Shown: one piece after another, positions 1 to 64,000 of the stretch
How positions within the stretch are numbered: the stretch's first letter is position 1
How the letters are laid out: every line of letters begins with the position of its first letter
DNA from: Ignavibacteriota bacterium
Lineage (GTDB): Bacteria; Bacteroidota; Ignavibacteria; UBA10030; UBA6906
Length of the DNA: 64,000 nucleotides
Reading direction: 5' to 3'
NCBI GenBank assembly: GCA_963849385.1
Contig: CAWKHH010000007.1
Location: forward strand, 549,000 to 612,999
The notes under the pieces: model-generated
Database searches by the model: none
The model's input: the letters and a program-made list of their open reading frames with translations, nothing else
Told to the model about the DNA's origin: nothing
Program-made: the position numbers and the translations under genes

Positions 1-1374
1 CTGGGGCCCGTTCTTCATGAACGGAAGATGGGGTTCTCGCGATCTCTGGCGGATATTGCCGCAACGCGAACGCCGGCGGTGGTCAATGAGTTTCTGTGGT
101 GGTGGTTGGATCGTGATGGGCATCCGGCGTTGTTGACCGATGAAGTGGTGGAGCGCTGGCTGGGAAGGGAATACTCGGCGGAAGATCTCATACGCCACCA
201 GTCATACGTGGCCACAGAACTTGTGGAGCTCTTCCGCCGTTTGAATGTCGCCGCCATCCAGCCGTTTGTGTATCTCAGCAACAATGCGGGGCCGACTGCC
301 CACTGGTTTTCCGGTCCCATCGCGGAGCTCAATCCCAAGCCGATCCTCGCCGCCTTGAAAAATGCATTTGCGCCTTTTGGCCTCAGCATAGAGCTGTGGG
401 ATCGGCACTTTTTCACGGGAGAACAACGGACAATTTCGCTGTATGTATTCAACGACTTCACATCCAGGCGCACGGGGAAGGTGACGTATGGCGTGCGCGA
501 CTTCAGGGGGGAGTGGGTGATCTCACAGGAGGTTGATGTTGCGGCGGAGGCATCCCGCGCCAGTGTTCTCCTGATGGAGATTTGTTTTCCGGTACGTCCC
601 GGGGATTTCACGGTGCGGGCGGAGCTTCGGGTGTCGGGGGAGCCCCACCCGGTGAGTGTGAGTGAAAAGCCCGCGTTTGTCTTTGAGCCGCTTGCCGAGA
701 CTACCGGCCGTGCGACCAGGGCTGTTCTTTCCCTCGACGGATCCCAGGAAATCAAAGTCTTTCTCAGTAAACACGGGATCCGGTGTCTGACCGAAGATGA
801 CAAGACGATGACGCGCCCGCGCGCCATTCTCGTGGCTGGGAATGCGCACCGTCGCAAGAATTATGTCAACCGGCTTTCCGTACTCTCGGGCTGGGTTCGG
901 GTGGGAGGGACGCTCATCGTGATCGAACCGGAATACGGAGTGAAAAAAGAGGTAACGCTCGGGATACTTGAGGGCCTGCCAATCCGTGTGGTCAGGCGCG
1001 CCGATACCGACAGGGGCGGGTATGATTCATATGTTTTCGCGGAAGATCAGCAACATCCCCTGTGGACGGGCATTCGCGGGGATCATCTGAAAATGCTCAA
1101 TGGTGGGTTCGGAGGCGAGATGGTCTCTCAGCACGATCTCTTCCCCGGCAATCCCGCGCACGTGCTGGCCCGGTCTGGCCTGAAACTCAACACGCCGGTT
1201 GTCATAGAGATACCGTACGGTGACGGCAGAGTGATCATCTCGCGCATTCAGGTGCGCGGCCGTTTGATGGGAAGTCCTGAAAGCGCGTCATTGTACGGAC
1301 GCAGGAAGGACCCTGTGGCACAACGTTTCCTGATGAACCTGCTCGGTTGGGCAAGCGGAGAAGACCGTCGATGA
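1..1374 (+). CDS. 5'-partial hypothetical protein, possibly the C-terminal part of a glycoside-hydrolase-associated protein. The reading frame is open to nt 1, so the gene starts upstream of the window.
   Basis: Frame open from position 1; the first Met in the window is at nt 28. It ends 4 nt into the next gene (ATGA overlap) ahead of a sugar ABC transporter. No family motif recognised with confidence. Confidence 0.45.
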   Translation: MGPVLHERKMGFSRSLADIAATRTPAVVNEFLWWWLDRDGHPALLTDEVVERWLGREYSAEDLIRHQSYVATELVELFRRLNVAAIQPFVYLSNNAGPTAHWFSGPIAELNPKPILAALKNAFAPFGLSIELWDRHFFTGEQRTISLYVFNDFTSRRTGKVTYGVRDFRGEWVISQEVDVAAEASRASVLLMEICFPVRPGDFTVRAELRVSGEPHPVSVSEKPAFVFEPLAETTGRATRAVLSLDGSQEIKVFLSKHGIRCLTEDDKTMTRPRAILVAGNAHRRKNYVNRLSVLSGWVRVGGTLIVIEPEYGVKKEVTLGILEGLPIRVVRRADTDRGGYDSYVFAEDQQHPLWTGIRGDHLKMLNGGFGGEMVSQHDLFPGNPAHVLARSGLKLNTPVVIEIPYGDGRVIISRIQVRGRLMGSPESASLYGRRKDPVAQRFLMNLLGWASGEDRR

Positions 1375-2657
1375 CCATGCGACGGATCTTGCTGGTGGCT
1401 CTTCTTTGTCTTTCCATTGCCGCCTCCATACTCATCACCGGGTGCGCGCGGACGCCGGAACATGGAGAAGAAATCCATTTCTGGGCCCTGGGTGCGGAAG
1501 GAGAGAACGTTCAACAACTGCTGCCGGAATTCGAGCGGCGCAACCCCGGGATTCACGTCCGGCTGCATGCCATTCCCTGGACTGCCGCACACGAGAAGCT
1601 GCTGACGGCATACGCCGGAAACTCGATGCCGGATGTGTTTCAGCTCGGCAACACGTGGATACCGGAGTTCCTGATTCTCCGCGCCATTGTGCCGCTTGAC
1701 ACGCTGGTTGCACAATCCGGAGTGGTACGAAGCGATGCGTACTTCTCCGGTATCTGGGAGACGAACACGCACGAAGGACACCTCTTCGGTATACCATGGT
1801 ATGTCGATACCCGTGTGCTTTTCTACAGGACCGATATTGTGGAGCGTGCGGGGTTCTCACGGCCTCCCCGCACATGGGCTGAATGGGATAGCCTGTGCCG
1901 CCGCATAGTGGAGAGCGGCGGACCCGAAGAGCACTTTGCCATGCTTCTCCCCACGACCGAGTGGGCACCTCCCGTTATTTTCGGGATGCAGGCCGGCTCT
2001 GGTTTGCTGAAGGATCAGGGCTGTTACGGTGATTTCTCCGGGGCGCAATTCCAGAAGGCGTTTACCTTCTACACTGATTTCTTCCGTCGCAAATACGCTC
2101 CGGTTGGTCAGACAAGAGTGAGCAATCTTTATCAGAGCTTCGCGGAGGGATACTTTGCGATGTATATCACCGGTCCGTGGAACATCGGTGAATTCCGACG
2201 TCGCATGCCGCCGGCGCTGCAGGACAAATGGATGACCGCACCGCTCCCGGGGCCGGAGGAGGGAACGCCCGGGGCTTCTCTGGCGGGTGGTTCCAGCCTG
2301 GCGATCGCATCCTCATCCCGCTCGAAAGACGCAGCATGGCGGCTGATAGAGTTTTTGTCTGAACCCGCCCAGCAGCTTGTGTTCTACCGCCTGACGGGTG
2401 ATCTCCCCGCGAGGAGAGAGGCGTGGGACGACACAACCTTCACCCATAATCCGTACGCCCGCGCATTCTATGCGCAGTTGAACACCGTGCTTGCACCGCC
2501 GAAGATTCCGCAGTGGGAACAAATCGCGATGAAGGTGCAGGACTACGCTGAGATTGCTTCGCGGGAGACCATGAGTCCTCGCGACGCGTTGCTTGCGCTC
2601 GATCGCGATGTCAACGTCATACTCGAAAAACGCCGCTGGATGATGCATGCACACTGA
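1371..2657 (+). CDS. Carbohydrate ABC transporter substrate-binding lipoprotein (family 1, MalE/UgpB-like)
   Basis: N-terminus MTMRRILLVALLCLSIAASILITGCA carries a lipobox; the overall sequence is typical of a sugar-binding protein. ATGA overlap with the upstream gene; two permeases follow. Confidence 0.85.
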   Translation: MTMRRILLVALLCLSIAASILITGCARTPEHGEEIHFWALGAEGENVQQLLPEFERRNPGIHVRLHAIPWTAAHEKLLTAYAGNSMPDVFQLGNTWIPEFLILRAIVPLDTLVAQSGVVRSDAYFSGIWETNTHEGHLFGIPWYVDTRVLFYRTDIVERAGFSRPPRTWAEWDSLCRRIVESGGPEEHFAMLLPTTEWAPPVIFGMQAGSGLLKDQGCYGDFSGAQFQKAFTFYTDFFRRKYAPVGQTRVSNLYQSFAEGYFAMYITGPWNIGEFRRRMPPALQDKWMTAPLPGPEEGTPGASLAGGSSLAIASSSRSKDAAWRLIEFLSEPAQQLVFYRLTGDLPARREAWDDTTFTHNPYARAFYAQLNTVLAPPKIPQWEQIAMKVQDYAEIASRETMSPRDALLALDRDVNVILEKRRWMMHAH

Positions 2658-3531
2658 TGCACACACCCGCGCGCTTCTGGTGTTCCTTGGTCCGGCACTC
2701 GCGGCGATCGGGCTCTTCTTCTTTGTTCCCGTTCTTGCGGCGTTCGTGATGAGTTTTACGGACTTCGATATTTATTCACTGGGTGATCTGCGCTATGCGC
2801 GGTTCGTCGGTGTGCGGAATTATCTTCAGCTGTTCGAAGATCCGCTGTTCTGGAAAGCGCTCTGGAATACCCTCTATTTTCTCGTCGTGGGGGGACCCCT
2901 CTCCATTGCGGTGTCGCTTGGTGCCGCGGTGCTGCTGCAATCGAAACTTGTGCGCTACCAGCCGTTCTTCCGGTTTGTCTACTTTGCGCCGGTCGTTACA
3001 ACACTTGTGGCCGTTGCCATTGTGTGGCGTTTCATCTATCATCCGCGGTTTGGTGTGTTGAATTTCTTCCTCTCGTTTCTTGGCGTCGACATGATCGATT
3101 GGTTGGGGGATCCACAGTGGGCGATGCCGGCGATCATCATTCTTGCGGTCTGGAAGAACTTCGGATACAATATGATTATCTTCATCGCCGGCTTGCAGAA
3201 CATTCCTGCATCGCTGTATGAAGCAGCGAGTATCGATGGGGCCGGGACATGGCAACGCTTCACAAAGATCACTCTGCCCATGCTGGCGCCGACAACGGTA
3301 TTCATCACCATTATCACGATGATCGGCTATTTCCAGCTGTTTGCGGAGCCGTACGTTATGACGCAGGGGGGGCCACTGAACAGTACGCTAAGTATTGTGC
3401 TCCTGATGTACCAGCAGGGCTTTCGCTGGTGGAATATGGGTTATTCCGCAGCCATTGCCTTTGTCCTGTTTGCCTGCATCCTCGTCGTTTCAATTCTCCA
3501 GACGCGATTGCAGGGGCGGGGAGGAGAATGA
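2647..3531 (+). CDS. Carbohydrate ABC transporter permease (MalF/UgpA-type)
   Basis: Six predicted TM segments and the EAA loop (LYEAASIDGAGTWQRFTKITLP). Confidence 0.9.
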   Translation: MHTDAHTRALLVFLGPALAAIGLFFFVPVLAAFVMSFTDFDIYSLGDLRYARFVGVRNYLQLFEDPLFWKALWNTLYFLVVGGPLSIAVSLGAAVLLQSKLVRYQPFFRFVYFAPVVTTLVAVAIVWRFIYHPRFGVLNFFLSFLGVDMIDWLGDPQWAMPAIIILAVWKNFGYNMIIFIAGLQNIPASLYEAASIDGAGTWQRFTKITLPMLAPTTVFITIITMIGYFQLFAEPYVMTQGGPLNSTLSIVLLMYQQGFRWWNMGYSAAIAFVLFACILVVSILQTRLQGRGGE

Positions 3532-4352
3532 GTGTGCGCACATTCCAGTCCATGGCGGTGATGGGATTTCTTCTGCTTGTTGCTGCAACGACTCTGGCGC
3601 CCTTACTCTGGATGGTGTCTGCATCGTTGATGCCGAGCGGGCAGGCGAGTACCTATCCGCCCCCGTTCATTCCGCGTGAAGTAACGCTCGACCAGTACGT
3701 TGGGCTGTTCACGCGGCTGGACCTCGGGAGGAATCTCCTCAACAGTATCCTGCTGTCGGCGGCGGTCACAGTGGTGTCGCTGGCGGTCAACTCGATGGCC
3801 GGATATGCCTTCGCAAAATACCGGTTCAAAGGGAAGCAACAGCTGTTCAAGCTGTTGATTGCATCTATGATTATTCCGGCTCAGGTGACCATGCTGCCGC
3901 TCTTTCTCATGCTGAACAAGATGGGAATGATTAATACCTACTTCGGCGTGATTATCCCCGGCATGGCCAGCATCTTCGGCATTTTCCTGATCCGGCAATA
4001 TGCGCTTTCCATATCGGACAGTCTGATCGAGGCGGCACGCATCGATGGTGCGGGAGATTTCCGGATCTACTGGTCGGTGATTCTGCCGCTCTGCAAGCCC
4101 ATTCTCATCACGCTGGCGATCTTCACGTTTATGGGAACCTGGAACGACTTTCTCTGGCCATTGATTGTTATGACCGATGCGTCGATGTACACATTGCCGG
4201 TGGCATTGGCCGGACTGGTGGGAGAGCACGTGCAGGATACCGAGTTGATGATGGCCGGTTCGGTGATGACCGTACTGCCGGTGCTGGTGATCTTCGCCGC
4301 GGTGCAGAAGTACTACATTGCCGGCATCATGGCCGGCAGCGTGAAAGAGTAG
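3528..4352 (+). CDS. Carbohydrate ABC transporter permease (MalG/UgpE-type)
   Basis: ATG at 3528 overlaps the stop of the upstream permease (ATGA). EAA loop LIEAARIDGAGDFRIYWSVILP. The longer ORF-track start at 3249 is an in-frame read-through artifact. Confidence 0.9.
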   Translation: MSVRTFQSMAVMGFLLLVAATTLAPLLWMVSASLMPSGQASTYPPPFIPREVTLDQYVGLFTRLDLGRNLLNSILLSAAVTVVSLAVNSMAGYAFAKYRFKGKQQLFKLLIASMIIPAQVTMLPLFLMLNKMGMINTYFGVIIPGMASIFGIFLIRQYALSISDSLIEAARIDGAGDFRIYWSVILPLCKPILITLAIFTFMGTWNDFLWPLIVMTDASMYTLPVALAGLVGEHVQDTELMMAGSVMTVLPVLVIFAAVQKYYIAGIMAGSVKE

Positions 4353-4355
4353 CTG

Positions 4356-5933
4356 TCAGCCGAAGATCTTGATCGAACTCCAGACCTTCTTCAAAGGCAT
4401 CCGCGACCCGCGGCAGAGATAGATGTTCAGGTTGTTCTCGTACGGCATGCAGTACATCGATTGCACAGTACCGACAATGTCGACACGCGAGAAGACCTCC
4501 TGTTTATCCCGCAGGTTCCCTCCGAGAATGAGCATCAACTCACCGGTGTACTCCCCGGGTCCCCATATCCAGTATGAATTGTGGCGACCGATGGACCGTG
4601 GCAAGCCGTAGTGGCTTCCGAAGAAGTCCAGAGCGCCGCAACGTCCATAGTTGTCAGCGAAGATCGCGCAGCGCGCCTGTTCGCCCGGTGTGAGCCGATA
4701 GAATGCCTGCGCCACCGCTGCAGCTTTTTCCGGCCACCCGAACATGTCGGCATAGAACTGGGGCAGCTGTTCGAGTTTTTGGCGTTCAGAGGTCGATGGG
4801 GCCATGCCAACCCCGCGGGCATATGCAATGTAGGTTTCCACGGGAAGGATCGGAATGGCAAAGGGGGCAAATGCCATCCCGCTTAGAGCCAGAAGTCCGG
4901 CGTACGCCGAAGCAATCCAACGCCGGCGGGGCAGAGAAAGAAATCGCTCCAGGGCGACTCCTCCGGCGGCAAAGAGCATGGGGTATGCCGGCGAAAGGTA
5001 CTCCGCTTTGCTGTGCCAGTTGATGACAAGAATCGTGAAGGCCACAAGGTAGGCGAACCCGAGTGTACGATACTGCCGGAGCGGTGGCCAGAACATCAGC
5101 CCGGCGATGCCCGCACCCCACAAAGGAAGGGCAAGCGGATTCTGCAACAGCATCTGACCTGTAATGAATGACAGCGGTGTCAGCCCGCTATATTTGCCCG
5201 AGGTCGCATTACGGATGAACTCCAGGTGCGCGAAGTCGTGGCTGAAGTTCCAGATCACAAATGGCAGGAAGCAGAGCGCAGCAATCCCCCCGGCCACATA
5301 CGGCCATCGCGTCAGATACCACCGTCGCGCGGGAGTGAAGATCATTCCCACAGCGATTCCGACTCCCAACCAGAGAATGCCGATCTTATTGAGCGCGCCG
5401 ACCCCGAGAGCCAGACCCAGGAGCAACCAGCAACGTGGTGACTCTGTTCTCAGGAGGCGGATCGTGGTGAAGGCGACAACTGACCATGCAAGAAGGTCGA
5501 GAGAGTTCATGGAATAGATGCCGGTCATCCCGATCACAATGGGCGCTGCTGCACTTCCCATGGCCGCGAGCATAGCCGCAGTCTTGCCGCCTCCCAGCTG
5601 ATTGGCCATCAACCCCGTCAGCAGAACCAGGAGTGCCCCGGTCAATGCCGGGATCAGACGGAGCGCAAACAGCGAATCGCCGAACGCCCATCTGCACACT
5701 GCGAGGACATAGATTGACAGCGGAGGCTGATCGACGTAGCCGATGTCGATATGCTCGGCGCAGGCGAGATAGTACAGCTCATCTCGAAAATACCCGTAGC
5801 CGGCGAACGCATTGGTGTAGAGGTGGATACCCAGGACAACGATAGCGATCAGGAAAGGTGCCGCTGCGCCGTCGTTCCAGGACCTACGAAGTGCAGAAGC
5901 AAGCGTCATGGGCTGCTCGGAGTAACGTGACAC
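4356..5933 (-). CDS. Glycosyltransferase family 39 (ArnT/PMT-like) integral membrane protein
   Basis: Multi-TM protein whose N-terminal region (YGYFRDELYYLACAEH...DQPPL) resembles the PMT/ArnT family. Confidence 0.75.
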   Translation of the reverse strand: MSRYSEQPMTLASALRRSWNDGAAAPFLIAIVVLGIHLYTNAFAGYGYFRDELYYLACAEHIDIGYVDQPPLSIYVLAVCRWAFGDSLFALRLIPALTGALLVLLTGLMANQLGGGKTAAMLAAMGSAAAPIVIGMTGIYSMNSLDLLAWSVVAFTTIRLLRTESPRCWLLLGLALGVGALNKIGILWLGVGIAVGMIFTPARRWYLTRWPYVAGGIAALCFLPFVIWNFSHDFAHLEFIRNATSGKYSGLTPLSFITGQMLLQNPLALPLWGAGIAGLMFWPPLRQYRTLGFAYLVAFTILVINWHSKAEYLSPAYPMLFAAGGVALERFLSLPRRRWIASAYAGLLALSGMAFAPFAIPILPVETYIAYARGVGMAPSTSERQKLEQLPQFYADMFGWPEKAAAVAQAFYRLTPGEQARCAIFADNYGRCGALDFFGSHYGLPRSIGRHNSYWIWGPGEYTGELMLILGGNLRDKQEVFSRVDIVGTVQSMYCMPYENNLNIYLCRGSRMPLKKVWSSIKIFG

Positions 5934-6040
5934 ATGGAAAGGGAGGAATTGTGCGGATGGGGTCTCCCGGGCCTATTCTATAGATACGGGGGGAAAGAGC
6001 CGATGGTTGCAGCGCGGGGAACTCCTGAATTCTGAATATA

Positions 6041-6126
6041 AGGGGGGTGACCAATACGTAGCTTGGTCATTGCGACACCCGGCGTTCTTTGTCGCGATGA
6101 CGGTTCCTGACTTTTTGGTCACCCCC
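6041..6126 (-). terminator. Nested inverted-repeat element downstream of trpB2, probably a terminator
   Basis: GGGGGTGACCAA...TTGGTCACCCCC outer 12-bp stem enclosing an inner GTCATCGCGACA/TGTCGCAATGAC stem, followed on the minus strand by TTATATT. Confidence 0.3.
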
Positions 6127-6134
6127 GTGCGGAG

Positions 6135-7499
6135 CTACTGTGCAAGTGCCGGCAGGTCCTTTATATCCGCCAGTGCCGCTTTGATGTCTTCGGGATGCAT
6201 TTCATGATCTTCAAGCCGCCCGGCGAAATAGGCGTCGTAGGCGCTCATGTCGAAGTGCCCGTGTCCGCTCAGGTTGAAGAGGATGATCTTCTTCTTCCCC
6301 TCTTTGCGGGCGAGGAGAGCCTCGTCGACCGCCGCCTTGATTGCATGTGCAGATTCGGGCGCAGGAATGATTCCTTCGTTTTGCGCGAAGAGCACGGCGG
6401 CTTTGAAGATATCGTTCTGCATGTATGCACGCGCTTCAATCAGGTTGCTCATGAGAAGCCGGCTCAGGATCGGCGCCATGCCGTGGTAGCGGAGCCCGCC
6501 CGCATGGATCGAGGGCGGGACGAAAGTGTGGCCGAGCGTGTACATCGGCAATAAGGGCGTCATTTTGGCGATGTCGCCAAAGTCGTACCGGTATTCGCCT
6601 CGCGTGAGCGTGGGGCACGATGCCGGTTCCACCGCTATCGCGCGCAGTTTCTTCCCCTTGATCTTTTCACGGACGAACGGCAGGGCGATGCCGCCGAAAT
6701 TCGATCCACCGCCGACACATCCGATCACCATGTCGGGAAAGCGGTCGACCTTTTCGAGTTGTTTCATTGCCTCGATACCGATTACGGTCTGGTGAAGAAG
6801 CACATGGTTCAGCACGCTGCCGAGCGAGTAGTTCGTATCCTCGCGGCCTGCTGCGTCTTCGACCGCTTCGCTGATGGCGATGCCAAGGCTGCCGGGGGAA
6901 TCGGGATGCTCGGCGAGCACGGCACGCCCTGCGGCGGTGTCGGTGCTCGGACTCGACACCACCTCACCACCCCAGAGATGTATCAACGAACGTCGATACG
7001 GTTTCTGATGATAGCTCACTTTCACCATATACACCTTGCACTCCAGACCGAACAATTTACATGCGAATGCAAGGGAGCTTCCCCATTGGCCGGCGCCGGT
7101 TTCAGTGGCAAGTCTCTTGATGCCCGCCTGTTTGTTATAGTATGCCTGGGGGATGGCGGTGTTGGGTTTGTGGCTTCCTGAAGGGCTGACGCCTTCGTAC
7201 TTATAGTAGAGCTCGGCGGGTGTATCCAGCACTTTTTCGAGAGCAAATGCGCGAACAAGGGGAGTGGGCCGGTAGATTCTGTAGATGCGTTGAACTTCTT
7301 CGGGGATTTCGATGTAGCGTTCCTGACTGACCTCCTGCTTGATCAGCTCCATGGGAAAAATGGCTGCAAGGTCCTGAGGGCCGACGGGTTGGCGTGTGCC
7401 GGGGTGGAGGGGAGGTGCCATCGGCTCGGGAAGGTCGGGCAGGATGTTGTAGTACGCTGTCGGCATTTCCCGTTCTTCGAGAAGTATCTTCTGTTGCAT
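6135..7499 (-). CDS. trpB: TrpB2-type tryptophan synthase beta chain (PLP-dependent, stand-alone)
   Basis: 454 aa with [13 protein letters not shown] (PLP-binding Lys region), the long TrpB2 N-terminus and the C-terminal [10 protein letters not shown]. No trpA is adjacent. Confidence 0.9.
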
Positions 7500-7588
7500 G
7501 GAAGTCTCTCCAGTGCGTTATGGTACATGATGATCTGAGGGGGTGGATGCCGCGTCCGGAGGTCGCGCCCTTTTTTACGGGAAGGCAT

Positions 7589-7623
7589 AAAAAAAGGTGG
7601 GAACTCCGCGTGGCGTTCCCACC
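7589..7623 (-). terminator. Attenuator terminator of the trp leader
   Basis: On the minus strand: GGTGGGAAC-gccacgcggag-GTTCCCACC followed by TTTTTTT. It lies about 25 nt after the leader stop codon and about 90 nt before the trpB2 ATG. Confidence 0.7.
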
Positions 7624-7646
7624 TTGTGACAATACGATCTATACGG

Positions 7647-7715
7647 TCAATAGGGCGGGGACACCGTCGGGCGCCACCACCACCAAGCCTGCTGCATATG
7701 AGGCGTTGCTTTCAT
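7647..7715 (-). CDS. trpL: Trp leader peptide MKATPHMQQAWWWWRPTVSPPY with four tandem Trp codons
   Basis: 22-codon ORF on the minus strand containing TGG TGG TGG TGG, with a purine-rich stretch before its ATG. A terminator hairpin follows, giving classic attenuator architecture upstream of trpB2. Confidence 0.65.
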   Translation of the reverse strand: MKATPHMQQAWWWWRPTVSPPY

Positions 7716-7732
7716 GACCGATCTCTTCTTGA

Positions 7733-7761
7733 ACAATACACATTCAAAACTATTTTGTCAA
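7733..7761 (-). promoter_or_regulatory. Sigma70-like promoter for the trp leader transcript
   Basis: Minus strand reads TTGACA-17 nt-TATTGT, ending about 17 nt upstream of the leader ATG. Confidence 0.5.
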
Positions 7762-7820
7762 GGGCCTGGTGAAGAATTCGTTACATCTCCGCCCGGTGAT
7801 CAACGAGTTGGGTCGCAGCC

Positions 7821-7849
7821 TTGCACATTCTGTACCAGTGCTCTATATT
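7821..7849 (+). promoter_or_regulatory. Sigma70-like promoter for the transglutaminase-like gene
   Basis: TTGCAC-17 nt-TATATT about 60 nt upstream of the ATG at 7911, which is preceded by GAGGAG. Confidence 0.45.
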
Positions 7850-7910
7850 GTGCATACCGGTTGCATCCGCCGCTCTTTTTCTCTTTCTGCTTCCCCGACG
7901 AGGAGATTAT

Positions 7911-9396
7911 ATGCGCGCCCATCGATCTGTTGCCGTCTGTCTTCTTATCACCCTGGCCCTGACCGTTCTCCTGCTCTCTTCCTGCGCCGCTCCGGGCGAG
8001 GAAAAGATCAACCGATTGGTTGCTGAAGGAAATTTCGCACAGGCTCAACGGGCAATCGAAGATCTTCTCGTGCGGGACACTTCCCTCACCGCATCCCAGC
8101 GGTTGCATTGGGAGTTTGAGATTGAACGGATGAACCGTATCAGACTCGACTTCCGCAAGACCGAACAGGATGTCAAGAACTTCGTCGCCAAACAGATGCC
8201 GTCGGTCACGCATGCAGACTACGAACGGTTTGAAGCGACACATGTCCTCGAGGCGATGACGATCGACGGGGAGAAGTTCTTTTTTAATAGTGCGGCGCGC
8301 AATCTTTTCAGAATCGATCCACAGTCACGCCAGGTGTGGAGAGACAGGCACAAGAGACGACGCGGAACCAACGGGACTGGCGAGCGAAGCCGGGCTCGAC
8401 CGGCATATCGCCCAGGTCATGGAAGCCGCGGTCAAGTCGGGGAAACCATACGTCAAGCCGGTTGTCCTGCATGTGACCCAAAGCATCACGGTGGGCGGTA
8501 ATGAGGTGCCTGAGGGAGAAGTGATCCGCTGTTGGCTTCCTTTCCCCCGCGAAATTGCGGGCCGCCAGGAGGCAATTCGCATTCTCTCCACCGACCCGCC
8601 GCGGTATCTTCTTGCGGACAACGGTGCATACCTGCAACGGACCATCTACTTCGAAAAACCTTCGGCAGGCAATGCGAAAACGAATTTCGTGGTTGAGTAT
8701 GAGTATACTTCCAACGGAGTGTACGTTCCCGTTGACCCGGCGCGGGTGAAGGTTCCCACCATCACGCCGGAGCTGGCCCCGTTCGTCCGGGAAGAAGCGC
8801 CGCACATTCTCTTTACGCCGGAGTTGAAGAGACTCTCGAGGGAGATCGTGGGAGAAGAGACAAATCCGTTGGTGATTGCGCGAAAGCTGTTCGCATGGGT
8901 GGATACGAATGTCACATGGGCAAGCGCGCGGGAGTATTCGACGGTGCCAAGCCTCAGCATGTATCCATACGAGAACCGGCACGGCGACTGCGGGATGCAA
9001 ACCCTGCTGTATATCACACTCTGCAGGCTAAACGGCATCCCGGCTCGCTGGCAGTCCGGATGGGAATTCCGGCCACCCGGCCAGAGCATGCACGACTGGG
9101 GGATGATCTACTTCGAACCGTACGGATGGGTGCCGATGGACGTCACATACGGCATGCGCGAAAGCCCGGATGACGCGATGAGATATTTCTACGTCAGCGG
9201 GATGGACAGCTACCGTCTGATATTCAACGATGCAATCGCGCAGCCGTTCTACCCGGCGAAGATCTTTCCGCGTTCAGAGACTGTGGATCTGCAGCGGGGT
9301 GAGGTTGAATGGAGGGGTGGAAATCTGTACTTCGACAAGTGGGAGTGGGATCTTGCGTGGAATGTGAAACATGCTGGCGGCCCCGGCTTACCCTGA
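7911..9396 (+). pseudogene. Transglutaminase-like cysteine protease family lipoprotein with an apparent +1 frameshift near 8340-8395
   Basis: Lipoprotein signal MRAHRSVAVCLLITLALTVLLLSSC. The core motif NRHGDCGMQTLLYITLCRLNGIPARWQSGWE lies in the second ORF (frame of 8290). Both ORFs look coding and are contiguous. Confidence 0.7.
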
Positions 9397-10968
9397 ACCG
9401 TAGGGTGACGCTTCCGGGCTCTGTGGTTGCAGCGCGGGAGCCCCGGTGCGCTGCTGGTTCTCCGTGGTCACGAAGACTCCCGCCTGCCCCGGTAACGGAC
9501 ACTTCGTTTCACAAATACCGCAGCCGATGCACAACTCCCGGAGAACGTACGGATACTTGACCATTTTCGTGTTGCCATCGCGCAGTCTCACTTCCTTCAA
9601 ATCGAATTTGATGGCTTTGTCCGGTGTGGGGCAGTGTTCTTCGCACACGATGCAGTCGGAATTCTGGGCGTAGGGAATGCAGAGGTTCTTGTCGAAGTGT
9701 GCCAGACCCATTGCCGTATGCTGCTTGACTTCGAGGGTCATCGGCACGATTGCATCTGTCGGACAGATCTGGCCGCACAGATTGCAGTTGTACTCGCAGT
9801 AGCCCTCACGCATCACCGCAACGGGCAGCCAGAGATCGAGCACAGTGGTCTGGATGCCATCCGGTTGCAGGCAAGCGCCGTTGGATGCACAGATCCGCAC
9901 ACACTCCTGGCACCGAATGCACTTGTCGGCGAATTGGTCCTCGGGCACCGCACCTGGAGGCCTTACCTGACGATTCTTCGCATCGCGGTTTTTCAAGCCG
10001 ACGCTGAGCATCCCGAGCGCAACTGCACCTCCGGCAACGGTCCGCACAAGCTGTCGTCGCGTGAAATCCACAGGCGTATGATACGGTTTCCAACGCCAGC
10101 GGTACGTAATGGCGTTGATTTTTGGCGGACAGACTGCGCCGCAACTGAAGCAGTCGATGCACTCGACCTTGCTCGTATGTTTTACATCGCCGGTGGGGAT
10201 CGCATTCATCTTGCATTCGGTCTGGCATTTGTTGCAGACCGGGCATGCCTCGCCGACGATTCGCTCGAACATCCGGAACTGCGCGAGAAAGCCGAGCCAC
10301 GCGCCCGCCGGACAAATGTTCCTGCACCAGAACCGGCGTGACAGCTTTTCCGCCCCCAGAATGGCACCGATGAAGAGTGCGATCCAGAAGAACTGCTGGG
10401 GACGAGCCTGCATTTCGGGCATAATAATCGCTTTGAACAGATCGTACACGTAGAACACAGGAGTCTCGAGAAATGGCACCTTCGTCGTCGCGAGAAGCGT
10501 CTGGTTGACGAAAAGCGTTCCCAGAGGATAGAAGACCACCGTCAGTGCGCGGTTAAATATCGAGAGGGGATCGAGGTATCCCCATACATGCACAGAGAAT
10601 ATGGCGAGGAGTATGCATGCGACCAGGAGGGCGAACTTGAAAAACCGGAGCTTCTCCCATTTCCCCGAGACTCGATTCGAAGGGGATGTGACGATCTTGC
10701 TTGCGGCGTCGATGGTTGTACCGAGCGGGCAGATCCAGCCGCAGAAGAAGCGTCCGAGAAACGGTGTGGCTGCGAGAATGACAAGTGCAGGCCAGAGAAC
10801 CCAGGACAGGGAGAGGTCCTGGATGAAATGAAAGAGGGGGATGAGTGGACTGAACCGGAGAAACAGGTCCGCCTCCATCGTTCCGGAATAGGGGTATCTT
10901 GCGATGAGAAACAGGATTACGAAGAATGCAAGAAAGCCGACCTGCACCACCCGCCGCAGTTTTTCCAT
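9388..10968 (-). CDS. NapH/MauN/NosH-family membrane-bound polyferredoxin (multiple 4Fe-4S clusters)
   Basis: N-terminal TM domain with CX3CP motifs (FFCGWICPLG, FWCRNICPAG), followed by at least five CxxCxxCxxxCP ferredoxin motifs. Confidence 0.8.
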   Translation of the reverse strand: MEKLRRVVQVGFLAFFVILFLIARYPYSGTMEADLFLRFSPLIPLFHFIQDLSLSWVLWPALVILAATPFLGRFFCGWICPLGTTIDAASKIVTSPSNRVSGKWEKLRFFKFALLVACILLAIFSVHVWGYLDPLSIFNRALTVVFYPLGTLFVNQTLLATTKVPFLETPVFYVYDLFKAIIMPEMQARPQQFFWIALFIGAILGAEKLSRRFWCRNICPAGAWLGFLAQFRMFERIVGEACPVCNKCQTECKMNAIPTGDVKHTSKVECIDCFSCGAVCPPKINAITYRWRWKPYHTPVDFTRRQLVRTVAGGAVALGMLSVGLKNRDAKNRQVRPPGAVPEDQFADKCIRCQECVRICASNGACLQPDGIQTTVLDLWLPVAVMREGYCEYNCNLCGQICPTDAIVPMTLEVKQHTAMGLAHFDKNLCIPYAQNSDCIVCEEHCPTPDKAIKFDLKEVRLRDGNTKMVKYPYVLRELCIGCGICETKCPLPGQAGVFVTTENQQRTGAPALQPQSPEASPYGSG

Positions 10969-10970
10969 AT

Positions 10971-11870
10971 TTACGACAGCCGCACCCGTTTGACATTCAG
11001 GGATTTCACGTCGAACTTGTTGAGTCCGCGCTTCAGCGCTTCACTGACCACGCCGACATCTTCCACCTTCAATCCAAAGAGTTCCAGCGCGAGATAATCG
11101 GCGCTGACGATGCACGGGCTCATGATCAGAGTGCGAAGTTGTTTGACATGCGCAAGATTGCCGCCGACCGGCCCATTGGCGGTCAGGATGCGATACGCAT
11201 CGATGATGGTCAATGTAGGGAGAATGGTTCTGTCGATATCCACAATCTTTTTGTTGAATTCGTTGTGGATGTCACCCCTGTTGCCCCCCAGGACACCCAT
11301 AAGGTTTTTCATGCCGAGAGTTACGCGGCTCAGACTATGATGCTTGGCGATCGGCACATTGATCACCTTATCCGCTTCGAGGTAGTCCTTATAGACCGAC
11401 CATTCCTTCACCGCTTCGCCATTGATTGCTTTGTCGACGAACCGGTTCTCGCGAATTTGCGTTACTTCGGCGCCTGCGGCCCTGGCTTTCTCTTCGATTT
11501 GCGAATTCGCGTAGCAGCGAAGTGGATTATTGCAGGTGCGATCGAACACTTTGACGGTTTTGGCACCGGCGTTGAGACATTCACGGATGACAGCGGCAAC
11601 CAGGTCTGGATTCGTGTTGGCAGCGAATTGCGGGGCGCGGTCCCATCCCATGTTTGGCTTAACGACCACAACATCCCCGCGCGAGATGAAACGGGTGATA
11701 CCGCCCATTTCTTTGAGCGCCGCAGCCAGGAGCTGTGCAGGCTCACCGTTTTCCACCCAAACCGCCTGGAGGGGCGGTTGCGCCGCGAAGAGAGGATCCA
11801 CACTTCGTGTCAATAGCGCTCCTCCGACAATACCGGCGCCTGTGCTCAAGAGAAAATCCCGTCTATTCAT
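10971..11870 (-). CDS. Tat-exported DUF362-like protein
   Basis: Twin-arginine signal MNRRDFLLSTGAGIVGGALL; VVVKPNMGW motif region; size and pattern are reminiscent of DUF362. Tentative family call. Confidence 0.65.
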   Translation of the reverse strand: MNRRDFLLSTGAGIVGGALLTRSVDPLFAAQPPLQAVWVENGEPAQLLAAALKEMGGITRFISRGDVVVVKPNMGWDRAPQFAANTNPDLVAAVIRECLNAGAKTVKVFDRTCNNPLRCYANSQIEEKARAAGAEVTQIRENRFVDKAINGEAVKEWSVYKDYLEADKVINVPIAKHHSLSRVTLGMKNLMGVLGGNRGDIHNEFNKKIVDIDRTILPTLTIIDAYRILTANGPVGGNLAHVKQLRTLIMSPCIVSADYLALELFGLKVEDVGVVSEALKRGLNKFDVKSLNVKRVRLS

Positions 11871-12006
11871 GTCCGCCTGCCTCTGTCACGTGTTCGAAAG
11901 TTACCCGTACAATCTGTCATCCCCTTATTGAGTATAGACAAAAACTTTCATAAAATACACCTTGCTCCAGATTTGTTCCCCCGATCATGTGATAAGGTGA
12001 AAGCGT

Positions 12007-13185
12007 ATGAGCCGTTTCTTCGAATCAGGCGATGTAACCAGAAGAGATTTCGTGAAAATCGCAGCGTTCGGTGGCGTCGCCGCAGCATTTGCTTCCCTGA
12101 CGGCACAGTCCGGAATGGGTCAAGACGTCCCTGCGATGCCCGCGACGAATGGAAAAGACGCATTGCGTTTTCCCCGCACCTCCCGTTCGTTACCCGGAGC
12201 ATTTCCCGGCCGCGTGGTACAATTGGTGAACGACAAAGCGATTGTTAATGATACGTTCGATGTCACGGCCCTGCACGTTATGCTCGCACAGGGCATGCTT
12301 GCCCTCACCGGTGCCCCGGGAGTGCCTGAGGCCTGGCGCATGCTCGTTCAACCGAACGAGATCGTTGGAATAAAGGTCAACCCGGTTGCCGGCAAGCTTC
12401 TTTCCACCAGTCCGGAACTCGTGCATGTCATCATCCGTCAACTGGAGGCAGCGGGTATCCCGAAGAAGAATATCGTGATCTGGGATCGGCGGGCATTTGA
12501 AATGACCGAAGTGGGGTTTACGGCCGAAGCATTTCCCGGTATCACGTTCGCAGGAACGGAATTGAAGGACGAGAAGGGATCCTTTTACGATGCCGAAGGA
12601 TTCCAGTACGGCGAGAAGATGATCGACAAGGATTGGCACTACTGGGCAGATGTCGAAGAAAAGTACGACGCGGAAACGCTTCCCTACATGATTAATGAGG
12701 GAACATATTCCTACTTCAGCCGGATTTGCACGAAAGATGTTGATTGCATAATCAATGTGCCCATTCTCAAGAATGCGGGCCCCACGGTTACGCTCTGCCT
12801 GAAGAATCTTGCCTTCGGGTCGATTACGAACACCGGGCGGCTGCACAAACAGTTATGGGCCGAAACGTGCGCGGAAGTGCCGGCATTCCCCCCGTTGAGA
12901 GACAAAGTAGTGCTGAATATCGTGGATGGCATCCGCGGGTGTTATCAGGGGGGACCTGCAGCTGATCAAAAGTTCATCTGTAATTTCAATACGCTCCTTG
13001 TCGGCACAGACCCGGTAGCGGTTGATCGTATCGGCTACGACATCATTCTTAAGAAGCGCCTCGAAGCGAAAATCCAAAAGGAAGAATCTGCAAAGGGGCG
13101 ACGCTTTATTGATCTGGCCGAGGGAATGAAGCTCGGCGTCGGGGATCTCTCGAAAATTGCGTTCGAGCGGATTCCCGTCAAATGA
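12007..13185 (+). CDS. Tat-exported DUF362-like protein (paralog, divergently oriented)
   Basis: Twin-arginine signal TRRDFVKIAAFGGVAAAFA; IVGIKVNPVAG region. Transcribed divergently from the other DUF362-like gene. Confidence 0.65.
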   Translation: MSRFFESGDVTRRDFVKIAAFGGVAAAFASLTAQSGMGQDVPAMPATNGKDALRFPRTSRSLPGAFPGRVVQLVNDKAIVNDTFDVTALHVMLAQGMLALTGAPGVPEAWRMLVQPNEIVGIKVNPVAGKLLSTSPELVHVIIRQLEAAGIPKKNIVIWDRRAFEMTEVGFTAEAFPGITFAGTELKDEKGSFYDAEGFQYGEKMIDKDWHYWADVEEKYDAETLPYMINEGTYSYFSRICTKDVDCIINVPILKNAGPTVTLCLKNLAFGSITNTGRLHKQLWAETCAEVPAFPPLRDKVVLNIVDGIRGCYQGGPAADQKFICNFNTLLVGTDPVAVDRIGYDIILKKRLEAKIQKEESAKGRRFIDLAEGMKLGVGDLSKIAFERIPVK

Positions 13186-14024
13186 AAACGCTTCTCACTC
13201 TCCTGTCGGGCTGTCTGGTTGTTGCTCTGGCGAGAACGCAAGTCATTGACACACCATACTTGAATTCAGGCGACATGCCCGGTTTGGTGGTGACGAGGAC
13301 CGGACATTTTGACGGGAAGGCCCTGTTTGGCTATATAGACGGTGGGGCCGAACTGTATCGCGAATACGGCTTCGTCGATCTGACGGTCCAGGAGATGAGG
13401 ATCGAAGATCACCAGATTCTCGTGGAACTCTTCCGCATGCGTGACCCACTGGGTGCGTTCGGTGTGTTCAGTGTCTCCCGGGGCGATTGCCGCGGTGAGG
13501 ATACCACTGCCCGATACTGGTGTAACACTTCCGGTCAGGTACTGGGTGCCGTCGGTCGCTACTTCTTCCGGGTGCAGAGGATTACCGGCGGGTCAGATGC
13601 GATCGGGATTGCACGAGCGGTCGCAGTACGAGTGCTCCACCTCCTTCCGGATTCAGGAACCGTTGTCCTTCCCTGGATCGCCGGCCGTCCGGATCCTCAG
13701 GCCTGGCAGCGCACCGCGATACTGGTGTTTGGAGAGCTAGGATTGCAGAATGGATTTCCGGATTGGGTTGATCCGCTGGAGAGCGGCGGCTATCGCTCGA
13801 TCACCATTGTGCCATGGGTCATTGAGGGGAAGTCTGCAACCATTGGGTGGATCCACTGTGCCACGGCGCAGGCCGCTTCCACGCTTGCGGGTTTCATCGC
13901 CACCCACAGGAGGCCGGGGTGGAGGTACCTCCGATTGTGCGAAGGCACATCATTCCTCGTGATTGAAGCCGATCTCCCTGCAGAACGTCTTGCGAAATTC
14001 GCGGGGACATTGCTGAATCACTAG
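13182..14024 (+). CDS. Hypothetical lipoprotein
   Basis: ATGA overlap with the upstream gene. N-terminus MKTLLTLLSGCLVVALA contains a lipobox. No family recognised. Confidence 0.6.
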   Translation: MKTLLTLLSGCLVVALARTQVIDTPYLNSGDMPGLVVTRTGHFDGKALFGYIDGGAELYREYGFVDLTVQEMRIEDHQILVELFRMRDPLGAFGVFSVSRGDCRGEDTTARYWCNTSGQVLGAVGRYFFRVQRITGGSDAIGIARAVAVRVLHLLPDSGTVVLPWIAGRPDPQAWQRTAILVFGELGLQNGFPDWVDPLESGGYRSITIVPWVIEGKSATIGWIHCATAQAASTLAGFIATHRRPGWRYLRLCEGTSFLVIEADLPAERLAKFAGTLLNH

Positions 14025-14050
14025 ACAACAACGCACCAAGGCTGACACTC

Positions 14051-15532
14051 ATGAAATGCCTTATCACCTGTCTGTGTCTCACCCTGTCAACGCCCGGTGC
14101 CGGAGCCGCCGAGCGGATCTCCGCCCCGATCGAGGTGAACAATTTTGCCCGAGTCACTTCACACGATGAACTCCTGGCGTTTGTCCGTGATGCCGACAAT
14201 CGTTCAACCCGTGTGACCGTCACAACGATCGGGAAGACGACGCAGGGGAGAGAGATCCCGCTCGTGATCCTGTCGCGCGATGGTATGGCAACTCAGAGGT
14301 TGCGGACATTCATCTTTTGCCAGCAGCACGGCAATGAACCTTCGGGCAAGGAGGCCGCTCTCATGCTCATTGCCCAGGCCGTCAGAGAAGACCTGGATCA
14401 ACTTCTTGCCAACACGGACATCCTGCTCATTCCGTCTGTAAATCCGGATGGCAACGAGGCGGGAATGCGCCGCAACGGTGCCGGGGCGGACCTTAACCGC
14501 GATCATCTCCTGCTCTTCCAGCCGGAGACCCGTGCCGTACACGGGGTATATGACCGCTGGATGCCGGAAGCGACACTGGATGTTCATGAATTCGGTGCGT
14601 CGGGTGAAGAGTGGCGGCGGGCAGGGTATGTGCGGGCCATCGACGAACAGTTTGGTTTGCCCACAAATCAGAATGTTGCGCCGGCAATCATCGCTCTGGG
14701 GCGCGACAAGCTCTTTCCTTTTCTTGAGAGCCGGCTGCGGAATGCCGGCATTCGCTTCTTCAATTATAGCATAGGAGGCGGGCCGGCCGATACAGTGCGT
14801 CACAGCACCACGGACATCAACGACGGACGTCAAAGTCTGGCGATCCTCCATTCATTGTCGCTCATTCTTGAAGGACGCAACGGACGGGAAACGAATGACG
14901 ATTTGCGCCGGAGAACCCGGGGCCAGCTCTCTGCCATGCGGTCGTATCTGGCATTCGTTGCAGATCACGCCAATGAGATTTCAGCTCTCGTCACCGCCGA
15001 ACGACGCCGGCTGACTTTTGCGACGGGTTCCCTGGCAATGCAGATGAACCATTTCCCCGATGGGTCTCTCCTGACGATGCCGGTGACGACATACCCCGGG
15101 GGCAAGGACTCAACGGTTCTCCTTCCTTACACGCCAGTCGTGCGCACACTGTTCGAAGTCACGCGTCCGCGTGCGTACCGTATTCCGCACGGCCAATCAC
15201 AGATCCTGGGGCTCCTCGCCCGGCACGAGGTGCAGACGCAGGTGCTCGAACGGGATACGCTGCTTGATGTCGAAGCGTACACTGATGTCCGGTTTACCAC
15301 GACAATGGTTGAGGGGGATACAGCGTACATAGCGCAACCGGAAGCGCGGAAGATTCGCTGTCAATGTTCGGCGGGAGACGTGCTTGTCCCTGTGCATCAA
15401 CTCCGGTCGACGATGATCGTCAGCGCCCTGGAACCGTCCTCTCTCTGGGGGATCGCACAGTATCCGGCGTTTGCCTGGATGCGTGACCTGAACGGAGAGT
15501 ATCCCGTATACAGGATACTGCCCGCTCGCTGA
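14051..15532 (+). CDS. M14 family zinc carboxypeptidase (secreted)
   Basis: Signal peptide; zinc/catalytic motifs QQHGNEPSG (HxxE), NPDG, DLNRDH and a later LDVHEFG His. Confidence 0.85.
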   Translation: MKCLITCLCLTLSTPGAGAAERISAPIEVNNFARVTSHDELLAFVRDADNRSTRVTVTTIGKTTQGREIPLVILSRDGMATQRLRTFIFCQQHGNEPSGKEAALMLIAQAVREDLDQLLANTDILLIPSVNPDGNEAGMRRNGAGADLNRDHLLLFQPETRAVHGVYDRWMPEATLDVHEFGASGEEWRRAGYVRAIDEQFGLPTNQNVAPAIIALGRDKLFPFLESRLRNAGIRFFNYSIGGGPADTVRHSTTDINDGRQSLAILHSLSLILEGRNGRETNDDLRRRTRGQLSAMRSYLAFVADHANEISALVTAERRRLTFATGSLAMQMNHFPDGSLLTMPVTTYPGGKDSTVLLPYTPVVRTLFEVTRPRAYRIPHGQSQILGLLARHEVQTQVLERDTLLDVEAYTDVRFTTTMVEGDTAYIAQPEARKIRCQCSAGDVLVPVHQLRSTMIVSALEPSSLWGIAQYPAFAWMRDLNGEYPVYRILPAR

Positions 15533-15678
15533 GGGATGCAGGTGGCCCTAGACACTACCTGCTTTTTCCGGGGAGACGCATCCGGCGTGTTGCCTTCCTG
15601 CAATATTCCTCGTAACTTGACAGCACACCGCTAGGGTCCGTTTATTCCCCCCTGCGTTCTTATACTGAGGGCATACAG

Positions 15679-16896
15679 ATGCGATTCATCTTTTACCTTT
15701 GCAGTGCTCTGCTCACCGCCGCACAACTTTTTGCATGCACCACTGCAGTAATTTCGGGAAAGGCCACGCGCGACGGTCGGCCCATCGTGTGGAAGCAGCG
15801 GGACACGGGAACGCTGGAAAACAAGCTTGTCTATCACACTGACGGCAAGTACGTCTTCCTCGGCATCCACGATCTCGACGACACGGCAAATGCCGAAATG
15901 TTCATGGGAAGTAATGCCGTGGGTTTTTCGATCATTAACACCGCCTCCTACAACCTCGAATACCAGAAATACAGGGGGAAGATGGACGAGGAAGGGATCG
16001 TGATGAAGAGGGCACTCGCCACATGTGCAACGCTTGCTGATTTTGAAGCGTTGCTGAAAGAGACGGCGGGGAAGCGCGGGGTCGAGGCCAACTTTGGTGT
16101 TGTCGACGCCCATGGCGGCGCGGCCTACTACGAAACCGATCCCTTTGCCTTCAAAAAGTACGACGCAAACGATCCCCTGACTGCCCCCAACGGGTATCTG
16201 CTACGCACGAACTTCTCGGCCTCCGGGACCCCCGAAAAGGGTCAGGGATATATTCGTTACCAGACGGAAGCTGATCTTTTCCAGTGGGGCTTTCTGGGAG
16301 AAGGCCTCACGGTCGATTTCATATTGCATGAGGCAACCACATGCCTTCGCCACTCCCTTACCGGCATGGATCTTGCCCGGGGAGCGCTTCCGGAGTCGGC
16401 CGAGATGGCACGTGTTGTGAACTTTGCCGATTTCATCCCGCGATACTCCACCACCGCCTCCATGATCATTCAGGGAGTGGCAGACGGAGAGGATCCATCA
16501 CTGACGACACTCTGGACGGTGCTTGGATCGCCGCTTACGACTCCTGTTCTTCCGGTCTGGGTGAAATACGCCGACCAGGTTCCTGTACAGCTCTATGCTG
16601 TGAAAGGCCGTCCCTCTGCGCTGAATGATGCTTCCCTCAGGCTGAAGAGTCGGTGCTTTCCGCTGAAGGTTCCGGAGGGGAGATATTACCTTGATCTTGC
16701 AAAGGTCGTGAACCGCCAGGGGACCGGTACACTCCAGAGGTTGAAAGGCGTGGACCAGAGTCTGGTTCTTGAAGGGCGACGTCTCCTCGAGGCAATGCGC
16801 TCCGGAAAGGCATCAGTGCCTGACATAGGGCGGTCGTATCATGACATGATGAAGTACGTCGTCGAGTACTACGGGTCGTACGGCGTACAGCTCTGA
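15679..16896 (+). CDS. Ntn-hydrolase peptidase, C69-dipeptidase-like (N-terminal Cys nucleophile after the signal peptide)
   Basis: Signal peptide ends ...AQLFA, followed by CTTAVISGKATRDGRP (compare the C69 CTTxLVGKxASxDGS motif). Confidence 0.6.
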   Translation: MRFIFYLCSALLTAAQLFACTTAVISGKATRDGRPIVWKQRDTGTLENKLVYHTDGKYVFLGIHDLDDTANAEMFMGSNAVGFSIINTASYNLEYQKYRGKMDEEGIVMKRALATCATLADFEALLKETAGKRGVEANFGVVDAHGGAAYYETDPFAFKKYDANDPLTAPNGYLLRTNFSASGTPEKGQGYIRYQTEADLFQWGFLGEGLTVDFILHEATTCLRHSLTGMDLARGALPESAEMARVVNFADFIPRYSTTASMIIQGVADGEDPSLTTLWTVLGSPLTTPVLPVWVKYADQVPVQLYAVKGRPSALNDASLRLKSRCFPLKVPEGRYYLDLAKVVNRQGTGTLQRLKGVDQSLVLEGRRLLEAMRSGKASVPDIGRSYHDMMKYVVEYYGSYGVQL

Positions 16897-16918
16897 CACC
16901 TTCTTTCTCCCGGGACCA

Positions 16919-17929
16919 ATGAACCATCGAACTCTCCTTCTTGGATGTGCCATGATGACGATCCCTTTGTCTGCCCGCGGCCAGCAGGATTCGACACTGG
17001 ACAGGCAGTTGGCCGACATCGTTACGAAAGACTCTATCACGGTGCTTGTGACGGATTCCGGTCTGGGTGGATTGTCCGTCTGTGCAGCGGTCGACTCTCT
17101 TGCCCGGGCCACCGGTCGATACACACAGATGCGTCTCATTTTTGCCAACGCCCTTCCCGAATCCGGCAGCGGGTATAACAGGATGAAATCGCTGGACGCG
17201 AAAGTGCATGTCTTTGATGCAGCGATCAGGGGCATGGTGGGATTGTACCGCCCCGATGTCGTCCTCATCGCATGCAACACGCTTTCCGTTGTCTACCCCT
17301 TGACGTCATTTGCGCGGGAGGCTCCGATGCCGGTGGTGGGCATCGTGTCCATGGGGGTCGATCTCATTGCGGAAGAGTTGCAGAAGAGTCCGGGAAGCAC
17401 CGCCATTGTTTTCGGTACAGAAACAACGGTGGGGGCGGGCACACATAAGCGTCTGCTGGTGGAGAGAGGCCTTCCGCCGGATGACATTATCGCCCAGGCA
17501 TGTCCCGAACTTGCCGGGAAGATCGAACGGGATGCCCGGGGGAAAGGTGTTCAAGAAGCCATCGCTCAATTTGCAGCCGAGGCTGTTGCGCAGAGCGCTG
17601 TGCCCGTGAAGAACATCGTGGCGGCCCTCTGTTGCACGCATTACGGCTACTGCACGGGGTTCTTCCGATCGGCCCTTTCAGCGCGCACGGGCGGAGAGGT
17701 GACGATCCTGGATCCCAACGTCCGGATGAGCAGGCTCCTTTTTCCAGACGATCGGAGAATTCCATCGGCTTCTCCGGAGGTGAGCGTACGCGTGGTTTCC
17801 CGTGCCGTGATCACCTCAGAAGAGTGCCTTTCGATAGGTACGTTGTTGCTTCCGGTATCTGCGCCAACTGCTTCAGCGCTTCAACGCTACGAACTGAAAC
17901 GGGATCTCTTTCCTTTTTCCAACGAGTGA
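16919..17929 (+). CDS. Asp/Glu racemase family protein (glutamate-racemase-like) with a roughly 35-aa N-terminal extension
   Basis: VLVTDSGLGGLSV and LIACNTLSVV motifs match the MurI-type racemase Cys pair region. The N-terminal extension is hydrophobic and signal-like. Stop is 6 nt before korD. Confidence 0.7.
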   Translation: MNHRTLLLGCAMMTIPLSARGQQDSTLDRQLADIVTKDSITVLVTDSGLGGLSVCAAVDSLARATGRYTQMRLIFANALPESGSGYNRMKSLDAKVHVFDAAIRGMVGLYRPDVVLIACNTLSVVYPLTSFAREAPMPVVGIVSMGVDLIAEELQKSPGSTAIVFGTETTVGAGTHKRLLVERGLPPDDIIAQACPELAGKIERDARGKGVQEAIAQFAAEAVAQSAVPVKNIVAALCCTHYGYCTGFFRSALSARTGGEVTILDPNVRMSRLLFPDDRRIPSASPEVSVRVVSRAVITSEECLSIGTLLLPVSAPTASALQRYELKRDLFPFSNE

Positions 17930-17935
17930 ATATCC

Positions 17936-18199
17936 ATGGCGATTGAAAAACGAACCAAAGTCACCGGCTCGGTGGTGATCACCGTGGAACGGTGCAAGGG
18001 CTGCGGTTTCTGCGTCGAATTCTGTCCTTCAAAGGCGCTGCAGCTCTCCGATCAATACAACGCAAAAGGATACCACCCGCCGGTGCTCGTGTCTCAGGAT
18101 CTCTGCAACGGGTGCAACATGTGCGGTTTGCTGTGTCCCGACTTTGCGATTTACGGGTTCATCCGGAAGAAGAAATCAACCAAGGGAGCTGACGCGTGA
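17936..18199 (+). CDS. korD: 2-oxoacid:ferredoxin oxidoreductase delta subunit (2x[4Fe-4S] ferredoxin)
   Basis: CKGCGFCVEFCP and CNGCNMCGLLCP motifs; 87 aa; immediately upstream of the alpha subunit. Confidence 0.85.
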   Translation: MAIEKRTKVTGSVVITVERCKGCGFCVEFCPSKALQLSDQYNAKGYHPPVLVSQDLCNGCNMCGLLCPDFAIYGFIRKKKSTKGADA

Positions 18200-19359
18200 A
18201 AGCTGATCCAGCCGGCGTGCTTACCGGTGCGCATTTCATTGACGGCGACCACGCCTGTTGCGAGGGGGCAATTGCAGCAGGATGTCGGTTTGTCGCGGGG
18301 TATCCGATCACGCCGTCGACAGAAGTCGTTGAACGTATCGCCGAGAGGTTCCCGCTTGTTGGCGGTGTGTTCATCCAGATGGAGGACGAGATCGCTTCGT
18401 CCATTGCGATACAGGGCGCGGTATGGGCTGGAAAGAAAGCGATGACGGTGACTTCGGGGCCGGGCTTCTCGCTGATGATGGAACACATCGGTTTTGCAGC
18501 GATGACCGAAACTCCCTGTGTGTTTGTGGATGTGCAGCGGGCCGGGCCGTCCACCGGGCTGCCGACGCAACCCGCGCAGGGGGACATGATGCAGGCGCGG
18601 TGGGGGTCTCACGGCGATTATCGGGTGATTGCCCTTTCGCCAAATTCACCGCAGGAGTGTTTCGATCTGGCGATCAAGGCATTCAATCTCTCCGAAACCT
18701 ACCGTGTCCCCGTCATTTTGATGATGGATGAATGCGTCGGACATATGACCGAACGGGTGGTGATCCCTCCGGCGGAGGACATCGAGATTGTTTCTCGCCG
18801 GTGGTACCGGGGAGCTGTGGACGCCTATGAACCGTTCCGTGCGGGCGGCGATATGGTGCCGCCCATGGTGCGAGCAGGGGATGGATACAGGATCCATGTC
18901 ACCGGACTCACGCACGATGAACACGGCTACCCTGCGATGACCGTTGCTGCACAGGAACGCCTTGTGCGCCGGTTGAACGACAAGATTCGCCTGAACACGG
19001 ATGCCATTGCCGCCTATGATGAAGACCAGGTCGATGGAGCCGACATTGTTGTGGTGACGTACGGCATCACTTCGCGCACCGCCCTCCCCGCAATCGAGCA
19101 GGCGCGCAGCGAAGGAATAAAGGTCGGGCATCTTCGGCTTGTTGTGGTGTGGCCCTTCCCGGAGAAGCGGATCCGCGCGCTCGCACAACAGGTCCGTGCG
19201 ATCGTCGTGCCGGAACTCAATCTGGGGCAGGTCGTGCTTGAGGTGGAACGGTGCGTGTATGGCGCTGTACCGGTCACACTTGTCGGTCATACCGGCGGCA
19301 CCGTCCATCAACCTGTGGAGATTTACGACGCAATCATCAACAGCGTGAAAGGGGCGTGA
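18196..19359 (+). CDS. korA: 2-oxoacid:ferredoxin oxidoreductase alpha subunit
   Basis: ACCEGAIAAGCRFVAGYPITPSTEV...GGVFIQMEDEIAS, a typical KorA/PorA N-terminal domain. Confidence 0.9.
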   Translation: MKADPAGVLTGAHFIDGDHACCEGAIAAGCRFVAGYPITPSTEVVERIAERFPLVGGVFIQMEDEIASSIAIQGAVWAGKKAMTVTSGPGFSLMMEHIGFAAMTETPCVFVDVQRAGPSTGLPTQPAQGDMMQARWGSHGDYRVIALSPNSPQECFDLAIKAFNLSETYRVPVILMMDECVGHMTERVVIPPAEDIEIVSRRWYRGAVDAYEPFRAGGDMVPPMVRAGDGYRIHVTGLTHDEHGYPAMTVAAQERLVRRLNDKIRLNTDAIAAYDEDQVDGADIVVVTYGITSRTALPAIEQARSEGIKVGHLRLVVVWPFPEKRIRALAQQVRAIVVPELNLGQVVLEVERCVYGAVPVTLVGHTGGTVHQPVEIYDAIINSVKGA

Positions 19360-19362
19360 GGC

Positions 19363-20247
19363 ATGCCGGAGGAACTGTACGAGTTGGAAGCGGAGATGCC
19401 CTCCAACACTGTGGAGGAGTTTCTGCGGATGGACCGGATGCCGCATATCTGGTGCCCTGGATGCGGCATCGGCACAACGGTAAACTGCTTTGCGCATGCG
19501 CTGGAATCCAGCGGCCTGGATCTGACAAAGGTATCGATCGTCTCGGGGATCGGATGTACCGGTCGCGTGGCCGGATATCTGAACCTCGATTCCTTTCACA
19601 CGACGCACGGCCGGGCAATACCGTTTGCCACGGGGCTGAAGCTCGCGAACCCTTTGCTTAAGGTGGTGGTATACAGCGGTGATGGAGACTTGAGCGCAAT
19701 TGGCGGCAACCACTTCATCCATGCAGCCCGGCGCAATGTCGACATGACCGTCATCCTCATCAACAATAGCACGTACGGCATGACCGGGGGGCAGGTGGCG
19801 CCAACCACACCCATGAGTGCAGTGGCATCAACGACGCCGTACGGCAACTTTGAATCGGCATTCAACCTCCCCGCGCTCGCGGCTTCGTGCGGGGCGGTCT
19901 ATGTGGCGCGCTGGACCGCATTCCATGTCCGCCATACAACCAAGGCTATCAGAGAGGCCCTGGCAAAGAAGGGATTTTCGTTTGTCGAAATTCTGGCTCC
20001 GTGTCCGACGCTGTACAGCCGGCGCAACAAACTGGGGGACGGTTTGGCGCAAATGGTCTACTATCAACAGAACAGCGAGATCCGCAACGGCGCCGACACC
20101 AAAGATGTTGCGCTGGATTTCCAGGGGAAAATCATCGTGGGGAAATTTGTCGACCGCGAGCGCCAGACGTACAATGATGCGATGGTGGAGTACTATCTGC
20201 AGCATCTGGGCGACCGCTACGTGCCTCCAACGCTGACAGGAGCATGA
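19363..20247 (+). CDS. korB: 2-oxoacid:ferredoxin oxidoreductase beta subunit (TPP-binding)
   Basis: WCPGCGIG...GIGCTGRV...VVYSGDGD, a TPP-binding beta-subunit signature. Confidence 0.9.
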   Translation: MPEELYELEAEMPSNTVEEFLRMDRMPHIWCPGCGIGTTVNCFAHALESSGLDLTKVSIVSGIGCTGRVAGYLNLDSFHTTHGRAIPFATGLKLANPLLKVVVYSGDGDLSAIGGNHFIHAARRNVDMTVILINNSTYGMTGGQVAPTTPMSAVASTTPYGNFESAFNLPALAASCGAVYVARWTAFHVRHTTKAIREALAKKGFSFVEILAPCPTLYSRRNKLGDGLAQMVYYQQNSEIRNGADTKDVALDFQGKIIVGKFVDRERQTYNDAMVEYYLQHLGDRYVPPTLTGA

Positions 20248-20250
20248 CAC

Positions 20251-20817
20251 ATGGCAAGAACCGAAATAAAAATCGGTGGATTTGGCGGACAGGGCGTGAT
20301 CCTGAGCGGGTACATCATCGGCAGGGCGGCGGCAATCTATGATAACAAGTTCGCGACGATGATCCAGGCATTCGGACCTGAGGCGCGCGGTAGTGCGTGC
20401 AGCGCTCAGGTGATTGTCGATACCATCCCGATCGCCTACCCCTACATCACCTCACCCGAAGTGATGATCGTGATGTCACAGGAAGCGTACGCCAAATTCG
20501 TCCCGGAACTGAGTCACGCCGGTACGTTGATCACGGAAGAAGAACTTGTGACGGTCCGGAATCTCCGCAAGGACATCCGGCACCTCTCCGTCCCTGCGAC
20601 GCGATTCGCGGAAGAGCTGGGTACCCGGCTGGTGCTGAATATCGTGATGATGGGATTCTTTGCGGCAGTGACCGGGATCGCCGGAAAGGAGGCAATGCGC
20701 AAAGCTGTAAAGATGTCTGTCCCGAAAGGAACCGAGGATGTGAACCTGAAGGCCTTTGATCGGGGGTGGGAGTACGGTGAGCGACCCATAGACGTCCCGG
20801 TGAATGCCGCGCGTTGA
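20251..20817 (+). CDS. korC: 2-oxoacid:ferredoxin oxidoreductase gamma subunit
   Basis: IKIGGFGGQGVILSGYIIGRAA, the gamma-subunit GxGGQG motif. Confidence 0.85.
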   Translation: MARTEIKIGGFGGQGVILSGYIIGRAAAIYDNKFATMIQAFGPEARGSACSAQVIVDTIPIAYPYITSPEVMIVMSQEAYAKFVPELSHAGTLITEEELVTVRNLRKDIRHLSVPATRFAEELGTRLVLNIVMMGFFAAVTGIAGKEAMRKAVKMSVPKGTEDVNLKAFDRGWEYGERPIDVPVNAAR

Positions 20818-20873
20818 GGCGTGGCATTGCTTTTTGATCCTGTTGGGGGTATATTCGGACGCCTTGCGCACGA

Positions 20874-21620
20874 ATGCGAGATGCGATGCGGTGGAAATAT
20901 TCTTTCCCGGACCCATGGACTAACCCGGCGGCACGTGTTGCCCTGGAAGACGTGTATCTGATCCCTCCCGACGGGACGACAGGTCCTTCCTCATACTGGC
21001 TCACTCTTGAAGGATTGCACTCATTCACCGGTGGCACGCGCGAAGAGAAGTTGGAGCGGCTTGGCGGTGCTGACTACGTTATCAGCGATGCCATGGATAT
21101 GCTGGTGCGTCGCGGGGACTTCGACAAAGGGGAACTGCTGGAGTGGACGCTGGTCTTCATCCGACTGCAGCTTGGTGATCCCGATCCGGTTTTGGTGGAA
21201 GCATCGCAGGAAGAATGTGCGCAACGAATGTCGATGGCCTGCGAACCACACAGCGGGCAATCCCGCACCGGGAGGATGAAGCTGCTCTTCGTCCACGCCT
21301 GTGGAGGTCCGGTCCAGCCGGTTCCTGAAGAAGTGTTGAACGGTGATCCACGCGTTGATGTCCGCACCACGTTACTGGGCGATGATCCGCTCACTGCCGC
21401 GGAGGAAGAACTGACGTCGTGGGCAGACGTTATTGTGGTCATGGAGAAACGCATGCGGCATATTCTCCGACGCCGGCTCAAGCAGGCCGGGAAGTCTACC
21501 CGCGTTGTGTGCCTCCACCTTCCGGATCATCACAACCTGCAGGACCCGGCCTACCTCATGCTGTTTCGTGAACGGATAGAAGTGTACCTCGAAAAGCTTG
21601 CCCCCGAACGAACTCCCTAG
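20874..21620 (+). CDS. Hypothetical protein
   Basis: 248-aa ORF with coding-like composition between kor and a DMT transporter. No family recognised. Confidence 0.5.
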   Translation: MRDAMRWKYSFPDPWTNPAARVALEDVYLIPPDGTTGPSSYWLTLEGLHSFTGGTREEKLERLGGADYVISDAMDMLVRRGDFDKGELLEWTLVFIRLQLGDPDPVLVEASQEECAQRMSMACEPHSGQSRTGRMKLLFVHACGGPVQPVPEEVLNGDPRVDVRTTLLGDDPLTAAEEELTSWADVIVVMEKRMRHILRRRLKQAGKSTRVVCLHLPDHHNLQDPAYLMLFRERIEVYLEKLAPERTP

Positions 21621-21622
21621 CG

Positions 21623-22528
21623 TTGTCAATGAGTACTCTCCCTTTTTTTGGTGAGTTGTGCGGCTTGCTCACGGCTGTATTCTGGTCAGGCAGCTCGATT
21701 GTTTTTTCAGCGGCAACGGCGCGGGTGGGGTCCGTGCTTGTGAACATCTCGCGCTTGATCATGGCGCTCTGTTGTCTGGCGCCTGTACTGCTTTTTGTGG
21801 GGTTCGACACGGCGTTGACTCAGGCACAGGTTCTCTATCTCGGGACCAGCGGTGTGATCGGGCTGGCGGTCGGAGATTCGTTTCTGTTCCGGGCCTACCG
21901 GCACATTGGACCGCGTGTCGCGATGCTTGTTATGTCTATGTCTCCCGCCTTTGCCGCAGTGCTTGCCTTTGTTGTGCTGGACGAGAGGACGTCATGGTTG
22001 GGGATTCTCGGTATGGTTGTGACTCTGACCGGCATTGCGATAGTGGTAAACGAGCGGCGGCTCGGACCGGCACACGCCAAAGCAGGGTTGGCGTCAGGAG
22101 TCTTCTTTGCGTCTCTTGCGGCAGTCTCCCAGGGTGTCGGGTTGATCTTCGCAAAGCTGGCATTTCTGCAGGGGAGTATCAACGGATTTGTCGCGACTAC
22201 TGTGCGCATCGCAGCCGCACTCGTTGTGCTTCTTCCTGTAGTCATTCTCCTTGGTCGTGTCACCCATCCCGTCCGGACATTTCTTAACGACAGGAAAGCG
22301 CTGGGTTTGACGGCTCTTGGGTCAGTGCTTGGCCCGTTCCTCGGTATCTCGACAAGCCTGATGGCGGTTGCTTACACGGATGTTGGAGTCGCTGCTACAC
22401 TCATGGCGACAGTTCCCATCCTCATGCTTCCACTCGCGCGATTTCTCTTCAAGGAGCGCCTGACATGGGGGGCGGTCGGTGGGGCGTTTATTGCCGTGGC
22501 GGGGGTGGTAATGCTGTTTCTGCATTAG
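21623..22528 (+). CDS. EamA/DMT-superfamily transporter
   Basis: Ten TM helices and duplicated EamA-like halves. Confidence 0.85.
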   Translation: MSMSTLPFFGELCGLLTAVFWSGSSIVFSAATARVGSVLVNISRLIMALCCLAPVLLFVGFDTALTQAQVLYLGTSGVIGLAVGDSFLFRAYRHIGPRVAMLVMSMSPAFAAVLAFVVLDERTSWLGILGMVVTLTGIAIVVNERRLGPAHAKAGLASGVFFASLAAVSQGVGLIFAKLAFLQGSINGFVATTVRIAAALVVLLPVVILLGRVTHPVRTFLNDRKALGLTALGSVLGPFLGISTSLMAVAYTDVGVAATLMATVPILMLPLARFLFKERLTWGAVGGAFIAVAGVVMLFLH

Positions 22529-22699
22529 AAGTGCGCTACTGTGAGGAATGTGAGCCAGGTCACATTCTGTTACATGACAAACTCTATATTGATCTGATAA
22601 GATCCCGTTCCGGGAACAATCCCCAAATGCTGCCTGACCAGGCAACCATGTGCCGTGTTGCTGGCTTGGTCCGTGCAGATTCATGCCTTCTGCGCGTTT

Positions 22700-22728
22700 C
22701 TTGACAGATTGGTGAATTCTTTGTATCT
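22700..22728 (+). promoter_or_regulatory. Candidate sigma70-like promoter upstream of the giant adhesin gene
   Basis: TTGACA-17 nt-TATCTT about 220 nt upstream of the ATG at 22947. Confidence 0.3.
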
Positions 22729-22946
22729 TTTCACACGAAATCTGCAAAGATGCTTCATCCATTCGATGGCACCTTGGTCGCCAGATGAAAGGGGGTTCAG
22801 TACCCCCCGCCGGGGAATCTATGGCACACACCACAGACCGATGGTGCTCTCGGTTTTTCTGACCGCCTGTCCGTGGCTATTCCTATTCGATGCATGCTTG
22901 GTGCCTTTACAAGGTCTCGATCACCGGGAAATAGAGAGAGATTGAT

Positions 22947-25900
22947 ATGAGAAAGCTTTCGACAATTCTCTTTGCCAGTGTTTTGCTCACATGTGGCCTG
23001 GCCGAAGGGATATATGCGCAAGCGACCCGGTTGGTGCTTCGCACCGGCGCGGGAGACTCGACGGTGACATTGACCGCCTCCCAGTCACAGAATCTCCTTA
23101 TTACCGCCAGGACCGCAGGAGGTGTGATTGATACCACCTACGATGGTCCCAAAAACCTGACATTTTCCGGAGCCAATTCATCCATCAGCCCAGCAGTGGC
23201 ACCTACGGTGGAAGACAACGCTGGTGTGCCCCAGGCATTTGCCACCTCGACGACGATTCAGTTCACCAATGGTGTCGCATCTGTGACGGGTGGGAACAAT
23301 GGCGTCATGCGTCTGTACCGGGCCGAGACTGTTAATATTTCAGCCTCGGATGGATCAATCGGCACCGGTACCGGGACCGATCGATTGCTGGCCACCGTAA
23401 ACCCATCGACGCTGGGAAAATTTGCCTGGAGTCTGACCTCCCCGCAAAGGAATGGGACAAGTTTCACAGGGACAAACACGCTGACCGCGCAGGACGATTG
23501 GGGAAATACCGTTACTTCATACAATGCCAATTCTCCCTCATCGAACAACGTTACTATCACGACCTCGCTGAACGGTGCGATCACCGGCCTTGGGGCCTCC
23601 AACAACAACGTGTTGAATCAAGCGGGCGATTTTGTCTCCGGTGTGGCGAATTTGAGCACACAACTGATGATATACACCGGAGTCGGAGGATCGGGGACAT
23701 TCACGGCGACGGGCGGCGGTAAGACAGGAACTTCCTCATCGGTTCAGATCACCGCGGCAGCTGCCACGCATCTAGTGCTCAGAACCGCTATCGGAGATTC
23801 TGTCATCAATGTTCAGGCCGGCACTACTCAAAACCTGAAGATTACGGCGAAAGATGCGAACGGGAACACCGATCTTACGTACACCGGCACAAAAAGCCTG
23901 ACCTTTTCCGGGGCAAATTCCTCGCCAAGTCCTGTGACCGCCCCGACCGTTTCAAACGCCGGCGGCGGTGCTGTGAATTTCGGAACGGCCACTCTCATCT
24001 CGTTCTCGAACGGCGAGGCGACGGCCAGTGGTAGTAGCAACGGAGTCATGCTCTTGTACGGTGTCCAGACGACAGCTACCATCTCGGTGACCGACCAGTC
24101 CATCAGCTCGACCGGAAATAATGCCCTCACCGCGACAGTCTCGGCAGGGGCGCTCGGCAAGTTTACCTGGAGCTTGACTTCTCCCCAAACAAACGGAGTG
24201 GCTTTCACGGGAACCGGCACCCTGACGGCTCAGGATTTTTGGGGGAACACACACATCTCCTTCGACGCTTCAGTCACGCCTGTCACAATGACCAGTTCGT
24301 TGAGCGGGACAATTACCGGGCTGGGTTCAGGTGTTAACAACATCCTCAATAGGAACACAGACTTCTCCTCCGGTATCGCGACGCTAGCCGGAAAGATGAT
24401 CTACACCGGCGCATCCGGTTCCGGTACATTCACTGCAACGGGTGGGGGGAAAAGCGGCACATCGTCAAGCATCCAGATCAACGCCGGTGCGGCGACACGA
24501 CTGATTGTCCGGACGACGGCAGGGGACTCAGTCATATCGATTGGTGCAGGAGTCGCTCAGGGGCTCAAGATCACCGCGCGTGATGCAGCCGGCAACATCG
24601 CAACCGGGTATACCGGCTCAAAGACACTCTACTTTTTCGGGGCCAATGTATCCCCCGCTCCGGAGAGCACGAATCCCACCGTCGTTGACAATGCCGGGAC
24701 GCCGAGGGATTTCTCGGCATCGCCGAACACACCAATCACATTTTCGTCGGGTGTTGCCACGATCAGCGGGGGGAACAACGGCATGATGCGGCTCCAAAGG
24801 GTGGAGACCGCTTCAGTTGGTGCAAGCGATGGTTCCATAACCGCATCATCAGCGGATCAGTTGACCGCAACTGTAACACCTGCCGGCCTCAAGAGATTTT
24901 CTGTCGTGTTGACGAGCTCTCAGATCAACAGAACTCCGTTCACCGGCGTCAACACGGTTACAGCAATCGATAGTTTTGGCAACGTTGCCACGAATTTCAA
25001 CGCTTCGACGAACAACGTCACCGTGACTCCTGTGGGTTTGGCAGGAACAATCAGCGGTCTCGGTTCAGGAGGGAGCAACCTCCTCAATCAATCCGGTGAT
25101 TTCGCTCTTGGAATTGCGAACGTCACGGGAAAAATGAAGTTTACCGGCACCGTCGGAACGGGGACATTCACGGCGACATCGTTGACGGGGAGAACCGGGA
25201 CGTCTGGCAACGTGACGATCAACGTTGGAAGCACGTCACGATTTGCGATTTCGGGGAATCTCAATCAGCAGGCAGGCTCCGGCCAGAGCCTCACGATTAC
25301 GGCAATGGACAGCTCAGGGAACACCGCAACGGGTTACGCTGGCGACAAGACGGTGCGGTTCAGTGGATCCGGACCGTCGTCAAATCCTGTGACGTACCCG
25401 ACGGTGTCGGACAAGGATGGGTTTGCCATTCAGTTCGGGGCCCAGCTGAACATTACGTTCACCGCGGGTATTGCCCAGGTTTCAGGCGGCTCCAATGGCG
25501 TAATGCGGCTGTACCGTGCCGGCAAAGACACTGTAGCCGTTTCTACGACGGATGGTACCGTCAGTTCCGGGTCGGGCGATCGTCTGATCCTCACGGTTAC
25601 CGAAGACGCATTACAGAAGTTTGTGTTCACACTCGCTTCTCCGCAACAGAGCGGTATCGCCTTCACAGGCACCAATACTCTGGTAGCGCAGGACAGCTAC
25701 GGGAACACCGTGACCGGTTTTAGCGCGGCATCAGATAACGTGACTGTCAGCGCAAATTCTCCGCTTTCGGGTACGATATCCGGACTGGGTTCCGGATCCA
25801 ACAATCTCCTCAACCAGGCTTCTGATTTTTCTGTGGGGGTGGCAAACCTCACCGGGAAAATAGTGTTTACCGGCGCGACCGGCAGCGCTCCATTTACCGC

Positions 25901-28900
25901 TTTCTCATCCACAAGCAAGGTTGGAACATCCGGGACTGTGCAGATTGTTGCGGGCGGGGCTACACGCCTGGTGATCAACGGACTTGCCTCCATGTCTGCC
26001 GGCAGCGCGCAAAACCTCACGATAACAGCCAAGGATGCCTCCGGCAATACTGTCTCGACCTATACAGGGTCGAAGAGTCTGACATTCTCCGGCGCAGATT
26101 CCTCAATAAGCGGATCAGCACCGACCGTCAATAGTTCATCGGGTACTGCGATCGCGTTCGGCGTTGCGACCCCGATTACGTTCACCAACGGCATTGCCTC
26201 GGTGGCAGGCAGCAATAATGGCGTGCTCAGGTTGTACCGCGCCCAAACTGCGATTGTTTCAGCGACTGACCAGACAATCAGTTCGAGTGGTGCGGATCGT
26301 CTCACGGTGACGGTCGCCCCGTCTTCTCTGGGTCGCTTTGCCTGGAGCCTGACGTCGCCCCAGACGAACGGAGTACCGTTTGCGGGGGCAAACGCACTGA
26401 CCGCTCAGGACGATTGGGGAAACACCATCGCCTCATTCGATGCTTCCGCCGCTCCCGTCACGATTACCACATCGCTGGCTGGAGTGGTCAGCGGTCTCGG
26501 CTCGGGCACCAACAACGTGTTAAACCGGGCGGGTGATTTCGTGTCGGGAGTTGCGAACCTCACCACTCTCGGGATGAAGTACACCGGCGCCATCGGAACG
26601 GGTACCTTCACAGCGACAGGCGGAGGGAAGACGGGGATCTCCCCGAGCATCCTCGTTTCTGCCGGCTCTGCAAGCCGATTGGTCGTACGTGCTTCAACGG
26701 GCGATTCAGTTATCACGATGATAGCCGGCGCAGTGAAGAACCTCACGATTACAGCCAAGGATGCGTCAGGCAATACAGTGACCACCTATGCCGGTGCGAA
26801 GACTCTGACATTTTCCGGGGCTGATTCTTCACTGAATCCTGCGACATCGCCAACGGTAAGCAACAGCGGCGGAACCGCAACTGCTTTTGGTGCCGGCACG
26901 GTACTCACATTTACCAATGGCATCGCAACGGTTACCGGAAGCAGCAATGGCGTCATGAAATTGTACCGGGCCCAGGCTGCAATGGTCTCTGTGACAGATG
27001 GCACGCAGACGTCGAGCGGAACGGACCGGTTGTCTGTGACGGTAAGTCCGGCGGCACTCGGGAAATTCGCATGGGTACTCTCTACTCCTCAGGTCAACGC
27101 CGTCGCTTTCACCGGTGCGAACACGTTGACTGCACAGGATGATTGGGGGAACCCGCTCACAGCCTATGATGCGTCGGCAAGCAATGTCACGGTCACCACA
27201 TCGTTGACCGGCACGGTCAGTGGTCTTGGGACAAGCAGTAATAATATCCTGAACAAGGCGAATGATTTCGTTGCGGGGGTGGCAAATCTCACCTCTATCG
27301 GGATGAAATATACAGGGAACATCGGGTCAGGGACCTTTACAGCGACATCGGCGGGAAAGGCCGGGACGTCACTTTCTGTCACTATCACACCGGGAGGGGC
27401 CGGCAAGCTCGTGATTACCGGATCAGGAACGCAAACTGCCGGCACACCCCAGAGTCTGACAATCACCGCCAAGGACGCCTCAGACAACCTGGTACTGACG
27501 TATACAGGGATTAAGACGCTGACGTTTACAGGGGCCAATCCTTCCACGAGTCCTTTGACGCAACCCTCGGTGACGGACAACGCGGGAGTTGCTGTGTCGT
27601 TCGGCTCGGCGACATCTATTCTTTTCACTAACGGCGTGGCCACCGTTAGCGCGGGGTCGAATGGCGCGATGAAGCTGTACAAAGCAGAGACCGCAACGAT
27701 TGCAGTCTCCGATGGAGCAATCGGTTCCACCGGAGCGGACCGGCTGACTGTTGCCGTTGCCCCGGCGGCTCTTGGCAAATTCGCGTGGGTACTCACCAGT
27801 CCTCAAATCAATGGTGTACCGTGGACAGGCACGAATACGCTTACGGCGCAAGACGATTGGGGCAACTCTGTTCCGACATTTGATGCGGCGACGAACAACG
27901 TCACACTGACGACAAGCCTTTCGGCGTCTCCGTCCGCGATCAGCGGACTTGGGACTCTCGGGAACAACGTGCTGAATCAATCGCCGAATTTTGTTCTCGG
28001 CGTGGCGAACCTGACCGGCCTCGGAATGAAATACACGGGCCTGGCGGGAACGGGGACCTTTACGGCAACCTCTACTGTTGGATCAAAATCCGGAACTTCT
28101 GACTCCACCACGGTGAACAATTCCGTCCCGACGTTCACAAGTATTGTGCCTTCAGAAGGAAGCCGGTCACAAGTTGTCCCCGTGACCGTTGCCGGCACCA
28201 ACTTCCTTCCGGGGGTGACTGTTCTCAATTTTGGCCAGGACTTCACGATCGATTCACTTCGGGTCGAGTCGACCACGCGCATCACGGCGCGTGTCCGTCC
28301 CGGACCGGCTGCAACGCTCGGACTGCGTGATGTGACTGTGTCCAATCCTGCACCCGGAGGGGGCTCCGCAACGTTGACCGGAGCTTTCCGAGTGAAGAAC
28401 CTCCCAAGTATCACGAGTCTCTCTCCCTCTGCTGGTGTCCGGGGTCAGACTTTGAATATGACGATTACCGGCACCAATTTTGCGACTGGGGTGAGCGATG
28501 TCGGGATCCAGGGATCAAGCATTACGCTGAATTCCACGGCTGTCACAAGTCCGACGACAATTGTTGCGAACATATCCATCAGTCTCAGCGCTCTTGATGG
28601 AGTGCGACTCTTTCATGTGACCAACTCGGGTGTCGAAGGAGGAATGTCGAACCTTACGGGGTTCACCGTCGGAAGCAATCCTCTTCCCGTTGTGACAAGC
28701 ATTTCACCGGCGCTGGTGACTCGCGGGCAGTCATTGGAACTGACCATAAAAGGGTCGAACTATTTCAATGGCATCACCTCTGTGAATCTGGGTCCGGGAA
28801 TTGTGATCACAGGAACAACTATTGACAGCACGACCCAGCTACGGGTGACGGCGACGGTTGCTGAGACTGCAGCGACCGGCCCACATCATGTCATTTTGAC

Positions 28901-31900
28901 AAACGCTCCTCCCGGCGGTGGACCCGACACCTTGAAGAATGGATTGACGATCAACAATCCTGCACCGACGTTGACAGGATTGTCGGTCCAGAATGCAACA
29001 CGGCTTCAGACGTTATTTATCACTCTTACCGGAACGCGATTCATCAACAATGTGACTACCGTCGTTCTGGGGAGCGGCATCACATTCGTTGCAACCGTTG
29101 CGGAGAGTCCCACGCAGTTGCGGGTGGGATTCACCGTCGATTCAAGTGCCGCGCTCGGACCAAGAAACGTCAAAGTGACCAACCCGGCACCGGGAGGAGG
29201 CAGTGACTCACTTGTCGGAGCGCTGACGATCTCCAATCCGATTCCGTCGATCACCACTATTTCGCCTGAGAGCACGATGGTTGGCGGCGGCGCACTGCAA
29301 ATGACTGTTACAGGGACCAATTTTGTTCCCGGTGCGGTCGTTCGCCTCGGTGGACGGGCGCTGACGTCGATAGTGGTGGACCGGACACGGATGACTGCGA
29401 CAGTGGCAGTGTCCGATATTGACACCGCCCGATCGTCGGTTGTGGATGTTAACGCACCGACGCCGGGTGGTGGCACATCGAACACCAAGAACTTCATCGT
29501 GCAGAATCCTGTGCCGACACTGGCAAGCCTTGCCCCGGCTTCGGGGAGCAGATTGCAAACCCTTGATGTCACCTTTACCGGCACGAAGTTTATTCCCGGC
29601 TTCACCCAGGTGGACTTCGGCGGTACGGATATCACTACGAACAGCATTACCGTCACCAGTTCGACACTGCTGACGGCGAACATCACCATCAGTGCCACCG
29701 CGACGATGGGTGCACGTGATATTTTTGTCAAGAACCCAACCCCTGGCGGCGGGAATTCGGAAAAACGGGTGTTCACTGTAGCGAACAATCCCGTCCCGAC
29801 CATTGCAGCGGTGACCCCAGACGGATGGAGTCGCTTGCGGACTCTGGATGTCGTGATCGACGGGACGAATTTTATCGCCGGCGTTACGTCAGCGGATTTT
29901 GGCGCGGGGATCACCGTCAACGGTCCCATCGCTGTCAATAGTTCCACCCGCTTGACGGCAGGTATCACCATCAATGTCACGGCTCCCACGGGCCCACGGT
30001 CCATCGCCGTCACCAACGCGCCTCCAGGAGGGGGGACCGCGACGCGGCTGAACGGGTTCACGGTGTTCAACCCGTCGCCCAAGCTCAACTATCTGGATCC
30101 CCCCAATGGCCAGCAATTGAAGACGCTCAATGTGGTGTTTTATGGTAACGGGTTTATCGATGGGGTCAGCTCGGTGAGCATGGGCACAGGTATTACGATC
30201 AACGAACAGATTGTTCTCAGTGATACGGTGATCACGGCAAATATTACCATCACGATCGGGGCGACAACCGGCCCGCGCAATGTGCTTGTCAACAACAGCG
30301 GACCAGGCGGCGGGACGTCGGAACTGACCAACGGATTTGTTGTTGGTAACAATCCTGCTCCGACGCTCGCGAGCATAGCTCCGGCAAGTGCAAAGCGCCT
30401 GGAAACACTGAATATCGTGTTCCGGGGGAGCAGCTTCGTGAGCGGTGTAACCACTGTGGATCTCGGTCCCGACATAGGCGTGAACGATGTCAATATTGAC
30501 AGTTCAGGCAAGCTGACCGCCAACATATCCGTGACGGGTAAGGCGGCAACCGGAGCGCGGACGGTTTTTGTGACGAATGCGCCCCCCGGCGGCGGCAAAG
30601 ACAGTCTGGTGGCGGCCTTCACAGTCACAAATCCGGCGCCGACGTTGACGAGCATCAATCCTGCGTTCGCCAACAGGTCCCAGACGTTGAATGTGGTTCT
30701 CCGCGGCACGAATTTCATCCCGGCAACAGTACCCTCATTCGGATCCGGTGGCGATGTTACTGTGAATTCTATCACGGTGGACAGTACGCGTCAGCTTACG
30801 GTGAACGTCACCGTTGGTTCAGCGGCGACGCTTGGCCTGCGCAACGTCACCGTAGCCAATCCGGTGCCGGGCGGTGGAACATCGGCGTCGGTCTCGTTCT
30901 CGGTGAATCTTGCGCCTCCTCCGACGCCGGCGTTGTCGTCGCCGCAAAATGGTGCGACGAATCTCCCCACGACGCTCGTCTTAAAGTGGGATACGGCGGC
31001 AGGTGCCACACAGTACCATCTCCAATTATCGACGAGTTCGCTTTTCCTTACGACGGTCGTCGATGATTCGTCGTTGACCGGCCCCTCCCGTCAGGTGGGA
31101 CCGTTGTCGAACAACCAGACATACTACTGGCGTGTGCGGGCGCGCAATGGTGGCGGAACAAGTTCATTCTCCTCCACCTGGAGTTTCACGCCGTTGTACC
31201 CGGATGTGTATCCGTTATCCAATTCGGTGCAGTTCCCCTCCTATGCCACTGCGGCAGAGTACAAGGTGAAAGACTATCGCATTGTCGGTCTCCCGGGAGC
31301 CGGCACAAATCCGCTCGGCGAATATATGACGGGAACGGCAGGAACGGACTGGCAGGCCTATACGGACAACGGCGCAGGGGCGAACTATTTCACCAAGTAC
31401 GACGGCACGTCCGCGTTCACGTTCTCCGCAGGAAAGGCGTACTGGCTCATCAAGAAGAATCCCTGGACGGTGAGTACGTCGGTGAGCACCGCGCCCCTCG
31501 ATACGTCGGTATCGGTTCGCATTTCGTTGCAGAACGGCTGGAATCTGATCACCAACCCATTCCTTCACTCCGTACCGTGGTCGAGCATACAGTTGGCCAA
31601 TAGCCCTGCTGCCCGCTCGCCCATCTGGTTATATGACGGGGTGAACGGGTTTTCGCAGGCTACCACGCTCGAGCCGTATGTGGGATACTATTTTTTCAAT
31701 AGTGACAACGTTCCGTATATCCGGATTCCCTACGGGGCTTCCTCGGGAGTCTGGATGAAGGCGGATTCGTCGGTACAGGATGGCTGGACGGTGACGGTCG
31801 CTGCAAAGACGGGCGAGTATACGGACCGCAGCCTGATGTTCGGTGTTCGTGAAGATGCTTCTGAAGGGCTTGACCGTTATGACTACAGGAAGCCGCGTAC

Positions 31901-32519
31901 GATTGGCACTCTGCCGGGTACGATGTTCCGGCGGCCGGACCTCGACTCTGTGTACAGTGTCTTTGCAGCAGATATCCGGCCTCCGGTGAAATCCCTTACT
32001 CGCTGGCCGTTTGAGTTGCAGACGCCCGGCAAGGAAACCCTCACCCTCCGGTTTGAAGGCATCGGCCAGATTCCGGACGATCTGGACGTGTACCTCATCG
32101 ATCATGTCCATGCGCGCTACGCCGACTTGCGCTCAATCCAGGACTATGTGTTCACGCCGGCGACAATAAGCGCGCAAATGACCGTTGCAGTGGGAACCCA
32201 CAACGCCATGGCATCAGTACTGAGCGATGTTCTGCCTAAGGTGTTTGCGCTGGATAACAACTTCCCGAACCCCTTCAATCCGACGACGACGCTGCCGGTT
32301 TCTGTGCCCCATGCGGCAGAGATCACCTTGAAGGTCTATAACATACTGGGTGCGGAAGTGCGGACGGTGTTCGCAGGTCAAGTGGAAGCCGGGCGGTACT
32401 GGATCGTCTGGGATGGCAAGAACGAAGCGGGCGCTCCCGTGGCCACCGGTGTCTATCTCGCACGCTTCACCGCAGATGCAGGGGTGAGTATGGTCAAGAA
32501 AATGTTGCTCATGAAATAG
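22947..32519 (+). CDS. Giant (3190 aa) repeat-containing cell-surface adhesin with a T9SS C-terminal sorting domain
   Basis: Signal peptide; 7 repeats of about 242 aa; 10 IPT/TIG-like repeats of about 93 aa; FN3-like YYWRVRA modules; C-terminal NFPNPFNPTTTL...KKMLLMK sorting domain. One uninterrupted ORF. Confidence 0.9.
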   Translation: MRKLSTILFASVLLTCGLAEGIYAQATRLVLRTGAGDSTVTLTASQSQNLLITARTAGGVIDTTYDGPKNLTFSGANSSISPAVAPTVEDNAGVPQAFATSTTIQFTNGVASVTGGNNGVMRLYRAETVNISASDGSIGTGTGTDRLLATVNPSTLGKFAWSLTSPQRNGTSFTGTNTLTAQDDWGNTVTSYNANSPSSNNVTITTSLNGAITGLGASNNNVLNQAGDFVSGVANLSTQLMIYTGVGGSGTFTATGGGKTGTSSSVQITAAAATHLVLRTAIGDSVINVQAGTTQNLKITAKDANGNTDLTYTGTKSLTFSGANSSPSPVTAPTVSNAGGGAVNFGTATLISFSNGEATASGSSNGVMLLYGVQTTATISVTDQSISSTGNNALTATVSAGALGKFTWSLTSPQTNGVAFTGTGTLTAQDFWGNTHISFDASVTPVTMTSSLSGTITGLGSGVNNILNRNTDFSSGIATLAGKMIYTGASGSGTFTATGGGKSGTSSSIQINAGAATRLIVRTTAGDSVISIGAGVAQGLKITARDAAGNIATGYTGSKTLYFFGANVSPAPESTNPTVVDNAGTPRDFSASPNTPITFSSGVATISGGNNGMMRLQRVETASVGASDGSITASSADQLTATVTPAGLKRFSVVLTSSQINRTPFTGVNTVTAIDSFGNVATNFNASTNNVTVTPVGLAGTISGLGSGGSNLLNQSGDFALGIANVTGKMKFTGTVGTGTFTATSLTGRTGTSGNVTINVGSTSRFAISGNLNQQAGSGQSLTITAMDSSGNTATGYAGDKTVRFSGSGPSSNPVTYPTVSDKDGFAIQFGAQLNITFTAGIAQVSGGSNGVMRLYRAGKDTVAVSTTDGTVSSGSGDRLILTVTEDALQKFVFTLASPQQSGIAFTGTNTLVAQDSYGNTVTGFSAASDNVTVSANSPLSGTISGLGSGSNNLLNQASDFSVGVANLTGKIVFTGATGSAPFTAFSSTSKVGTSGTVQIVAGGATRLVINGLASMSAGSAQNLTITAKDASGNTVSTYTGSKSLTFSGADSSISGSAPTVNSSSGTAIAFGVATPITFTNGIASVAGSNNGVLRLYRAQTAIVSATDQTISSSGADRLTVTVAPSSLGRFAWSLTSPQTNGVPFAGANALTAQDDWGNTIASFDASAAPVTITTSLAGVVSGLGSGTNNVLNRAGDFVSGVANLTTLGMKYTGAIGTGTFTATGGGKTGISPSILVSAGSASRLVVRASTGDSVITMIAGAVKNLTITAKDASGNTVTTYAGAKTLTFSGADSSLNPATSPTVSNSGGTATAFGAGTVLTFTNGIATVTGSSNGVMKLYRAQAAMVSVTDGTQTSSGTDRLSVTVSPAALGKFAWVLSTPQVNAVAFTGANTLTAQDDWGNPLTAYDASASNVTVTTSLTGTVSGLGTSSNNILNKANDFVAGVANLTSIGMKYTGNIGSGTFTATSAGKAGTSLSVTITPGGAGKLVITGSGTQTAGTPQSLTITAKDASDNLVLTYTGIKTLTFTGANPSTSPLTQPSVTDNAGVAVSFGSATSILFTNGVATVSAGSNGAMKLYKAETATIAVSDGAIGSTGADRLTVAVAPAALGKFAWVLTSPQINGVPWTGTNTLTAQDDWGNSVPTFDAATNNVTLTTSLSASPSAISGLGTLGNNVLNQSPNFVLGVANLTGLGMKYTGLAGTGTFTATSTVGSKSGTSDSTTVNNSVPTFTSIVPSEGSRSQVVPVTVAGTNFLPGVTVLNFGQDFTIDSLRVESTTRITARVRPGPAATLGLRDVTVSNPAPGGGSATLTGAFRVKNLPSITSLSPSAGVRGQTLNMTITGTNFATGVSDVGIQGSSITLNSTAVTSPTTIVANISISLSALDGVRLFHVTNSGVEGGMSNLTGFTVGSNPLPVVTSISPALVTRGQSLELTIKGSNYFNGITSVNLGPGIVITGTTIDSTTQLRVTATVAETAATGPHHVILTNAPPGGGPDTLKNGLTINNPAPTLTGLSVQNATRLQTLFITLTGTRFINNVTTVVLGSGITFVATVAESPTQLRVGFTVDSSAALGPRNVKVTNPAPGGGSDSLVGALTISNPIPSITTISPESTMVGGGALQMTVTGTNFVPGAVVRLGGRALTSIVVDRTRMTATVAVSDIDTARSSVVDVNAPTPGGGTSNTKNFIVQNPVPTLASLAPASGSRLQTLDVTFTGTKFIPGFTQVDFGGTDITTNSITVTSSTLLTANITISATATMGARDIFVKNPTPGGGNSEKRVFTVANNPVPTIAAVTPDGWSRLRTLDVVIDGTNFIAGVTSADFGAGITVNGPIAVNSSTRLTAGITINVTAPTGPRSIAVTNAPPGGGTATRLNGFTVFNPSPKLNYLDPPNGQQLKTLNVVFYGNGFIDGVSSVSMGTGITINEQIVLSDTVITANITITIGATTGPRNVLVNNSGPGGGTSELTNGFVVGNNPAPTLASIAPASAKRLETLNIVFRGSSFVSGVTTVDLGPDIGVNDVNIDSSGKLTANISVTGKAATGARTVFVTNAPPGGGKDSLVAAFTVTNPAPTLTSINPAFANRSQTLNVVLRGTNFIPATVPSFGSGGDVTVNSITVDSTRQLTVNVTVGSAATLGLRNVTVANPVPGGGTSASVSFSVNLAPPPTPALSSPQNGATNLPTTLVLKWDTAAGATQYHLQLSTSSLFLTTVVDDSSLTGPSRQVGPLSNNQTYYWRVRARNGGGTSSFSSTWSFTPLYPDVYPLSNSVQFPSYATAAEYKVKDYRIVGLPGAGTNPLGEYMTGTAGTDWQAYTDNGAGANYFTKYDGTSAFTFSAGKAYWLIKKNPWTVSTSVSTAPLDTSVSVRISLQNGWNLITNPFLHSVPWSSIQLANSPAARSPIWLYDGVNGFSQATTLEPYVGYYFFNSDNVPYIRIPYGASSGVWMKADSSVQDGWTVTVAAKTGEYTDRSLMFGVREDASEGLDRYDYRKPRTIGTLPGTMFRRPDLDSVYSVFAADIRPPVKSLTRWPFELQTPGKETLTLRFEGIGQIPDDLDVYLIDHVHARYADLRSIQDYVFTPATISAQMTVAVGTHNAMASVLSDVLPKVFALDNNFPNPFNPTTTLPVSVPHAAEITLKVYNILGAEVRTVFAGQVEAGRYWIVWDGKNEAGAPVATGVYLARFTADAGVSMVKKMLLMK
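23019..28105 (+). repeat. Seven tandem coding repeats of about 725 bp (Ig-like 242-aa modules, LVLRTxxGDS...FTATGGGK)
   Basis: Periodic recurrence of the LVLRT / TAKDASGNT / LTAQDDWGN / MKYTG motifs at about 725-bp spacing. Confidence 0.8.
28105..30900 (+). repeat. Ten tandem IPT/TIG-like coding repeats of about 280 bp
   Basis: Recurrent PTLTSIxPxxG...L.V.G.NF......V.FG motif at about 93-aa spacing. Confidence 0.8.
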
Positions 32520-32534
32520 GGGAAGGGACTAACC

Positions 32535-33068
32535 ATGTTTGCGGTCTTTCTTCGCATGAAAGTGCTGCATCTCTTCCTCGCACTGTTGATTGTTGCGGAA
32601 GGGATTCCAGTTGCGTTTGCTGCCGCGCAAGATACCGGGTCAACTATTGACAATGTCCGGTTCGAAGTTGCGGGGGACATTGTGCGCATCTTCTATGACC
32701 TGAACGCCCCGTTGGATCAGGTTCATGCCGTGCGTATTGCGCTCTACCGCGAAACTGAGCCGGCGTTCCGGTACAACCCGGTCAATCTCACCGGAGATGT
32801 CGGAACGATCGTGTTTCCCGGGGCCCGGAGGGCCATCATCTGGGAGTTCACGAAGGAATTTCCGGAAGGCTTGAGTGGAACGGACTACTATTTCGTCGTT
32901 GAAGCGGAGGCTACACAGAAGGAAAGCACCGATCTCTGGTGGTGGGTTGGAGGTGGTGCGGCGGTTGTCGGCGGGGTAGTGACAATACTCCTCTTGAGTT
33001 CGAAAACAGTGACCCCGCCTCCGCCGGTGCCCAATGAGTTCCCGAACCCACCGGGTCGCCCGCAATGA
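32535..33068 (+). CDS. Hypothetical secreted protein with a C-terminal TM anchor and Pro-rich tail
   Basis: RBS GGGAAGGGA 15 nt after the adhesin stop. Signal peptide; beta-rich body; WWWVGGGAAVVGGVVTILLL TM segment followed by PPPPVP. Confidence 0.6.
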   Translation: MFAVFLRMKVLHLFLALLIVAEGIPVAFAAAQDTGSTIDNVRFEVAGDIVRIFYDLNAPLDQVHAVRIALYRETEPAFRYNPVNLTGDVGTIVFPGARRAIIWEFTKEFPEGLSGTDYYFVVEAEATQKESTDLWWWVGGGAAVVGGVVTILLLSSKTVTPPPPVPNEFPNPPGRPQ

Positions 33069-33097
33069 ACCACCCGAAAATGAGAAAGGATCGGACA

Positions 33098-33605
33098 CAC
33101 ATGAGAATAGTGATCGGATTGTGCGGCCTGCCTCATCCTGGCGGCGAGTATGGCAATGGCGCAGAAGATCACGGGACGGAGTCCTTCAGGCACACTCGGC
33201 GTGGCGGCGCAGGTGGATTCGGGTTCCACCCCGACGACTCTTCGCGTTCGCAATGTTACGTTCGACACGGAGTTTTCGGAACCCTCCGGGAACAACGCAC
33301 TTGACCCCAAGGAAACGGGGCGGCTTCGGGTGGTCTTGACGAATTCCGGCAAAATATCTTTGCGAAATGTCGTAGTGAGAGTTATTCCGCTGGCAACTCC
33401 AGTGGGTGTGACGTTCAATGATTCGATTGCCGTCGGCGATATTCCGGTGAACGCAACACGGTATGCGATCTTCTATTTCAGTGCTTCGCCGAATGTGCCT
33501 TCACAGATTCTTACTTTTCAGGTTGACATTCACGATTCGCTGGGAGGGGTAGCGGATTCTCGCCTGGTAACATTTCTGACGCGGGAGCGACGTGGCGGGG
33601 GGTAA
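33098..33605 (+). pseudogene. Hypothetical secreted protein whose signal peptide is split by a 1-nt indel near 33131
   Basis: Frame 2 gives MRIVIGLCGL; frame 0 continues LILAASMAMAQKITG..., so deleting one C restores a textbook signal peptide. Confidence 0.5.
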
Positions 33606-33998
33606 AGCCTGTTGCGGGGACTATTCCATAGCTCCGGACTCGTGTTCAATCCATCCTGTCGTTATGAGACGCATCGCTTGATCCCGTTTGTGAGAGAACT
33701 GGACAAAGCGGACGCATATCCCTACGATGGCGAAGTATCCGGCGATGGCGAAAACGATTGTCACGATGCTACCTCCTTACCCGGAAAACAATGTACGCAA
33801 TATCTCTCAAAGTTGGATCGGGAAGTCTGCTTTACGACGAGTATCCCGATCGGCCCTTACCCTGGCCCGGTGAGTATCGGTACACGAAGTATGCCCGCCG
33901 ATCAAACGAGCTGGAAGCGCGGATTTCGTATGTTTTGCGCGGCACAGTGAGTGGTACGGATCATCCATTTGTGGAACATGTTGGTAAATTCTACAATG

Positions 33999-34027
33999 TT
34001 GACATTCAAGCATTTTCTTCGCATTAT
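33999..34027 (+). promoter_or_regulatory. Strong sigma70-like promoter of the polysaccharide locus (upstream of the Wzc-like gene)
   Basis: TTGACA-17 nt-CATTAT about 50 nt upstream of the ATG at 34077, inside a 470-bp lower-GC non-coding leader. Confidence 0.5.
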
Positions 34028-34076
34028 CGTAATTCGAGTTGTATGTTCACAGTATTTTTGATGCGAGAGTCGACTT

Positions 34077-36422
34077 ATGAAGACACATCAGACGCGTCGT
34101 AGCGAATCCAGCCCGACCAGCGAGCGTGCGTTCCAGGAATATCTGGCCATTATGTTGCGGGGGAAGTGGACCATTCTTGTCACCACCCTGCTCATTGTTG
34201 CCGGCGCCCTTCTCTACACGCAATTGAGTGATCCCGTTTTCCAGTCCACCTGCCAGGTCCTGCTCAGCCGCGACGCAAAAGGGGGCATCTTCGTCGACCA
34301 GAACCCCGGGGAGTTGAACAAGACCACGGTCCAGAATGAACTGGCGATCCTGAATTCGCGATCACTTGCGGATTCAGTCGCAAGACGGCTGTTGCGGCAA
34401 CGGTACTTTTTGGACGCCAAAGGGGGAATGATCCCTGTGATTACCGTTACCCCCCAGGAATCCCCGCAGGACAGTGCGGCTTCCCTGGATCTTGTTTCAG
34501 GTCGGGTGATGAGTGTTGTGGATTTTGATCCGGTCCGGGATTCGGACATCATAAAGATCACAGCGCGGAGCCAGAACTCCCGGGAGGCGGCACTGCTGGC
34601 GAATACGTACGCAGAAGCGTATCGTGACCGGAATATCTACATGAGCCGCAACAAGACGCGTTCGTTCAGGGAATTTCTTGAATCGCAGGCAAGTGACAAA
34701 CGTAAGGCGCTGGAGGAGACCGAAGTAACTCTGAAAGACTACATGGAACAGCAGGGCATTGTGTCGCTGGATGATGAAGCCAAGCGGTTAATTGATCAGC
34801 TTGCATCTCTTGAGGCGCAACGCGATGCTGCGGACATCAATCTTAAAGAAATGCAGAATGCTCTGGAGAACTACCAGCAGCAGCTCCCCCAGCAGGAGAC
34901 CAATGTTGCGCGCGTAGTCGGAGAAGCGAGCGACACCTATATCAAGCAAATGCAGGAACAGATGGCCCGGCTTGAAGTCCAGCGCGACATGACCGTTGTT
35001 CAGAATCCGGGTTCTGCAGGGCGCGATATTCTCAACGAGAAGGTCAAGGAAATTGACCAGCAGATCGCTGCGTTGAGGATGAAGCTTCAGAAACGGACGG
35101 ATGATTTCTTACGCACGCTGACGCCGTCGCAAGGAGGGTCGGATGATGCGGCGGGCTATCTGAAGTCTGTAAAGCAAAAGATCATTGAAACTGAAATCAG
35201 CGTTCAGTCGAACCTGGCAAAGAAACGCGCGCTGAGTGAAGCGATTTCGGAGTACGAAAAGAAATTCGACCGGATTCCCGCCAAGAGTGTTCAACTTGCA
35301 CGCCTGCAACGGCAACGATTGAGCAATGAGAAGCTCTTTTTGATGGTGGAGGAAAAGTACAACGAAACCAACATCACCGAGCAGTCCAATATCGGCTACA
35401 TCGAGATCATGGAGCGTGCCGGTGTGCCGCTCAAGCCATCCAGCCCGAAGCCCTTTATCAACTTGATGCTTGGGATTGTTCTGGGTCTCACGCTCGGCAT
35501 CGTCGCTGCGTTCGTGAAGGAATACATGGACGTACGGGTGCAGACGCCTGAGGACTTGAAGCGTCGCGGGTACACCCCGCTCTCTCCGATTATGGATATC
35601 GATGAAGAGATCGCCCGGCTGGGGGTACAGAAGATTACTGCGCGGGACACGGGCGTGGATGCCCATCTCGTCACTGTCTCCTTCCCCTTCTCGTCGATCG
35701 CAGAATCGTACAGGCAAATGCGCACGAACCTGCAGTTTGCGAAGGTCGGATCGCCTGCCCGCACGCTCATGCTGACCAGTCCGACCCAGGGGGATGGCAA
35801 GTCCACAACCGCGTCCAATCTGGCGGTGGCATTTGCGCAGACCGGCAAGAGGGTCTTGCTGGTGGATGCCGATCTGCGTCGACCGATGCAGCATTCGATC
35901 TTCCGTATCGAGCCGGGAGCAGGGCTGACGGAGCTGCTGACAGGAAAGGCTATTCTGGAACGGGTGATCCGGCACACGAATGTGGAAAACCTTGACATCC
36001 TTCCGAGCGGGGATATTCCGCCCAATCCCGCAGAGGTGCTCGGGTCCGATGAAATGCGCGATTTCGTGACAGAGACCGCGAAGAGATATGAACTGGTGCT
36101 TTTCGATACATCGCCCGTAATGGCCGTCACCGATCCGGCCGTCATTTCGACGATGACCGATGGGGCGATCATGGTCGTTTCGTCGGGAGCCACGCGGATT
36201 CAAGACCTTGAACAGGCCGTGGAGTTGCTCGAGGGTGTTGGTGGAAAGGTCGTGGGTGTTGTGCTGAATAATTTCGATCCACATCGCGCATATGGCGTAC
36301 CATTCAGGCGCAGCTCCCGCGCCAAGTATGGTGCGGAGAAGTCCTACTACGGCAGGCCGGCGGGGGATGGGAAAGCAGAGAAGGCAAAGACACGCGATGG
36401 AAAACCCAAGGCAACCGCCTGA
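34077..36422 (+). CDS. Polysaccharide co-polymerase / tyrosine autokinase (Wzc/GumC-like, Wzz domain plus BY-kinase)
   Basis: N-terminal TM plus chain-length-determinant region with coiled coil; C-terminal Walker A LTSPTQGDGKSTTASNLAVAFAQTGKRVLLVDADLRRP. Confidence 0.9.
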   Translation: MKTHQTRRSESSPTSERAFQEYLAIMLRGKWTILVTTLLIVAGALLYTQLSDPVFQSTCQVLLSRDAKGGIFVDQNPGELNKTTVQNELAILNSRSLADSVARRLLRQRYFLDAKGGMIPVITVTPQESPQDSAASLDLVSGRVMSVVDFDPVRDSDIIKITARSQNSREAALLANTYAEAYRDRNIYMSRNKTRSFREFLESQASDKRKALEETEVTLKDYMEQQGIVSLDDEAKRLIDQLASLEAQRDAADINLKEMQNALENYQQQLPQQETNVARVVGEASDTYIKQMQEQMARLEVQRDMTVVQNPGSAGRDILNEKVKEIDQQIAALRMKLQKRTDDFLRTLTPSQGGSDDAAGYLKSVKQKIIETEISVQSNLAKKRALSEAISEYEKKFDRIPAKSVQLARLQRQRLSNEKLFLMVEEKYNETNITEQSNIGYIEIMERAGVPLKPSSPKPFINLMLGIVLGLTLGIVAAFVKEYMDVRVQTPEDLKRRGYTPLSPIMDIDEEIARLGVQKITARDTGVDAHLVTVSFPFSSIAESYRQMRTNLQFAKVGSPARTLMLTSPTQGDGKSTTASNLAVAFAQTGKRVLLVDADLRRPMQHSIFRIEPGAGLTELLTGKAILERVIRHTNVENLDILPSGDIPPNPAEVLGSDEMRDFVTETAKRYELVLFDTSPVMAVTDPAVISTMTDGAIMVVSSGATRIQDLEQAVELLEGVGGKVVGVVLNNFDPHRAYGVPFRRSSRAKYGAEKSYYGRPAGDGKAEKAKTRDGKPKATA

Positions 36423-36480
36423 GATCCCGAGAACCGATCGGCGACTCGTGACCACGTTTCGATTGAGGAGTGCATCGCCC

Positions 36481-36987
36481 ATGAAGAATATTCTGAATGT
36501 CGCAGTGTGTAGTGTTCTGGTGTTCTGTCCGTTGCGTCTCCTCGCGCAGATGGACAGCAATATCGGTGTGTCCAAATCCGGTGCCTCTTCAGCGGCCTAC
36601 TATTACATATCAAAGCCCGGCGAGATAACGATGTCTATCAATCTCTGGGGCCATGTCCGCAACCCGGGACGGTATGAAGTGCCGATCTCTACGGATATTG
36701 TGCAGCTTGTTTCCTATGCCGGGGGACCGATGTCAGAGGCAAATCTCAGCTCTGTGAAGATTTCCCGCGTTGTCCGCGGAGTGGATGCTGTGCGAACGGT
36801 GGAATTTGATGTGAATCTGAATCACCTGGACAAGCTCGATGAAAAGGCGCGGCGTCTCGAACCCGGAGACACCATTTTCATCGATGCGACGGCAGTCACC
36901 TTCAGGGAAGTGTTTGATATTGCTACAACAACAGCGCTCATCGCTGCAACGATTGCCAACGTGCTTCTTGCATATAAATATCGGTGA
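36481..36987 (+). CDS. Short polysaccharide export protein (Wza-like PES/SLBB domain only, 168 aa)
   Basis: Signal peptide plus GEITMSINLWGHVRNPGRYEVPISTDIVQLVSYAGG (Poly_export-like). The in-frame ORF-track start at 36292 would overlap wzc and was rejected. Confidence 0.7.
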   Translation: MKNILNVAVCSVLVFCPLRLLAQMDSNIGVSKSGASSAAYYYISKPGEITMSINLWGHVRNPGRYEVPISTDIVQLVSYAGGPMSEANLSSVKISRVVRGVDAVRTVEFDVNLNHLDKLDEKARRLEPGDTIFIDATAVTFREVFDIATTTALIAATIANVLLAYKYR

Positions 36988-37366
36988 CCATCGGAAGGTC
37001 AATGCGCGGCGGATCCCGGACTGTTGGGGAGTTGAGTGGTGTTGTGCATGACGTATTTCTCGCTCTGACGTCGCCCCCGGTTCTTCGGAGTGGGGACCTT
37101 CCTGATGTTTGTCCGCGCTCCTCTCCGCACGTCCCCAGGCTTCGGTCTCCATCCTGTTTCTTTCTTCCCATGATACGATGTGGAGAATGGCATGTGGAAG
37201 AGTGCGATGTCGGGAACAGGGTGCGACCGGACTTCTGTGACGGTGCTCACACGTCGATACTCTGCGGAGATGCAGATTGGGAAGATCGCGGATTACCCCC
37301 TGGTCCGCCCGGTCGAAGAAGAAACCTGTTCTTGCATCCTGGGGATTCAAGAGAGTCTCGGACCTG

Positions 37367-38462
37367 ATGAAGCGATTGCTGATTATTGACCGACACCAGT
37401 TCGGGTATCTCACCGATACCTACAGCTACTGCCGTCATCTTGCAGGCCGGTACACAATCACCTATGTCGGTTGGGATTATGGCCTGCCGGCGATTTCCCT
37501 TGAAAGCGTACGGGTTATTTCCGTGAAGCGGACAGGCGGTATGGCCCGGCGGCTTGGCCGGTATATCCTGCGCGCTGCCAGAGAGATGCGCACGCACAAT
37601 CATGACCTGGTGTTCATCGTGCTCTTCCTGGGATGTTCGCTCTTGCGGTTCAGCGGTGGTGCAACACCGGTCATTGTCGATATCCGCACGGGATCGGAAA
37701 AGAGCGGACGATTTTCCCGGTGGCTCGAAAACCTGCAATTCCGGGTCGAGGCATCAGCCTTCCGGCACATCTCCATTATTTCGGACAGCCTCCGCAAGGT
37801 TCTCCGGTTTCCGGAGGGTCGGTGTCATATTCTTCCTCTCGGTGCTGAGCCGCAGGGCCTTCCTCCCAGGCAATTCTCCGGTCTCCGGTTGCTCTACGTG
37901 GGTACTCTGATCCAGCGCCACATAGAAGAAACAGTGAGGGGCGTCGAGCTTTTCCATCATTCTGTCGGGAATGCCGTGCCGATCAGCTTACGATATCGTC
38001 GGTGACGGCGATCGCGCAGACAATGACCGGCTCATCGATGCCATCGCGCACTCATCCTGCAAAGAGCGTATCTGCTACCATGGCCGCGTTCCCTATGACC
38101 GTCTCCGTCCCTTCCTTGAACGCAGCAATGTGGGCGTAGCATTTGTTCCCATGACCCCGTATTTCCATTGCCAGCCGGCAACAAAGATCTTTGAGTACCT
38201 TCTGGCGGGGATGCCGGTCATGGCGACCGCCACCGAAGAAAACCGTCTGGTGGTCACTCCCGATCTGGGCATCTTGCATGACGACACTGCCGAAGGGTTC
38301 TGTGAGGGGTTGCACCGTATGGCGGACTCGCTCGGGAGGTATGATTCATCGCATATTACCGCTGCGGCCAGCCGGTACAGCTGGGAAAGTATTGTGCGCG
38401 ATCGCCTCGAGCCGATGCTGGAACGGGTTCTTGTGCCGGGTTCCCCGGAGGTGGGTGCATGA
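37367..38462 (+). pseudogene. Family-1 glycosyltransferase (GT4-like) split by a frameshift near 37985
   Basis: The N-terminal half (frame of 37277) ends ...GNAVPIS and the other frame continues YDIVGDGDR...FEYLLAGMPVMAT (the GT1 EX7E region). Homology is continuous across the junction. Confidence 0.75.
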
Positions 38463-38492
38463 ACGCCGGCGTACTGACCATGGCTCCGGGGT

Positions 38493-39575
38493 TTGAGACG
38501 ATCGGCGTATCGTGCGCTTCCCCGTACCGTCCGGCGTGTTGTTGCCCGGGCTGAATATGCGTACGCCGCAGTCCCGCGCGTGTACCACAGTGATAGCGTC
38601 CATCCGCGTGACCGGCTGCATCGCGGAGTGCTCACGCTTTCGATTGATTTCGAACTCGCGTGGGCCTGGCAGTACGCACGCAGTTCGGGGGAGGATCCCG
38701 TGCAGAAGGGGCTTCGAGAGCGGGCGCAGGTTCCCCGGCTCCTGAAGCTCTTTGAGGACCTGAATGTGCCGGTCACGTGGGCTACCGTGGGGCATCTGTT
38801 TCTCGAAAAGTGCACACGCGGTGCACAAGGTCTCGCGCACGAAGAGATGACGCACGTCGGGCATTTCGAGACACCATTGTGGCGTTTCTCCTCCGGGGAT
38901 TGGTTCCAGCATGATCCGTGTTCCGACGTACACAGTGATCCCGCCTGGTACGGTCCGGACCTTGTTGAGCAGATCCTGCGTTCACCGGTGCACCACGAGG
39001 TGGCCTGCCATGGGTTCTCCCATGTTGGATTCGGGCGGTACTGTCCGTCGGAAGTGGCGTCAGACGAACTGCACGCATGTGTGGATGCCATGGCGCCGTT
39101 CGGGTTGCGGCCGGAAACGTTCGTGTTTCCGGGGAACGATGAGGGCAACTTTCCCTCACTCGTCCGGCACGGAATAGGTGCTGTTCGTGCATTCCCCCGG
39201 CCGCCGGGAGTGGTAACGCTTCCTATTCGCCGGCGGGATGGTCTGTGGGCACATCACGTGACTTCCGCACTCGACCGGGGCAAGGAATGGTCTATTCCCG
39301 AGCGCGTGGCACGGTTGCAGCGGTTTGTCACCTGCGCGGCCAACGAACGTCTGGCTGCCCATGTCTGGCTGCATCCGTCACTCCCGTATACGGAGATCGA
39401 TGAAGTGCTTACCCCTTTGCTCATGCATGCGGTAGGACTCCGGGAAGCCGGGTTGCTGGACATCCTGACGAATGCGGGACTAGTGGCGGCCACCAGAAGC
39501 GCCCGGGGCGATTCTCCGGGGCTTGATCAATCGTCCCCGGGTCAGGTGGATGGGAGGGCAACGCCATGCGTCTAA
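38493..39575 (+). CDS. Polysaccharide deacetylase (CE4, NodB homology)
   Basis: LTLSIDFE, TWATVGHL and HEVACHGFSH motifs. The start codon is uncertain (TTG at 38493 or an internal GTG). Confidence 0.8.
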   Translation: MRRSAYRALPRTVRRVVARAEYAYAAVPRVYHSDSVHPRDRLHRGVLTLSIDFELAWAWQYARSSGEDPVQKGLRERAQVPRLLKLFEDLNVPVTWATVGHLFLEKCTRGAQGLAHEEMTHVGHFETPLWRFSSGDWFQHDPCSDVHSDPAWYGPDLVEQILRSPVHHEVACHGFSHVGFGRYCPSEVASDELHACVDAMAPFGLRPETFVFPGNDEGNFPSLVRHGIGAVRAFPRPPGVVTLPIRRRDGLWAHHVTSALDRGKEWSIPERVARLQRFVTCAANERLAAHVWLHPSLPYTEIDEVLTPLLMHAVGLREAGLLDILTNAGLVAATRSARGDSPGLDQSSPGQVDGRATPCV

Positions 39576-40868
39576 AGCTCTACCTCTTTTTCATCATCGC
39601 TCTCATGAGCGCTATGAACGGTGCGTTAGGAACCATGATCTTCCCGTCGTCGGACCGAACGATCAAGGTAGCGATGGCTGTCTGCGATGGGACGATGATA
39701 GTGCTCGGATTGTCCTCGGTGTTCACCCATCGGAATTTCTACGGTGTTCGACTCTGGTTTCTGTTTGTCATTGGTGCGGTGTTGACCATCATCCTGACGT
39801 CCGACAAGTTCGGCATGGTGGAGCAATTGAATGGGGTACGCGCCCTGATGTTCTATTTCGCCTCTCTTGTCGTCATTTACGATCTCTTCACGTCAAAGCT
39901 CGGTGACCTTTTCGTTGACCTGATGACGAAGTTCATCATCTTGTATGCGATCATGCAGATACCGTTTGCCGGCTACCAGTTTCTGAAGTACGGAGCCAAT
40001 GATGCCGTGGGAGGAACCTTTGGTCTGCGGGGAGGAAGCGGGATGTTGACGCAGATTCTGTATGTCATCTGCTTCTACCTTCTTGTCCGCTTCGCGTCTC
40101 TCGACGATGGCTCGCATTTCAAAATCGGTAAAATCCTGCTCTTTGTCCCGTTGTTGATTCCAACGATGCTCAACGAAACGAAGATCTCCTTCATTCTGCT
40201 TCCGGTGTTTCTGGTGCTGATCGTTGCCACCGGCAGGAAGATCTACCGTTCTGTGGCGATTCTTCTTTGTGGGTGTGATCATCGCGTTCATGATGAACTA
40301 CTTTTATAGCGAGACCGTACAGGACACCAGTAATCTCCTCGATCAGGATTACTTTGAGAAATACCTGATTCATGTGAACCCGCAAACCAATGAAGATCTG
40401 CCGAGGCTGCAGCGTCTCGCGATCATGTTTCAGATGATGCACAACGATGTTGGCGCGATCACCCTCGGCATGGGTTATGGAGTCATGGGAGGGGGAAGCA
40501 TTATGGACGTTTCCCGTCTGGGTCGTCGACTGTACTACCTTGTGACGGGATCGCGCATATTGCTGTTCAGCGTGTGGATTCAAGGCGGACTGCTTGCCGT
40601 CCTTGTTGTCGGCGCAACGATGTTCAGGTTTGCGTGGGGACGACCGCAGTACCCGTATGTGCGAAGGCGGTTTCACTGGTTTCTGGTGTTCAGCCTTCTC
40701 CTTGTGTGGTTCTACAATGAAGCAATGACGGAGCGTCTGTTTGCGTTGCTCATCTGGTTCTTTGTCATCTGGCTTACCGGGTATTCAGACGAGGATGAGC
40801 GGTCCGATGAACGTGATGAAGAGGACGACGGCGCTGCCGAGGCGTCTCCGAGCGTGCCCCAACAGTGA
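39566..40868 (+). pseudogene. Wzy-like polysaccharide polymerase / O-antigen-ligase-family membrane protein split by a frameshift near 40250
   Basis: Two adjacent multi-TM ORFs (39566-40309 and 40224-40868) overlap in different frames. Both have polymerase-like hydrophobic profiles and an acidic C-terminal tail. Confidence 0.6.
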
Positions 40869-40875
40869 TCGAGCT

Positions 40876-42006
40876 ATGCGAATACTTTTTCTTGTCTCCT
40901 GTGTGACGGCCCATGACGACAAATTCGTGAGGAGTTTTTCCGAGGCGGGCCATATTGTCAGGATCTTCTCCTTTCACTGGCGGGAGGTGTCTGAAGAGCT
41001 TCTGCAGCTGCCGAATGTTACACTGACCAGGGTCCACCTGCAGTTCCTGGCACGTGCACAACGGTTTTTGCCGGTGCATTTGCTGCCACGGTTGAAAAGG
41101 GTGATCCGCGAGTTCCGCCCGGACGTTATGCATGCCGGCAATACCTGGAACGAGGGGTATCTTGCAGCCCTGTCCGGTTTTCATCCGCTGCTGGTGATCC
41201 CGTATGGTTCGGACGTGTTGCTGGACACGCAGCGCTCCTTCCTGTTCCGTCGGGCGAACCGCGCGGTATTCCATGCAGCGGATTGGGTGGCATGTGATGC
41301 CGAACATGTGAAACGGAAAATCGTTGCAGATTTTGGCTATCCTCCGGAGCGGATCACGATCTTCCCTAAGGGTATCGATGTGGAGTCGATTGCCCAGCTG
41401 CGCGATCCCCTGCGGGCGGCTGTGCGCAAGGAATTGGATTGGGAGAAGCACTTTGTGTTGGTGATGTCCCGGAATCACGAACCGGTATACGGTATTGACG
41501 TGTTCTTGCGCGCGATGGAGCGTGTCGTGAAGGTTGAACCGCGATGCAGGGTTCTCATGATGGGGGAGGGAAGCCTGACGGCCGGTTTTAAGGAGTGGGT
41601 GACCACGCACGGCATGGATGGCTATTTCCGCTGGATGGGTAAGACACCCCGCACCGATCTGCTGCGGCTCCTCCAGGGCTGTGACGCCTATGTTTCCGCG
41701 TCAGTGAGTGACGGTACGTCCGTGTCGCTTCTGGAGGCAATGGCCAGCCGGATACCGGTGGTAGTGTCGGACGTGCCTTCGAATCTGGAGTGGGTGAAGG
41801 AGGGATACAACGGCGAGATCTTTCCGCGGGGTGACGAAACCACCCTTGCCTCAAAAATTCTTATGCTCGCGGCGGATCCCGTGAGGAGCCAGGAGTACGG
41901 CGATCGAAATCTCGCTCTGGTAAGGGAACGGGGCGACTGGGGACGGAGCTATCGGGAACTCGAGAGGATCTACTCTCAGCTGATCACGAAAGGGAAGGTG
42001 CAATGA
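40876..42006 (+). CDS. Family-1 glycosyltransferase
   Basis: GT-B fold pattern with C-terminal SDGTSVSLLEAMASRIPVVVSD (EX7E). Confidence 0.85.
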   Translation: MRILFLVSCVTAHDDKFVRSFSEAGHIVRIFSFHWREVSEELLQLPNVTLTRVHLQFLARAQRFLPVHLLPRLKRVIREFRPDVMHAGNTWNEGYLAALSGFHPLLVIPYGSDVLLDTQRSFLFRRANRAVFHAADWVACDAEHVKRKIVADFGYPPERITIFPKGIDVESIAQLRDPLRAAVRKELDWEKHFVLVMSRNHEPVYGIDVFLRAMERVVKVEPRCRVLMMGEGSLTAGFKEWVTTHGMDGYFRWMGKTPRTDLLRLLQGCDAYVSASVSDGTSVSLLEAMASRIPVVVSDVPSNLEWVKEGYNGEIFPRGDETTLASKILMLAADPVRSQEYGDRNLALVRERGDWGRSYRELERIYSQLITKGKVQ

Positions 42007-43184
42007 TCATCTCAACGCAGGATCTGTGGGATTCGTTGAGACGCCTGGATGCATGGCTGGAGAAGCACGACTACAAGGCGTATGATCCCTTTGACGGGCT
42101 GATGTCCTATCTCCGCCCGCTGGCATTCAAGAAGCAGTTTCCCCAGCAGGTGCTCCAGCAGGCTATTCGAAGGAATCCTTTCAATCTGCGCCCTGTGTTG
42201 GGGATCAAACCTCACAGGAGCACCAAAGGCATGGGCTTTCTGGGAGGCGGCTACGTGCAGCTGTATCACATCACCGGGGATCAGGCGTACCTCAAGAAGG
42301 CCGAGTGGTGTTTTGACTGGTTGATGCAGAACAGATCGCAGGGGTACCCCGGTTGTGGCTGGGGGAATGCGTTTGACTACATTTCCCGTGGTTCGGCAAT
42401 TCCCAAATGGGCGCCGACCGTGGTGTGGACCGGACTCATCGGCCACGAATTTATCGAGGCGTATCGTCTGTTGAAGAAAGAAGAGTACCTGCAGGTTGCC
42501 CGCGATGTCGGGCATTTCATTCTCCACGGGCTGGAACGATTCGAAGTCCCGAACGGCATCTGTATCAGCTATGTTACGCACAAACAACTTGCGATTCACA
42601 ACGGGAATCTCCTGGGTGCGCGGTTCCTTGCCGAGCTGTACAAGGAAACCGGGGATCGGCAGTACTATGACATTGCCACGCCCGCTGTGCGCTATAGCGC
42701 ACTGGCCCAATTGCCGACGGGTGCCTGGTATTATGGTGATGCGGAGATGTACCACTGGATCGATAACTGGCACACAGCGTACAATCTTGATTCCATTCTC
42801 GGCTACCAGATCAATACCGGCAACACCGAGTTCCAGCCCGTGCTTGCCAGGGGGTTGCAGTTTTATGTGGATCATTTCTTCACAGACGACGGCGGGCCGA
42901 AATACTACTGGGATCGTGCATACAAGTATGATATTCAGAGTGCCTCCCAGAGTATTGACACGCTGACGCTATTCAGCCGGGAGTTCGGACGTCCGGAACT
43001 CCTTTCATTGGCCGATCGGGTCGCTGCATGGACGATCAGGAATATGCAGGACTCCAGCGGGTATTTTTATCTCTGGAAGAACACATGGTTCACCAATAAG
43101 ACCCCCACCATGCATTGGGGGGCTGCGACGATGTTCCACGCACTGGCACACCTACTACGAGAGAGGACTACACGTGAACATTAG
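42003..43184 (+). CDS. Hypothetical protein of the polysaccharide locus
   Basis: 393-aa Trp/Tyr-rich ORF. Translationally coupled (ATGA) to the upstream glycosyltransferase and overlaps algD by 11 nt. Confidence 0.6.
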   Translation: MIISTQDLWDSLRRLDAWLEKHDYKAYDPFDGLMSYLRPLAFKKQFPQQVLQQAIRRNPFNLRPVLGIKPHRSTKGMGFLGGGYVQLYHITGDQAYLKKAEWCFDWLMQNRSQGYPGCGWGNAFDYISRGSAIPKWAPTVVWTGLIGHEFIEAYRLLKKEEYLQVARDVGHFILHGLERFEVPNGICISYVTHKQLAIHNGNLLGARFLAELYKETGDRQYYDIATPAVRYSALAQLPTGAWYYGDAEMYHWIDNWHTAYNLDSILGYQINTGNTEFQPVLARGLQFYVDHFFTDDGGPKYYWDRAYKYDIQSASQSIDTLTLFSREFGRPELLSLADRVAAWTIRNMQDSSGYFYLWKNTWFTNKTPTMHWGAATMFHALAHLLRERTTREH

Positions 43185-44487
43185 CATTTTTGGCCTCGGC
43201 TATGTCGGCGCAGTCTCGGCTGTGTGTCTTTCGAAACTCGGGCACCGGGTGATCGGTGTTGATACCAACACCTTGAAGGTGGAGCTCATCAACAAGGGGA
43301 TCTCTCCCATTGTCGAGCCCGGGGTTGAAGCGCTCCTGCAGCAAGCCGTCAATGAACGGCGGCTCTCCGCAACAACAAATCTCACCGAGGCGGTACAGCA
43401 AACCGAGATCAGTCTCGTGTGCGTTGGTACACCCAGCAGTCTGAACGGCAGCCTCAATCTGGATCAGGTCATGCGTGTGGCGGAGCAGGTGGGTCAGACG
43501 CTGCGATTGAAAAACACGTATCATGGTCTGGTCATCAGGAGCACGGTGCTTCCCGGCACCGTTGACAAGGTGGCCGCGATTGTGGCGCGCGAATCAGGAA
43601 AGCAAGTCGGCCGGGATTTCGGTGTTGCGGACAATCCGGAGTTTCTGCGGGAGGGGACATCAATCTTCGACTTTGAGAACCCCCCCTACACCGTCGTTGG
43701 CGGTTCCGACGAGACCATCGTGAAGATGCTTGCCGAGATGTACAAGGGTGTACATGCTCCGTTTCATGCGGTGAAGATCCGCGAGGCGGAGATCCTCAAA
43801 TACGCGTGCAATGCATTCCATGCGGTGAAAGTGACGTTTGCCAACGAAATCGGTGCAATCAGCAAGAAACTGCGGATCGACAGCCATGTGGTAATGGACC
43901 TTTTTGCCAGGGATACGAAACTCAACATCTCGCCATACTATCTGAAACCGGGTTTTGCCTTCGGTGGCTCCTGTCTTCCGAAGGATGTCCGCGCGATCAC
44001 CTATGAGTCCCGGCGCCTCGATATTGACACCCCGCTCCTTCAAGCGCTTGTTCCCAGCAACGAAGCGCAGATCGAACGGGTGATCAATTGGGTCGTGCAA
44101 TCGAAGCGCAAGAAGGTGGGTATCCTCGGTCTCAGTTTCAAACAGGATACCGATGACCTGCGCGAGAGCCCGATTGTCAACGTTGTCGAGGCGTTGATCG
44201 GAAAAGGTTACGACCTCGCGATTTATGATGCCAATGTGAACATCGCGCGGCTTGTCGGGGGAAACAAGGCGTATATCGAACAGGAGATCCCCCATATCTC
44301 CTCGCTCATGAAGAACAGCATCGAGGAGGTGCTGGAACACGCAGAGGTCATCCTGATAGCGAACAAGGGCGAAGGCTTCCGTAAGGCAGTCCAGATGCTC
44401 AAACCGCACCAGGCAGTCTTTGACCTCGTGAGAATTACAGAAGAATGGAAAATCCCGCATGGAACCTACGAAGGCATTGGCTGGTAA
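43174..44487 (+). CDS. algD: GDP-mannose 6-dehydrogenase (AlgD-type nucleotide-sugar dehydrogenase)
   Basis: MNISIFGLGYVGAVSAVCLSKLGHRVIGVD...SPIVEPGVEALLQQ and GFAFGGSCLPKD, with a C-terminal EGIGW. Near-colinear with Pseudomonas AlgD as recalled from memory. Confidence 0.85.
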   Translation: MNISIFGLGYVGAVSAVCLSKLGHRVIGVDTNTLKVELINKGISPIVEPGVEALLQQAVNERRLSATTNLTEAVQQTEISLVCVGTPSSLNGSLNLDQVMRVAEQVGQTLRLKNTYHGLVIRSTVLPGTVDKVAAIVARESGKQVGRDFGVADNPEFLREGTSIFDFENPPYTVVGGSDETIVKMLAEMYKGVHAPFHAVKIREAEILKYACNAFHAVKVTFANEIGAISKKLRIDSHVVMDLFARDTKLNISPYYLKPGFAFGGSCLPKDVRAITYESRRLDIDTPLLQALVPSNEAQIERVINWVVQSKRKKVGILGLSFKQDTDDLRESPIVNVVEALIGKGYDLAIYDANVNIARLVGGNKAYIEQEIPHISSLMKNSIEEVLEHAEVILIANKGEGFRKAVQMLKPHQAVFDLVRITEEWKIPHGTYEGIGW

Positions 44488-45676
44488 ACATATTCTGTTG
44501 ATCGTCGAGAACCAGTCCGTTCCGTTTGATCGACGGATGTGGAACATTGCACGTTCTCTTTCCGCATTCGGGGCAGAAGTCTCAGCGGTCTGTCCGATGT
44601 CAGACACAGATCGGGAGCCGTCCGTTGACGTCGAGGGGATACATATTCACCGCTACCCCGCAGCGTTCTCGCCGGGTTCTGTTGCCGGATATCTCCGCGA
44701 GTATACTGTGGCATTTGTGCGCACCATCCGGCTGACGTTCCGCCTTATGCGCCGGCACAGGATCGATGCAGTGCATGTGGCGAACCCTCCGGACATCTTC
44801 TGGCCGCTGGCCATCGCACTGCGATTCCGCAGGGTGAAGTTCGTGTTTGACGAACACGACCTGTCGCCAGAGGCGTTTCTGAGTCGATTTGAACGGGAGG
44901 AGAATGCCGGCGGCATCATCCTCTGGATGTTGCGTTTGATGCAGCGACTCACGTACCGGTATGCGGACATGATCATCTCCACGAACGAGTCCTACCGTGA
45001 ACGAGCGAGTGAGGTCGATTCGCGAAATGCAAAAAAGACCTTCGTCGTCCGCAACGGTCCTGATACGCGTCGTTTTCATCTTCACGATCGCCAGCCCGCA
45101 TTGAAGAAGGGGCGCAAGTTTCTTGCCGCCTACATCGGTGTGATGGCCATCCAGGATGGAGTGGAGTATGTGATCCGTGCCGTGGATGAGATTGTCAACC
45201 GCCGGGGTAATCGCGACATTCTCTTCTATCTGATCGGGAAAGGAGACGACTGGCCGAGACTCAAACAGATGGCGCTGGAGCTGGGATTGCAGGATGACAT
45301 TGTGTTTACCGGACGCATTCCGGATGCTGAGGCCCTGGATATTCTCTCGACCGCAGACGTGTGCCTTTCTCCGGATCCCGCCAGCCCATTGAATGAATTG
45401 TCCACCATGACGAAGATCATGGAGTATATGTCCCTGGGCAAGCCCATCGTTTCGTTCCATCTCAAGGAGAATTCCTACTCAGCGGGGGGTTCTGCGATCT
45501 ATGTTGAAAACAACAATCCCGTGGCGTTTGCGGAGGGGATTCTGACGCTGCTCGGGGATCCCACGCGAAGCCGCCGCATGGGTGAGGAGGCCATGGCCCG
45601 TGTGGCCAATGAGCTCTCCTGGGAGCGGCAATCAGAAAGGCTGCGGAATGCATACCTTCACCTGTTCAACGGATGA
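44459..45676 (+). CDS. Family-1 glycosyltransferase
   Basis: GT-B pattern with KIMEYMSLGKPIVSF in the EX7E region. Confidence 0.85.
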   Translation: MEPTKALAGKHILLIVENQSVPFDRRMWNIARSLSAFGAEVSAVCPMSDTDREPSVDVEGIHIHRYPAAFSPGSVAGYLREYTVAFVRTIRLTFRLMRRHRIDAVHVANPPDIFWPLAIALRFRRVKFVFDEHDLSPEAFLSRFEREENAGGIILWMLRLMQRLTYRYADMIISTNESYRERASEVDSRNAKKTFVVRNGPDTRRFHLHDRQPALKKGRKFLAAYIGVMAIQDGVEYVIRAVDEIVNRRGNRDILFYLIGKGDDWPRLKQMALELGLQDDIVFTGRIPDAEALDILSTADVCLSPDPASPLNELSTMTKIMEYMSLGKPIVSFHLKENSYSAGGSAIYVENNNPVAFAEGILTLLGDPTRSRRMGEEAMARVANELSWERQSERLRNAYLHLFNG

Positions 45677-45833
45677 CCCCGGAGCTTTGGCGCGGCATCG
45701 GGCATGGCAGGCGTACAGATGGTGCGAGAATGTGATCCAGTGCACATATGGCGATGTGGTGGTTTCGTAGAATGCATATATCTACAGCGTGGCGACACGC
45801 TCTCCCCCGAACAACAATGGCGACAGGTGTACT

Positions 45834-46940
45834 ATGATGAAAATCCCGTTTCTCGACCTCAAAGCGCAGTACGCGTCAATCAAAGATGAAGTCCTTCCTG
45901 CCATCCAGGGCGTCCTGGACAACACGGCGTACGTCCTGGGCAAAGCCGTGAGTGATTTTGAGGCGGCTTTTGGAAAGGAGCATGGCGTCAGCTATTGTTA
46001 TGGCGTAAGCTCCGGCACTGACGGCAATCACATGGTCCTCTGGGCCCTCGGCGTCGGGCCCGGAGATGAGGTGATCATGCCGGCAAACACCTTTATCGCG
46101 ACGGCGTGGGGAGCGACGCTGTGTGGAGCCACCCCGGTGTTTGTGGACTGTGAACCCGACAGTTACAATATTGATCCCACAAAAGTTGAGGCCAAAATCA
46201 CGCCACGCACGAAGGCGATTGTGGCGGTTCATCTGTATGGCCAGCCAGCGGATATGGATCCCTTGAGCCAGATTGCGCGCAAGCACAATATTGCGCTGGT
46301 TGAAGACTGTGCGCAATCTCACTTTGCAGAGTACAAGGGCAAACGTACCGGCGGACTCTCCCGGGCTTCATCCTTTAGTTTCTACCCGGGGAAGAACCTG
46401 GGTGCATATGGAGAGGGTGGGGCTGCTGCGACGAATGATGCCGGGCTGGCCCACAAGTTCAAGATGATTCGGGATCACGGAGCGGAGAAGAAATATCATC
46501 ACGAAATGTACGGACACAACTACCGGATGGAGGGCATTCAGGGGGCGGTGCTCGGTGTGAAGCTCCGTCACCTCGGTGCGTGGACCGAAGCGCGGCGCCG
46601 CAACGCGGCACTCTACAACAAGCATCTTCAGGGAATTCCCCATGTGACTACCCCGAAGGAGATGCCCTATGCGAAGCACGTGTACCACCTTTATGTGATC
46701 AGGGTCACAAAGCGTGACGAGCTGCAGAAGTATCTGGAGGAAAAGGGAATTTCCACCGGTCTCCACTACCCGATTCCTCTCCATGTGCAAAAGGCATTTG
46801 CTCATTTGGGATACAAGGAGGGGGATTTTCCCGTGACGGAGAGATTAGCGAACGAGATCCTGTCGTTGCCAATGTATCCGGAGTTGACCGAGGAGCAGAT
46901 CAAATACGTGTGTGGAGCGATCCGGGAGTTCTACTCGTAA
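45834..46940 (+). CDS. DegT/DnrJ/EryC1/StrS-family PLP-dependent sugar aminotransferase (WbpE-like)
   Basis: IPFLDLKAQY...GVSSGTDGNHM... The ATG at 45834 was chosen over the in-frame upstream ORF-track start. Confidence 0.9.
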   Translation: MMKIPFLDLKAQYASIKDEVLPAIQGVLDNTAYVLGKAVSDFEAAFGKEHGVSYCYGVSSGTDGNHMVLWALGVGPGDEVIMPANTFIATAWGATLCGATPVFVDCEPDSYNIDPTKVEAKITPRTKAIVAVHLYGQPADMDPLSQIARKHNIALVEDCAQSHFAEYKGKRTGGLSRASSFSFYPGKNLGAYGEGGAAATNDAGLAHKFKMIRDHGAEKKYHHEMYGHNYRMEGIQGAVLGVKLRHLGAWTEARRRNAALYNKHLQGIPHVTTPKEMPYAKHVYHLYVIRVTKRDELQKYLEEKGISTGLHYPIPLHVQKAFAHLGYKEGDFPVTERLANEILSLPMYPELTEEQIKYVCGAIREFYS

Positions 46941-46972
46941 AGATGGGCCGGTTTGACTGGTCACGCTGTGAC

Positions 46973-47006
46973 GCACCGCCCCCGGGGATGTCCCCGGGGG
47001 CGGTGC
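46973..47006 (+). terminator. GC-rich perfect hairpin after the aminotransferase gene
   Basis: GCACCGCCCCCGGGG-atgt-CCCCGGGGGCGGTGC (15-bp stem) 33 nt after the stop codon, with no U-tract. Confidence 0.45.
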
Positions 47007-47272
47007 GCATTAGTGAGGGCCATCACGATTGCAGGAATGGTTTATTTGCGGGTTATTTCTGCACATAGTACACAGAGTCGAACCGGATAATTTGTTGATT
47101 TTGGCCTGAATTGGGGTTTGTGACGTAGCTCACGGTTCCAGGCGCTACTCTTTTCTACATTGTATCAACTCGTCCGGTAGATTTGACTGAATCCTGCAGT
47201 TTGCTTTTTGACGGCCCTTATGGTAAATTATTTCGCAAATTTTATCGACTCTCTGAAAGGGGAGAAGGAACC

Positions 47273-48736
47273 ATGGTTGCTCTGAAAAAACGCCCTGCAT
47301 ACACATATATCCTGATGGCGCTCGACTGGCTGACGATTCTGGCGGCTCTTTCCATTGCCATTACGCTCCGGGGCCGGGAATTTGCCGGGGAGTTCAAGTT
47401 TGTCGGCGCTCCCCTGGAATGGGAGGCGATCTTTCTCTGCCTTTTCAGCGCTGCTGCGACCATGGGCTTCTCATACATCGGGCTATACAGCGTGAATGTC
47501 TTTATCACTGTTGCTGATCAGACAGTGCGGATACTGAAGGCCCTGTTTTTTACGATCCTGGGTCTGGCGCTCCTCGCCTTCTTCATCCGGACCTCGTGGA
47601 TTCTTGACAGTCGTTTGGCAATGGTCTATTTCTCTCTCATTTCCGTCGCGCTTATGGTTGGCGGACGGGTGATCGTATTCAGGAACATTTATCTTTGGCT
47701 CTCCCATCGCAAGGTATTCCATCGCAACGCCTTGATCGTGGGTGCCGGACAGAACGGCAAGAATCTGGCCATTAATTTATTCCTGAACGATCACCTCGGG
47801 TTGAATTTGGTGGGATTTCTTGATGACGACCTGTCGCTCGGCAAGGTTGTGTTCAACCGGTCCAAGGTGCTGGGGCGGGTTGCTGAGCTTAAGGACATCG
47901 TCAATGTGTTCGACATACAGGAGATCATCGTAAGCCTTGAGAACGTGGATCACACAAGGCTGATCAATGTTCTGGATACCGCCACGGCCACAGACGCCGT
48001 CGTGAAGATTTCCTCGCCTCTCTACGATGTCGTGCCCTCCCGGCTTTTCATTGAAAAATACGGGAATCTCCCTGTTGTCGGCATCTCTCATTTCAGTCCC
48101 GGTCCGGTGCTCGAAGTGTACAAGCGCGTCTTCGATTCCATCGTAGCCGCCGCCGGTCTTCTTTTCCTTGCACCGATTCTTGTGACGATCGCTGCTGTGA
48201 TCCGGCTGGATTCTCGCGGCCCCATCTTCTTTTCCCAGGTTCGCATCGGCAAGAACGGCAAACCCTTCAAGTTCTACAAGTTCCGTTCCATGCAAATCGG
48301 AAGTGATCAGGACAAAGATCGGGAAAAAACGGTTGTGCAATTCATTCAGACGAAGGCCAAAACCAGGCCGGCGGGAAAAGCCTCAACAAAGATTGTCAAT
48401 GAATCACGGGTGACGCGCGTTGGCCGCTTCTTGCGGAAGACCAGTCTTGACGAGCTGCCGCAGTTGTTCAACGTATTGAAGGGGGATATGAGCCTGGTCG
48501 GTCCGCGCCCCTGCCTCCCGTATGAGTGGGATCACTATGAGGAATGGCACAAACGCCGTCTCAGCGTAATGCCCGGGTGTACCGGGATGTGGCAGGTCGC
48601 AGGGCGCAGCGTTGTGGGATTTGAAGATATGGTTGTGCTCGATCTGTACTACATTCAGAATGCGTCAGTCCTTCTGGATTTCGGTTTGCTTCTCAAAACG
48701 CTCCCCGTCATGCTCTTTGGTTCGGGGGCAAAATAA
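47273..48736 (+). CDS. Undecaprenyl-phosphate sugar phosphotransferase (WbaP/PssY-type initiating transferase)
   Basis: N-terminal TM domain plus C-terminal FYKFRSM...[33 protein letters not shown] precedes the ATG at 47273. Confidence 0.9.
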
Positions 48737-48749
48737 GGATCTCCTGCTC

Positions 48750-49754
48750 ATGAAAATCGGCGTTGTTGGTTTTGGTTACTGGGGCCCCAATCTTGTTCGC
48801 AACTTCCAGTCCACCCCTTCTGTTGACGGGGTGGTCTGCTTTGATACCTCGGAAAAACGACTTCAGGTCGCAAAGCAGAAGTTCCCGTCCATTGAGACGG
48901 TCACCCGATACGAAGATCTTCTCAAACGCGACGATGTGAAGGCGATCGCTATCGCTACGCCGGTCTCGACCCACTTTGCGCTTGGCATGAAAGCCCTCGA
49001 AGCGGACAAACACGTTCTGCTTGAGAAGCCGATGGCGGAGAGCGGTGCACAGTGTGAGCAGATGGTCGAGCTTGCCGCGAAGAAGAAGCTGGTGTTGATG
49101 GTGGATCACACGTTCATCTACACGGGTGCAGTGCGCAAGATCAAGGACATGATCGCCGAGGGGCGCCTCGGCGAGATCATGTACTTCGATTCGGTACGTG
49201 TCAACCTTGGCCTGTTCCAGCATGACACGAACGTCTTGTGGGATCTCGCTCCGCACGACCTGTCGATCATGGACTATCTCATCGGGCAGGATCCGGTTGG
49301 GGTGTCCGCTATCGGCGCGAAGCATTTCAACGACATGGAAGACATCGCATACCTGACCGTTCGCTACAACAGCCAGCTTCTCGCACATTTCCACGTGAAC
49401 TGGATGTCGCCTGTGAAGGTACGCAAGATTCTGATCGGTGGCAGCAAGCTGATGGTTGTGTATGACGATATGGAACCGAGCGAGAAGTTGAAAGTGTACG
49501 ACAAGGGCGTTGACATAAAGGAACGCGAATCCATTTACAAAGTCCTGGTGCAATATCGCACAGGCGATATGTGGGCGCCGAAGATTGATCTGGGGGAGGC
49601 CCTGAGTCTGATGTGCAATGATTTTGTCGACGCAATCAAGAACGGAAGACGCCCGACGACAGACGGACGTGCTGGCATGAAAGTTGTACGCATTCTGGAG
49701 GCTGCGCAACAGTCCTTGCGTGCAGGGGGAACTATGGTCAATTTGGGCCAGTAG
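48750..49754 (+). CDS. Gfo/Idh/MocA-family NAD-dependent sugar oxidoreductase (WbpB-like)
   Basis: MKIGVVGFGYWGPNLVRNF Rossmann N-terminus and EKPMAES motif. Confidence 0.85.
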   Translation: MKIGVVGFGYWGPNLVRNFQSTPSVDGVVCFDTSEKRLQVAKQKFPSIETVTRYEDLLKRDDVKAIAIATPVSTHFALGMKALEADKHVLLEKPMAESGAQCEQMVELAAKKKLVLMVDHTFIYTGAVRKIKDMIAEGRLGEIMYFDSVRVNLGLFQHDTNVLWDLAPHDLSIMDYLIGQDPVGVSAIGAKHFNDMEDIAYLTVRYNSQLLAHFHVNWMSPVKVRKILIGGSKLMVVYDDMEPSEKLKVYDKGVDIKERESIYKVLVQYRTGDMWAPKIDLGEALSLMCNDFVDAIKNGRRPTTDGRAGMKVVRILEAAQQSLRAGGTMVNLGQ

Positions 49755-49800
49755 TTCTGCCCGAAGAATCTCATCAATCATCCATGACGGAGAATAGCGC

Positions 49801-50273
49801 ATGTCCCTTCAGAAAATCGCGCCTTCAGTAAAACTGGGCAAAGACGTCAAGATTTTCGACTTTGTGAACCTCTACGGTTGTGAGATTGGCGATGGCTCTA
49901 AGATCGGCACCTTTGTGGAGATCCAGAAGAATGCGCGGGTAGGCAAAAACTGCAAGATTTCGACCCATACGTTCATCTGCGAAGGTGTCGTGATTGAAGA
50001 CGATGTATTTGTCGGGCATGGTGTCATGTTTATCAATGACAAATACCCCCGGTCCACCACGAAGGCGGTGGGATGCAGACTGAGGCTGACTGGAAGGTCG
50101 TCCCCACGCTGATCAAACGCGGTGCCTCGATTGGCACTAACACTACGATTTTATGCGGGGTTACGGTAGGTGAGAAGGCTGTTGTCGGTGCTGGAAGTGT
50201 GGTTACCAAAGATGTCCCCCCAAACACGATTGTTGCTGGCGTGCCTGCCCGTGTTCTGAGGAAAGTCGATTGA
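49801..50273 (+). pseudogene. Hexapeptide-repeat sugar N-acetyltransferase (WbpD/WlbB-like) split by a 1-nt indel near 50064
   Basis: Left-handed beta-helix repeats continue from ...[13 protein letters not shown] (frame 1) into [36 protein letters not shown] (frame 0). Confidence 0.75.
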
Positions 50274-50298
50274 ATTAACTACTGGTGGATGGAGAATA

Positions 50299-53156
50299 AT
50301 GCGCATGTGTACGAAATTTGTCATCAAGAAGGAGTCAACGATGAAGCACTTGCATGGTTGGTTTTCCGTATTTGTCCTCCTGGCCCTGATTTCTCTCCTG
50401 GGACTGGGAGAGGCGTTTGCAGGGAAGACGACGTTTGTCTCGTCGGATTTCAACTCCTACAGCTTCAATAAGAATCTGTGGACCCTTGTCAATCCCCGCG
50501 GAGACGGGGCACTCTCGATGATCGGCACGAACACCATCAATGCCGCAATCTCGATCAAGGGGCATGCCGGCATCGAACATGATGTTTTTCCAACCGGCGA
50601 CTACACCGTCCGGATTCTTCAAACAGCCACCAACACAGACTTCAATATGGAGGTCAAGTTTCTCTCGGGATTGGTCGGCGGGACGTTCGAAGCATACACC
50701 GCACAGGGCGTGCTCATTGAAGAAAATGCGACAAGCAAGATTATGTTCTGTTTCACCACGGGGACAACAGACAGCGTCCGCGCTTATGCGGCGGCATATG
50801 TTGGCGGACTCAGCTCTCCGAGTGTGAAGGTGAACAGGAAGATGGCCGCGCTGGGCTCAGGCCCGCTCTGGATGCGCGTCTCGCGGACGGGCAATTCCTG
50901 GACGTTCAAATACTCGCTGGATGGCACGAACTGGGATACCGCTGTGACATTTACCCAGTCCTTCACAGTGACGAAGGTCGGTCCGTTCTCACTTAACGCC
51001 GGAACAAAGGCGGCGGACTTTGCCGCTGTTGTGGACTATTTCTATAACCTGGATTCTGTTGCGACTCCGGACGACAGTCTCGCCGCTCCCCCGGATACCG
51101 TGGCAGCCTACATCCATGGTGTGCGGGTCGAAAACGTGGCCTCGAATGCCACACAGATTGCGTGGAATACCGACAAACTGAGTGACGGCGTAGTAGAATA
51201 CGGGACAACACCATCCTACGGTCTGAACGCTTTCGCTCTCGACAGTAGACTATGAGCATCTTGTGACGATCACCAACATCAATCCCTCGACAACATATAA
51301 CTACCGGGTGAAGGCAGGTGATGCGGGAAGCCGGATCTCCACAACGGGAAACTTTACTCTGGCAACTCCCGGGAGCGCCACTGATGTCTCGAGTAGATCC
51401 GATGCATTCAGTGATGCGGCATTGAACACAAGTCTCTGGAGTGTGGTTGACTACCGCGGGGATGCGCTGACGGCTATCGTCAATGATCAGCTGGCAATCA
51501 CGGTGCCCGGGGGGACCCCGCATGATCTCTGGTCGGATGGGGATTTCCTCCCGCGTGTTGTCCAGACCCTTCCGAACTCTGATGTGCGCGAGTTTATCGT
51601 GCGATACAACACGGGCGTTTCAGGATCAGCATCCACTTTTCGGTTCGAGGGGATGGTGTTCGAGGAATCCCCCTCCCGGCTCCTGCGATTTGATTTCCTG
51701 AATGATGGATCCAATACCCGTGCGTTTGCCGCGAGCTTCTTCGGCCTCGAGCATCCGGTTGTCCGGTTCAACGTCTCGCTGGGTCCCAGCGAAATAGCCC
51801 CTCTCTATATGCGGGTACGGCAATCCGGCGCGTTGTGGACTCTGGACTATTCCTTTGATGGAACCTCCTGGACTCAGGCGGGAAGTTTCTGGGATTTTCT
51901 TTCCCCCGCCAAGGTTGGTATCAGCACGGGCAATTCGGCCGATGTGGGCCTGTCGCCGCCGGACTACACATCGCTGATCGATTTCTTCCAGGGAGCTCTT
52001 CCGGCAAAGACAAAGCTTGGCGCGCCGGCGAACGACGCCACCAGTCTTTCGATCCCCGTTCAGCTGACCTGGAGTGTGACGATCGGCGCGACCGGATACC
52101 ACGTCCAGGTCGCGAAGGACTCACTGTTCACGGTGATGGTCGCCAATGATAGTCTGCTGACGGTTCCGGTGAAGAACCTTACGGGCCTGCAGACCGATAC
52201 CAAGTACTACTGGCGTGTGAAGGGAAAGAACACCAAGGGAAGCGGTTCATATTCGGACGTGTGGAACTTCACGACGATTCCCGGAGTTCCCGGAGCGCCA
52301 ACGCTTCTCGCGCCGGCCAACAGTTCTTCAAACCAGCCTGTGAGCCAGACTCTCCGCTGGTCGAAGATGTCGAGCGCACTATCCTACTATGTCCAGCTGG
52401 GATCAGACTCTACGTTTGCGACGGCTCTGGTCGTCAATGACTCCACCATAGTCGATACGGTCCAGGCGGTTACCGATCTCACGCAGAACACAAAATACTT
52501 CTGGCGAGTGCGGACGAAGAACGTGTCAGGTATTGGACCATTCTCCGCCATCTGGAATTTCAGGACGGTAGTCCCGCCGCCAACAGCGGTGACTCTTGCC
52601 CTTCCCGCCATGAACGCCTTTGTAACGAGGGATACCGTTCTCCTCGTCTGGCGCAAAGCAGATCCGGCCGTGACGAAATATACTCTGGTTCATGGGCCGG
52701 ATTCGCTCTTCGCGTTTGGCGCTACGGATTCGAGCATTACCGATACCACAAAGATCATTCGATCGATTACCAACAATACGCGCTATTTCTGGAAGGTCCG
52801 CGCCGGGAACGCCTCAGGTTGGGGTCCGTACAGTGAAGTGCGTGCGTACAACGTGGTGATCACCTCTGTGGCAACGGAGCGTGAGCTGCCGAAGGAATTC
52901 GTTCTGTCGCAGAACTATCCCAACCCGTTCAACCCTGCGACACGTATTGAATTCGGTGTTCCGGCACGTCGGTCACGTTACGCTGGAAGTGTACAGTATG
53001 CTGGGTGAAAAGGTTGCCACTCTTGTTGATGGGGAACAACAGCCCGGGTATCATCAGGTGGTCTTTGACGGTGCTCGGTTTGCCAGCGGTGTCTACCTCT
53101 ACAGGCTCGTGACTGAAAATGCGTCGTTGATGAGAAAGATGGTGTTGGTGAAATAG
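50299..53156 (+). pseudogene. T9SS cargo protein (2x ConA/LamG-like, FN3-like repeats, C-terminal sorting domain) with two frame disruptions (about 51240 and about 52965)
   Basis: Signal peptide. An FN3 module is split across the stop at 51255 (...VEYGTTPSYG / YEHLVTITNINPSTTYNYRV). The sorting domain is split (NYPNPFNPATRIEFGVP / HVTLEVYSMLGEKVATLVDG...MVLVK). Confidence 0.75.
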
Positions 53157-53285
53157 GATGGACGCCGGATTGCATCGCGGGGAGCGCTGCCTGACCGGGA
53201 GTTCACTCCCGGGGCAGTCTCCCCGGCTGCATTCACCACCAGGTGTCAAATGAATCCTGCGGGACTTTCATAAGGAGACTGCTCG

Positions 53286-55748
53286 ATGAAACGATGGTTC
53301 GCAAAGTTAGCCCAGCATACAGCAATCCTGGTACTCATGGTTGCAGCTGCCGGCACAAGTGATGCACAGCGGTTGTTGCGCGGTCCCCAGGCCGGTGATA
53401 TCTACAAGGAGTATTCGCGGACGATGATGACATACGCTGACTGGCGGGTGATTGATCCCAACGCGACGAATGCGGATGCACGGACCTATCTCCCCAATCC
53501 GGTGCTGTATTTCACGGTCTCCGATCTTCAGCATGCGATCCGTGCTGAAGCGGTGATCGACATGTGGGGTGGCCATGCAGGGACAACGCAAAAGCGGGTC
53601 CGGTTCAATGAGAATGACTGGATTCTCCTGCCCGAACTGAATACGACACCGGGGAGCGGGGAGTGTTATCTTTCGGAATTCAACCCGGTGGTGGATGTCC
53701 CCCTTGCGAATCTCACTGAAGGAGCGAACTCCGTTGAAGGAACGAACGCAGGGCAGATTTGCTATGATTTTGGCTGGGGCCAGTGGGGCTTCAACGGGAT
53801 CGTCTTGCGCGTGTATTACGATTCCACGAAGATCCATCCGACCGGATCCATTACCTCCGTCGCACAGGGAGGGGCACTCACAGAGAATCCCGTCATCACG
53901 GTCAATGCTTCGAGCCCCGTTGGTATCAGCAGGGTGGATTTCATCGGGTGGTACGAAAGCTATGATACGGACGGCGACGGGGTGTACATAGACTGGCAGT
54001 ATAACTATCACCGGGGGAGGACGGAAACGGTTGAGGCGTTGCACAATCATATCGGAACGGCATCGAGTGCACCCTGGTCTGTGACGTGGAACACCGATCG
54101 TGTCCCCGACCAGGTTCTGGGTGGTGTCACACTCGGCGCTCTCATCCGTGACAACAACGGCGTCATGTACATGGCCCCGTACGTTGAAGACGTCTCTCTC
54201 GTCCGCGCCAACAAATCAGTCCGGCTGTACAAGCCGTACAATATGCCTGAAAACTGCGAGCTGCGGGTCGGCAAAACCAAATACGCCAATTTTTCCATAC
54301 CGTCCGGAACAAACCTTTCGGATGCGACTGCGGCCACATTCTGGATCTCGTCGTTCAATGGTCTGGATGTGGGGATCGCCGGGGGAGAACAGCACTGGGT
54401 AAAGGTGAACTCCCACGCACTACCGTCGTTTGGTGCAGACCATTTCTATTCGCTTGATGTGGTTTCATTCCCGTCCTCGGCGCTTATCGTGGGGGAAAAC
54501 ACGGTGGAGTTCTATTCGGAATCTCAAAGTACCGGCATGATGTTCCACTGGCCCGGACCGGGGATTATGGTGGGGTACACGGGAAGTGCGTACGGATCAC
54601 CCAAACCGCCGGCACCCGCACTGTCGTCACCTGCCAACAACAACGATTCGCAGCCGCTCAGTACGACACTCCGGTGGCGGAAAGCCTGGACTGCGAGCTC
54701 GTATCGTCTGCAGGTGAGCGCTGATTCGACATTCGCCACGGTTGTGGTCGATGATTCCACAATCACCGATACCACGGGGCAGGTGAGCAACCTCACGCCG
54801 TTTACGAAGTACTTCTGGCGCGTGAGGGCGAAAAATGCGGCCATGGCCGGAGATTTTTCACCGGCGTGGAACTTTACCACATTCGTTCTCCTGCCTACGC
54901 TTGTCTCTCCGGCGAATAACAGCACGGGCCTTGTCGTCACTCCGACATTGCTGTGGCGCAAGGTTGCCGGGGCCACCAAATACTATGTTCAGCTTGGCAT
55001 CGACCCGTCATTTGCGGGTGGTCTTGTCGTAGATGATTCAACGCTGACCGATACGACCCGCGCCGTCGCCGGACTGTCGTATAATACACTGTACTCTTGG
55101 CGGGTTGCCGCGAAGACTGCATCGGGCTTCGGTACGTTCACGCCTGCATGGAGCTTCACTACCCTTGTTCCCGTTCCGGGTCAGGTGACGCTGGCCGGTC
55201 CGGCCAACAACAGCAATTTGACGAGCGACAGTGTCACATTCACCTGGCGCAGGCAGAACGGGGCGACAAAGTACTGGATCGAAGTGGGATTCGACTCCGT
55301 CTTTACATACACACAGGTTGATACGGCGGTGACAGACACTGCGAAGGGCTTCAAGCTGGCGGTGAACAACCACACCTACTTCTGGAAAGTACGTGCCGGG
55401 AACGCCGGTGGCTGGGGTTCATTCAGTACGCTGCGTCGCATCAATGTGGCCTGGACGGGTGTCGACTATGTTGCAGAGCTGCCCAAAGAGGTGCGGCTCC
55501 ACAATAACTACCCGAATCCGTTCAACCCGACAACCCGTATCGCCTTTGATCTTCCGCGCGAATCACACGTCACGCTGGAGGTCTACAGCATTCTCGGTGA
55601 ACGGGTGGCATTGCTGGTCGACGAAATGAGAGCAGCGGGATATCACCAGCTGCAATTTGATGCGAGCGGACTCGCGAGCGGCGTGTATCTGTACCGGCTG
55701 ACGGCAAATGACGTGACCCTCATGAAAAAGATGGTGCTCATGAAGTAG
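53286..55748 (+). CDS. T9SS cargo protein: unknown 430-aa N-terminal domain, 4 FN3-like modules and a C-terminal sorting domain
   Basis: Signal peptide; repeated KYFWRVRAKN...W.FTT modules; sorting domain NYPNPFNPTTRIAFDLP...MVLMK. Confidence 0.85.
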   Translation: MKRWFAKLAQHTAILVLMVAAAGTSDAQRLLRGPQAGDIYKEYSRTMMTYADWRVIDPNATNADARTYLPNPVLYFTVSDLQHAIRAEAVIDMWGGHAGTTQKRVRFNENDWILLPELNTTPGSGECYLSEFNPVVDVPLANLTEGANSVEGTNAGQICYDFGWGQWGFNGIVLRVYYDSTKIHPTGSITSVAQGGALTENPVITVNASSPVGISRVDFIGWYESYDTDGDGVYIDWQYNYHRGRTETVEALHNHIGTASSAPWSVTWNTDRVPDQVLGGVTLGALIRDNNGVMYMAPYVEDVSLVRANKSVRLYKPYNMPENCELRVGKTKYANFSIPSGTNLSDATAATFWISSFNGLDVGIAGGEQHWVKVNSHALPSFGADHFYSLDVVSFPSSALIVGENTVEFYSESQSTGMMFHWPGPGIMVGYTGSAYGSPKPPAPALSSPANNNDSQPLSTTLRWRKAWTASSYRLQVSADSTFATVVVDDSTITDTTGQVSNLTPFTKYFWRVRAKNAAMAGDFSPAWNFTTFVLLPTLVSPANNSTGLVVTPTLLWRKVAGATKYYVQLGIDPSFAGGLVVDDSTLTDTTRAVAGLSYNTLYSWRVAAKTASGFGTFTPAWSFTTLVPVPGQVTLAGPANNSNLTSDSVTFTWRRQNGATKYWIEVGFDSVFTYTQVDTAVTDTAKGFKLAVNNHTYFWKVRAGNAGGWGSFSTLRRINVAWTGVDYVAELPKEVRLHNNYPNPFNPTTRIAFDLPRESHVTLEVYSILGERVALLVDEMRAAGYHQLQFDASGLASGVYLYRLTANDVTLMKKMVLMK

Positions 55749-55776
55749 TCCTCCGTCGCCGATGGTGTATTTGTGT

Positions 55777-55807
55777 AGGCCCTCGCAGGCTTGCTTCTTG
55801 CGAGGGC
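55777..55807 (+). terminator. Hairpin after the 53286-55748 cargo gene
   Basis: GGCCCTCGCA-ggcttgcttct-TGCGAGGGCC (10-bp stem) 30 nt after the stop codon. Confidence 0.35.
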
Positions 55808-55884
55808 CTCTGTGTATCGCGAAATCATGCTGACAGACAGGAGTTACGGTTCGCGGAACAGGGTTCCTATCAAAGGAGACACAC

Positions 55885-58003
55885 GTGGATAGCATTGTGA
55901 CGTTCGCACGGAGAATGAACGCGGCAGTTCTCGGCCTGGCAATGGTACTCCTCATCGTTGCGGGAACGCATGCCGATGCCGGTTGGTGGAATACCAGCTG
56001 GCGGTTTCGCGTACCTGTCCAGTTCTCGACCGGGCAGGTCGATCGGATACGGAAACCCGCCGAGGCGCATATTGATTTTTCTGCGCTTGTGGGGCAGCTT
56101 GGCACGCAGGGGAAGTTCGATCCGGCGACACTCCGAGTCGTCGAAGTGGATCAGGCAGGAGAACCCCTGGTGGACACAGTCGCATTCCAATTTGACCGCG
56201 ATCCGGATTATAATGACTCGACCAAAGCAGCGGGCACGCTTGTTGTCTTGATGACCGGCACGACTCCCGCCTCCACAGCGCGGAACTATATGGTGTACTT
56301 TGATTTTGCCGGCCAGGGAGGCTCCCCCGCGGTCGTGCCGCCCCGAGTGACAGTCACTGACGGCATCTGGGATGAAGCCCAGGAATGTTTCAAGATCACC
56401 AATGCTTCAGGAACGATTTACTATCAGAAACTCGGCGCTGCATTCTCGAGCTGGGTGGACAACAATGGCAATGATTGGGTAGGATACAACCCGACGTACA
56501 ACAGTGAAGCTGCCGGGGACGCCCGCGGGATTCCGAACTCATGCTATCCCCGGGGGTTCTTTCATCCCGGCGCAAGCGGCGATGCAGGGTCGATCAGCAC
56601 CATCACCCATCAGGGCCCATTGAAGATCACCATTCACTCCATTCTGACGTCCGGTTTCTTCGAATGTCAGTGGGATATCTACCCCGAGTACGCACGGCTG
56701 ACCATGCTCAAGACTGACAGTGCGTATTGGATTCTCTATGAAGGGACGCCCGGCGGTGTGATGGAACCGGATGTGGACTTCGTGACGCGGAGCGACGGCA
56801 GAAAGACCATGGCGTCGGAGATGTGGGTTGAAGATCTGGAGCCGGAGGAATGGGCGTACTTCAGTGATCCGAACGTGGATCGTTCGCTCTTTCTTTTCCA
56901 TGAGGAGAATGACCATATTGTCGATCAATACTACGCAATGACGTCTGTTGCTCCCCCGTTGGACGGGAAAATGACGGTATTTGGCTTCGGGCGGCAGTCT
57001 CACTTCATGTATTTGTACAACACTCCCCAGCATTTCACGTACGGCATAATTGATGGGACGAAGCTACACACCGACTGCGGCGTTGATTCGCTCGGCAGGC
57101 GGTGTCCTGACTGCAACCATCGGTCAGCCCGAGCAACTTCAGATGACACCGGTCACACTCCTGGCGCCCCCCGACGGAGCCACATACCAGGCGCGCACTT
57201 CCCGTCTCTCCTGGCGGGCATATCCGCTGGCGACCCGCTACCGCGTCCAGATCGCCGTTGACTCTCTCTTTGTACCGGTGTCGATCGTTGCCGATGCTTC
57301 CCCAACCGACACATCCTATACACCGGGCACGTTGGCCGCCAGCACCAGATTCTACTGGCGTGTCGCGGCCGGCATGTCCTCCTACACACTCCCATTCGGT
57401 CAGGCCTGGAGATTCGAGACGGTGGGTGGAGTGCCCAATCAGGTGAAATTGGCGTATCCGGCAAATGGTGGATGGGCACGCAGCGACAGTGTAGTGTGCC
57501 GCTGGAATCGCATGCCCGGCGCCGAGCGGTACGCAGTGGAATGGACGCAGGATTCGCTGTTTGCATATCCCGACATGGATTCCACGTTGACGGACACCGT
57601 GGCGGTGCTCTCGCTTGACCTGGGGCAGTATTTCTGGCGGGTTCGTGCGCGGAACGAAGCCGGCTGGGGTCCCTATAGTGTAATCCGGAACTTCAATACC
57701 AGCCTGACCCATGTCAATGACCCTGCGGGGATGCCGGATGCCGTGCGTCTTCTTCAGAATTTTCCGAACCCGTTCAATCCGTCCACTATTATCGAATATT
57801 CACTTCCGGCTGCAGGAAGAGTGAGGCTGGCAGTGTTCAATACTCTGGGGCAGACCGCTGCAACTCTCGTGAATGAATCCCAGAATGCCGGTTTGCACTC
57901 TGTGGTATTTGCGCCCGAAACTTCTTTGCCTTCGGGTGTCTATTTCTATAGACTCGAGATAAATGGCCAGGCGTGGACACGGGCGATGCTCCTTCTGCGG
58001 TAA
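55885..58003 (+). pseudogene. T9SS cargo protein (novel N-terminal domain, FN3-like modules, C-terminal sorting domain) with a frameshift near 57050-57120
   Basis: Frame 1 is coding up to ...HFTYGIIDG and then degenerates. Frame 2 continues SYTPTAALIRSAGGVLTATIGQPEQ... through the FN3 modules to the sorting domain NFPNPFNPSTIIEYSLP...MLLLR. Confidence 0.75.
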
Positions 58004-58060
58004 CGGGCTCAGTGTTGCGGACCATATGAAATCACAAAGTGATGAAAGAGGACGGGACTC

Positions 58061-60901
58061 GTGAGAATGCTGACGAAACCAGTGCACGCTCGCTATTGGA
58101 TTACGCTTCTCCTGTTCTCCTGGTTGCTGTTCGGAGGGGGGGGGCTCGTACCGGAGAGAGCGCATGGTCAGGAATCGGGCGAGAGGGTCGCCTCTTCTGC
58201 ATCGACCAGTGGGACGACGCTGACATTCTGGTACGGGAAACGCCAGACGTTCGGCCGGATCGGTGTGCCGCAGCGGTGGGTGAATATCCTGGGAAATGTG
58301 TCTGACCCGAATGGCATTGCCGCGCTCAACTACACGTTGAATGGCGGAACGGTGGTCACGCTGGGGGTCGGTCAGGATACGCGACGCCTGTCGAGGACCG
58401 GTGATTTCAACATCGATATTGCCTATAGTGCACTGCGGACGCTCCCCGACTCGAACATCGTCGCTGTCACAGCGCGGAATGGCCTGGGCGTGTTCACGCG
58501 TGACACGGTGGTTGTACAGTATCTCTCCGGCACCGTGTGGCCGCGCGTCTCTACAACGAGCTGGGGAAATGCAAGCTGTCTCACTGATTCTGTGCAGGTG
58601 GTAGACGGTCTGTGGCATCTGACCTCCGATGGCCTCAGGATTACGAATGTCGGCTATGATCGACTTGTCGCCATCGGCGATACGACCTGGAGAGATTTTG
58701 AGGTCACTGTGCCTATCACGATTCACAGCTACGATCCTGCGGGATACGGTTCAATCAACGGGAGCCCCTCCGTCGGTCTGTTCCTGGGGTGGTCCGGTCA
58801 TTCCGATGACCCGATTTCGGGGTGGCAGCCGAAGACCGGGTACAAGCCTTTTGGTTGCGGGGGGTTCTACAGGTTTGAATCCACCGGAGAGCGGTTGGCG
58901 ATCTGGGACAAGGTTTCAGACAACAGCGGCAAGACTATTCCTTACGACGTCCCCTACTACTTCAAGATGAGAGTGGAATGGACGGGAGCTGGCATTCTCT
59001 ATTCCTTCAAAACGTGGGACGTAAGCGTTTCGGAGCCTGCCAGGTACGATCTCACCTGGCAGGGACCTGTGACCGATCCTCAACGGGGATCAATCGTGCT
59101 CCTGTCGCACTTTGTGGATGCGACATTCGGGACTGTAACCATACAGCCAATCACCAGTGATCACCAGTCTCCTCTCCTGAGCGGATTGTCCGTGATCAGG
59201 GGAAGGACGTCGGCGGAAATCCTGTGGCTGACAGATGAACTGGCGCGGAGCCGGATCGAATATGGTTTAACGACCACCTACGGGACCGAAATGGCTAAAG
59301 CGGCCATGGACACGCAGCACGATTTCACGCTCACCGGACTCACACAGAACACGACATATCATTACCGTGTGAAATCGTTTGATGAGTGGGGGAACGCGGC
59401 AGTGTCTGCGGACCAGGTGTTCACGACAACCGGTCTCTCCGCGATTGTCACAGATGAATTCAACGTCCAACCCCTTGACTCGGCACTCTGGGCCGTTCAG
59501 AATCCGCTCGGGGATGCGACCGTGGCGGTGCAGGGGGGTAACCTCCAGATAGTCCTTCCGCAAAACGTCGAGCACACCGTTACGGGTAGCGGGAGCAGCA
59601 TGCCGCGCATTGTGCAGCCGGCAACGGACGGAGACTTCGACGTTGAGGTGAAGTTCGCGAGTGTGATGAGTCAGCAGGTCCAGACCGTCGGCATTGATGT
59701 TATTGCAGACGCCACGAACTACGTTCAGTTTGAAATCTACTCGAACGGATCATCCTTGCGGGCATATGCGGGAGTCGTGGTAGGGAATAGTCCATCGAGC
59801 CGCTCTGACGTAGCTCTTGGTCCAAACGGCACGGCGCCGTTGTATATGCGCATCAAACGTGAGCGCAACACCTGGACACAAACGGTTTCGCTCAACGGAT
59901 CCACATGGACTCAGGCGGCAGCGTTCGCCCATACGCTCACCGTGCGGAACCTCGGGCTCGTGGCAGGGAACTATGGATCACCGGTTCCCGCTAACACAGC
60001 CCTCTTTGACTACATCCACGCGACGCTTCCGCCGGTTCCGCAGCTGGTGTCACCTCTGAACGGGGCGAGTGGTGTGAACACGACGGTCACACTGGCGTGG
60101 TCTTCTTCACCCGGCGCGACGGGATATGATATCCAGGTGGCCACCGATCCATCCTTCTCCTCCGGCGTCGCGGTCAGCGACTCGCTGATCACAGGGACTA
60201 CCCGCCAGGTGAATGGCCTGACCGCGTTCACGAAGTATTACTGGCATGTGCGGTCGCGCAGTGCAGACGGGAAGGGACCCTATTGTATGAGCCGGTCGTT
60301 CTCCACCTTCCTTCCGGTTCCGAACCAGGTCACTCTGGTCGCGCCGGTCAACAACATGCGTACGTCGGCGGATAGTGTCGTGTGTGTCTGGAAGAAGAAC
60401 AACCAACCCGGCACGCGCTACTGGTTTGAGATCACCGATGACTCTTTGTTTGCCTGGCCGGATCTTGATTCCTCTCTCACCGACACAGTCAGAATTCTCC
60501 GGGGCCTCGAGCTCGAAAAGCTCTATTTCTGGAGAGTGCGGGCGGGAAATCTGACAGGGTGGGGGCCGTACAGTGAGATCCGCAGATTCAGGCGCAGTCT
60601 TACCGATGTCACGGTGGACCATGAAGTGCCCCGGGAAGCCTCGCTCGCACAAAACTACCCCAATCCGTTCAATCCGGCTACAGTGCTCGAATATGGTGTG
60701 CCATCCAGGTCCCATGTCCTGCTTGAAGTGTTCAACGCGCTGGGACAACGTGTGGCGGTACTGGTAGATGAAGAACAGGAGAGAGGATACCATCGGGCGC
60801 AATTCGCGTCGAACGGACTCTCGTCAGGCATATATTTCTATCGACTCTCGGTGAACGGGGGCGAACATGTCTTCGTCAAACGCATGACGTTGATCCGATG
60901 A
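58061..60901 (+). CDS. T9SS cargo protein with two ConA/LamG-like domains, FN3-like modules and a C-terminal sorting domain (946 aa)
   Basis: Signal peptide; two beta-jelly-roll-like regions (...YYFKMRVEWTGAGILYSFKTWD..., ...LYMRIKRERNTWTQTVSLNGSTWTQ...); sorting domain NYPNPFNPATVLEYGVP...MTLIR. Confidence 0.85.
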   Translation: MRMLTKPVHARYWITLLLFSWLLFGGGGLVPERAHGQESGERVASSASTSGTTLTFWYGKRQTFGRIGVPQRWVNILGNVSDPNGIAALNYTLNGGTVVTLGVGQDTRRLSRTGDFNIDIAYSALRTLPDSNIVAVTARNGLGVFTRDTVVVQYLSGTVWPRVSTTSWGNASCLTDSVQVVDGLWHLTSDGLRITNVGYDRLVAIGDTTWRDFEVTVPITIHSYDPAGYGSINGSPSVGLFLGWSGHSDDPISGWQPKTGYKPFGCGGFYRFESTGERLAIWDKVSDNSGKTIPYDVPYYFKMRVEWTGAGILYSFKTWDVSVSEPARYDLTWQGPVTDPQRGSIVLLSHFVDATFGTVTIQPITSDHQSPLLSGLSVIRGRTSAEILWLTDELARSRIEYGLTTTYGTEMAKAAMDTQHDFTLTGLTQNTTYHYRVKSFDEWGNAAVSADQVFTTTGLSAIVTDEFNVQPLDSALWAVQNPLGDATVAVQGGNLQIVLPQNVEHTVTGSGSSMPRIVQPATDGDFDVEVKFASVMSQQVQTVGIDVIADATNYVQFEIYSNGSSLRAYAGVVVGNSPSSRSDVALGPNGTAPLYMRIKRERNTWTQTVSLNGSTWTQAAAFAHTLTVRNLGLVAGNYGSPVPANTALFDYIHATLPPVPQLVSPLNGASGVNTTVTLAWSSSPGATGYDIQVATDPSFSSGVAVSDSLITGTTRQVNGLTAFTKYYWHVRSRSADGKGPYCMSRSFSTFLPVPNQVTLVAPVNNMRTSADSVVCVWKKNNQPGTRYWFEITDDSLFAWPDLDSSLTDTVRILRGLELEKLYFWRVRAGNLTGWGPYSEIRRFRRSLTDVTVDHEVPREASLAQNYPNPFNPATVLEYGVPSRSHVLLEVFNALGQRVAVLVDEEQERGYHRAQFASNGLSSGIYFYRLSVNGGEHVFVKRMTLIR

Positions 60902-60924
60902 CGCTTCTTGTGGACTGACACACT

Positions 60925-61887
60925 ATGCCCCCGGCACATCGACCCGAATTCAGCGCGGTAGTTCCCACGTACAACCGCGCTGATCTCGTGGCGCGGGCAA
61001 TCGACAGCGTCTTTCGGCAATCATTCCCCCCCGCAGAAATCATCGTGGTCGATGACGGCTCGACGGATGAAACCGAAAGTGCTGTTCGTCAGTTCGGCGA
61101 TGCCGTTCGATTTATCCGCCAGGAAAACAGGGGCGGGGCGAGCGCTCGAAACCGGGGTGTTCAGGAAGCACGTTCAGCGTGGGTCGCTTTTTTGGATTCG
61201 GATGATGTCTGGACGGATACCCATCTCGAGAGAATTGCACAGGCCATCCAGGATACCGGTGGGAAAGCCGTGCTGTATTTTGACGACATGCTTCTCCCCG
61301 ACGCGCCGGATGCCACATGGTGGACCCTGGGGGGGTTCAGCATTCCCGGGGACCATCTCATGGTCCCTGATGGCGCCGACTGGGTACTCAGGGAATTTCA
61401 ACCCATGATGCTGCAGACGTCGGTGTGTTGTCGCAGCACGTTTCTGGAAGAGGGAGGACTGTGGGAAAAGCTTCGCAACGCGCATGATACGCATTTCTTC
61501 TTAAAGCTGGGTATCGGGCGGCCCGTGTGTGCCGTTGGGGGTATCGGATGCCGGCAGACTGCGGATGCTCCCGGTAGTTCGCGCTTGACTTCCAGCACGC
61601 TTCAGAAGCGGCGGTTCAAGAACAGGACCCTTGCCTTTCGCGATATTCTCCGCAGGAAGCCTCACCTTGCTCCTTCGCAGCGCAACTGCCTGCGTCAACG
61701 CGTCGCGTCGTCCTTCTGGACGCTGGGACGGATTGCATGGGAGGAGAAGCGTCCTATAGAATGCCTGGCGTATGTGCTGCGATCGGTGATGACCGACGTG
61801 CCTGCTGCTGCGTTCTTTGCCGTGCGGGCAATTCGCAATCGCCGAGGGCGCACCACACATCCGCGTGAAGCAGCAAAGCAGCGATGA
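60925..61887 (+). CDS. Family-2 glycosyltransferase
   Basis: FSAVVPTYNRADLVARAIDSVFRQSF...IIVVDDGSTD...FLDSDD (DXD). Confidence 0.85.
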   Translation: MPPAHRPEFSAVVPTYNRADLVARAIDSVFRQSFPPAEIIVVDDGSTDETESAVRQFGDAVRFIRQENRGGASARNRGVQEARSAWVAFLDSDDVWTDTHLERIAQAIQDTGGKAVLYFDDMLLPDAPDATWWTLGGFSIPGDHLMVPDGADWVLREFQPMMLQTSVCCRSTFLEEGGLWEKLRNAHDTHFFLKLGIGRPVCAVGGIGCRQTADAPGSSRLTSSTLQKRRFKNRTLAFRDILRRKPHLAPSQRNCLRQRVASSFWTLGRIAWEEKRPIECLAYVLRSVMTDVPAAAFFAVRAIRNRRGRTTHPREAAKQR

Positions 61888-61888
61888 A

Positions 61889-62887
61889 ATGATCACGGGA
61901 GTGCCAGGACAGATCATGGGCGCACACAAACTGAGCGTTGTCGTTATTGCTCGCAACGAAGAGAATGCTATAGCCCGCTGCCTCGCTTCGGTTGTTCGGG
62001 CTGTGGCCGACCGGGACGCGGAAATTCTCTTCGTTGACTCTGCCTCGACGGATCGTACTGTTGAAATTGCCCGGCAGTATCCGGTCAGTATCGTGCGTCT
62101 CGATCCTCAACTTCCCCTCTCTCCGGGTGCCGGCCGTTGGCTGGGAACTCGCCTTACCAAGGGAGAATACGTTTGTTTTATTGACGGCGACATGATTGTC
62201 ATCGAGGGATGGCTCACGCAGGCCCTTGAAATCCTGAGCGATCACCGCATCGGGGCTGTCGGGGGACGTTTGTTCTGGATTCTTCCCGGTGAGGATCTCC
62301 ATCTTGGTCATCGGGATGACTTCCCGTTGGGGGTGGTCCCGGGGCTTGGGGGGGCGGGTGTGTACCGGAGGCATGCCTTGCAGGAATGTGGCAGCTTCAA
62401 TCCATTCCTTCGAGGGGAGGAGGAGCGTGAACTTGCCTACCGTTTATTCTCCGGCGGATACAAGGTCATGCGTGTTGAGTCTCCAATGGCCTACCACCTC
62501 AACAAGCCCCGAAGCGTTCAAGAAAACGTTGAGCGGGCTATCTACTTCAGGGGAGTCGGGCAGATCATGCGGCGCTATCCGATGCGGGCAATTTTCTGGG
62601 ACCTGCTTAAGGAACAGAAGGAACCCTTTCTTTTCTGGGTCTTCGTGGTCGGGTTGTTTGTTGGTTTTGCGATTGCAGCAGCAACGAGTTCCAACCTGCT
62701 CCTGGGAGTGCTGATGGCCGTCACCCTGACAGGAGCGATGACTCTCGGGATCTGGAAAGGGTTTCACAGAGTGTGGCTCTACCTCCACGAGCAATTGCTT
62801 ATCGGTCTCCATTTCGTGCAGGGACTGATGATCGGTCTGCCACCGGCTGATCAGTATTCAGAGAGCTTTACCAGGGTAACACAGTGA
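61889..62887 (+). CDS. Family-2 glycosyltransferase with C-terminal TM segments
   Basis: LSVVVIARNEENAIARCL...LFVDSASTDRT...FIDGDM. The ATG at 61889 lies 1 nt after the upstream stop. Confidence 0.8.
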   Translation: MITGVPGQIMGAHKLSVVVIARNEENAIARCLASVVRAVADRDAEILFVDSASTDRTVEIARQYPVSIVRLDPQLPLSPGAGRWLGTRLTKGEYVCFIDGDMIVIEGWLTQALEILSDHRIGAVGGRLFWILPGEDLHLGHRDDFPLGVVPGLGGAGVYRRHALQECGSFNPFLRGEEERELAYRLFSGGYKVMRVESPMAYHLNKPRSVQENVERAIYFRGVGQIMRRYPMRAIFWDLLKEQKEPFLFWVFVVGLFVGFAIAAATSSNLLLGVLMAVTLTGAMTLGIWKGFHRVWLYLHEQLLIGLHFVQGLMIGLPPADQYSESFTRVTQ

Positions 62888-64000
62888 TTCAAGAGAGCAG
62901 AACCACAACAGAGGAATCGGGTGGAGGATCGCTGAAACTCACCACCTTCCGGGGTGGCCTCTTGCTGGGAGGCGCAACCATCGGAACACGCATCTTCTCT
63001 GTGATCACTTCCATCATTCTGGCGCGTCTGCTGCTTCCTACAGAATTCGGGCAGGTGGATCTCGCAATGGTCGTTCTTACCATTGTTGCAATTTTTTCCA
63101 CACTGGGACTCCCTTCGGCGGTCATTCAAACGACTGCGGACAGGGGAAAATCGGCTTTCTCGGCTTTTCTTATCACCTTTTCGGCGGGGTGTCTGGTATT
63201 TCTCATCTGCCTTTTTGCCGCCCCCTGGCTGGGGTTCTTCTTAGGTGATCCCCATGTGGTTCCGGTTCTTCAGTGGTTATCTGTCACGGTGATGCTTGCA
63301 GGAGCGACACGGGTACCTGAAGCTCTCATCCAGAAAGAGCTCCTGTTCGGACGTATGAGTCTTATTAGCGTCCTGACCGAGGTGTCGACGGCAGCCGTTT
63401 CAATTGCTCTTGCCTGGATGGGGTGGGGTGTGTGGAGTCTTGTCTACGGGATGATTGTCGGCGCGGTACTTAATACGGTGCTGGCGTGGGCATTCTGCCC
63501 GCGTGTGACCTGGTTTCGTCTCTCTCAGTGGGACAGGGGAATTGCGGCCCAGATGCTCCGGTTCGGAGCGCAGATGGTCGGGAGTACGTCTGTGTACACC
63601 TTCTATTCGTATCTTGACAATTACGCAGTCGGCCGGATGCTGGGCACCGAAGCGTTGGGATACTACGGGCGGGCGTTCAATCTGACAAGCAAGACGGTTG
63701 ACAGTGTGAACCGTACCATCGGGGTGGTACTTTTCCCGTCGTATGCACAAGTACAACAAGACAAGGCGCGACTGTCGCGCGCCTACCTGAAGAGCCTTCG
63801 CATGATCAGCAGCATCACCATACCGGTGGCGCTCGGATTGTACGCGGTGGCCGATGAACTGATTCCTACGCTTCTGGGCAAAGCCTGGATTCCGGCGATC
63901 CCGGCGCTGAAGGTGCTTTCACTCATGAGTCTATTGAAACCCCTTTCGTCCACTACTTCAGCACTTTTCATCTCGACAGGACATCCCGGTTTCAATTTAC
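62884..64000 (+). CDS. Wzx-like polysaccharide flippase (MOP superfamily), 3'-partial; runs off the window end
   Basis: Probable GTG start overlapping the GT2 stop. N-terminus ...GGLLLGGATIGTRIFSVITSIILARLLLPTEFGQVDLAM followed by 10 or more TM helices. Not in the ORF track because it has no stop within the window. Confidence 0.75.
   Translation, partial: MIQESRTTTEESGGGSLKLTTFRGGLLLGGATIGTRIFSVITSIILARLLLPTEFGQVDLAMVVLTIVAIFSTLGLPSAVIQTTADRGKSAFSAFLITFSAGCLVFLICLFAAPWLGFFLGDPHVVPVLQWLSVTVMLAGATRVPEALIQKELLFGRMSLISVLTEVSTAAVSIALAWMGWGVWSLVYGMIVGAVLNTVLAWAFCPRVTWFRLSQWDRGIAAQMLRFGAQMVGSTSVYTFYSYLDNYAVGRMLGTEALGYYGRAFNLTSKTVDSVNRTIGVVLFPSYAQVQQDKARLSRAYLKSLRMISSITIPVALGLYAVADELIPTLLGKAWIPAIPALKVLSLMSLLKPLSSTTSALFISTGHPGFNL

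Follow-up and report, generated by a model that had tools for sequence, protein, structure and literature searches.

In the NapGH and NosGH systems, known from Escherichia coli and Wolinella succinogenes, the membrane protein NapH carries CX3CP motifs and has [4Fe-4S] clusters on its cytoplasmic side, and NapG is a periplasmic protein exported by the Tat pathway, with four [4Fe-4S] clusters, which together with NapH links the quinone pool to a periplasmic enzyme. NapGH and NosGH are described as quinol dehydrogenases whose electrons go to reductases in the periplasm (PMC5449189). Tooke et al. (2017, eLife) used reporter fusions of Q1NSB0, a protein of the delta proteobacterium MLMS-1, to establish that its membrane insertion needs both Sec and Tat, and noted homologues in Chloroflexi, Nitrospirae and archaea; their account of Q1NSB0, as far as it goes, is confined to membrane insertion, with no word on function, partner or genes nearby (PMC5449189). 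Split and fused forms of dual Sec/Tat systems also exist in MsrPQ and its fused counterpart Sco3746 (PMC5449189).

The locus considered here lies in a window of 64,000 nt, i.e. the whole stretch of DNA analysed, from the forward strand of Ignavibacteriota bacterium GCA_963849385.1 (contig CAWKHH010000007.1, 549,000–612,999). The four open reading frames of the first-pass annotation are confirmed, as are the 136-bp gap and a 4-nt overlap between them:

9388–10968, (−) strand: polytopic polyferredoxin (PFD), 526 aa, a NapH–NapG fusion (ORF list, Pfam and NCBIfam)
10099–10968, (−) strand: PFD residues 1–290, four-helix NapH-like membrane part (hydropathy and motif scan)
9991–10059, (−) strand: PFD residues 304–326, internal twin-arginine (R304 R305) and helix 5 (conservation, hydropathy)
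9469–9963, (−) strand: PFD residues 336–500, NapG-like domain, predicted periplasmic (NCBIfam, Cys motifs)
10971–11870, (−) strand: DUF362-A, 299 aa, Tat motif, predicted LarA-like fold (PF04015, AF2 model, Foldseek)
11781–11870, (−) strand: predicted Tat signal peptide of DUF362-A, ~30 residues, MNRRDFLL... (RR-x-F-L in orthologs)
11871–12006, no strand: divergent intergenic region, 136 bp, with a conserved core at 11927–11961 (ATTGAGTATAGACAAAAACTTTCATAAAATACACC)
12007–13185, (+) strand: DUF362-B, 392 aa, paralog with a Tat motif (PF04015)
13182–14024, (+) strand: DUF6599 protein, 280 aa, predicted secreted (PF20244)

The first-pass annotation had the DUF362-like gene following the polyferredoxin; on the coding (−) strand the order is in fact DUF362-A and then, after 2 nt, PFD. 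On the other strand, the DUF6599 gene overlaps the DUF362-B gene by 4 nt.

A NapH–NapG fusion with an internal twin-arginine

PFD is a NapH–NapG fusion with five transmembrane helices and an internal twin-arginine, an architecture of the type already described by Tooke et al. (PMC5449189). Pfam recognises two Fer4_5 domains and dicluster domains, and NCBIfam finds a NapH-like part at residues 3–146 (56.6 bits against a cut-off of 234 for NF007013, and 48 against 213 for TIGR02163) and a NapG-like part at residues 303–500 (87.7 bits against 269 for NapG, NF007012, and 63 against 178.85 for MauM/NapG, TIGR00397), both below the equivalog cut-offs, together with a weak NosR match at residues 193–283. 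The protein had been called a NapH-like polyferredoxin with CX3CP motifs and at least five Cys clusters; the motifs are present and the clusters number six, but PFD is not a lone NapH and its NapG-like part had been missed. The CcoG/FixG family is absent among the 20 NCBIfam matches of PFD, and no cbb3, nap, nos or nrf genes lie nearby, nor any genes of a nap, nos or mau operon within 10 kb on either side in the window, so a CcoG/FixG protein beside a cbb3 oxidase operon does not describe this locus.

The first four helices give hydropathy peaks at residues 7–25, 54–72, 110–128 and 192–210, with the two CX3CP motifs (C76–P81 and C215–P220) located after helices 2 and 4. The six ferredoxin-type Cys motifs comprise two on the cytoplasmic side (C242 and C270, CxxCxxCxxxC) and four on the periplasmic side, viz. 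the [4Fe-4S] motifs of the NapG-like domain at C350, C391, C430 and C480, and the cysteines of all these motifs are invariant in 23 homologues. The region containing the twin-arginine and helix 5 reads FTRRQLVRTVAGGAVALGMLSVGLKNRDAKNRQVR. Of the arginine pair, R305 shows no variation and R304 is kept in at least 90% of the same 23 homologues; helix 5 has a hydropathy of 1.67 versus 2.2–2.4 for helices 1 and 3, and a basic stretch, KNRDAKNRQVR, runs from K326 to residue 336 right after it. Homologues of PFD among the matches listed number 120, at 482–547 aa and 60–92% identity.

The twin-arginine, the weakly hydrophobic helix 5 and the positive charges after it match what Tooke et al. connect with handover from Sec to Tat (PMC5449189). 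Q1NSB0 likewise has five helices, an N-terminal part resembling NapH, these elements in the same order, with the twin-arginine conserved and placed immediately ahead of helix 5, and a NapG-like C-terminal polyferredoxin. As this family member needs both Sec and Tat for insertion, the NapG-like domain of PFD is by analogy predicted to lie outside the membrane. Q1NSB0 differs in that seven clusters are ascribed to it, three on the cytoplasmic side, whereas PFD has six ferredoxin-type motifs plus the two CX3CP motifs, and a linkage to DUF362 forms no part of the account that Tooke et al. give of it (PMC5449189). Both building blocks of NapGH and NosGH are present in PFD, but as a single polypeptide whose scores fall well short of the equivalog cut-offs for NapG and NapH, with no napA, napB, napC or nosZ near it; the place of a molybdo-, copper- or haem enzyme as partner is probably taken by a DUF362 protein. 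NosR, NirI and PceC/RdhC share the NapH-like core, the CX3CP motifs, the cytoplasmic [4Fe-4S] clusters and service to a periplasmic Tat-exported enzyme; what sets them apart from PFD is a periplasmic FMN-binding domain at the N-terminus and the lack of a NapG-like domain.

The DUF362-A/PFD gene pair and its neighbours

Both proteins with a Tat motif had been annotated as DUF362-like, and the Pfam HMM confirms this, with scores against PF04015 (cut-off 24) of 163.6 bits (7.7e-48) for DUF362-A and 68.8 bits (8.8e-19) for DUF362-B. DUF362-A carries a conserved Tat signal from which export is predicted: 67 of its 75 orthologs have RR-x-F-L, the others being truncated ORFs or RK/KR variants. The Pfam TAT_signal score is 16.6, below the cut-off of 22.7.

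DUF362-A is genomically locked to PFD across phyla. Among species-representative genomes, a Tat-signal DUF362-A ortholog lies within 69 of 73 PFD loci (PFD identity 31–76%) and stands directly upstream of PFD on the same strand in 60 of them, and the reverse search recovered PFD in 57 of 58 DUF362-A loci from metagenomes; the pairing is kept in 95–98% of ~130 informative loci, and the stop codon of one gene often abuts or overlaps the start codon of the next. The phyla number at least 12, i.e. Calditrichota, KSB1, Desulfobacterota, Nitrospirota, Acidobacteriota, Chloroflexota, Spirochaetota, Verrucomicrobiota, Elusimicrobiota, Fibrobacterota, Hydrogenedentota and Bacteroidota, and the pair is carried by the cultured Parabacteroides distasonis. 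This recurrence across phyla places the arrangement of these genes far beyond chance, and the near-obligate DUF362-A/PFD gene pair is what is new here relative to Tooke et al. (2017).

When the neighbouring ORFs of 80 related genome loci were clustered, no other gene recurred beside the pair, including nap, nos, mau or reductase genes and genes for substrate uptake or catabolism; the genes found between the two in some loci are mutually unrelated, e.g. toxin–antitoxin, radical SAM and signalling genes. As no other gene recurs, DUF362-A is likely the periplasmic partner of PFD, which agrees with the earlier proposal that DUF362 proteins are the only candidates for this role. PFD can also exist with no adjacent partner, since in four of the 73 loci (L025, L032, L045 and L070) DUF362 was not found within 7 kb.

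The second DUF362 protein had been put forward as a further partner of PFD. It is a genuine relative of DUF362-A (hhalign probability 98.9% against the A-type profile) and keeps K71, N73, D110, K176, K188, H202 and D224, with Ala in place of H178. Together with the DUF6599 protein, however, it makes up a conserved pair of its own, frequently found alongside the core pair. The DUF6599 gene lies directly 3' of a B-type DUF362 gene in four of four distant contexts, where the core pair is absent, and for this reason the tie of DUF362-B and DUF6599 to PFD appears looser; all four genes are co-located at seven loci of Nitrospirota, Chloroflexota, Acidobacteriota and Fibrobacterota (L039, L041, L044, L061, L065, L078 and L161). 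DUF362-B has TRRDFVK near its N-terminus, the motif being followed by a hydrophobic stretch as in DUF362-A, and a regular expression finds the Tat motif in 8 of 11 B-type relatives, a ninth having NRREF. The DUF6599 protein matches PF20244 at 45 bits (cut-off 27; 1.2e-11), a domain present in all 64 homologues, and its AF2 model (pLDDT 83.4) shows a weak fold match to the TP0453 lipoprotein. Its earlier designation as a lipoprotein is probably wrong: just 8 of 36 homologues have the lipobox LSGC (Cys11), the majority carrying a plain signal peptide, and the signal-peptidase-I-type site A-x-A|Q shared by close relatives at positions 15–18 fits better.

The 136-bp divergent region does contain, at 11887–11898, the CACGTG and TTCGAA palindromes in which possible sites for a redox regulator had been seen. 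This reading is unsupported, as neither is enriched or conserved; the window has 14 copies of CACGTG, where 24 ± 5 would be expected, and a relative with 92–95% protein identity has neither palindrome. The core at 11927–11961, by comparison, is conserved between the window and the related loci L002 and L004, whereas the palindromes are not, and it is overlapped by a sigma-70-like sequence, TTGAGT-17-TAAAAT at 11928–11956, identified by consensus match alone.

DUF362-A and the LarA family

LarA is the nickel-dependent lactate racemase, and its superfamily (DUF2088) works with the nickel-pincer nucleotide as cofactor. DUF362 belongs to the same Pfam clan, CL0471, as the DUF2088 domain of LarA, whose chemistry starts with oxidation of the substrate by hydride transfer to the cofactor; the LarA-like members of the clan characterised in that account all racemise or epimerise their substrates, so that the net redox state stays the same (PMC11770544). 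The AF2 model of DUF362-A (pLDDT 88.6, with the Tat signal stretch disordered) finds its only convincing PDB matches in this family. In the Foldseek search ranks 1–19 are all LarA-like, comprising 18 characterised LarA-family enzymes and one uncharacterised homologue, with E-values of 9e-7 to 3e-3, probabilities of 0.99–1.0 and query-normalised TM-scores of 0.37–0.52. On this model, the predicted fold of DUF362-A is that of the LarA hydride-transfer enzymes, and with these as its only structural relatives DUF362-A is not placed in a family unrelated to redox chemistry.

Invariant residues of DUF362-A are K71, N73, D110, K176, H178, K188, H202 and D224, giving a polar Lys/His/Asp pocket with no invariant Cys. 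Three colinear hhalign runs, at probabilities of 0.25–10%, set H178 opposite the catalytic His of LarA (H174), K188 opposite the Lys that tethers its cofactor (K184) and D77 opposite D72. The Ni ligand H200 of LarA falls two residues from H202 in the low-probability profile alignments and opposite the non-conserved His217 in the single-sequence run, also of low probability, and the confident part of the alignment stops at LarA residue 191–206. The substrate-carboxylate ligands Q295 and K298, invariant in the LarA alignment, have no counterpart in DUF362-A; Pfam gives no Lar_N match in the protein, and searches of the PDB by sequence, even with a profile, gave no match. The active-site correspondence is a lead, not proof.

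DUF362-A differs from LarA in its size (~265 residues in the mature form versus ~424), in having no counterpart of the LarA C-terminal substrate-binding domain, in its Tat signal and in its pairing with an Fe-S electron conduit, which would imply net redox chemistry, not racemisation. Fe-S-binding domains often accompany DUF362 within the same proteins (PMC5742341). The cofactor genes larB, larC and larE were found neither in the 64-kb window nor in 80 metagenome loci, but lar genes, all above the NCBIfam cut-offs, lie beside the pair in 2 of ~160 related loci. At one of these (L059) the order is DUF362, PFD, larE, larB, larC, with PFD and larE overlapping by 4 nt in what is apparently one operon; at the other (L082) larC and larB lie 1.3 kb downstream of the pair.

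A candidate periplasmic electron-transfer module and its alternatives

Our preferred reading, to which we give a probability of about 0.6, is that DUF362-A and PFD form the two-gene operon core of a conserved periplasmic electron-transfer module, with DUF362-A as its catalytic subunit working in the reductive direction. The central idea of the first-pass annotation, a periplasmic redox module of a polyferredoxin and DUF362 proteins with Tat motifs, gains much strength from the conserved gene linkage. As in NapGH and NosGH, electrons would pass between PFD and the quinone pool, quinol oxidation being proposed by analogy for a protein that scores well under the equivalog cut-offs of NapH and NapG, and PFD would relay them through its periplasmic cluster chain to DUF362-A, which would be exported folded because its cofactor, possibly a nickel-pincer nucleotide or a related pyridinium cofactor, is loaded in the cytoplasm. 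The flow would run from quinol to PFD, to DUF362-A and to a small periplasmic substrate, at roughly 55:45 in favour of this direction. DUF362-B and DUF6599 would be a second periplasmic pair, often within the core operon and probably a variant catalytic or substrate-handling unit. In its logic the module resembles MsrPQ and Sco3746, i.e. a widespread one- or two-gene module of a membrane electron-input protein and a Tat-exported periplasmic cofactor enzyme, but the haem b and molybdopterin cofactors and the folds of those systems are unrelated, and the analogy is one of logic only.

The same module could instead run oxidatively, with DUF362-A as a periplasmic dehydrogenase: a substrate, for example a 2-hydroxy acid or a sugar, would give up a hydride to it, and the electrons would travel by way of the PFD clusters to quinone or else to the cytoplasmic clusters of PFD. 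LarA-type chemistry does open with hydride transfer from the substrate (PMC11770544), DUF362-A retains residues putatively equivalent to the catalytic His and to the Lys that tethers the cofactor, and PFD has clusters on the cytoplasmic side; we nevertheless judge this direction possible with the odds against it, as the characterised NapGH and NosGH feed reductases (PMC5449189) and no uptake or catabolic genes recur beside the pair in the 80 genome loci. An improbable alternative is that DUF362-A is non-catalytic and serves PFD as a subunit for structure or stability, or else helps to assemble it in the periplasm, with the electron partner of PFD, e.g. a cytochrome or reductase, encoded elsewhere. 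We know of no substrate or cofactor for DUF362, which is absent from some PFD loci, and the partners of NapGH-type modules are often encoded at other positions. Around ten invariant polar residues that tentatively align with the LarA active site would however be atypical for a scaffold, the DUF362-B paralog keeps most of the invariant residues, and, since Fe-S cluster insertion precedes Tat export, there is no obvious job for an assembly factor in the periplasm.

That the two genes are simply co-regulated for independent periplasmic functions, with DUF362-A a redox-neutral LarA-like racemase or epimerase that exchanges no electrons with PFD, would be in keeping with the activities so far described for LarA-like members of the clan (PMC11770544), but we regard it as very improbable. 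A linkage of 95–98% over at least 12 phyla, with abutting or overlapping codons, is typical of subunits of one complex, and the frequent occurrence of DUF362 with ferredoxin-type Fe-S domains (PMC5742341) also argues against it.

Returning to the preferred reading of DUF362-A as a catalytic subunit wired to PFD, a more speculative extension, which we consider doubtful on present evidence, is that DUF362 proteins are a second and much smaller branch of nickel-pincer (or pyridinium-pincer) enzymes that, unlike the LarA racemases, carry out net redox chemistry, the electrons of a hydride derived from the substrate going to, or coming from, [4Fe-4S] chains; in this case the enzyme would receive its cofactor in the cytoplasm, leave by the Tat pathway and be connected by PFD to the quinone pool. 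If true, this would be the first periplasmic and the first respiratory-chain-linked nickel-pincer enzyme. Found as it is in over a dozen phyla, the pair points to a hitherto undescribed redox system of the periplasm, with chemistry that may now be tested.

Layout of the locus and architecture of the polyferredoxin

The four ORFs proposed in the first-pass annotation were all found at their positions, and are arranged as follows:

9388..10968, minus strand: polyferredoxin (PFD), ORF of 526 aa
10971..11870, minus strand: DUF362-A, ORF of 299 aa, DUF362 by Pfam
11871-12006: divergent gap, 136 bp
12007..13185, plus strand: DUF362-B, ORF of 392 aa, DUF362 by Pfam
13182..14024, plus strand: DUF6599, ORF of 280 aa, DUF6599 by Pfam

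The left pair is coded on the minus strand, and DUF362-A is therefore transcribed before PFD, across a spacer of 2 nt; on the right, DUF362-B and DUF6599 share a 4-nt overlap. Both twin-arginine proteins, at first called only DUF362-like, belong to DUF362 (Pfam 163.6 and 68.8 bits; cut-off 24).

NCBIfam NapH models cover residues 3-146 of PFD and NapG models residues 303-500, both far under their equivalog cut-offs. Hydropathy and motif scans revealed four strong helices, with CX3CP motifs directly past helices 2 and 4, followed by a pair of CxxCxxCxxxC motifs within residues 242-280. After these come FTRRQLV, a fifth helix of lower hydrophobicity, a basic stretch and four more [4Fe-4S] motifs. 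Among 23 homologues the motif cysteines and R305 are invariant, and R304 is kept in at least 90%. This architecture is already known: Tooke et al. 2017 (PMC5449189) described such a protein, their ‘polytopic polyferredoxin’, as a NapH–NapG fusion. These authors used it to study dual membrane insertion by Sec and Tat, reporting that in Q1NSB0 Sec inserts the first four helices and Tat then inserts the fifth; their paper names no function, partner or gene context for the protein. Since PFD matches this architecture, the NapG overlooked in the first-pass annotation is present after all, fused into PFD. Assignment to CcoG/FixG, raised there as an alternative, does not hold for PFD, and the flanks of the module contain no cbb3, nap, nos or nrf genes.

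Palindromes in the divergent gap had been suggested to bind a redox regulator; they are present, but neither enriched nor retained in a close relative, and were rejected as a regulator site. A 35-nt block at 11927-11961, overlapped by a promoter-like match, persists as far as a relative sharing 74% protein identity, in contrast to the remainder of the spacer, which diverges; the block may serve both pairs as promoter or operator.

To the left of PFD, a transglutaminase-like gene (7821-9396, plus strand) is split over two reading frames, its 3′ end overlapping that of PFD convergently by 9 nt. Residues 1-160 of the intact 492-aa ortholog from the close relative L002 match window positions ~7911-8390 and residues 148-490 match ~8353-9381 in the other frame, so the frame must shift near 8353-8390, whether through a sequencing error or because the gene is a pseudogene. 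To the right, three consecutive plus-strand ORFs (18196-20817) correspond to alpha, beta and gamma parts of a 2-oxoacid:ferredoxin oxidoreductase (POR_N/PFOR_II, TPP_enzyme_C, POR) and are unlinked to the module in other genomes. Further along, one ORF of 3190 aa (22947-32519, plus strand) has an N-terminus resembling a signal peptide, and small ORFs and an apparent polysaccharide-synthesis cluster come after it at about 34-50 kb.

Conservation of the two gene pairs

Our main result is that DUF362-A followed by PFD is a near-obligate two-gene unit. A PFD alignment, run against a single genome of each species, gave 80 loci of 31-76% identity from many phyla, in which orthologs were called by phmmer of the window proteins against all ORFs. 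A DUF362-A ortholog lies directly upstream of PFD on the same strand in 60 of the 73 loci with enough upstream DNA to be judged, elsewhere in the locus in nine, and is absent from four. The reverse scan, seeded with DUF362-A of a distant relative (the lar-linked locus L059) and directed at metagenomes, returned 58 informative loci, with PFD present in 57 and adjoining in 47. The pair is also carried by a complete Calditrichota genome and by cultured Parabacteroides distasonis (L176 7001-9538, NZ_OY725750.1), where RefSeq labels the proteins ‘DUF362 domain-containing protein’ (WP_005857469.1) and ‘4Fe-4S dicluster domain-containing protein’ (WP_121956785.1), the latter with both CX3CP motifs and an internal SRRTFL. 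NZ_OY725750.1 is filed as a 168-kb ‘plasmid’; since the pair is surrounded there by housekeeping genes (tgt, lptF/G, trkAG), the record may instead be a piece of a chromosome.

Clustering of all neighbouring ORFs yielded no other recurrent families except DUF6599 and the second DUF362. Several neighbours were considered as module parts and rejected: the M14 peptidase and C45-like genes recur only in relatives of at least 92% identity (L002, L003), the racemase-like gene is also annotated in these two, and recurrence of the transglutaminase-like gene is confined to the nearest relatives (L002-L004, L009); more distant loci have none of the four. Genes found between DUF362-A and PFD in some loci are mutually unrelated (for example toxin–antitoxin, radical SAM and signalling genes) and were discounted as extra subunits. 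Two metagenome loci (L120 3712-5340 and L148 1473-3044) share the same ORF of ~525-540 aa at this position, in copies 92% identical; its start, MKILLVYPxYPDTFWSFKYALKF, resembles B12-binding radical SAM enzymes, of which the ORF is a putative member.

DUF362-B is a true paralog of the A-type protein (hhalign probability 98.9%), retaining K71, N73, D110, K176, K188, H202, D224 (DUF362-A numbering) and the RR motif, with Ala in place of H178. Together with DUF6599 it forms a separate conserved pair, since DUF6599 directly follows a B-type DUF362 of 386-394 aa in all four distant contexts, from Ignavibacteriales-like and other genomes (L093, L094, L095 and a JGI contig), none of them carrying a PFD within 6 kb. 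Both pairs occur together, their order varying and an operon with PFD sometimes being shared, in loci from Nitrospirota, Chloroflexota, Acidobacteriota and Fibrobacterota (L039, L041, L044, L061, L065, L078, L161), and DUF362-B/DUF6599 is likely to be functionally tied to the PFD pair, more loosely than DUF362-A. The predicted structure of DUF6599 is a two-repeat alpha/beta protein (pLDDT 83) with weak matches to the Treponema lipoprotein TP0453 and to RseB. The earlier description of DUF6599 as a lipoprotein is not supported: what is conserved is a site of the signal-peptidase-I type, not the ‘lipobox’ Cys.

The LarA-like fold of DUF362-A and the nickel-pincer question

The Tat motif RR-x-F-L occurs in 67/75 DUF362-A orthologs, the remainder being truncated ORFs or RK/KR variants. 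Across 31-70 orthologs K71, N73, D110, K176, H178, K188, H202, D224, G233 and P234 are invariant, R198, D211, R227, D258 and Y120 nearly so, and no Cys is invariant. With this pattern of conservation DUF362-A looks like an enzyme, and the lack of an invariant Cys rules out Fe-S binding by the protein itself. Its AlphaFold model is confident (pLDDT 88.6), and the best 19 PDB matches are all LarA-like, comprising 18 characterised enzymes of the family of LarA, the nickel-pincer lactate racemase, and one uncharacterised homologue. This fits the placement of DUF362 and LarA's DUF2088 in one Pfam clan (PMC11770544). PDB sequence searches gave nothing meaningful for either DUF362 protein or for a 31-sequence profile.

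Many genomes make the nickel-pincer cofactor without larA, hence the search for its users outside LarA, an open question in that field (PMC13524815); DUF362 is not mentioned in that work, and we found neither a functional study of DUF362 (PF04015, IPR007160, COG2006) nor any nickel-pincer discussion of it in the searchable literature. The LarA query was an exact match to the deposited 5HUQ chain and, as hhalign with this single sequence was too weak, a profile of nine LarA sequences from plasmid-borne larA genes was built. Three hhalign runs against DUF362-A gave weak statistics (best E = 0.003, probability 10%), in which H178 consistently aligned with the catalytic His174 of LarA, K188 with the cofactor-tethering Lys184, D77 with Asp72 and P80 with Pro76; in the profile alignments H202 fell two residues off the Ni ligand His200. 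Unlike LarA, DUF362-A has no C-terminal substrate-binding domain.

Genes for cofactor synthesis were sought in all loci by phmmer with LarB, LarC and LarE of L. plantarum, matches being confirmed with NCBIfam. In L059, from a Leptospira-like MAG (DYNZ01000019.1, 3178-8006), DUF362-A, PFD, larE, larB and larC lie on one strand, overlapping or abutting, with a 4-nt overlap between the PFD stop and the larE start, and look like one operon; LarE, LarB and LarC each score above their NCBIfam cut-offs, and the 12.7-kb locus contains no larA. In L082 (Hydrogenedentes) the opposite strand carries larC and larB, 1.3 kb downstream. These are two cases among about 160 loci; if roughly one genome in five had a single lar cluster, a search of this extent (about 1.6 Mb) would be expected to give about 0.1, on a rough estimate. 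With no lar genes in the 80 metagenome loci closest to L059 or in the window, the linkage is suggestive but sporadic. Overall, we consider it unlikely that DUF362-A is a nickel-pincer enzyme.

Implications for polyferredoxins and the DUF362 family

The best-supported reading is that a NapGH-like membrane conduit, fused in one protein, serves a dedicated, Tat-exported LarA-fold enzyme. Of this picture, our data show the architecture, the gene linkage, the export signals and the fold; that PFD couples to quinol and that DUF362-A is catalytic is inferred, as are the cofactor and the direction in which electrons run. A specific, likely partner can now be named for the NapH–NapG fusion polyferredoxin, in hundreds of species from at least a dozen phyla, among them a cultured commensal of the human gut. 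For DUF362, a large, long-standing family of unknown function, the tie to an electron conduit provides a concrete, testable job, as do the LarA-like fold and the conserved Lys/His pocket. If the nickel-pincer link is true, pincer chemistry would reach beyond racemisation into respiratory electron transfer; should it be false, the module would still represent a widespread periplasmic redox system that has not been described before.

Follow-up and report, generated by a model that had tools for sequence, protein, structure and literature searches.

Why should four genes for large secreted proteins lie inside a gene cluster devoted to the synthesis of a sugar polymer? The question is raised by a 64,000-nucleotide stretch of DNA (the window) from an Ignavibacteriota-like host, which holds a Wzx/Wzy-type exopolysaccharide (EPS) locus with a built-in cassette of four secreted proteins, P1 to P4 (50299-60901, all on the same strand). 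A sequence-only reading had proposed that the surrounding genes make a dedicated glycan tethering these proteins to the cell surface. On the reading favoured here, the cassette most likely acts on the polymer of the locus rather than being tethered by it.

The exopolysaccharide locus

The locus, all of whose genes described here are on the forward (+) strand, starts with a Wzz/Wzc-type co-polymerase and tyrosine autokinase (34077..36422; Pfam Wzz, GNVR and AAA_31; NCBIfam TIGR01007 190.5 bits, cutoff 108) and an SLBB-domain, Wza-like polysaccharide export component (36292..36987; Pfam SLBB 40.8 bits, cutoff 27), which lies beside Wzc in the related loci L001 and L008 as well. A GT4-type glycosyltransferase (37277..38462), weakly matched by Pfam Glyco_transf_4 and Glyco_trans_1_4 on its two halves, is divided into two ORFs (37277-38005 and 37971-38462), which suggests a frameshift. 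It is followed by a possible polysaccharide deacetylase of family CE4, at best similar to VimE (38493..39575; Polysacc_deac_1 21.5 bits, below the cutoff of 23.1; no match in the NCBIfam search), and by a hydrophobic, multi-pass membrane protein in two ORFs (39566..40868), a candidate Wzy polymerase whose halves, joined or not, match no Pfam or NCBIfam model and whose gene in L001 and L008 likewise adjoins the one for the Wza-like component. Next come a GT4 glycosyltransferase (40741..42006; Pfam Glycos_transf_1 91.8 bits), an (α/α)6-barrel-like protein that may be a glycan hydrolase or lyase (42003..43184; GH127, GH76, GH88 and pectate lyase matches only sub-threshold or borderline), a nucleotide-sugar 6-dehydrogenase for uronic acid supply (43174..44487; TIGR03026 397.7 bits, cutoff 189.8) and another GT4 enzyme (44459..45676; Pfam).

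Directly upstream of the cassette are a WbpE-like DegT/DnrJ/EryC1 sugar aminotransferase (45789..46940; Pfam 407 bits; no NCBIfam equivalog above cutoff), a priming polyprenyl glycosylphosphotransferase (47183..48736; TIGR03025 EPS_sugtrans 378.7 bits, cutoff 295.6; Pfam Bac_transf), a WbpB-like GFO/IDH/MocA sugar oxidoreductase (48750..49754; Pfam; UDP-GlcNAc 3-dehydrogenase model NF040723 164 bits, below the cutoff of 450) and a WbpD-like hexapeptide sugar N-acetyltransferase (49801..50273; Pfam Hexapep). P4 is followed by two GT2 glycosyltransferases, the second with a C-terminal membrane region (60925..61887, Pfam Glycos_transf_2 119 bits; 61817..62887, Pfam 77.7 bits), and by a Wzx-type flippase with a GTG start that runs past the window end (62884..64000; Polysacc_synt_3 241 bits). 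The flanking glycan genes are thus as described in the sequence-only reading, although it had given their order wrongly, with the aminotransferase and the priming transferase actually preceding the WbpB/WbpD-like pair. The genes are co-directional with intergenic gaps of 6-136 bp, wzx overlaps the stop codon of the second GT2 gene, and the Wzc autokinase, SLBB export protein, TIGR03025 priming enzyme and Wzx give the locus the look of one that makes a secreted EPS. Neither VimA nor WaaL was found in the locus, which speaks against the specifics of the anchoring-glycan idea.

Four secreted proteins with shared tails and distinct N-terminal modules

All four proteins start with signal-peptide-like, hydrophobic N-termini, as read from the sequence, and close with Fn3-like repeats and a type A sorting domain (CTD) belonging to the secretion system known as type IX (T9SS). 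The model of this domain, TIGR04183 (curated cutoff 23), scores 38.8 bits on P2, 33.4 on the C-terminal fragment of P3 and 34.2 on P4, and the tail of P1 rises above cutoff only once its frameshifts are repaired (Pfam Por_Secre_tail 28.6, cutoff 27). The earlier identification of four secreted T9SS cargo proteins therefore holds, and so do its gene ends; its one gene per protein is right for P2 and P4, which are intact, and overlooked single-base frameshifts in P1, P3 and the WbpD-like gene. P1 (50299..53156, start codon probably at 50341) is not a single ORF in the deposited sequence, with shifts near 51243 and 52960, and P3 is split near 57063.

After the signal peptide, P1 carries a ConA-like DUF1349 domain (35.0 bits in the repaired protein, cutoff 32.4), an Fn3 domain (PAP_N), a second ConA-like domain and four Fn3-like repeats before the CTD. 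P2 (53286..55748) has a 410-aa module of three β-sandwiches, P2_N, with a Big_7 domain in the middle, then Fn3-like repeats; P3 (55885..58003) has a 385-aa module, P3_N, made of an Ig domain and a galactose-mutarotase-like supersandwich, then two Fn3-like repeats; and P4 (58061..60901) has an unannotated module of about 330 aa, P4_N, an Fn3 domain (PAP_N), a DUF1349-like ConA domain and two Fn3-like repeats. The C-terminal halves of the four (two to four Fn3-like repeats plus CTD) are paralogous at 39-49% identity, and the DUF1349-like region is common to P1 and P4. The view of the set as a paralog cluster is thus valid for these halves and fails for the N-terminal modules, which in P2, P3 and P4 are unrelated to one another. 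None of P1-P4 shows a GH or PL catalytic domain that Pfam or NCBIfam profiles recognise, and this lack of catalytic family membership counts against a role in handling the EPS.

In line with the sequence-only reading, P2 and P3 have N-terminal regions without a sequence match in Pfam, NCBIfam or PDB, the one exception being the Ig domain (Big_7) halfway along P2; P4_N gives no PDB or profile match, its core is without a Pfam family, and its lack of a structural assignment counts against an EPS-handling role. All three modules have homologues, 79 for P2_N (558 clusters at E<=1e-30), more than 160 for P3_N and 224 for P4_N, and invariant polar and aromatic residues are numerous in P2_N and P3_N. 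The AF2 model of P2_N (pLDDT 93.9) has Foldseek matches to β-sandwich parts of BcsB, PL4 and GH86, whose weakness (TM about 0.2) counts against an EPS-handling role; that of P3_N (pLDDT 94.4) matches the C-terminal Ig and mutarotase-like region of GH38 (E 1e-9, TMq 0.43), PL26 (TMq 0.56) and aldose 1-epimerases. The N-terminal modules of the four proteins look like uncharacterised carbohydrate-binding or CAZyme accessory-type folds. P2_N and P3_N are new domains that lack annotation, putatively binding or catalytic in type, and these homologues and carbohydrate-handling folds bear out the earlier proposal of novel domains.

Conservation of the cassette and fusion of its modules

The order P1-P2-P3-P4 between the priming transferase and the GT2-GT2 pair is kept in L001-L008 and L034, a comparison covering at least eight related loci from MAGs or metagenomes, with identities of 43-79% for the cassette and 42-79% for its N-terminal modules. 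The position of the cassette in the glycan locus is not due to chance, because it recurs in many independent loci; the functional link between cargo and glycan genes first suggested from the window is upheld, and the absence of synteny in related genomes, which had been named as a finding that would speak against it, is clearly not what is seen. Set against L006, the closest relative, the DNA is 90-95% identical in nucleotides as far as about 49950, then 58-74% (mostly 60-67%) in the cassette and 72-84% in the GT2 genes, with a sharp, recombination-like breakpoint at the upstream edge of the cassette; this hypervariability fits surface-exposed proteins. The cassette resembles L002/L003 more than L006, whereas on either side of it, GT2 genes included, L006 is the closer match, so that the alleles of the cassette do not just follow the glycosyltransferases, a point that counts against EPS handling.

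In other lineages the N-terminal modules are fused into single proteins of 1.9-3.4 kaa, some without a T9SS tail. L019, L040 and L089 encode one ORF of 2633-2661 aa with the order P2_N-P3_N-DUF1349-P4_N-DUF1349 (DUF1349/GH43_C2 is above cutoff in L019, at 83.9, as in repaired P1), and further fusions have 3393 aa (L104), 2379 aa (L054) and 1899 aa (L069, with the CTD present) or combine P2_N and P3_N (L098); partial fusions occur in L010, L016, L023, L028, L065 and L103. Among the P3_N loci from metagenomes that measure 10 kb or more, 15 of 31 have another cassette module at E<=1e-10. The modules of L019, L040, L089 and L104 lack a T9SS CTD. The L019 fusion, in whose proteins CBM4_9 domains are inserted, is preceded by Bac_transf and followed by Wzm, Wzt (Wzt_C) and GT2, without WbpB/WbpD-like genes, and glycan genes also neighbour the modules in L089 (Bac_transf), L042 and L054 (GT2/GT4) and L090 (Wzx), while one P4_N homologue lies in a glycan biosynthesis locus beside a VanZ-LamG protein. 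The link between modules and glycan synthesis therefore outlives both a change of export route and the loss of the CTD. Outside the cassette lineages, single modules are often alone or in other contexts: a Bythopirellula P2_N sits in a sugar-catabolic cluster, and the P3_N homologues of Fontivita and Chloroflexota, as well as L032, are outside EPS loci, which again counts against EPS handling.

Alternative explanations

The proteins might be substrates instead, as S-layer-like surface-coat glycoproteins served by a dedicated glycosylation cluster, in the manner of Firmicutes S-layer glycan (slg) clusters and of the T9SS S-layer proteins that Tannerella glycosylates. The sequon D(S/T)(A/I/L/V/M/T), a Bacteroidota O-glycosylation consensus that may not be that of Ignavibacteriota, is about 3-fold enriched in P1-P3 relative to shuffled sequence (z about 4) and concentrates in the Fn3-like repeats, with most other window proteins not enriched; moreover, the cassette is hypervariable, like surface antigens, and the Wzm/Wzt(Wzt_C) pathway and methyltransferases of L019 are found in many S-layer/O-glycan clusters. 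However, the sequon counts are not independent, since the repeats are paralogous, and the fusions keep the N-terminal modules rather than the repeats in which the sequon abounds. Profile searches (Pfam, NCBIfam) of the locus genes detected no oligosaccharyltransferase or Wzy_C-type ligase, and protein glycosylation does not need Wzc/Wza-like export genes. We regard this explanation as unlikely.

Somewhat less probable still is the tether itself, in which the locus would make a glycan or glycolipid whose linking sugar is a di-N-acetylated uronic acid of Wbp type and to which a T9SS sortase attaches the cargo C-termini, like the A-LPS attachment of T9SS cargo in P. gingivalis. This chemistry has a precedent, the Wbp/Vim linking sugar being established for P. 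gingivalis and T. forsythia (PMC7468200), and a T9SS has been reported to be possibly present in Ignavibacteriota (PMC11285876). The type A CTDs on all four proteins, the sugar dehydrogenase, WbpB-like oxidoreductase, DegT aminotransferase and hexapeptide acetyltransferase, the weak CE4 (VimE-like) match at 38493..39575 and the synteny of cargo and glycan genes also speak for it. Yet the modules keep their glycan link without a CTD in L019, L040, L089 and L104, which argues against an A-LPS-like tether, and a Wbp linking sugar does not appear to be required, as L001, L007 and L008 have the cassette directly after the priming transferase with WbpB/WbpD-like genes absent, as they are from L019. 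In addition, the Wzc kinase and the SLBB export protein suggest that the polymer is released or capsular and not a lipid A-linked anchor, and the dehydrogenase at 43174..44487 favours UDP-glucose over UDP-GlcNAc dehydrogenase models, its top equivalog-type NCBIfam models being UDP-glucose 6-dehydrogenases, each below cutoff. To our knowledge, clustering of cargo and anchor-glycan genes is not known in model organisms: the A-LPS genes of P. gingivalis lie apart from the cargo genes, so that co-localisation is no feature of the known system.

Equally doubtful is a reading of the cassette as an array of pseudogenes in decay. With two of its four genes frameshifted (twice in P1, once in P3) in the deposited sequence and a truncated 458-aa P3 product on record, the set might be decaying in this genome. 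Several neighbours are shifted as well, however, and these include housekeeping-type genes of the locus (the WbpD-like gene, split near 50060, a GT4 and the Wzy-like gene). L001, L004 and L007 are split similarly, in different genes, and the contig names of such related assemblies suggest a long-read assembler; orthologues are intact in L002, L003, L005 and L006, intact orthologues measure 939-977 aa for P1 and 206-218 aa for the WbpD-like protein, and the frames remain open and conserved past each shift, all of which argues that the frameshifts are probably assembly errors.

Least probable is the absence of any functional link, with a CAZyme-like, polysaccharide-foraging secreted set that merely happens to lie in a variable, recombination-prone part of the EPS locus. 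The single-module homologues in catabolic or unrelated contexts, the sharp upstream breakpoint and fold neighbours that are accessory domains of degradative enzymes could speak for this, but it is at odds with the position kept between priming transferase and GT2 at 42-79% identity, the vicinity of glycan genes in another lineage with a different export system, the tight spacing and shared direction of the genes, and the lack of a recognisable catalytic GH/PL domain.

A proposed role on the polymer of the locus

The best explanation, which we give a roughly even chance of being right, is that P1-P4 are extracellular proteins that would bind, organise or process the exopolysaccharide of their own locus, a role comparable to that of the Vibrio rbm matrix genes. 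Gene anatomy, synteny, repeated fusions, fold classes and independence from the T9SS tail are established for the cassette. P1-P4 would share their expression with the EPS genes and leave the cell through the T9SS, the tail being merely the route of this phylum to the surface or the medium. Each protein presents one or two N-terminal modules of carbohydrate-recognition type, followed by an Fn3-like spacer and the T9SS tail. Outside the cell, the four would act together as a unit on the polymer of the same locus, binding it and holding or organising it at the surface like a matrix or capsule scaffold, and P3_N or a ConA-like domain may possibly trim or modify it.

The EPS locus and its secreted proteins

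From 34 to 64 kb, the window holds a single co-directional polysaccharide locus on the + strand. It opens with a Wzz/Wzc-type co-polymerase and tyrosine autokinase (34077-36422, +; TIGR01007 190.5 bits, cutoff 108; Wzz and GNVR domains), followed by an SLBB (Wza-like) protein (+; SLBB 40.8 bits, cutoff 27), of which the SLBB portion alone was detected. Then come a split GT4 gene (37277-38462, +), a weak CE4-like ORF (+; 21.5 bits, below the cutoff of 23.1), a Wzy candidate (39566-40868, +), a multi-pass membrane protein that is encoded in two pieces and lacks a family match, and another GT4 gene (+). An (α/α)6-like protein of 393 aa (42003-43184, +) precedes genes for a nucleotide-sugar 6-dehydrogenase, a GT4 and a DegT aminotransferase (all +), whereupon a priming glycosylphosphotransferase (47183-48736, +; TIGR03025 378.7 bits, cutoff 295.55), a GFO/IDH/MocA oxidoreductase (WbpB-like, +) and a hexapeptide acetyltransferase (WbpD-like; 49801-50273, +) lead up to the cassette of four secreted proteins. 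Two GT2 genes (+) lie directly after the cassette, and Wzx starts at 62884 (+; Polysacc_synt_3 241 bits). Of the elements of Wzx/Wzy-type EPS or capsule systems with Wza-Wzc export, the locus contains a priming transferase, a PCP-2a co-polymerase with autokinase, an export protein, Wzx and a candidate Wzy. An assignment to the PEP-CTERM/XrtA type of EPS locus was discarded, as the XrtA-associated NCBIfam EPS models all scored below their cutoffs on the locus. A scan for promoters and terminators gave the same counts as shuffled sequences. The (α/α)6-like protein shows borderline matches alone, to enzymes of this fold (GH127, GH76, GH88 and pectate lyase), and could be a candidate polymer-trimming enzyme of the locus.

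Genes upstream of 34 kb are unrelated to the polysaccharide locus, except for a surface protein encoded by a 3190-aa ORF (22947-32519). Its domains are of the TIG, Fn3 and quinohemoprotein-amine-dehydrogenase-like Ig types, its C-terminal tail is of the FlgD_ig type, and between it and the EPS locus there are three small ORFs with no annotation (32535-33950). Further upstream (9388-13185), a poly-ferredoxin-like 4Fe-4S protein lies between two DUF362 proteins and has no relation to the cassette.

The cassette comprises P1 (50299-53156), P2 (53286-55748), P3 (55885-58003) and P4 (58061-60901), all on the + strand. As read from the sequence, 4/4 have signal-peptide-like N-termini, with a basic N-region, a hydrophobic core and an A-x-A-like site, and all end in Fn3-like repeats and a T9SS type A sorting domain (CTD). 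The latter was detected by TIGR04183 (NCBIfam cutoff 23) in P2 (38.8 bits), the C-terminal fragment of P3 (33.4 bits) and P4 (34.2 bits), and by the Pfam sorting domain (PF18962) in frameshift-repaired P1 (28.6 bits, cutoff 27). The C-terminal halves of the four proteins are paralogous (39-49% identity), and P1 and P4 share a PAP_N-type Fn3 and a DUF1349-like region. None of the T9SS machinery components (PorK/L/M/N, SprA/Sov, PorV, PorU, PorZ) was found in the 64-kb window; Ignavibacteriota are listed among the phyla possibly having a T9SS (PMC11285876).

The N-terminal modules

The N-terminal part of P1 consists of two ConA-like (DUF1349) domains (PF07081 35.0 bits after repair, cutoff 32.4), whereas P2 starts with a 410-aa module (P2_N) whose sole match is a Big_7 Ig, P3 with a 385-aa module (P3_N) with no match, and P4 with a module of ~330 aa (P4_N), also with no match, followed by a DUF1349-like domain. 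In a giant fusion protein from a related locus (L019), DUF1349 reaches 83.9 bits and, like repaired P1, passes the cutoff, while the copy of P4 falls below it at 27.9 bits. We know of no established function for the DUF1349 family. A profile search of the ConA-like domain against the PDB gave weak matches alone (E>=0.03), and neither single-sequence nor profile searches of P2_N, P3_N and P4_N against the PDB gave anything significant. A by-eye guess that P4_N is itself ConA-like was dropped, since hhalign did not relate P4_N to the DUF1349-like domain; nor did it relate P4_N to P2_N.

AlphaFold2 gives P2_N an all-β structure made up of three sandwiches (pLDDT 93.9), for which Foldseek retrieved weak global matches only (TM about 0.2): BcsB, a PL4 rhamnogalacturonan lyase and β-sandwich parts of GH86. 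The model of P3_N (pLDDT 94.4) combines an Ig-like domain with a galactose-mutarotase-like supersandwich, which aligns to the supersandwich domains of GH38, PL26 and aldose 1-epimerase: Foldseek matched it to the C-terminal region of GH38 mannosidase (E 1e-9, TMq 0.41-0.48), to the PL26 exo-rhamnogalacturonan lyase (5xq3; TMq 0.56) and to aldose 1-epimerase (3nre; TMt 0.44), with a sequence identity of 8-11% to these fold matches and no Pfam match. Unlike GH38 and PL26 enzymes, P3_N corresponds to the accessory β-sandwich part without the catalytic domain, and neither P2_N nor P3_N contains the catalytic domain of GH38, PL26, PL4 or GH86, matching by fold their β-sandwich accessory regions alone. 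Therefore, the cassette proteins are not members of these families. The proposal, made from the DNA alone, that the N-terminal regions of P2 and P3 are new domains is borne out, as they show no family match other than Big_7 in P2 and no characterized GH or PL catalytic domain; nor did any cassette module have a GH or PL sequence match in Pfam, NCBIfam or the PDB. Many polar and aromatic residues are invariant in both the P2_N and P3_N families, which would be compatible with either a sugar-binding site or an unrecognized active site. The invariant residues include E55, D160, D165, R182, N186, H195, E254 and R338 of P3_N and a W/H/N/Q/R/Y cluster in the first domain of P2_N. Three of the module families run to hundreds of members without being covered by Pfam, and the remaining one is a DUF. 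For P2_N, a library of 50%-identity representatives holds no fewer than 558 clusters at E<=1e-30, counts at looser thresholds being inflated by CTD and Ig columns.

Conservation and exchange of the cassette

The nearest loci belong to MAGs labelled Ignavibacteriota, Ignavibacteria or "Bacteroidetes bacterium". By tblastn on the fetched loci, the order P1-P2-P3-P4 is kept between the priming transferase and the GT2 genes in L001-L008 and L034, with a P2_N identity of 52 to 77%, and in three of these loci (L001, L007 and L008) the cassette occurs without adjacent WbpB/WbpD-like genes. Compared with the closest relative, L006 (PMMO01000151.1), nucleotide identity is 90-95% over 43.4 to about 49.95 kb, drops sharply to 58-74%, mostly 60-67%, right at the cassette's upstream boundary (window 49950-60900), and is 72-84% in the GT2 genes. 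Moreover, the cassette proteins are nearer to those of the more distant genomes L002, L003 and L034 (71-79%) than to those of L006 (54-68%), whereas the flanks are nearer to L006. The pattern resembles that left by an allelic replacement or a recombination event. Since identity drops in this way and cassette and flanks resemble different relatives, the cassette behaves as an exchangeable, fast-diverging block, like the surface-exposed parts of polysaccharide loci. The DegT gene seemed divergent from that of L006 (65% amino-acid identity), but this was not taken as a signal, since identity at the nucleotide level is 87-93%.

Some relatives show additional variation. L002 (14634-15755), L003 (11126-12247) and L005 (14561-15847) have an extra ORF of 373-428 aa between P3 and P4, with neither a Pfam match nor a CTD; it is absent in the window, where the gap measures 57 bp. 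In the more distant cassettes of L001, L007 and L008, the P4 orthologue carries an N-terminal extension of ~480-600 aa, for which no Pfam family was found, and totals ~1350-1440 aa (e.g. L008:14777-19087). MAGs that hold the cassette have more P2_N paralogues outside it (loci L009, L011, L013, L014 and L026), often as tandem pairs or adjoining GT2 genes, which points to an expansion of the family in these genomes.

Fusions and other genomic contexts

In L019, from a MAG labelled Deltaproteobacteria, the modules are found in one ORF of 2637-2661 aa without a T9SS tail, containing P2_N, Ig, CBM4_9, Flg_new_2 repeats, P3_N, three DUF1349/GH43_C2 domains and P4_N, and flanked by a Bac_transf gene and by Wzm, Wzt (with Wzt_C) and GT2 genes. 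Fusions of the same type occur in L040 and L089, other orders in L104 (3393 aa), L069 (1899 aa, with CTD), L054 (2379 aa) and L098 (P2_N-P3_N), and partial fusions in eight loci (L010, L016, L017, L023, L028, L065, L095 and L103). In addition, another cassette module was present at E<=1e-10 in 15 of the 31 metagenome loci of >=10 kb fetched via P3_N; EPS genes in metagenome loci were found by similarity to the window proteins, and their numbers are therefore a lower bound. Such fusions and co-occurrence are classic Rosetta-stone signs, which suggest that the modules work together. Elsewhere, family members end in dockerin, Calx-β, cadherin-like, SLH or PEP-CTERM regions, and the T9SS tail acts as an interchangeable address label.

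Single-module homologues of Planctomycetota and Chloroflexota lie mostly outside EPS loci, and the contexts of distant homologues (Fontivita, L032, Chloroflexota) were uninformative; one P4_N homologue is found in a glycan-synthesis cluster, beside a VanZ-LamG protein. In the planctomycete Bythopirellula goksoeyrii (L030; CP042913.1, 4273182-4294693), a P2_N homologue is part of a gene cluster that looks catabolic and also encodes a 3-keto-disaccharide hydrolase, two GFO/IDH/MocA oxidoreductases, a heparinase II/III-like protein, an FGE-sulfatase-domain protein and an MFS transporter.

Possible roles of the cassette

The cassette is genuine and conserved, and its arrangement is not random. A functional link of the cassette with the glycan locus, as the sequence-only reading suggested, is well supported, both by synteny in related loci and by repeated fusions. 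That reading had the glycan tether the proteins, which is not supported: the link outlasts the loss of both the CTD and the Wbp-like genes, and the locus has the Wzc/Wza-like hallmarks of secreted EPS. The reverse logic is favoured here. The cassette proteins would leave the cell by the T9SS and, once outside, would bind, organize or process the EPS of their own locus, a role that we hold at about even confidence. More tentatively, as a bolder possibility, P2_N, P3_N, P4_N and the DUF1349-like ConA domain may form an unrecognized, multi-phylum extracellular glycan-handling unit. These would be new lectin or CAZyme families acting after export on the polymer of the adjacent genes (e.g. capturing, trimming or cross-linking nascent surface EPS), deployed by some lineages as four T9SS cargo proteins and by others as a single giant fusion.

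In kind, the cassette is ordinary, as secreted proteins encoded in EPS loci are already known; its new parts are the three unannotated module families plus the DUF, the fusion pattern and the T9SS delivery. In Vibrio cholerae, the rbm genes sit between vps-I and vps-II. There, the genes for secreted proteins of Fn3 or lectin type and for a polymer-cleaving enzyme (RbmA, RbmC and RbmB) lie next to a Wzx/Wzy-type EPS locus or between its two halves, and their products act on that EPS, which is the arrangement to which the cassette is likened. RbmA binds VPS directly (PMC5605196), and RbmB is a VPS lyase, the synthesis machinery being encoded by vps-I and vps-II (PMC12993940). The cassette differs in having no sequence relationship to the rbm proteins, other module families, T9SS tails instead of T2SS export, and a putative role. 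A second parallel is PepA, a PEP-CTERM protein of floc formation in Aquincola, which turns soluble EPS into cell-bound EPS (PMC9850573). PEP-CTERM/exosortase systems share with the cassette a C-terminal sorting signal and the tie to an EPS locus with a Wzc-type kinase and a Bac_transf priming enzyme, whereas the signal here is a T9SS CTD and the passengers are large and folded rather than short and of low complexity. A third is RemA of Flavobacterium johnsoniae, reportedly a surface lectin that interacts with self-made polysaccharide, as Shrivastava and co-workers are said to have described in 2012. Like the cassette proteins, RemA would pair T9SS export with a carbohydrate-binding domain and act together with a Wza/Wzc-dependent polysaccharide, whereas its gene lies outside the polysaccharide locus, its lectin domain is different and it is tied to gliding. 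RemA is listed as T9SS cargo (PMC5445135).

Alternatively, the cassette proteins could be glycoprotein substrates of the locus. Each protein has 8-13 copies of the Bacteroidota O-glycosylation sequon D(S/T)(A/I/L/V/M/T), which in P1-P3 is ~3x as many as in shuffled sequences (z about 4), and many of the copies belong to a recurring DS(T/S)(I/L)TDT motif of the Fn3-like repeats (50299-60901). However, the repeats that bear the sequon are paralogous, and a search for an oligosaccharyltransferase in the locus found none. This role seems unlikely.

Also unlikely is the attachment of the cargo C-termini to a glycan with a Wbp-type linking sugar, as with A-LPS in P. gingivalis and T. forsythia, where T9SS cargo is anchored through a Wbp/Vim linking sugar (PMC7468200). 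The cassette and its locus resemble that system in the type A CTDs, the WbpB/E/D-like set with a sugar dehydrogenase and the Wzx-dependent assembly. The WbpA/B/E/D set, which would make UDP-GlcNAc(3NAc)A, is matched at the family level: the DegT and Hexapep families are generic, the acetyltransferase gene carries a frameshift, the sugar dehydrogenase is best with UDP-glucose 6-DH models, and the WbpB-like protein reaches 164 of the 450 bits required by the UDP-GlcNAc 3-DH model. Searches of the window gave no VimA, no clear VimE and no WaaL: there was no VimA/FemAB-like match on the scanned ORFs and the CE4 signal is below its cutoff, though both genes could lie in another part of the genome, and neither Wzy_C/WaaL nor PorU matched in the window, where the PorU model touched the CTD of P2 alone (17 bits). 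Instead, Wzc and a Wza-like protein point to secreted EPS rather than to an anchor glycan, clustering of cargo with glycan genes is not known from that system, and the association here is independent of CTD and Wbp genes. The tethering proposed in the sequence-only reading is not supported, a caution that not every neighbourhood of T9SS cargo and sugar genes is an A-LPS-type anchor.

As to integrity, frameshifts interrupt P1 (near 51243 and 52960), P3 (near 57063) and the WbpD-like gene (near 50060), and there are splits in the Wzy-like gene and in one of the GT4 genes as well. In all, at least six single-base frameshifts fall in ~21 kb of one locus, in biosynthetic and cargo genes alike, as might be expected of indel errors left in a long-read assembly. 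Because the orthologues are single ORFs in L002, L003, L005 and L006, and other related assemblies are split in different genes, the breaks are probably assembly errors; the contig names of those other assemblies suggest long-read assemblers. Real decay of the cassette in this genome is unlikely. ORF-based annotation of this contig will come out fragmented.

Annotation of EPS loci usually stops at the cytoplasmic and export enzymes, and the extracellular proteins that shape the architecture of matrix or capsule are known in few model organisms only. Here, synteny and repeated gene fusion tie a defined and conserved set of modules to glycan loci, so that the cassette modules offer concrete candidates, amenable to expression, for proteins that bind or process EPS in uncultured bacteria of the FCB group and outside it. 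Finally, the hypervariable nature of the cassette may bear on interactions with phages and predators, and on strain typing, in Ignavibacteriota of soil and sediment.
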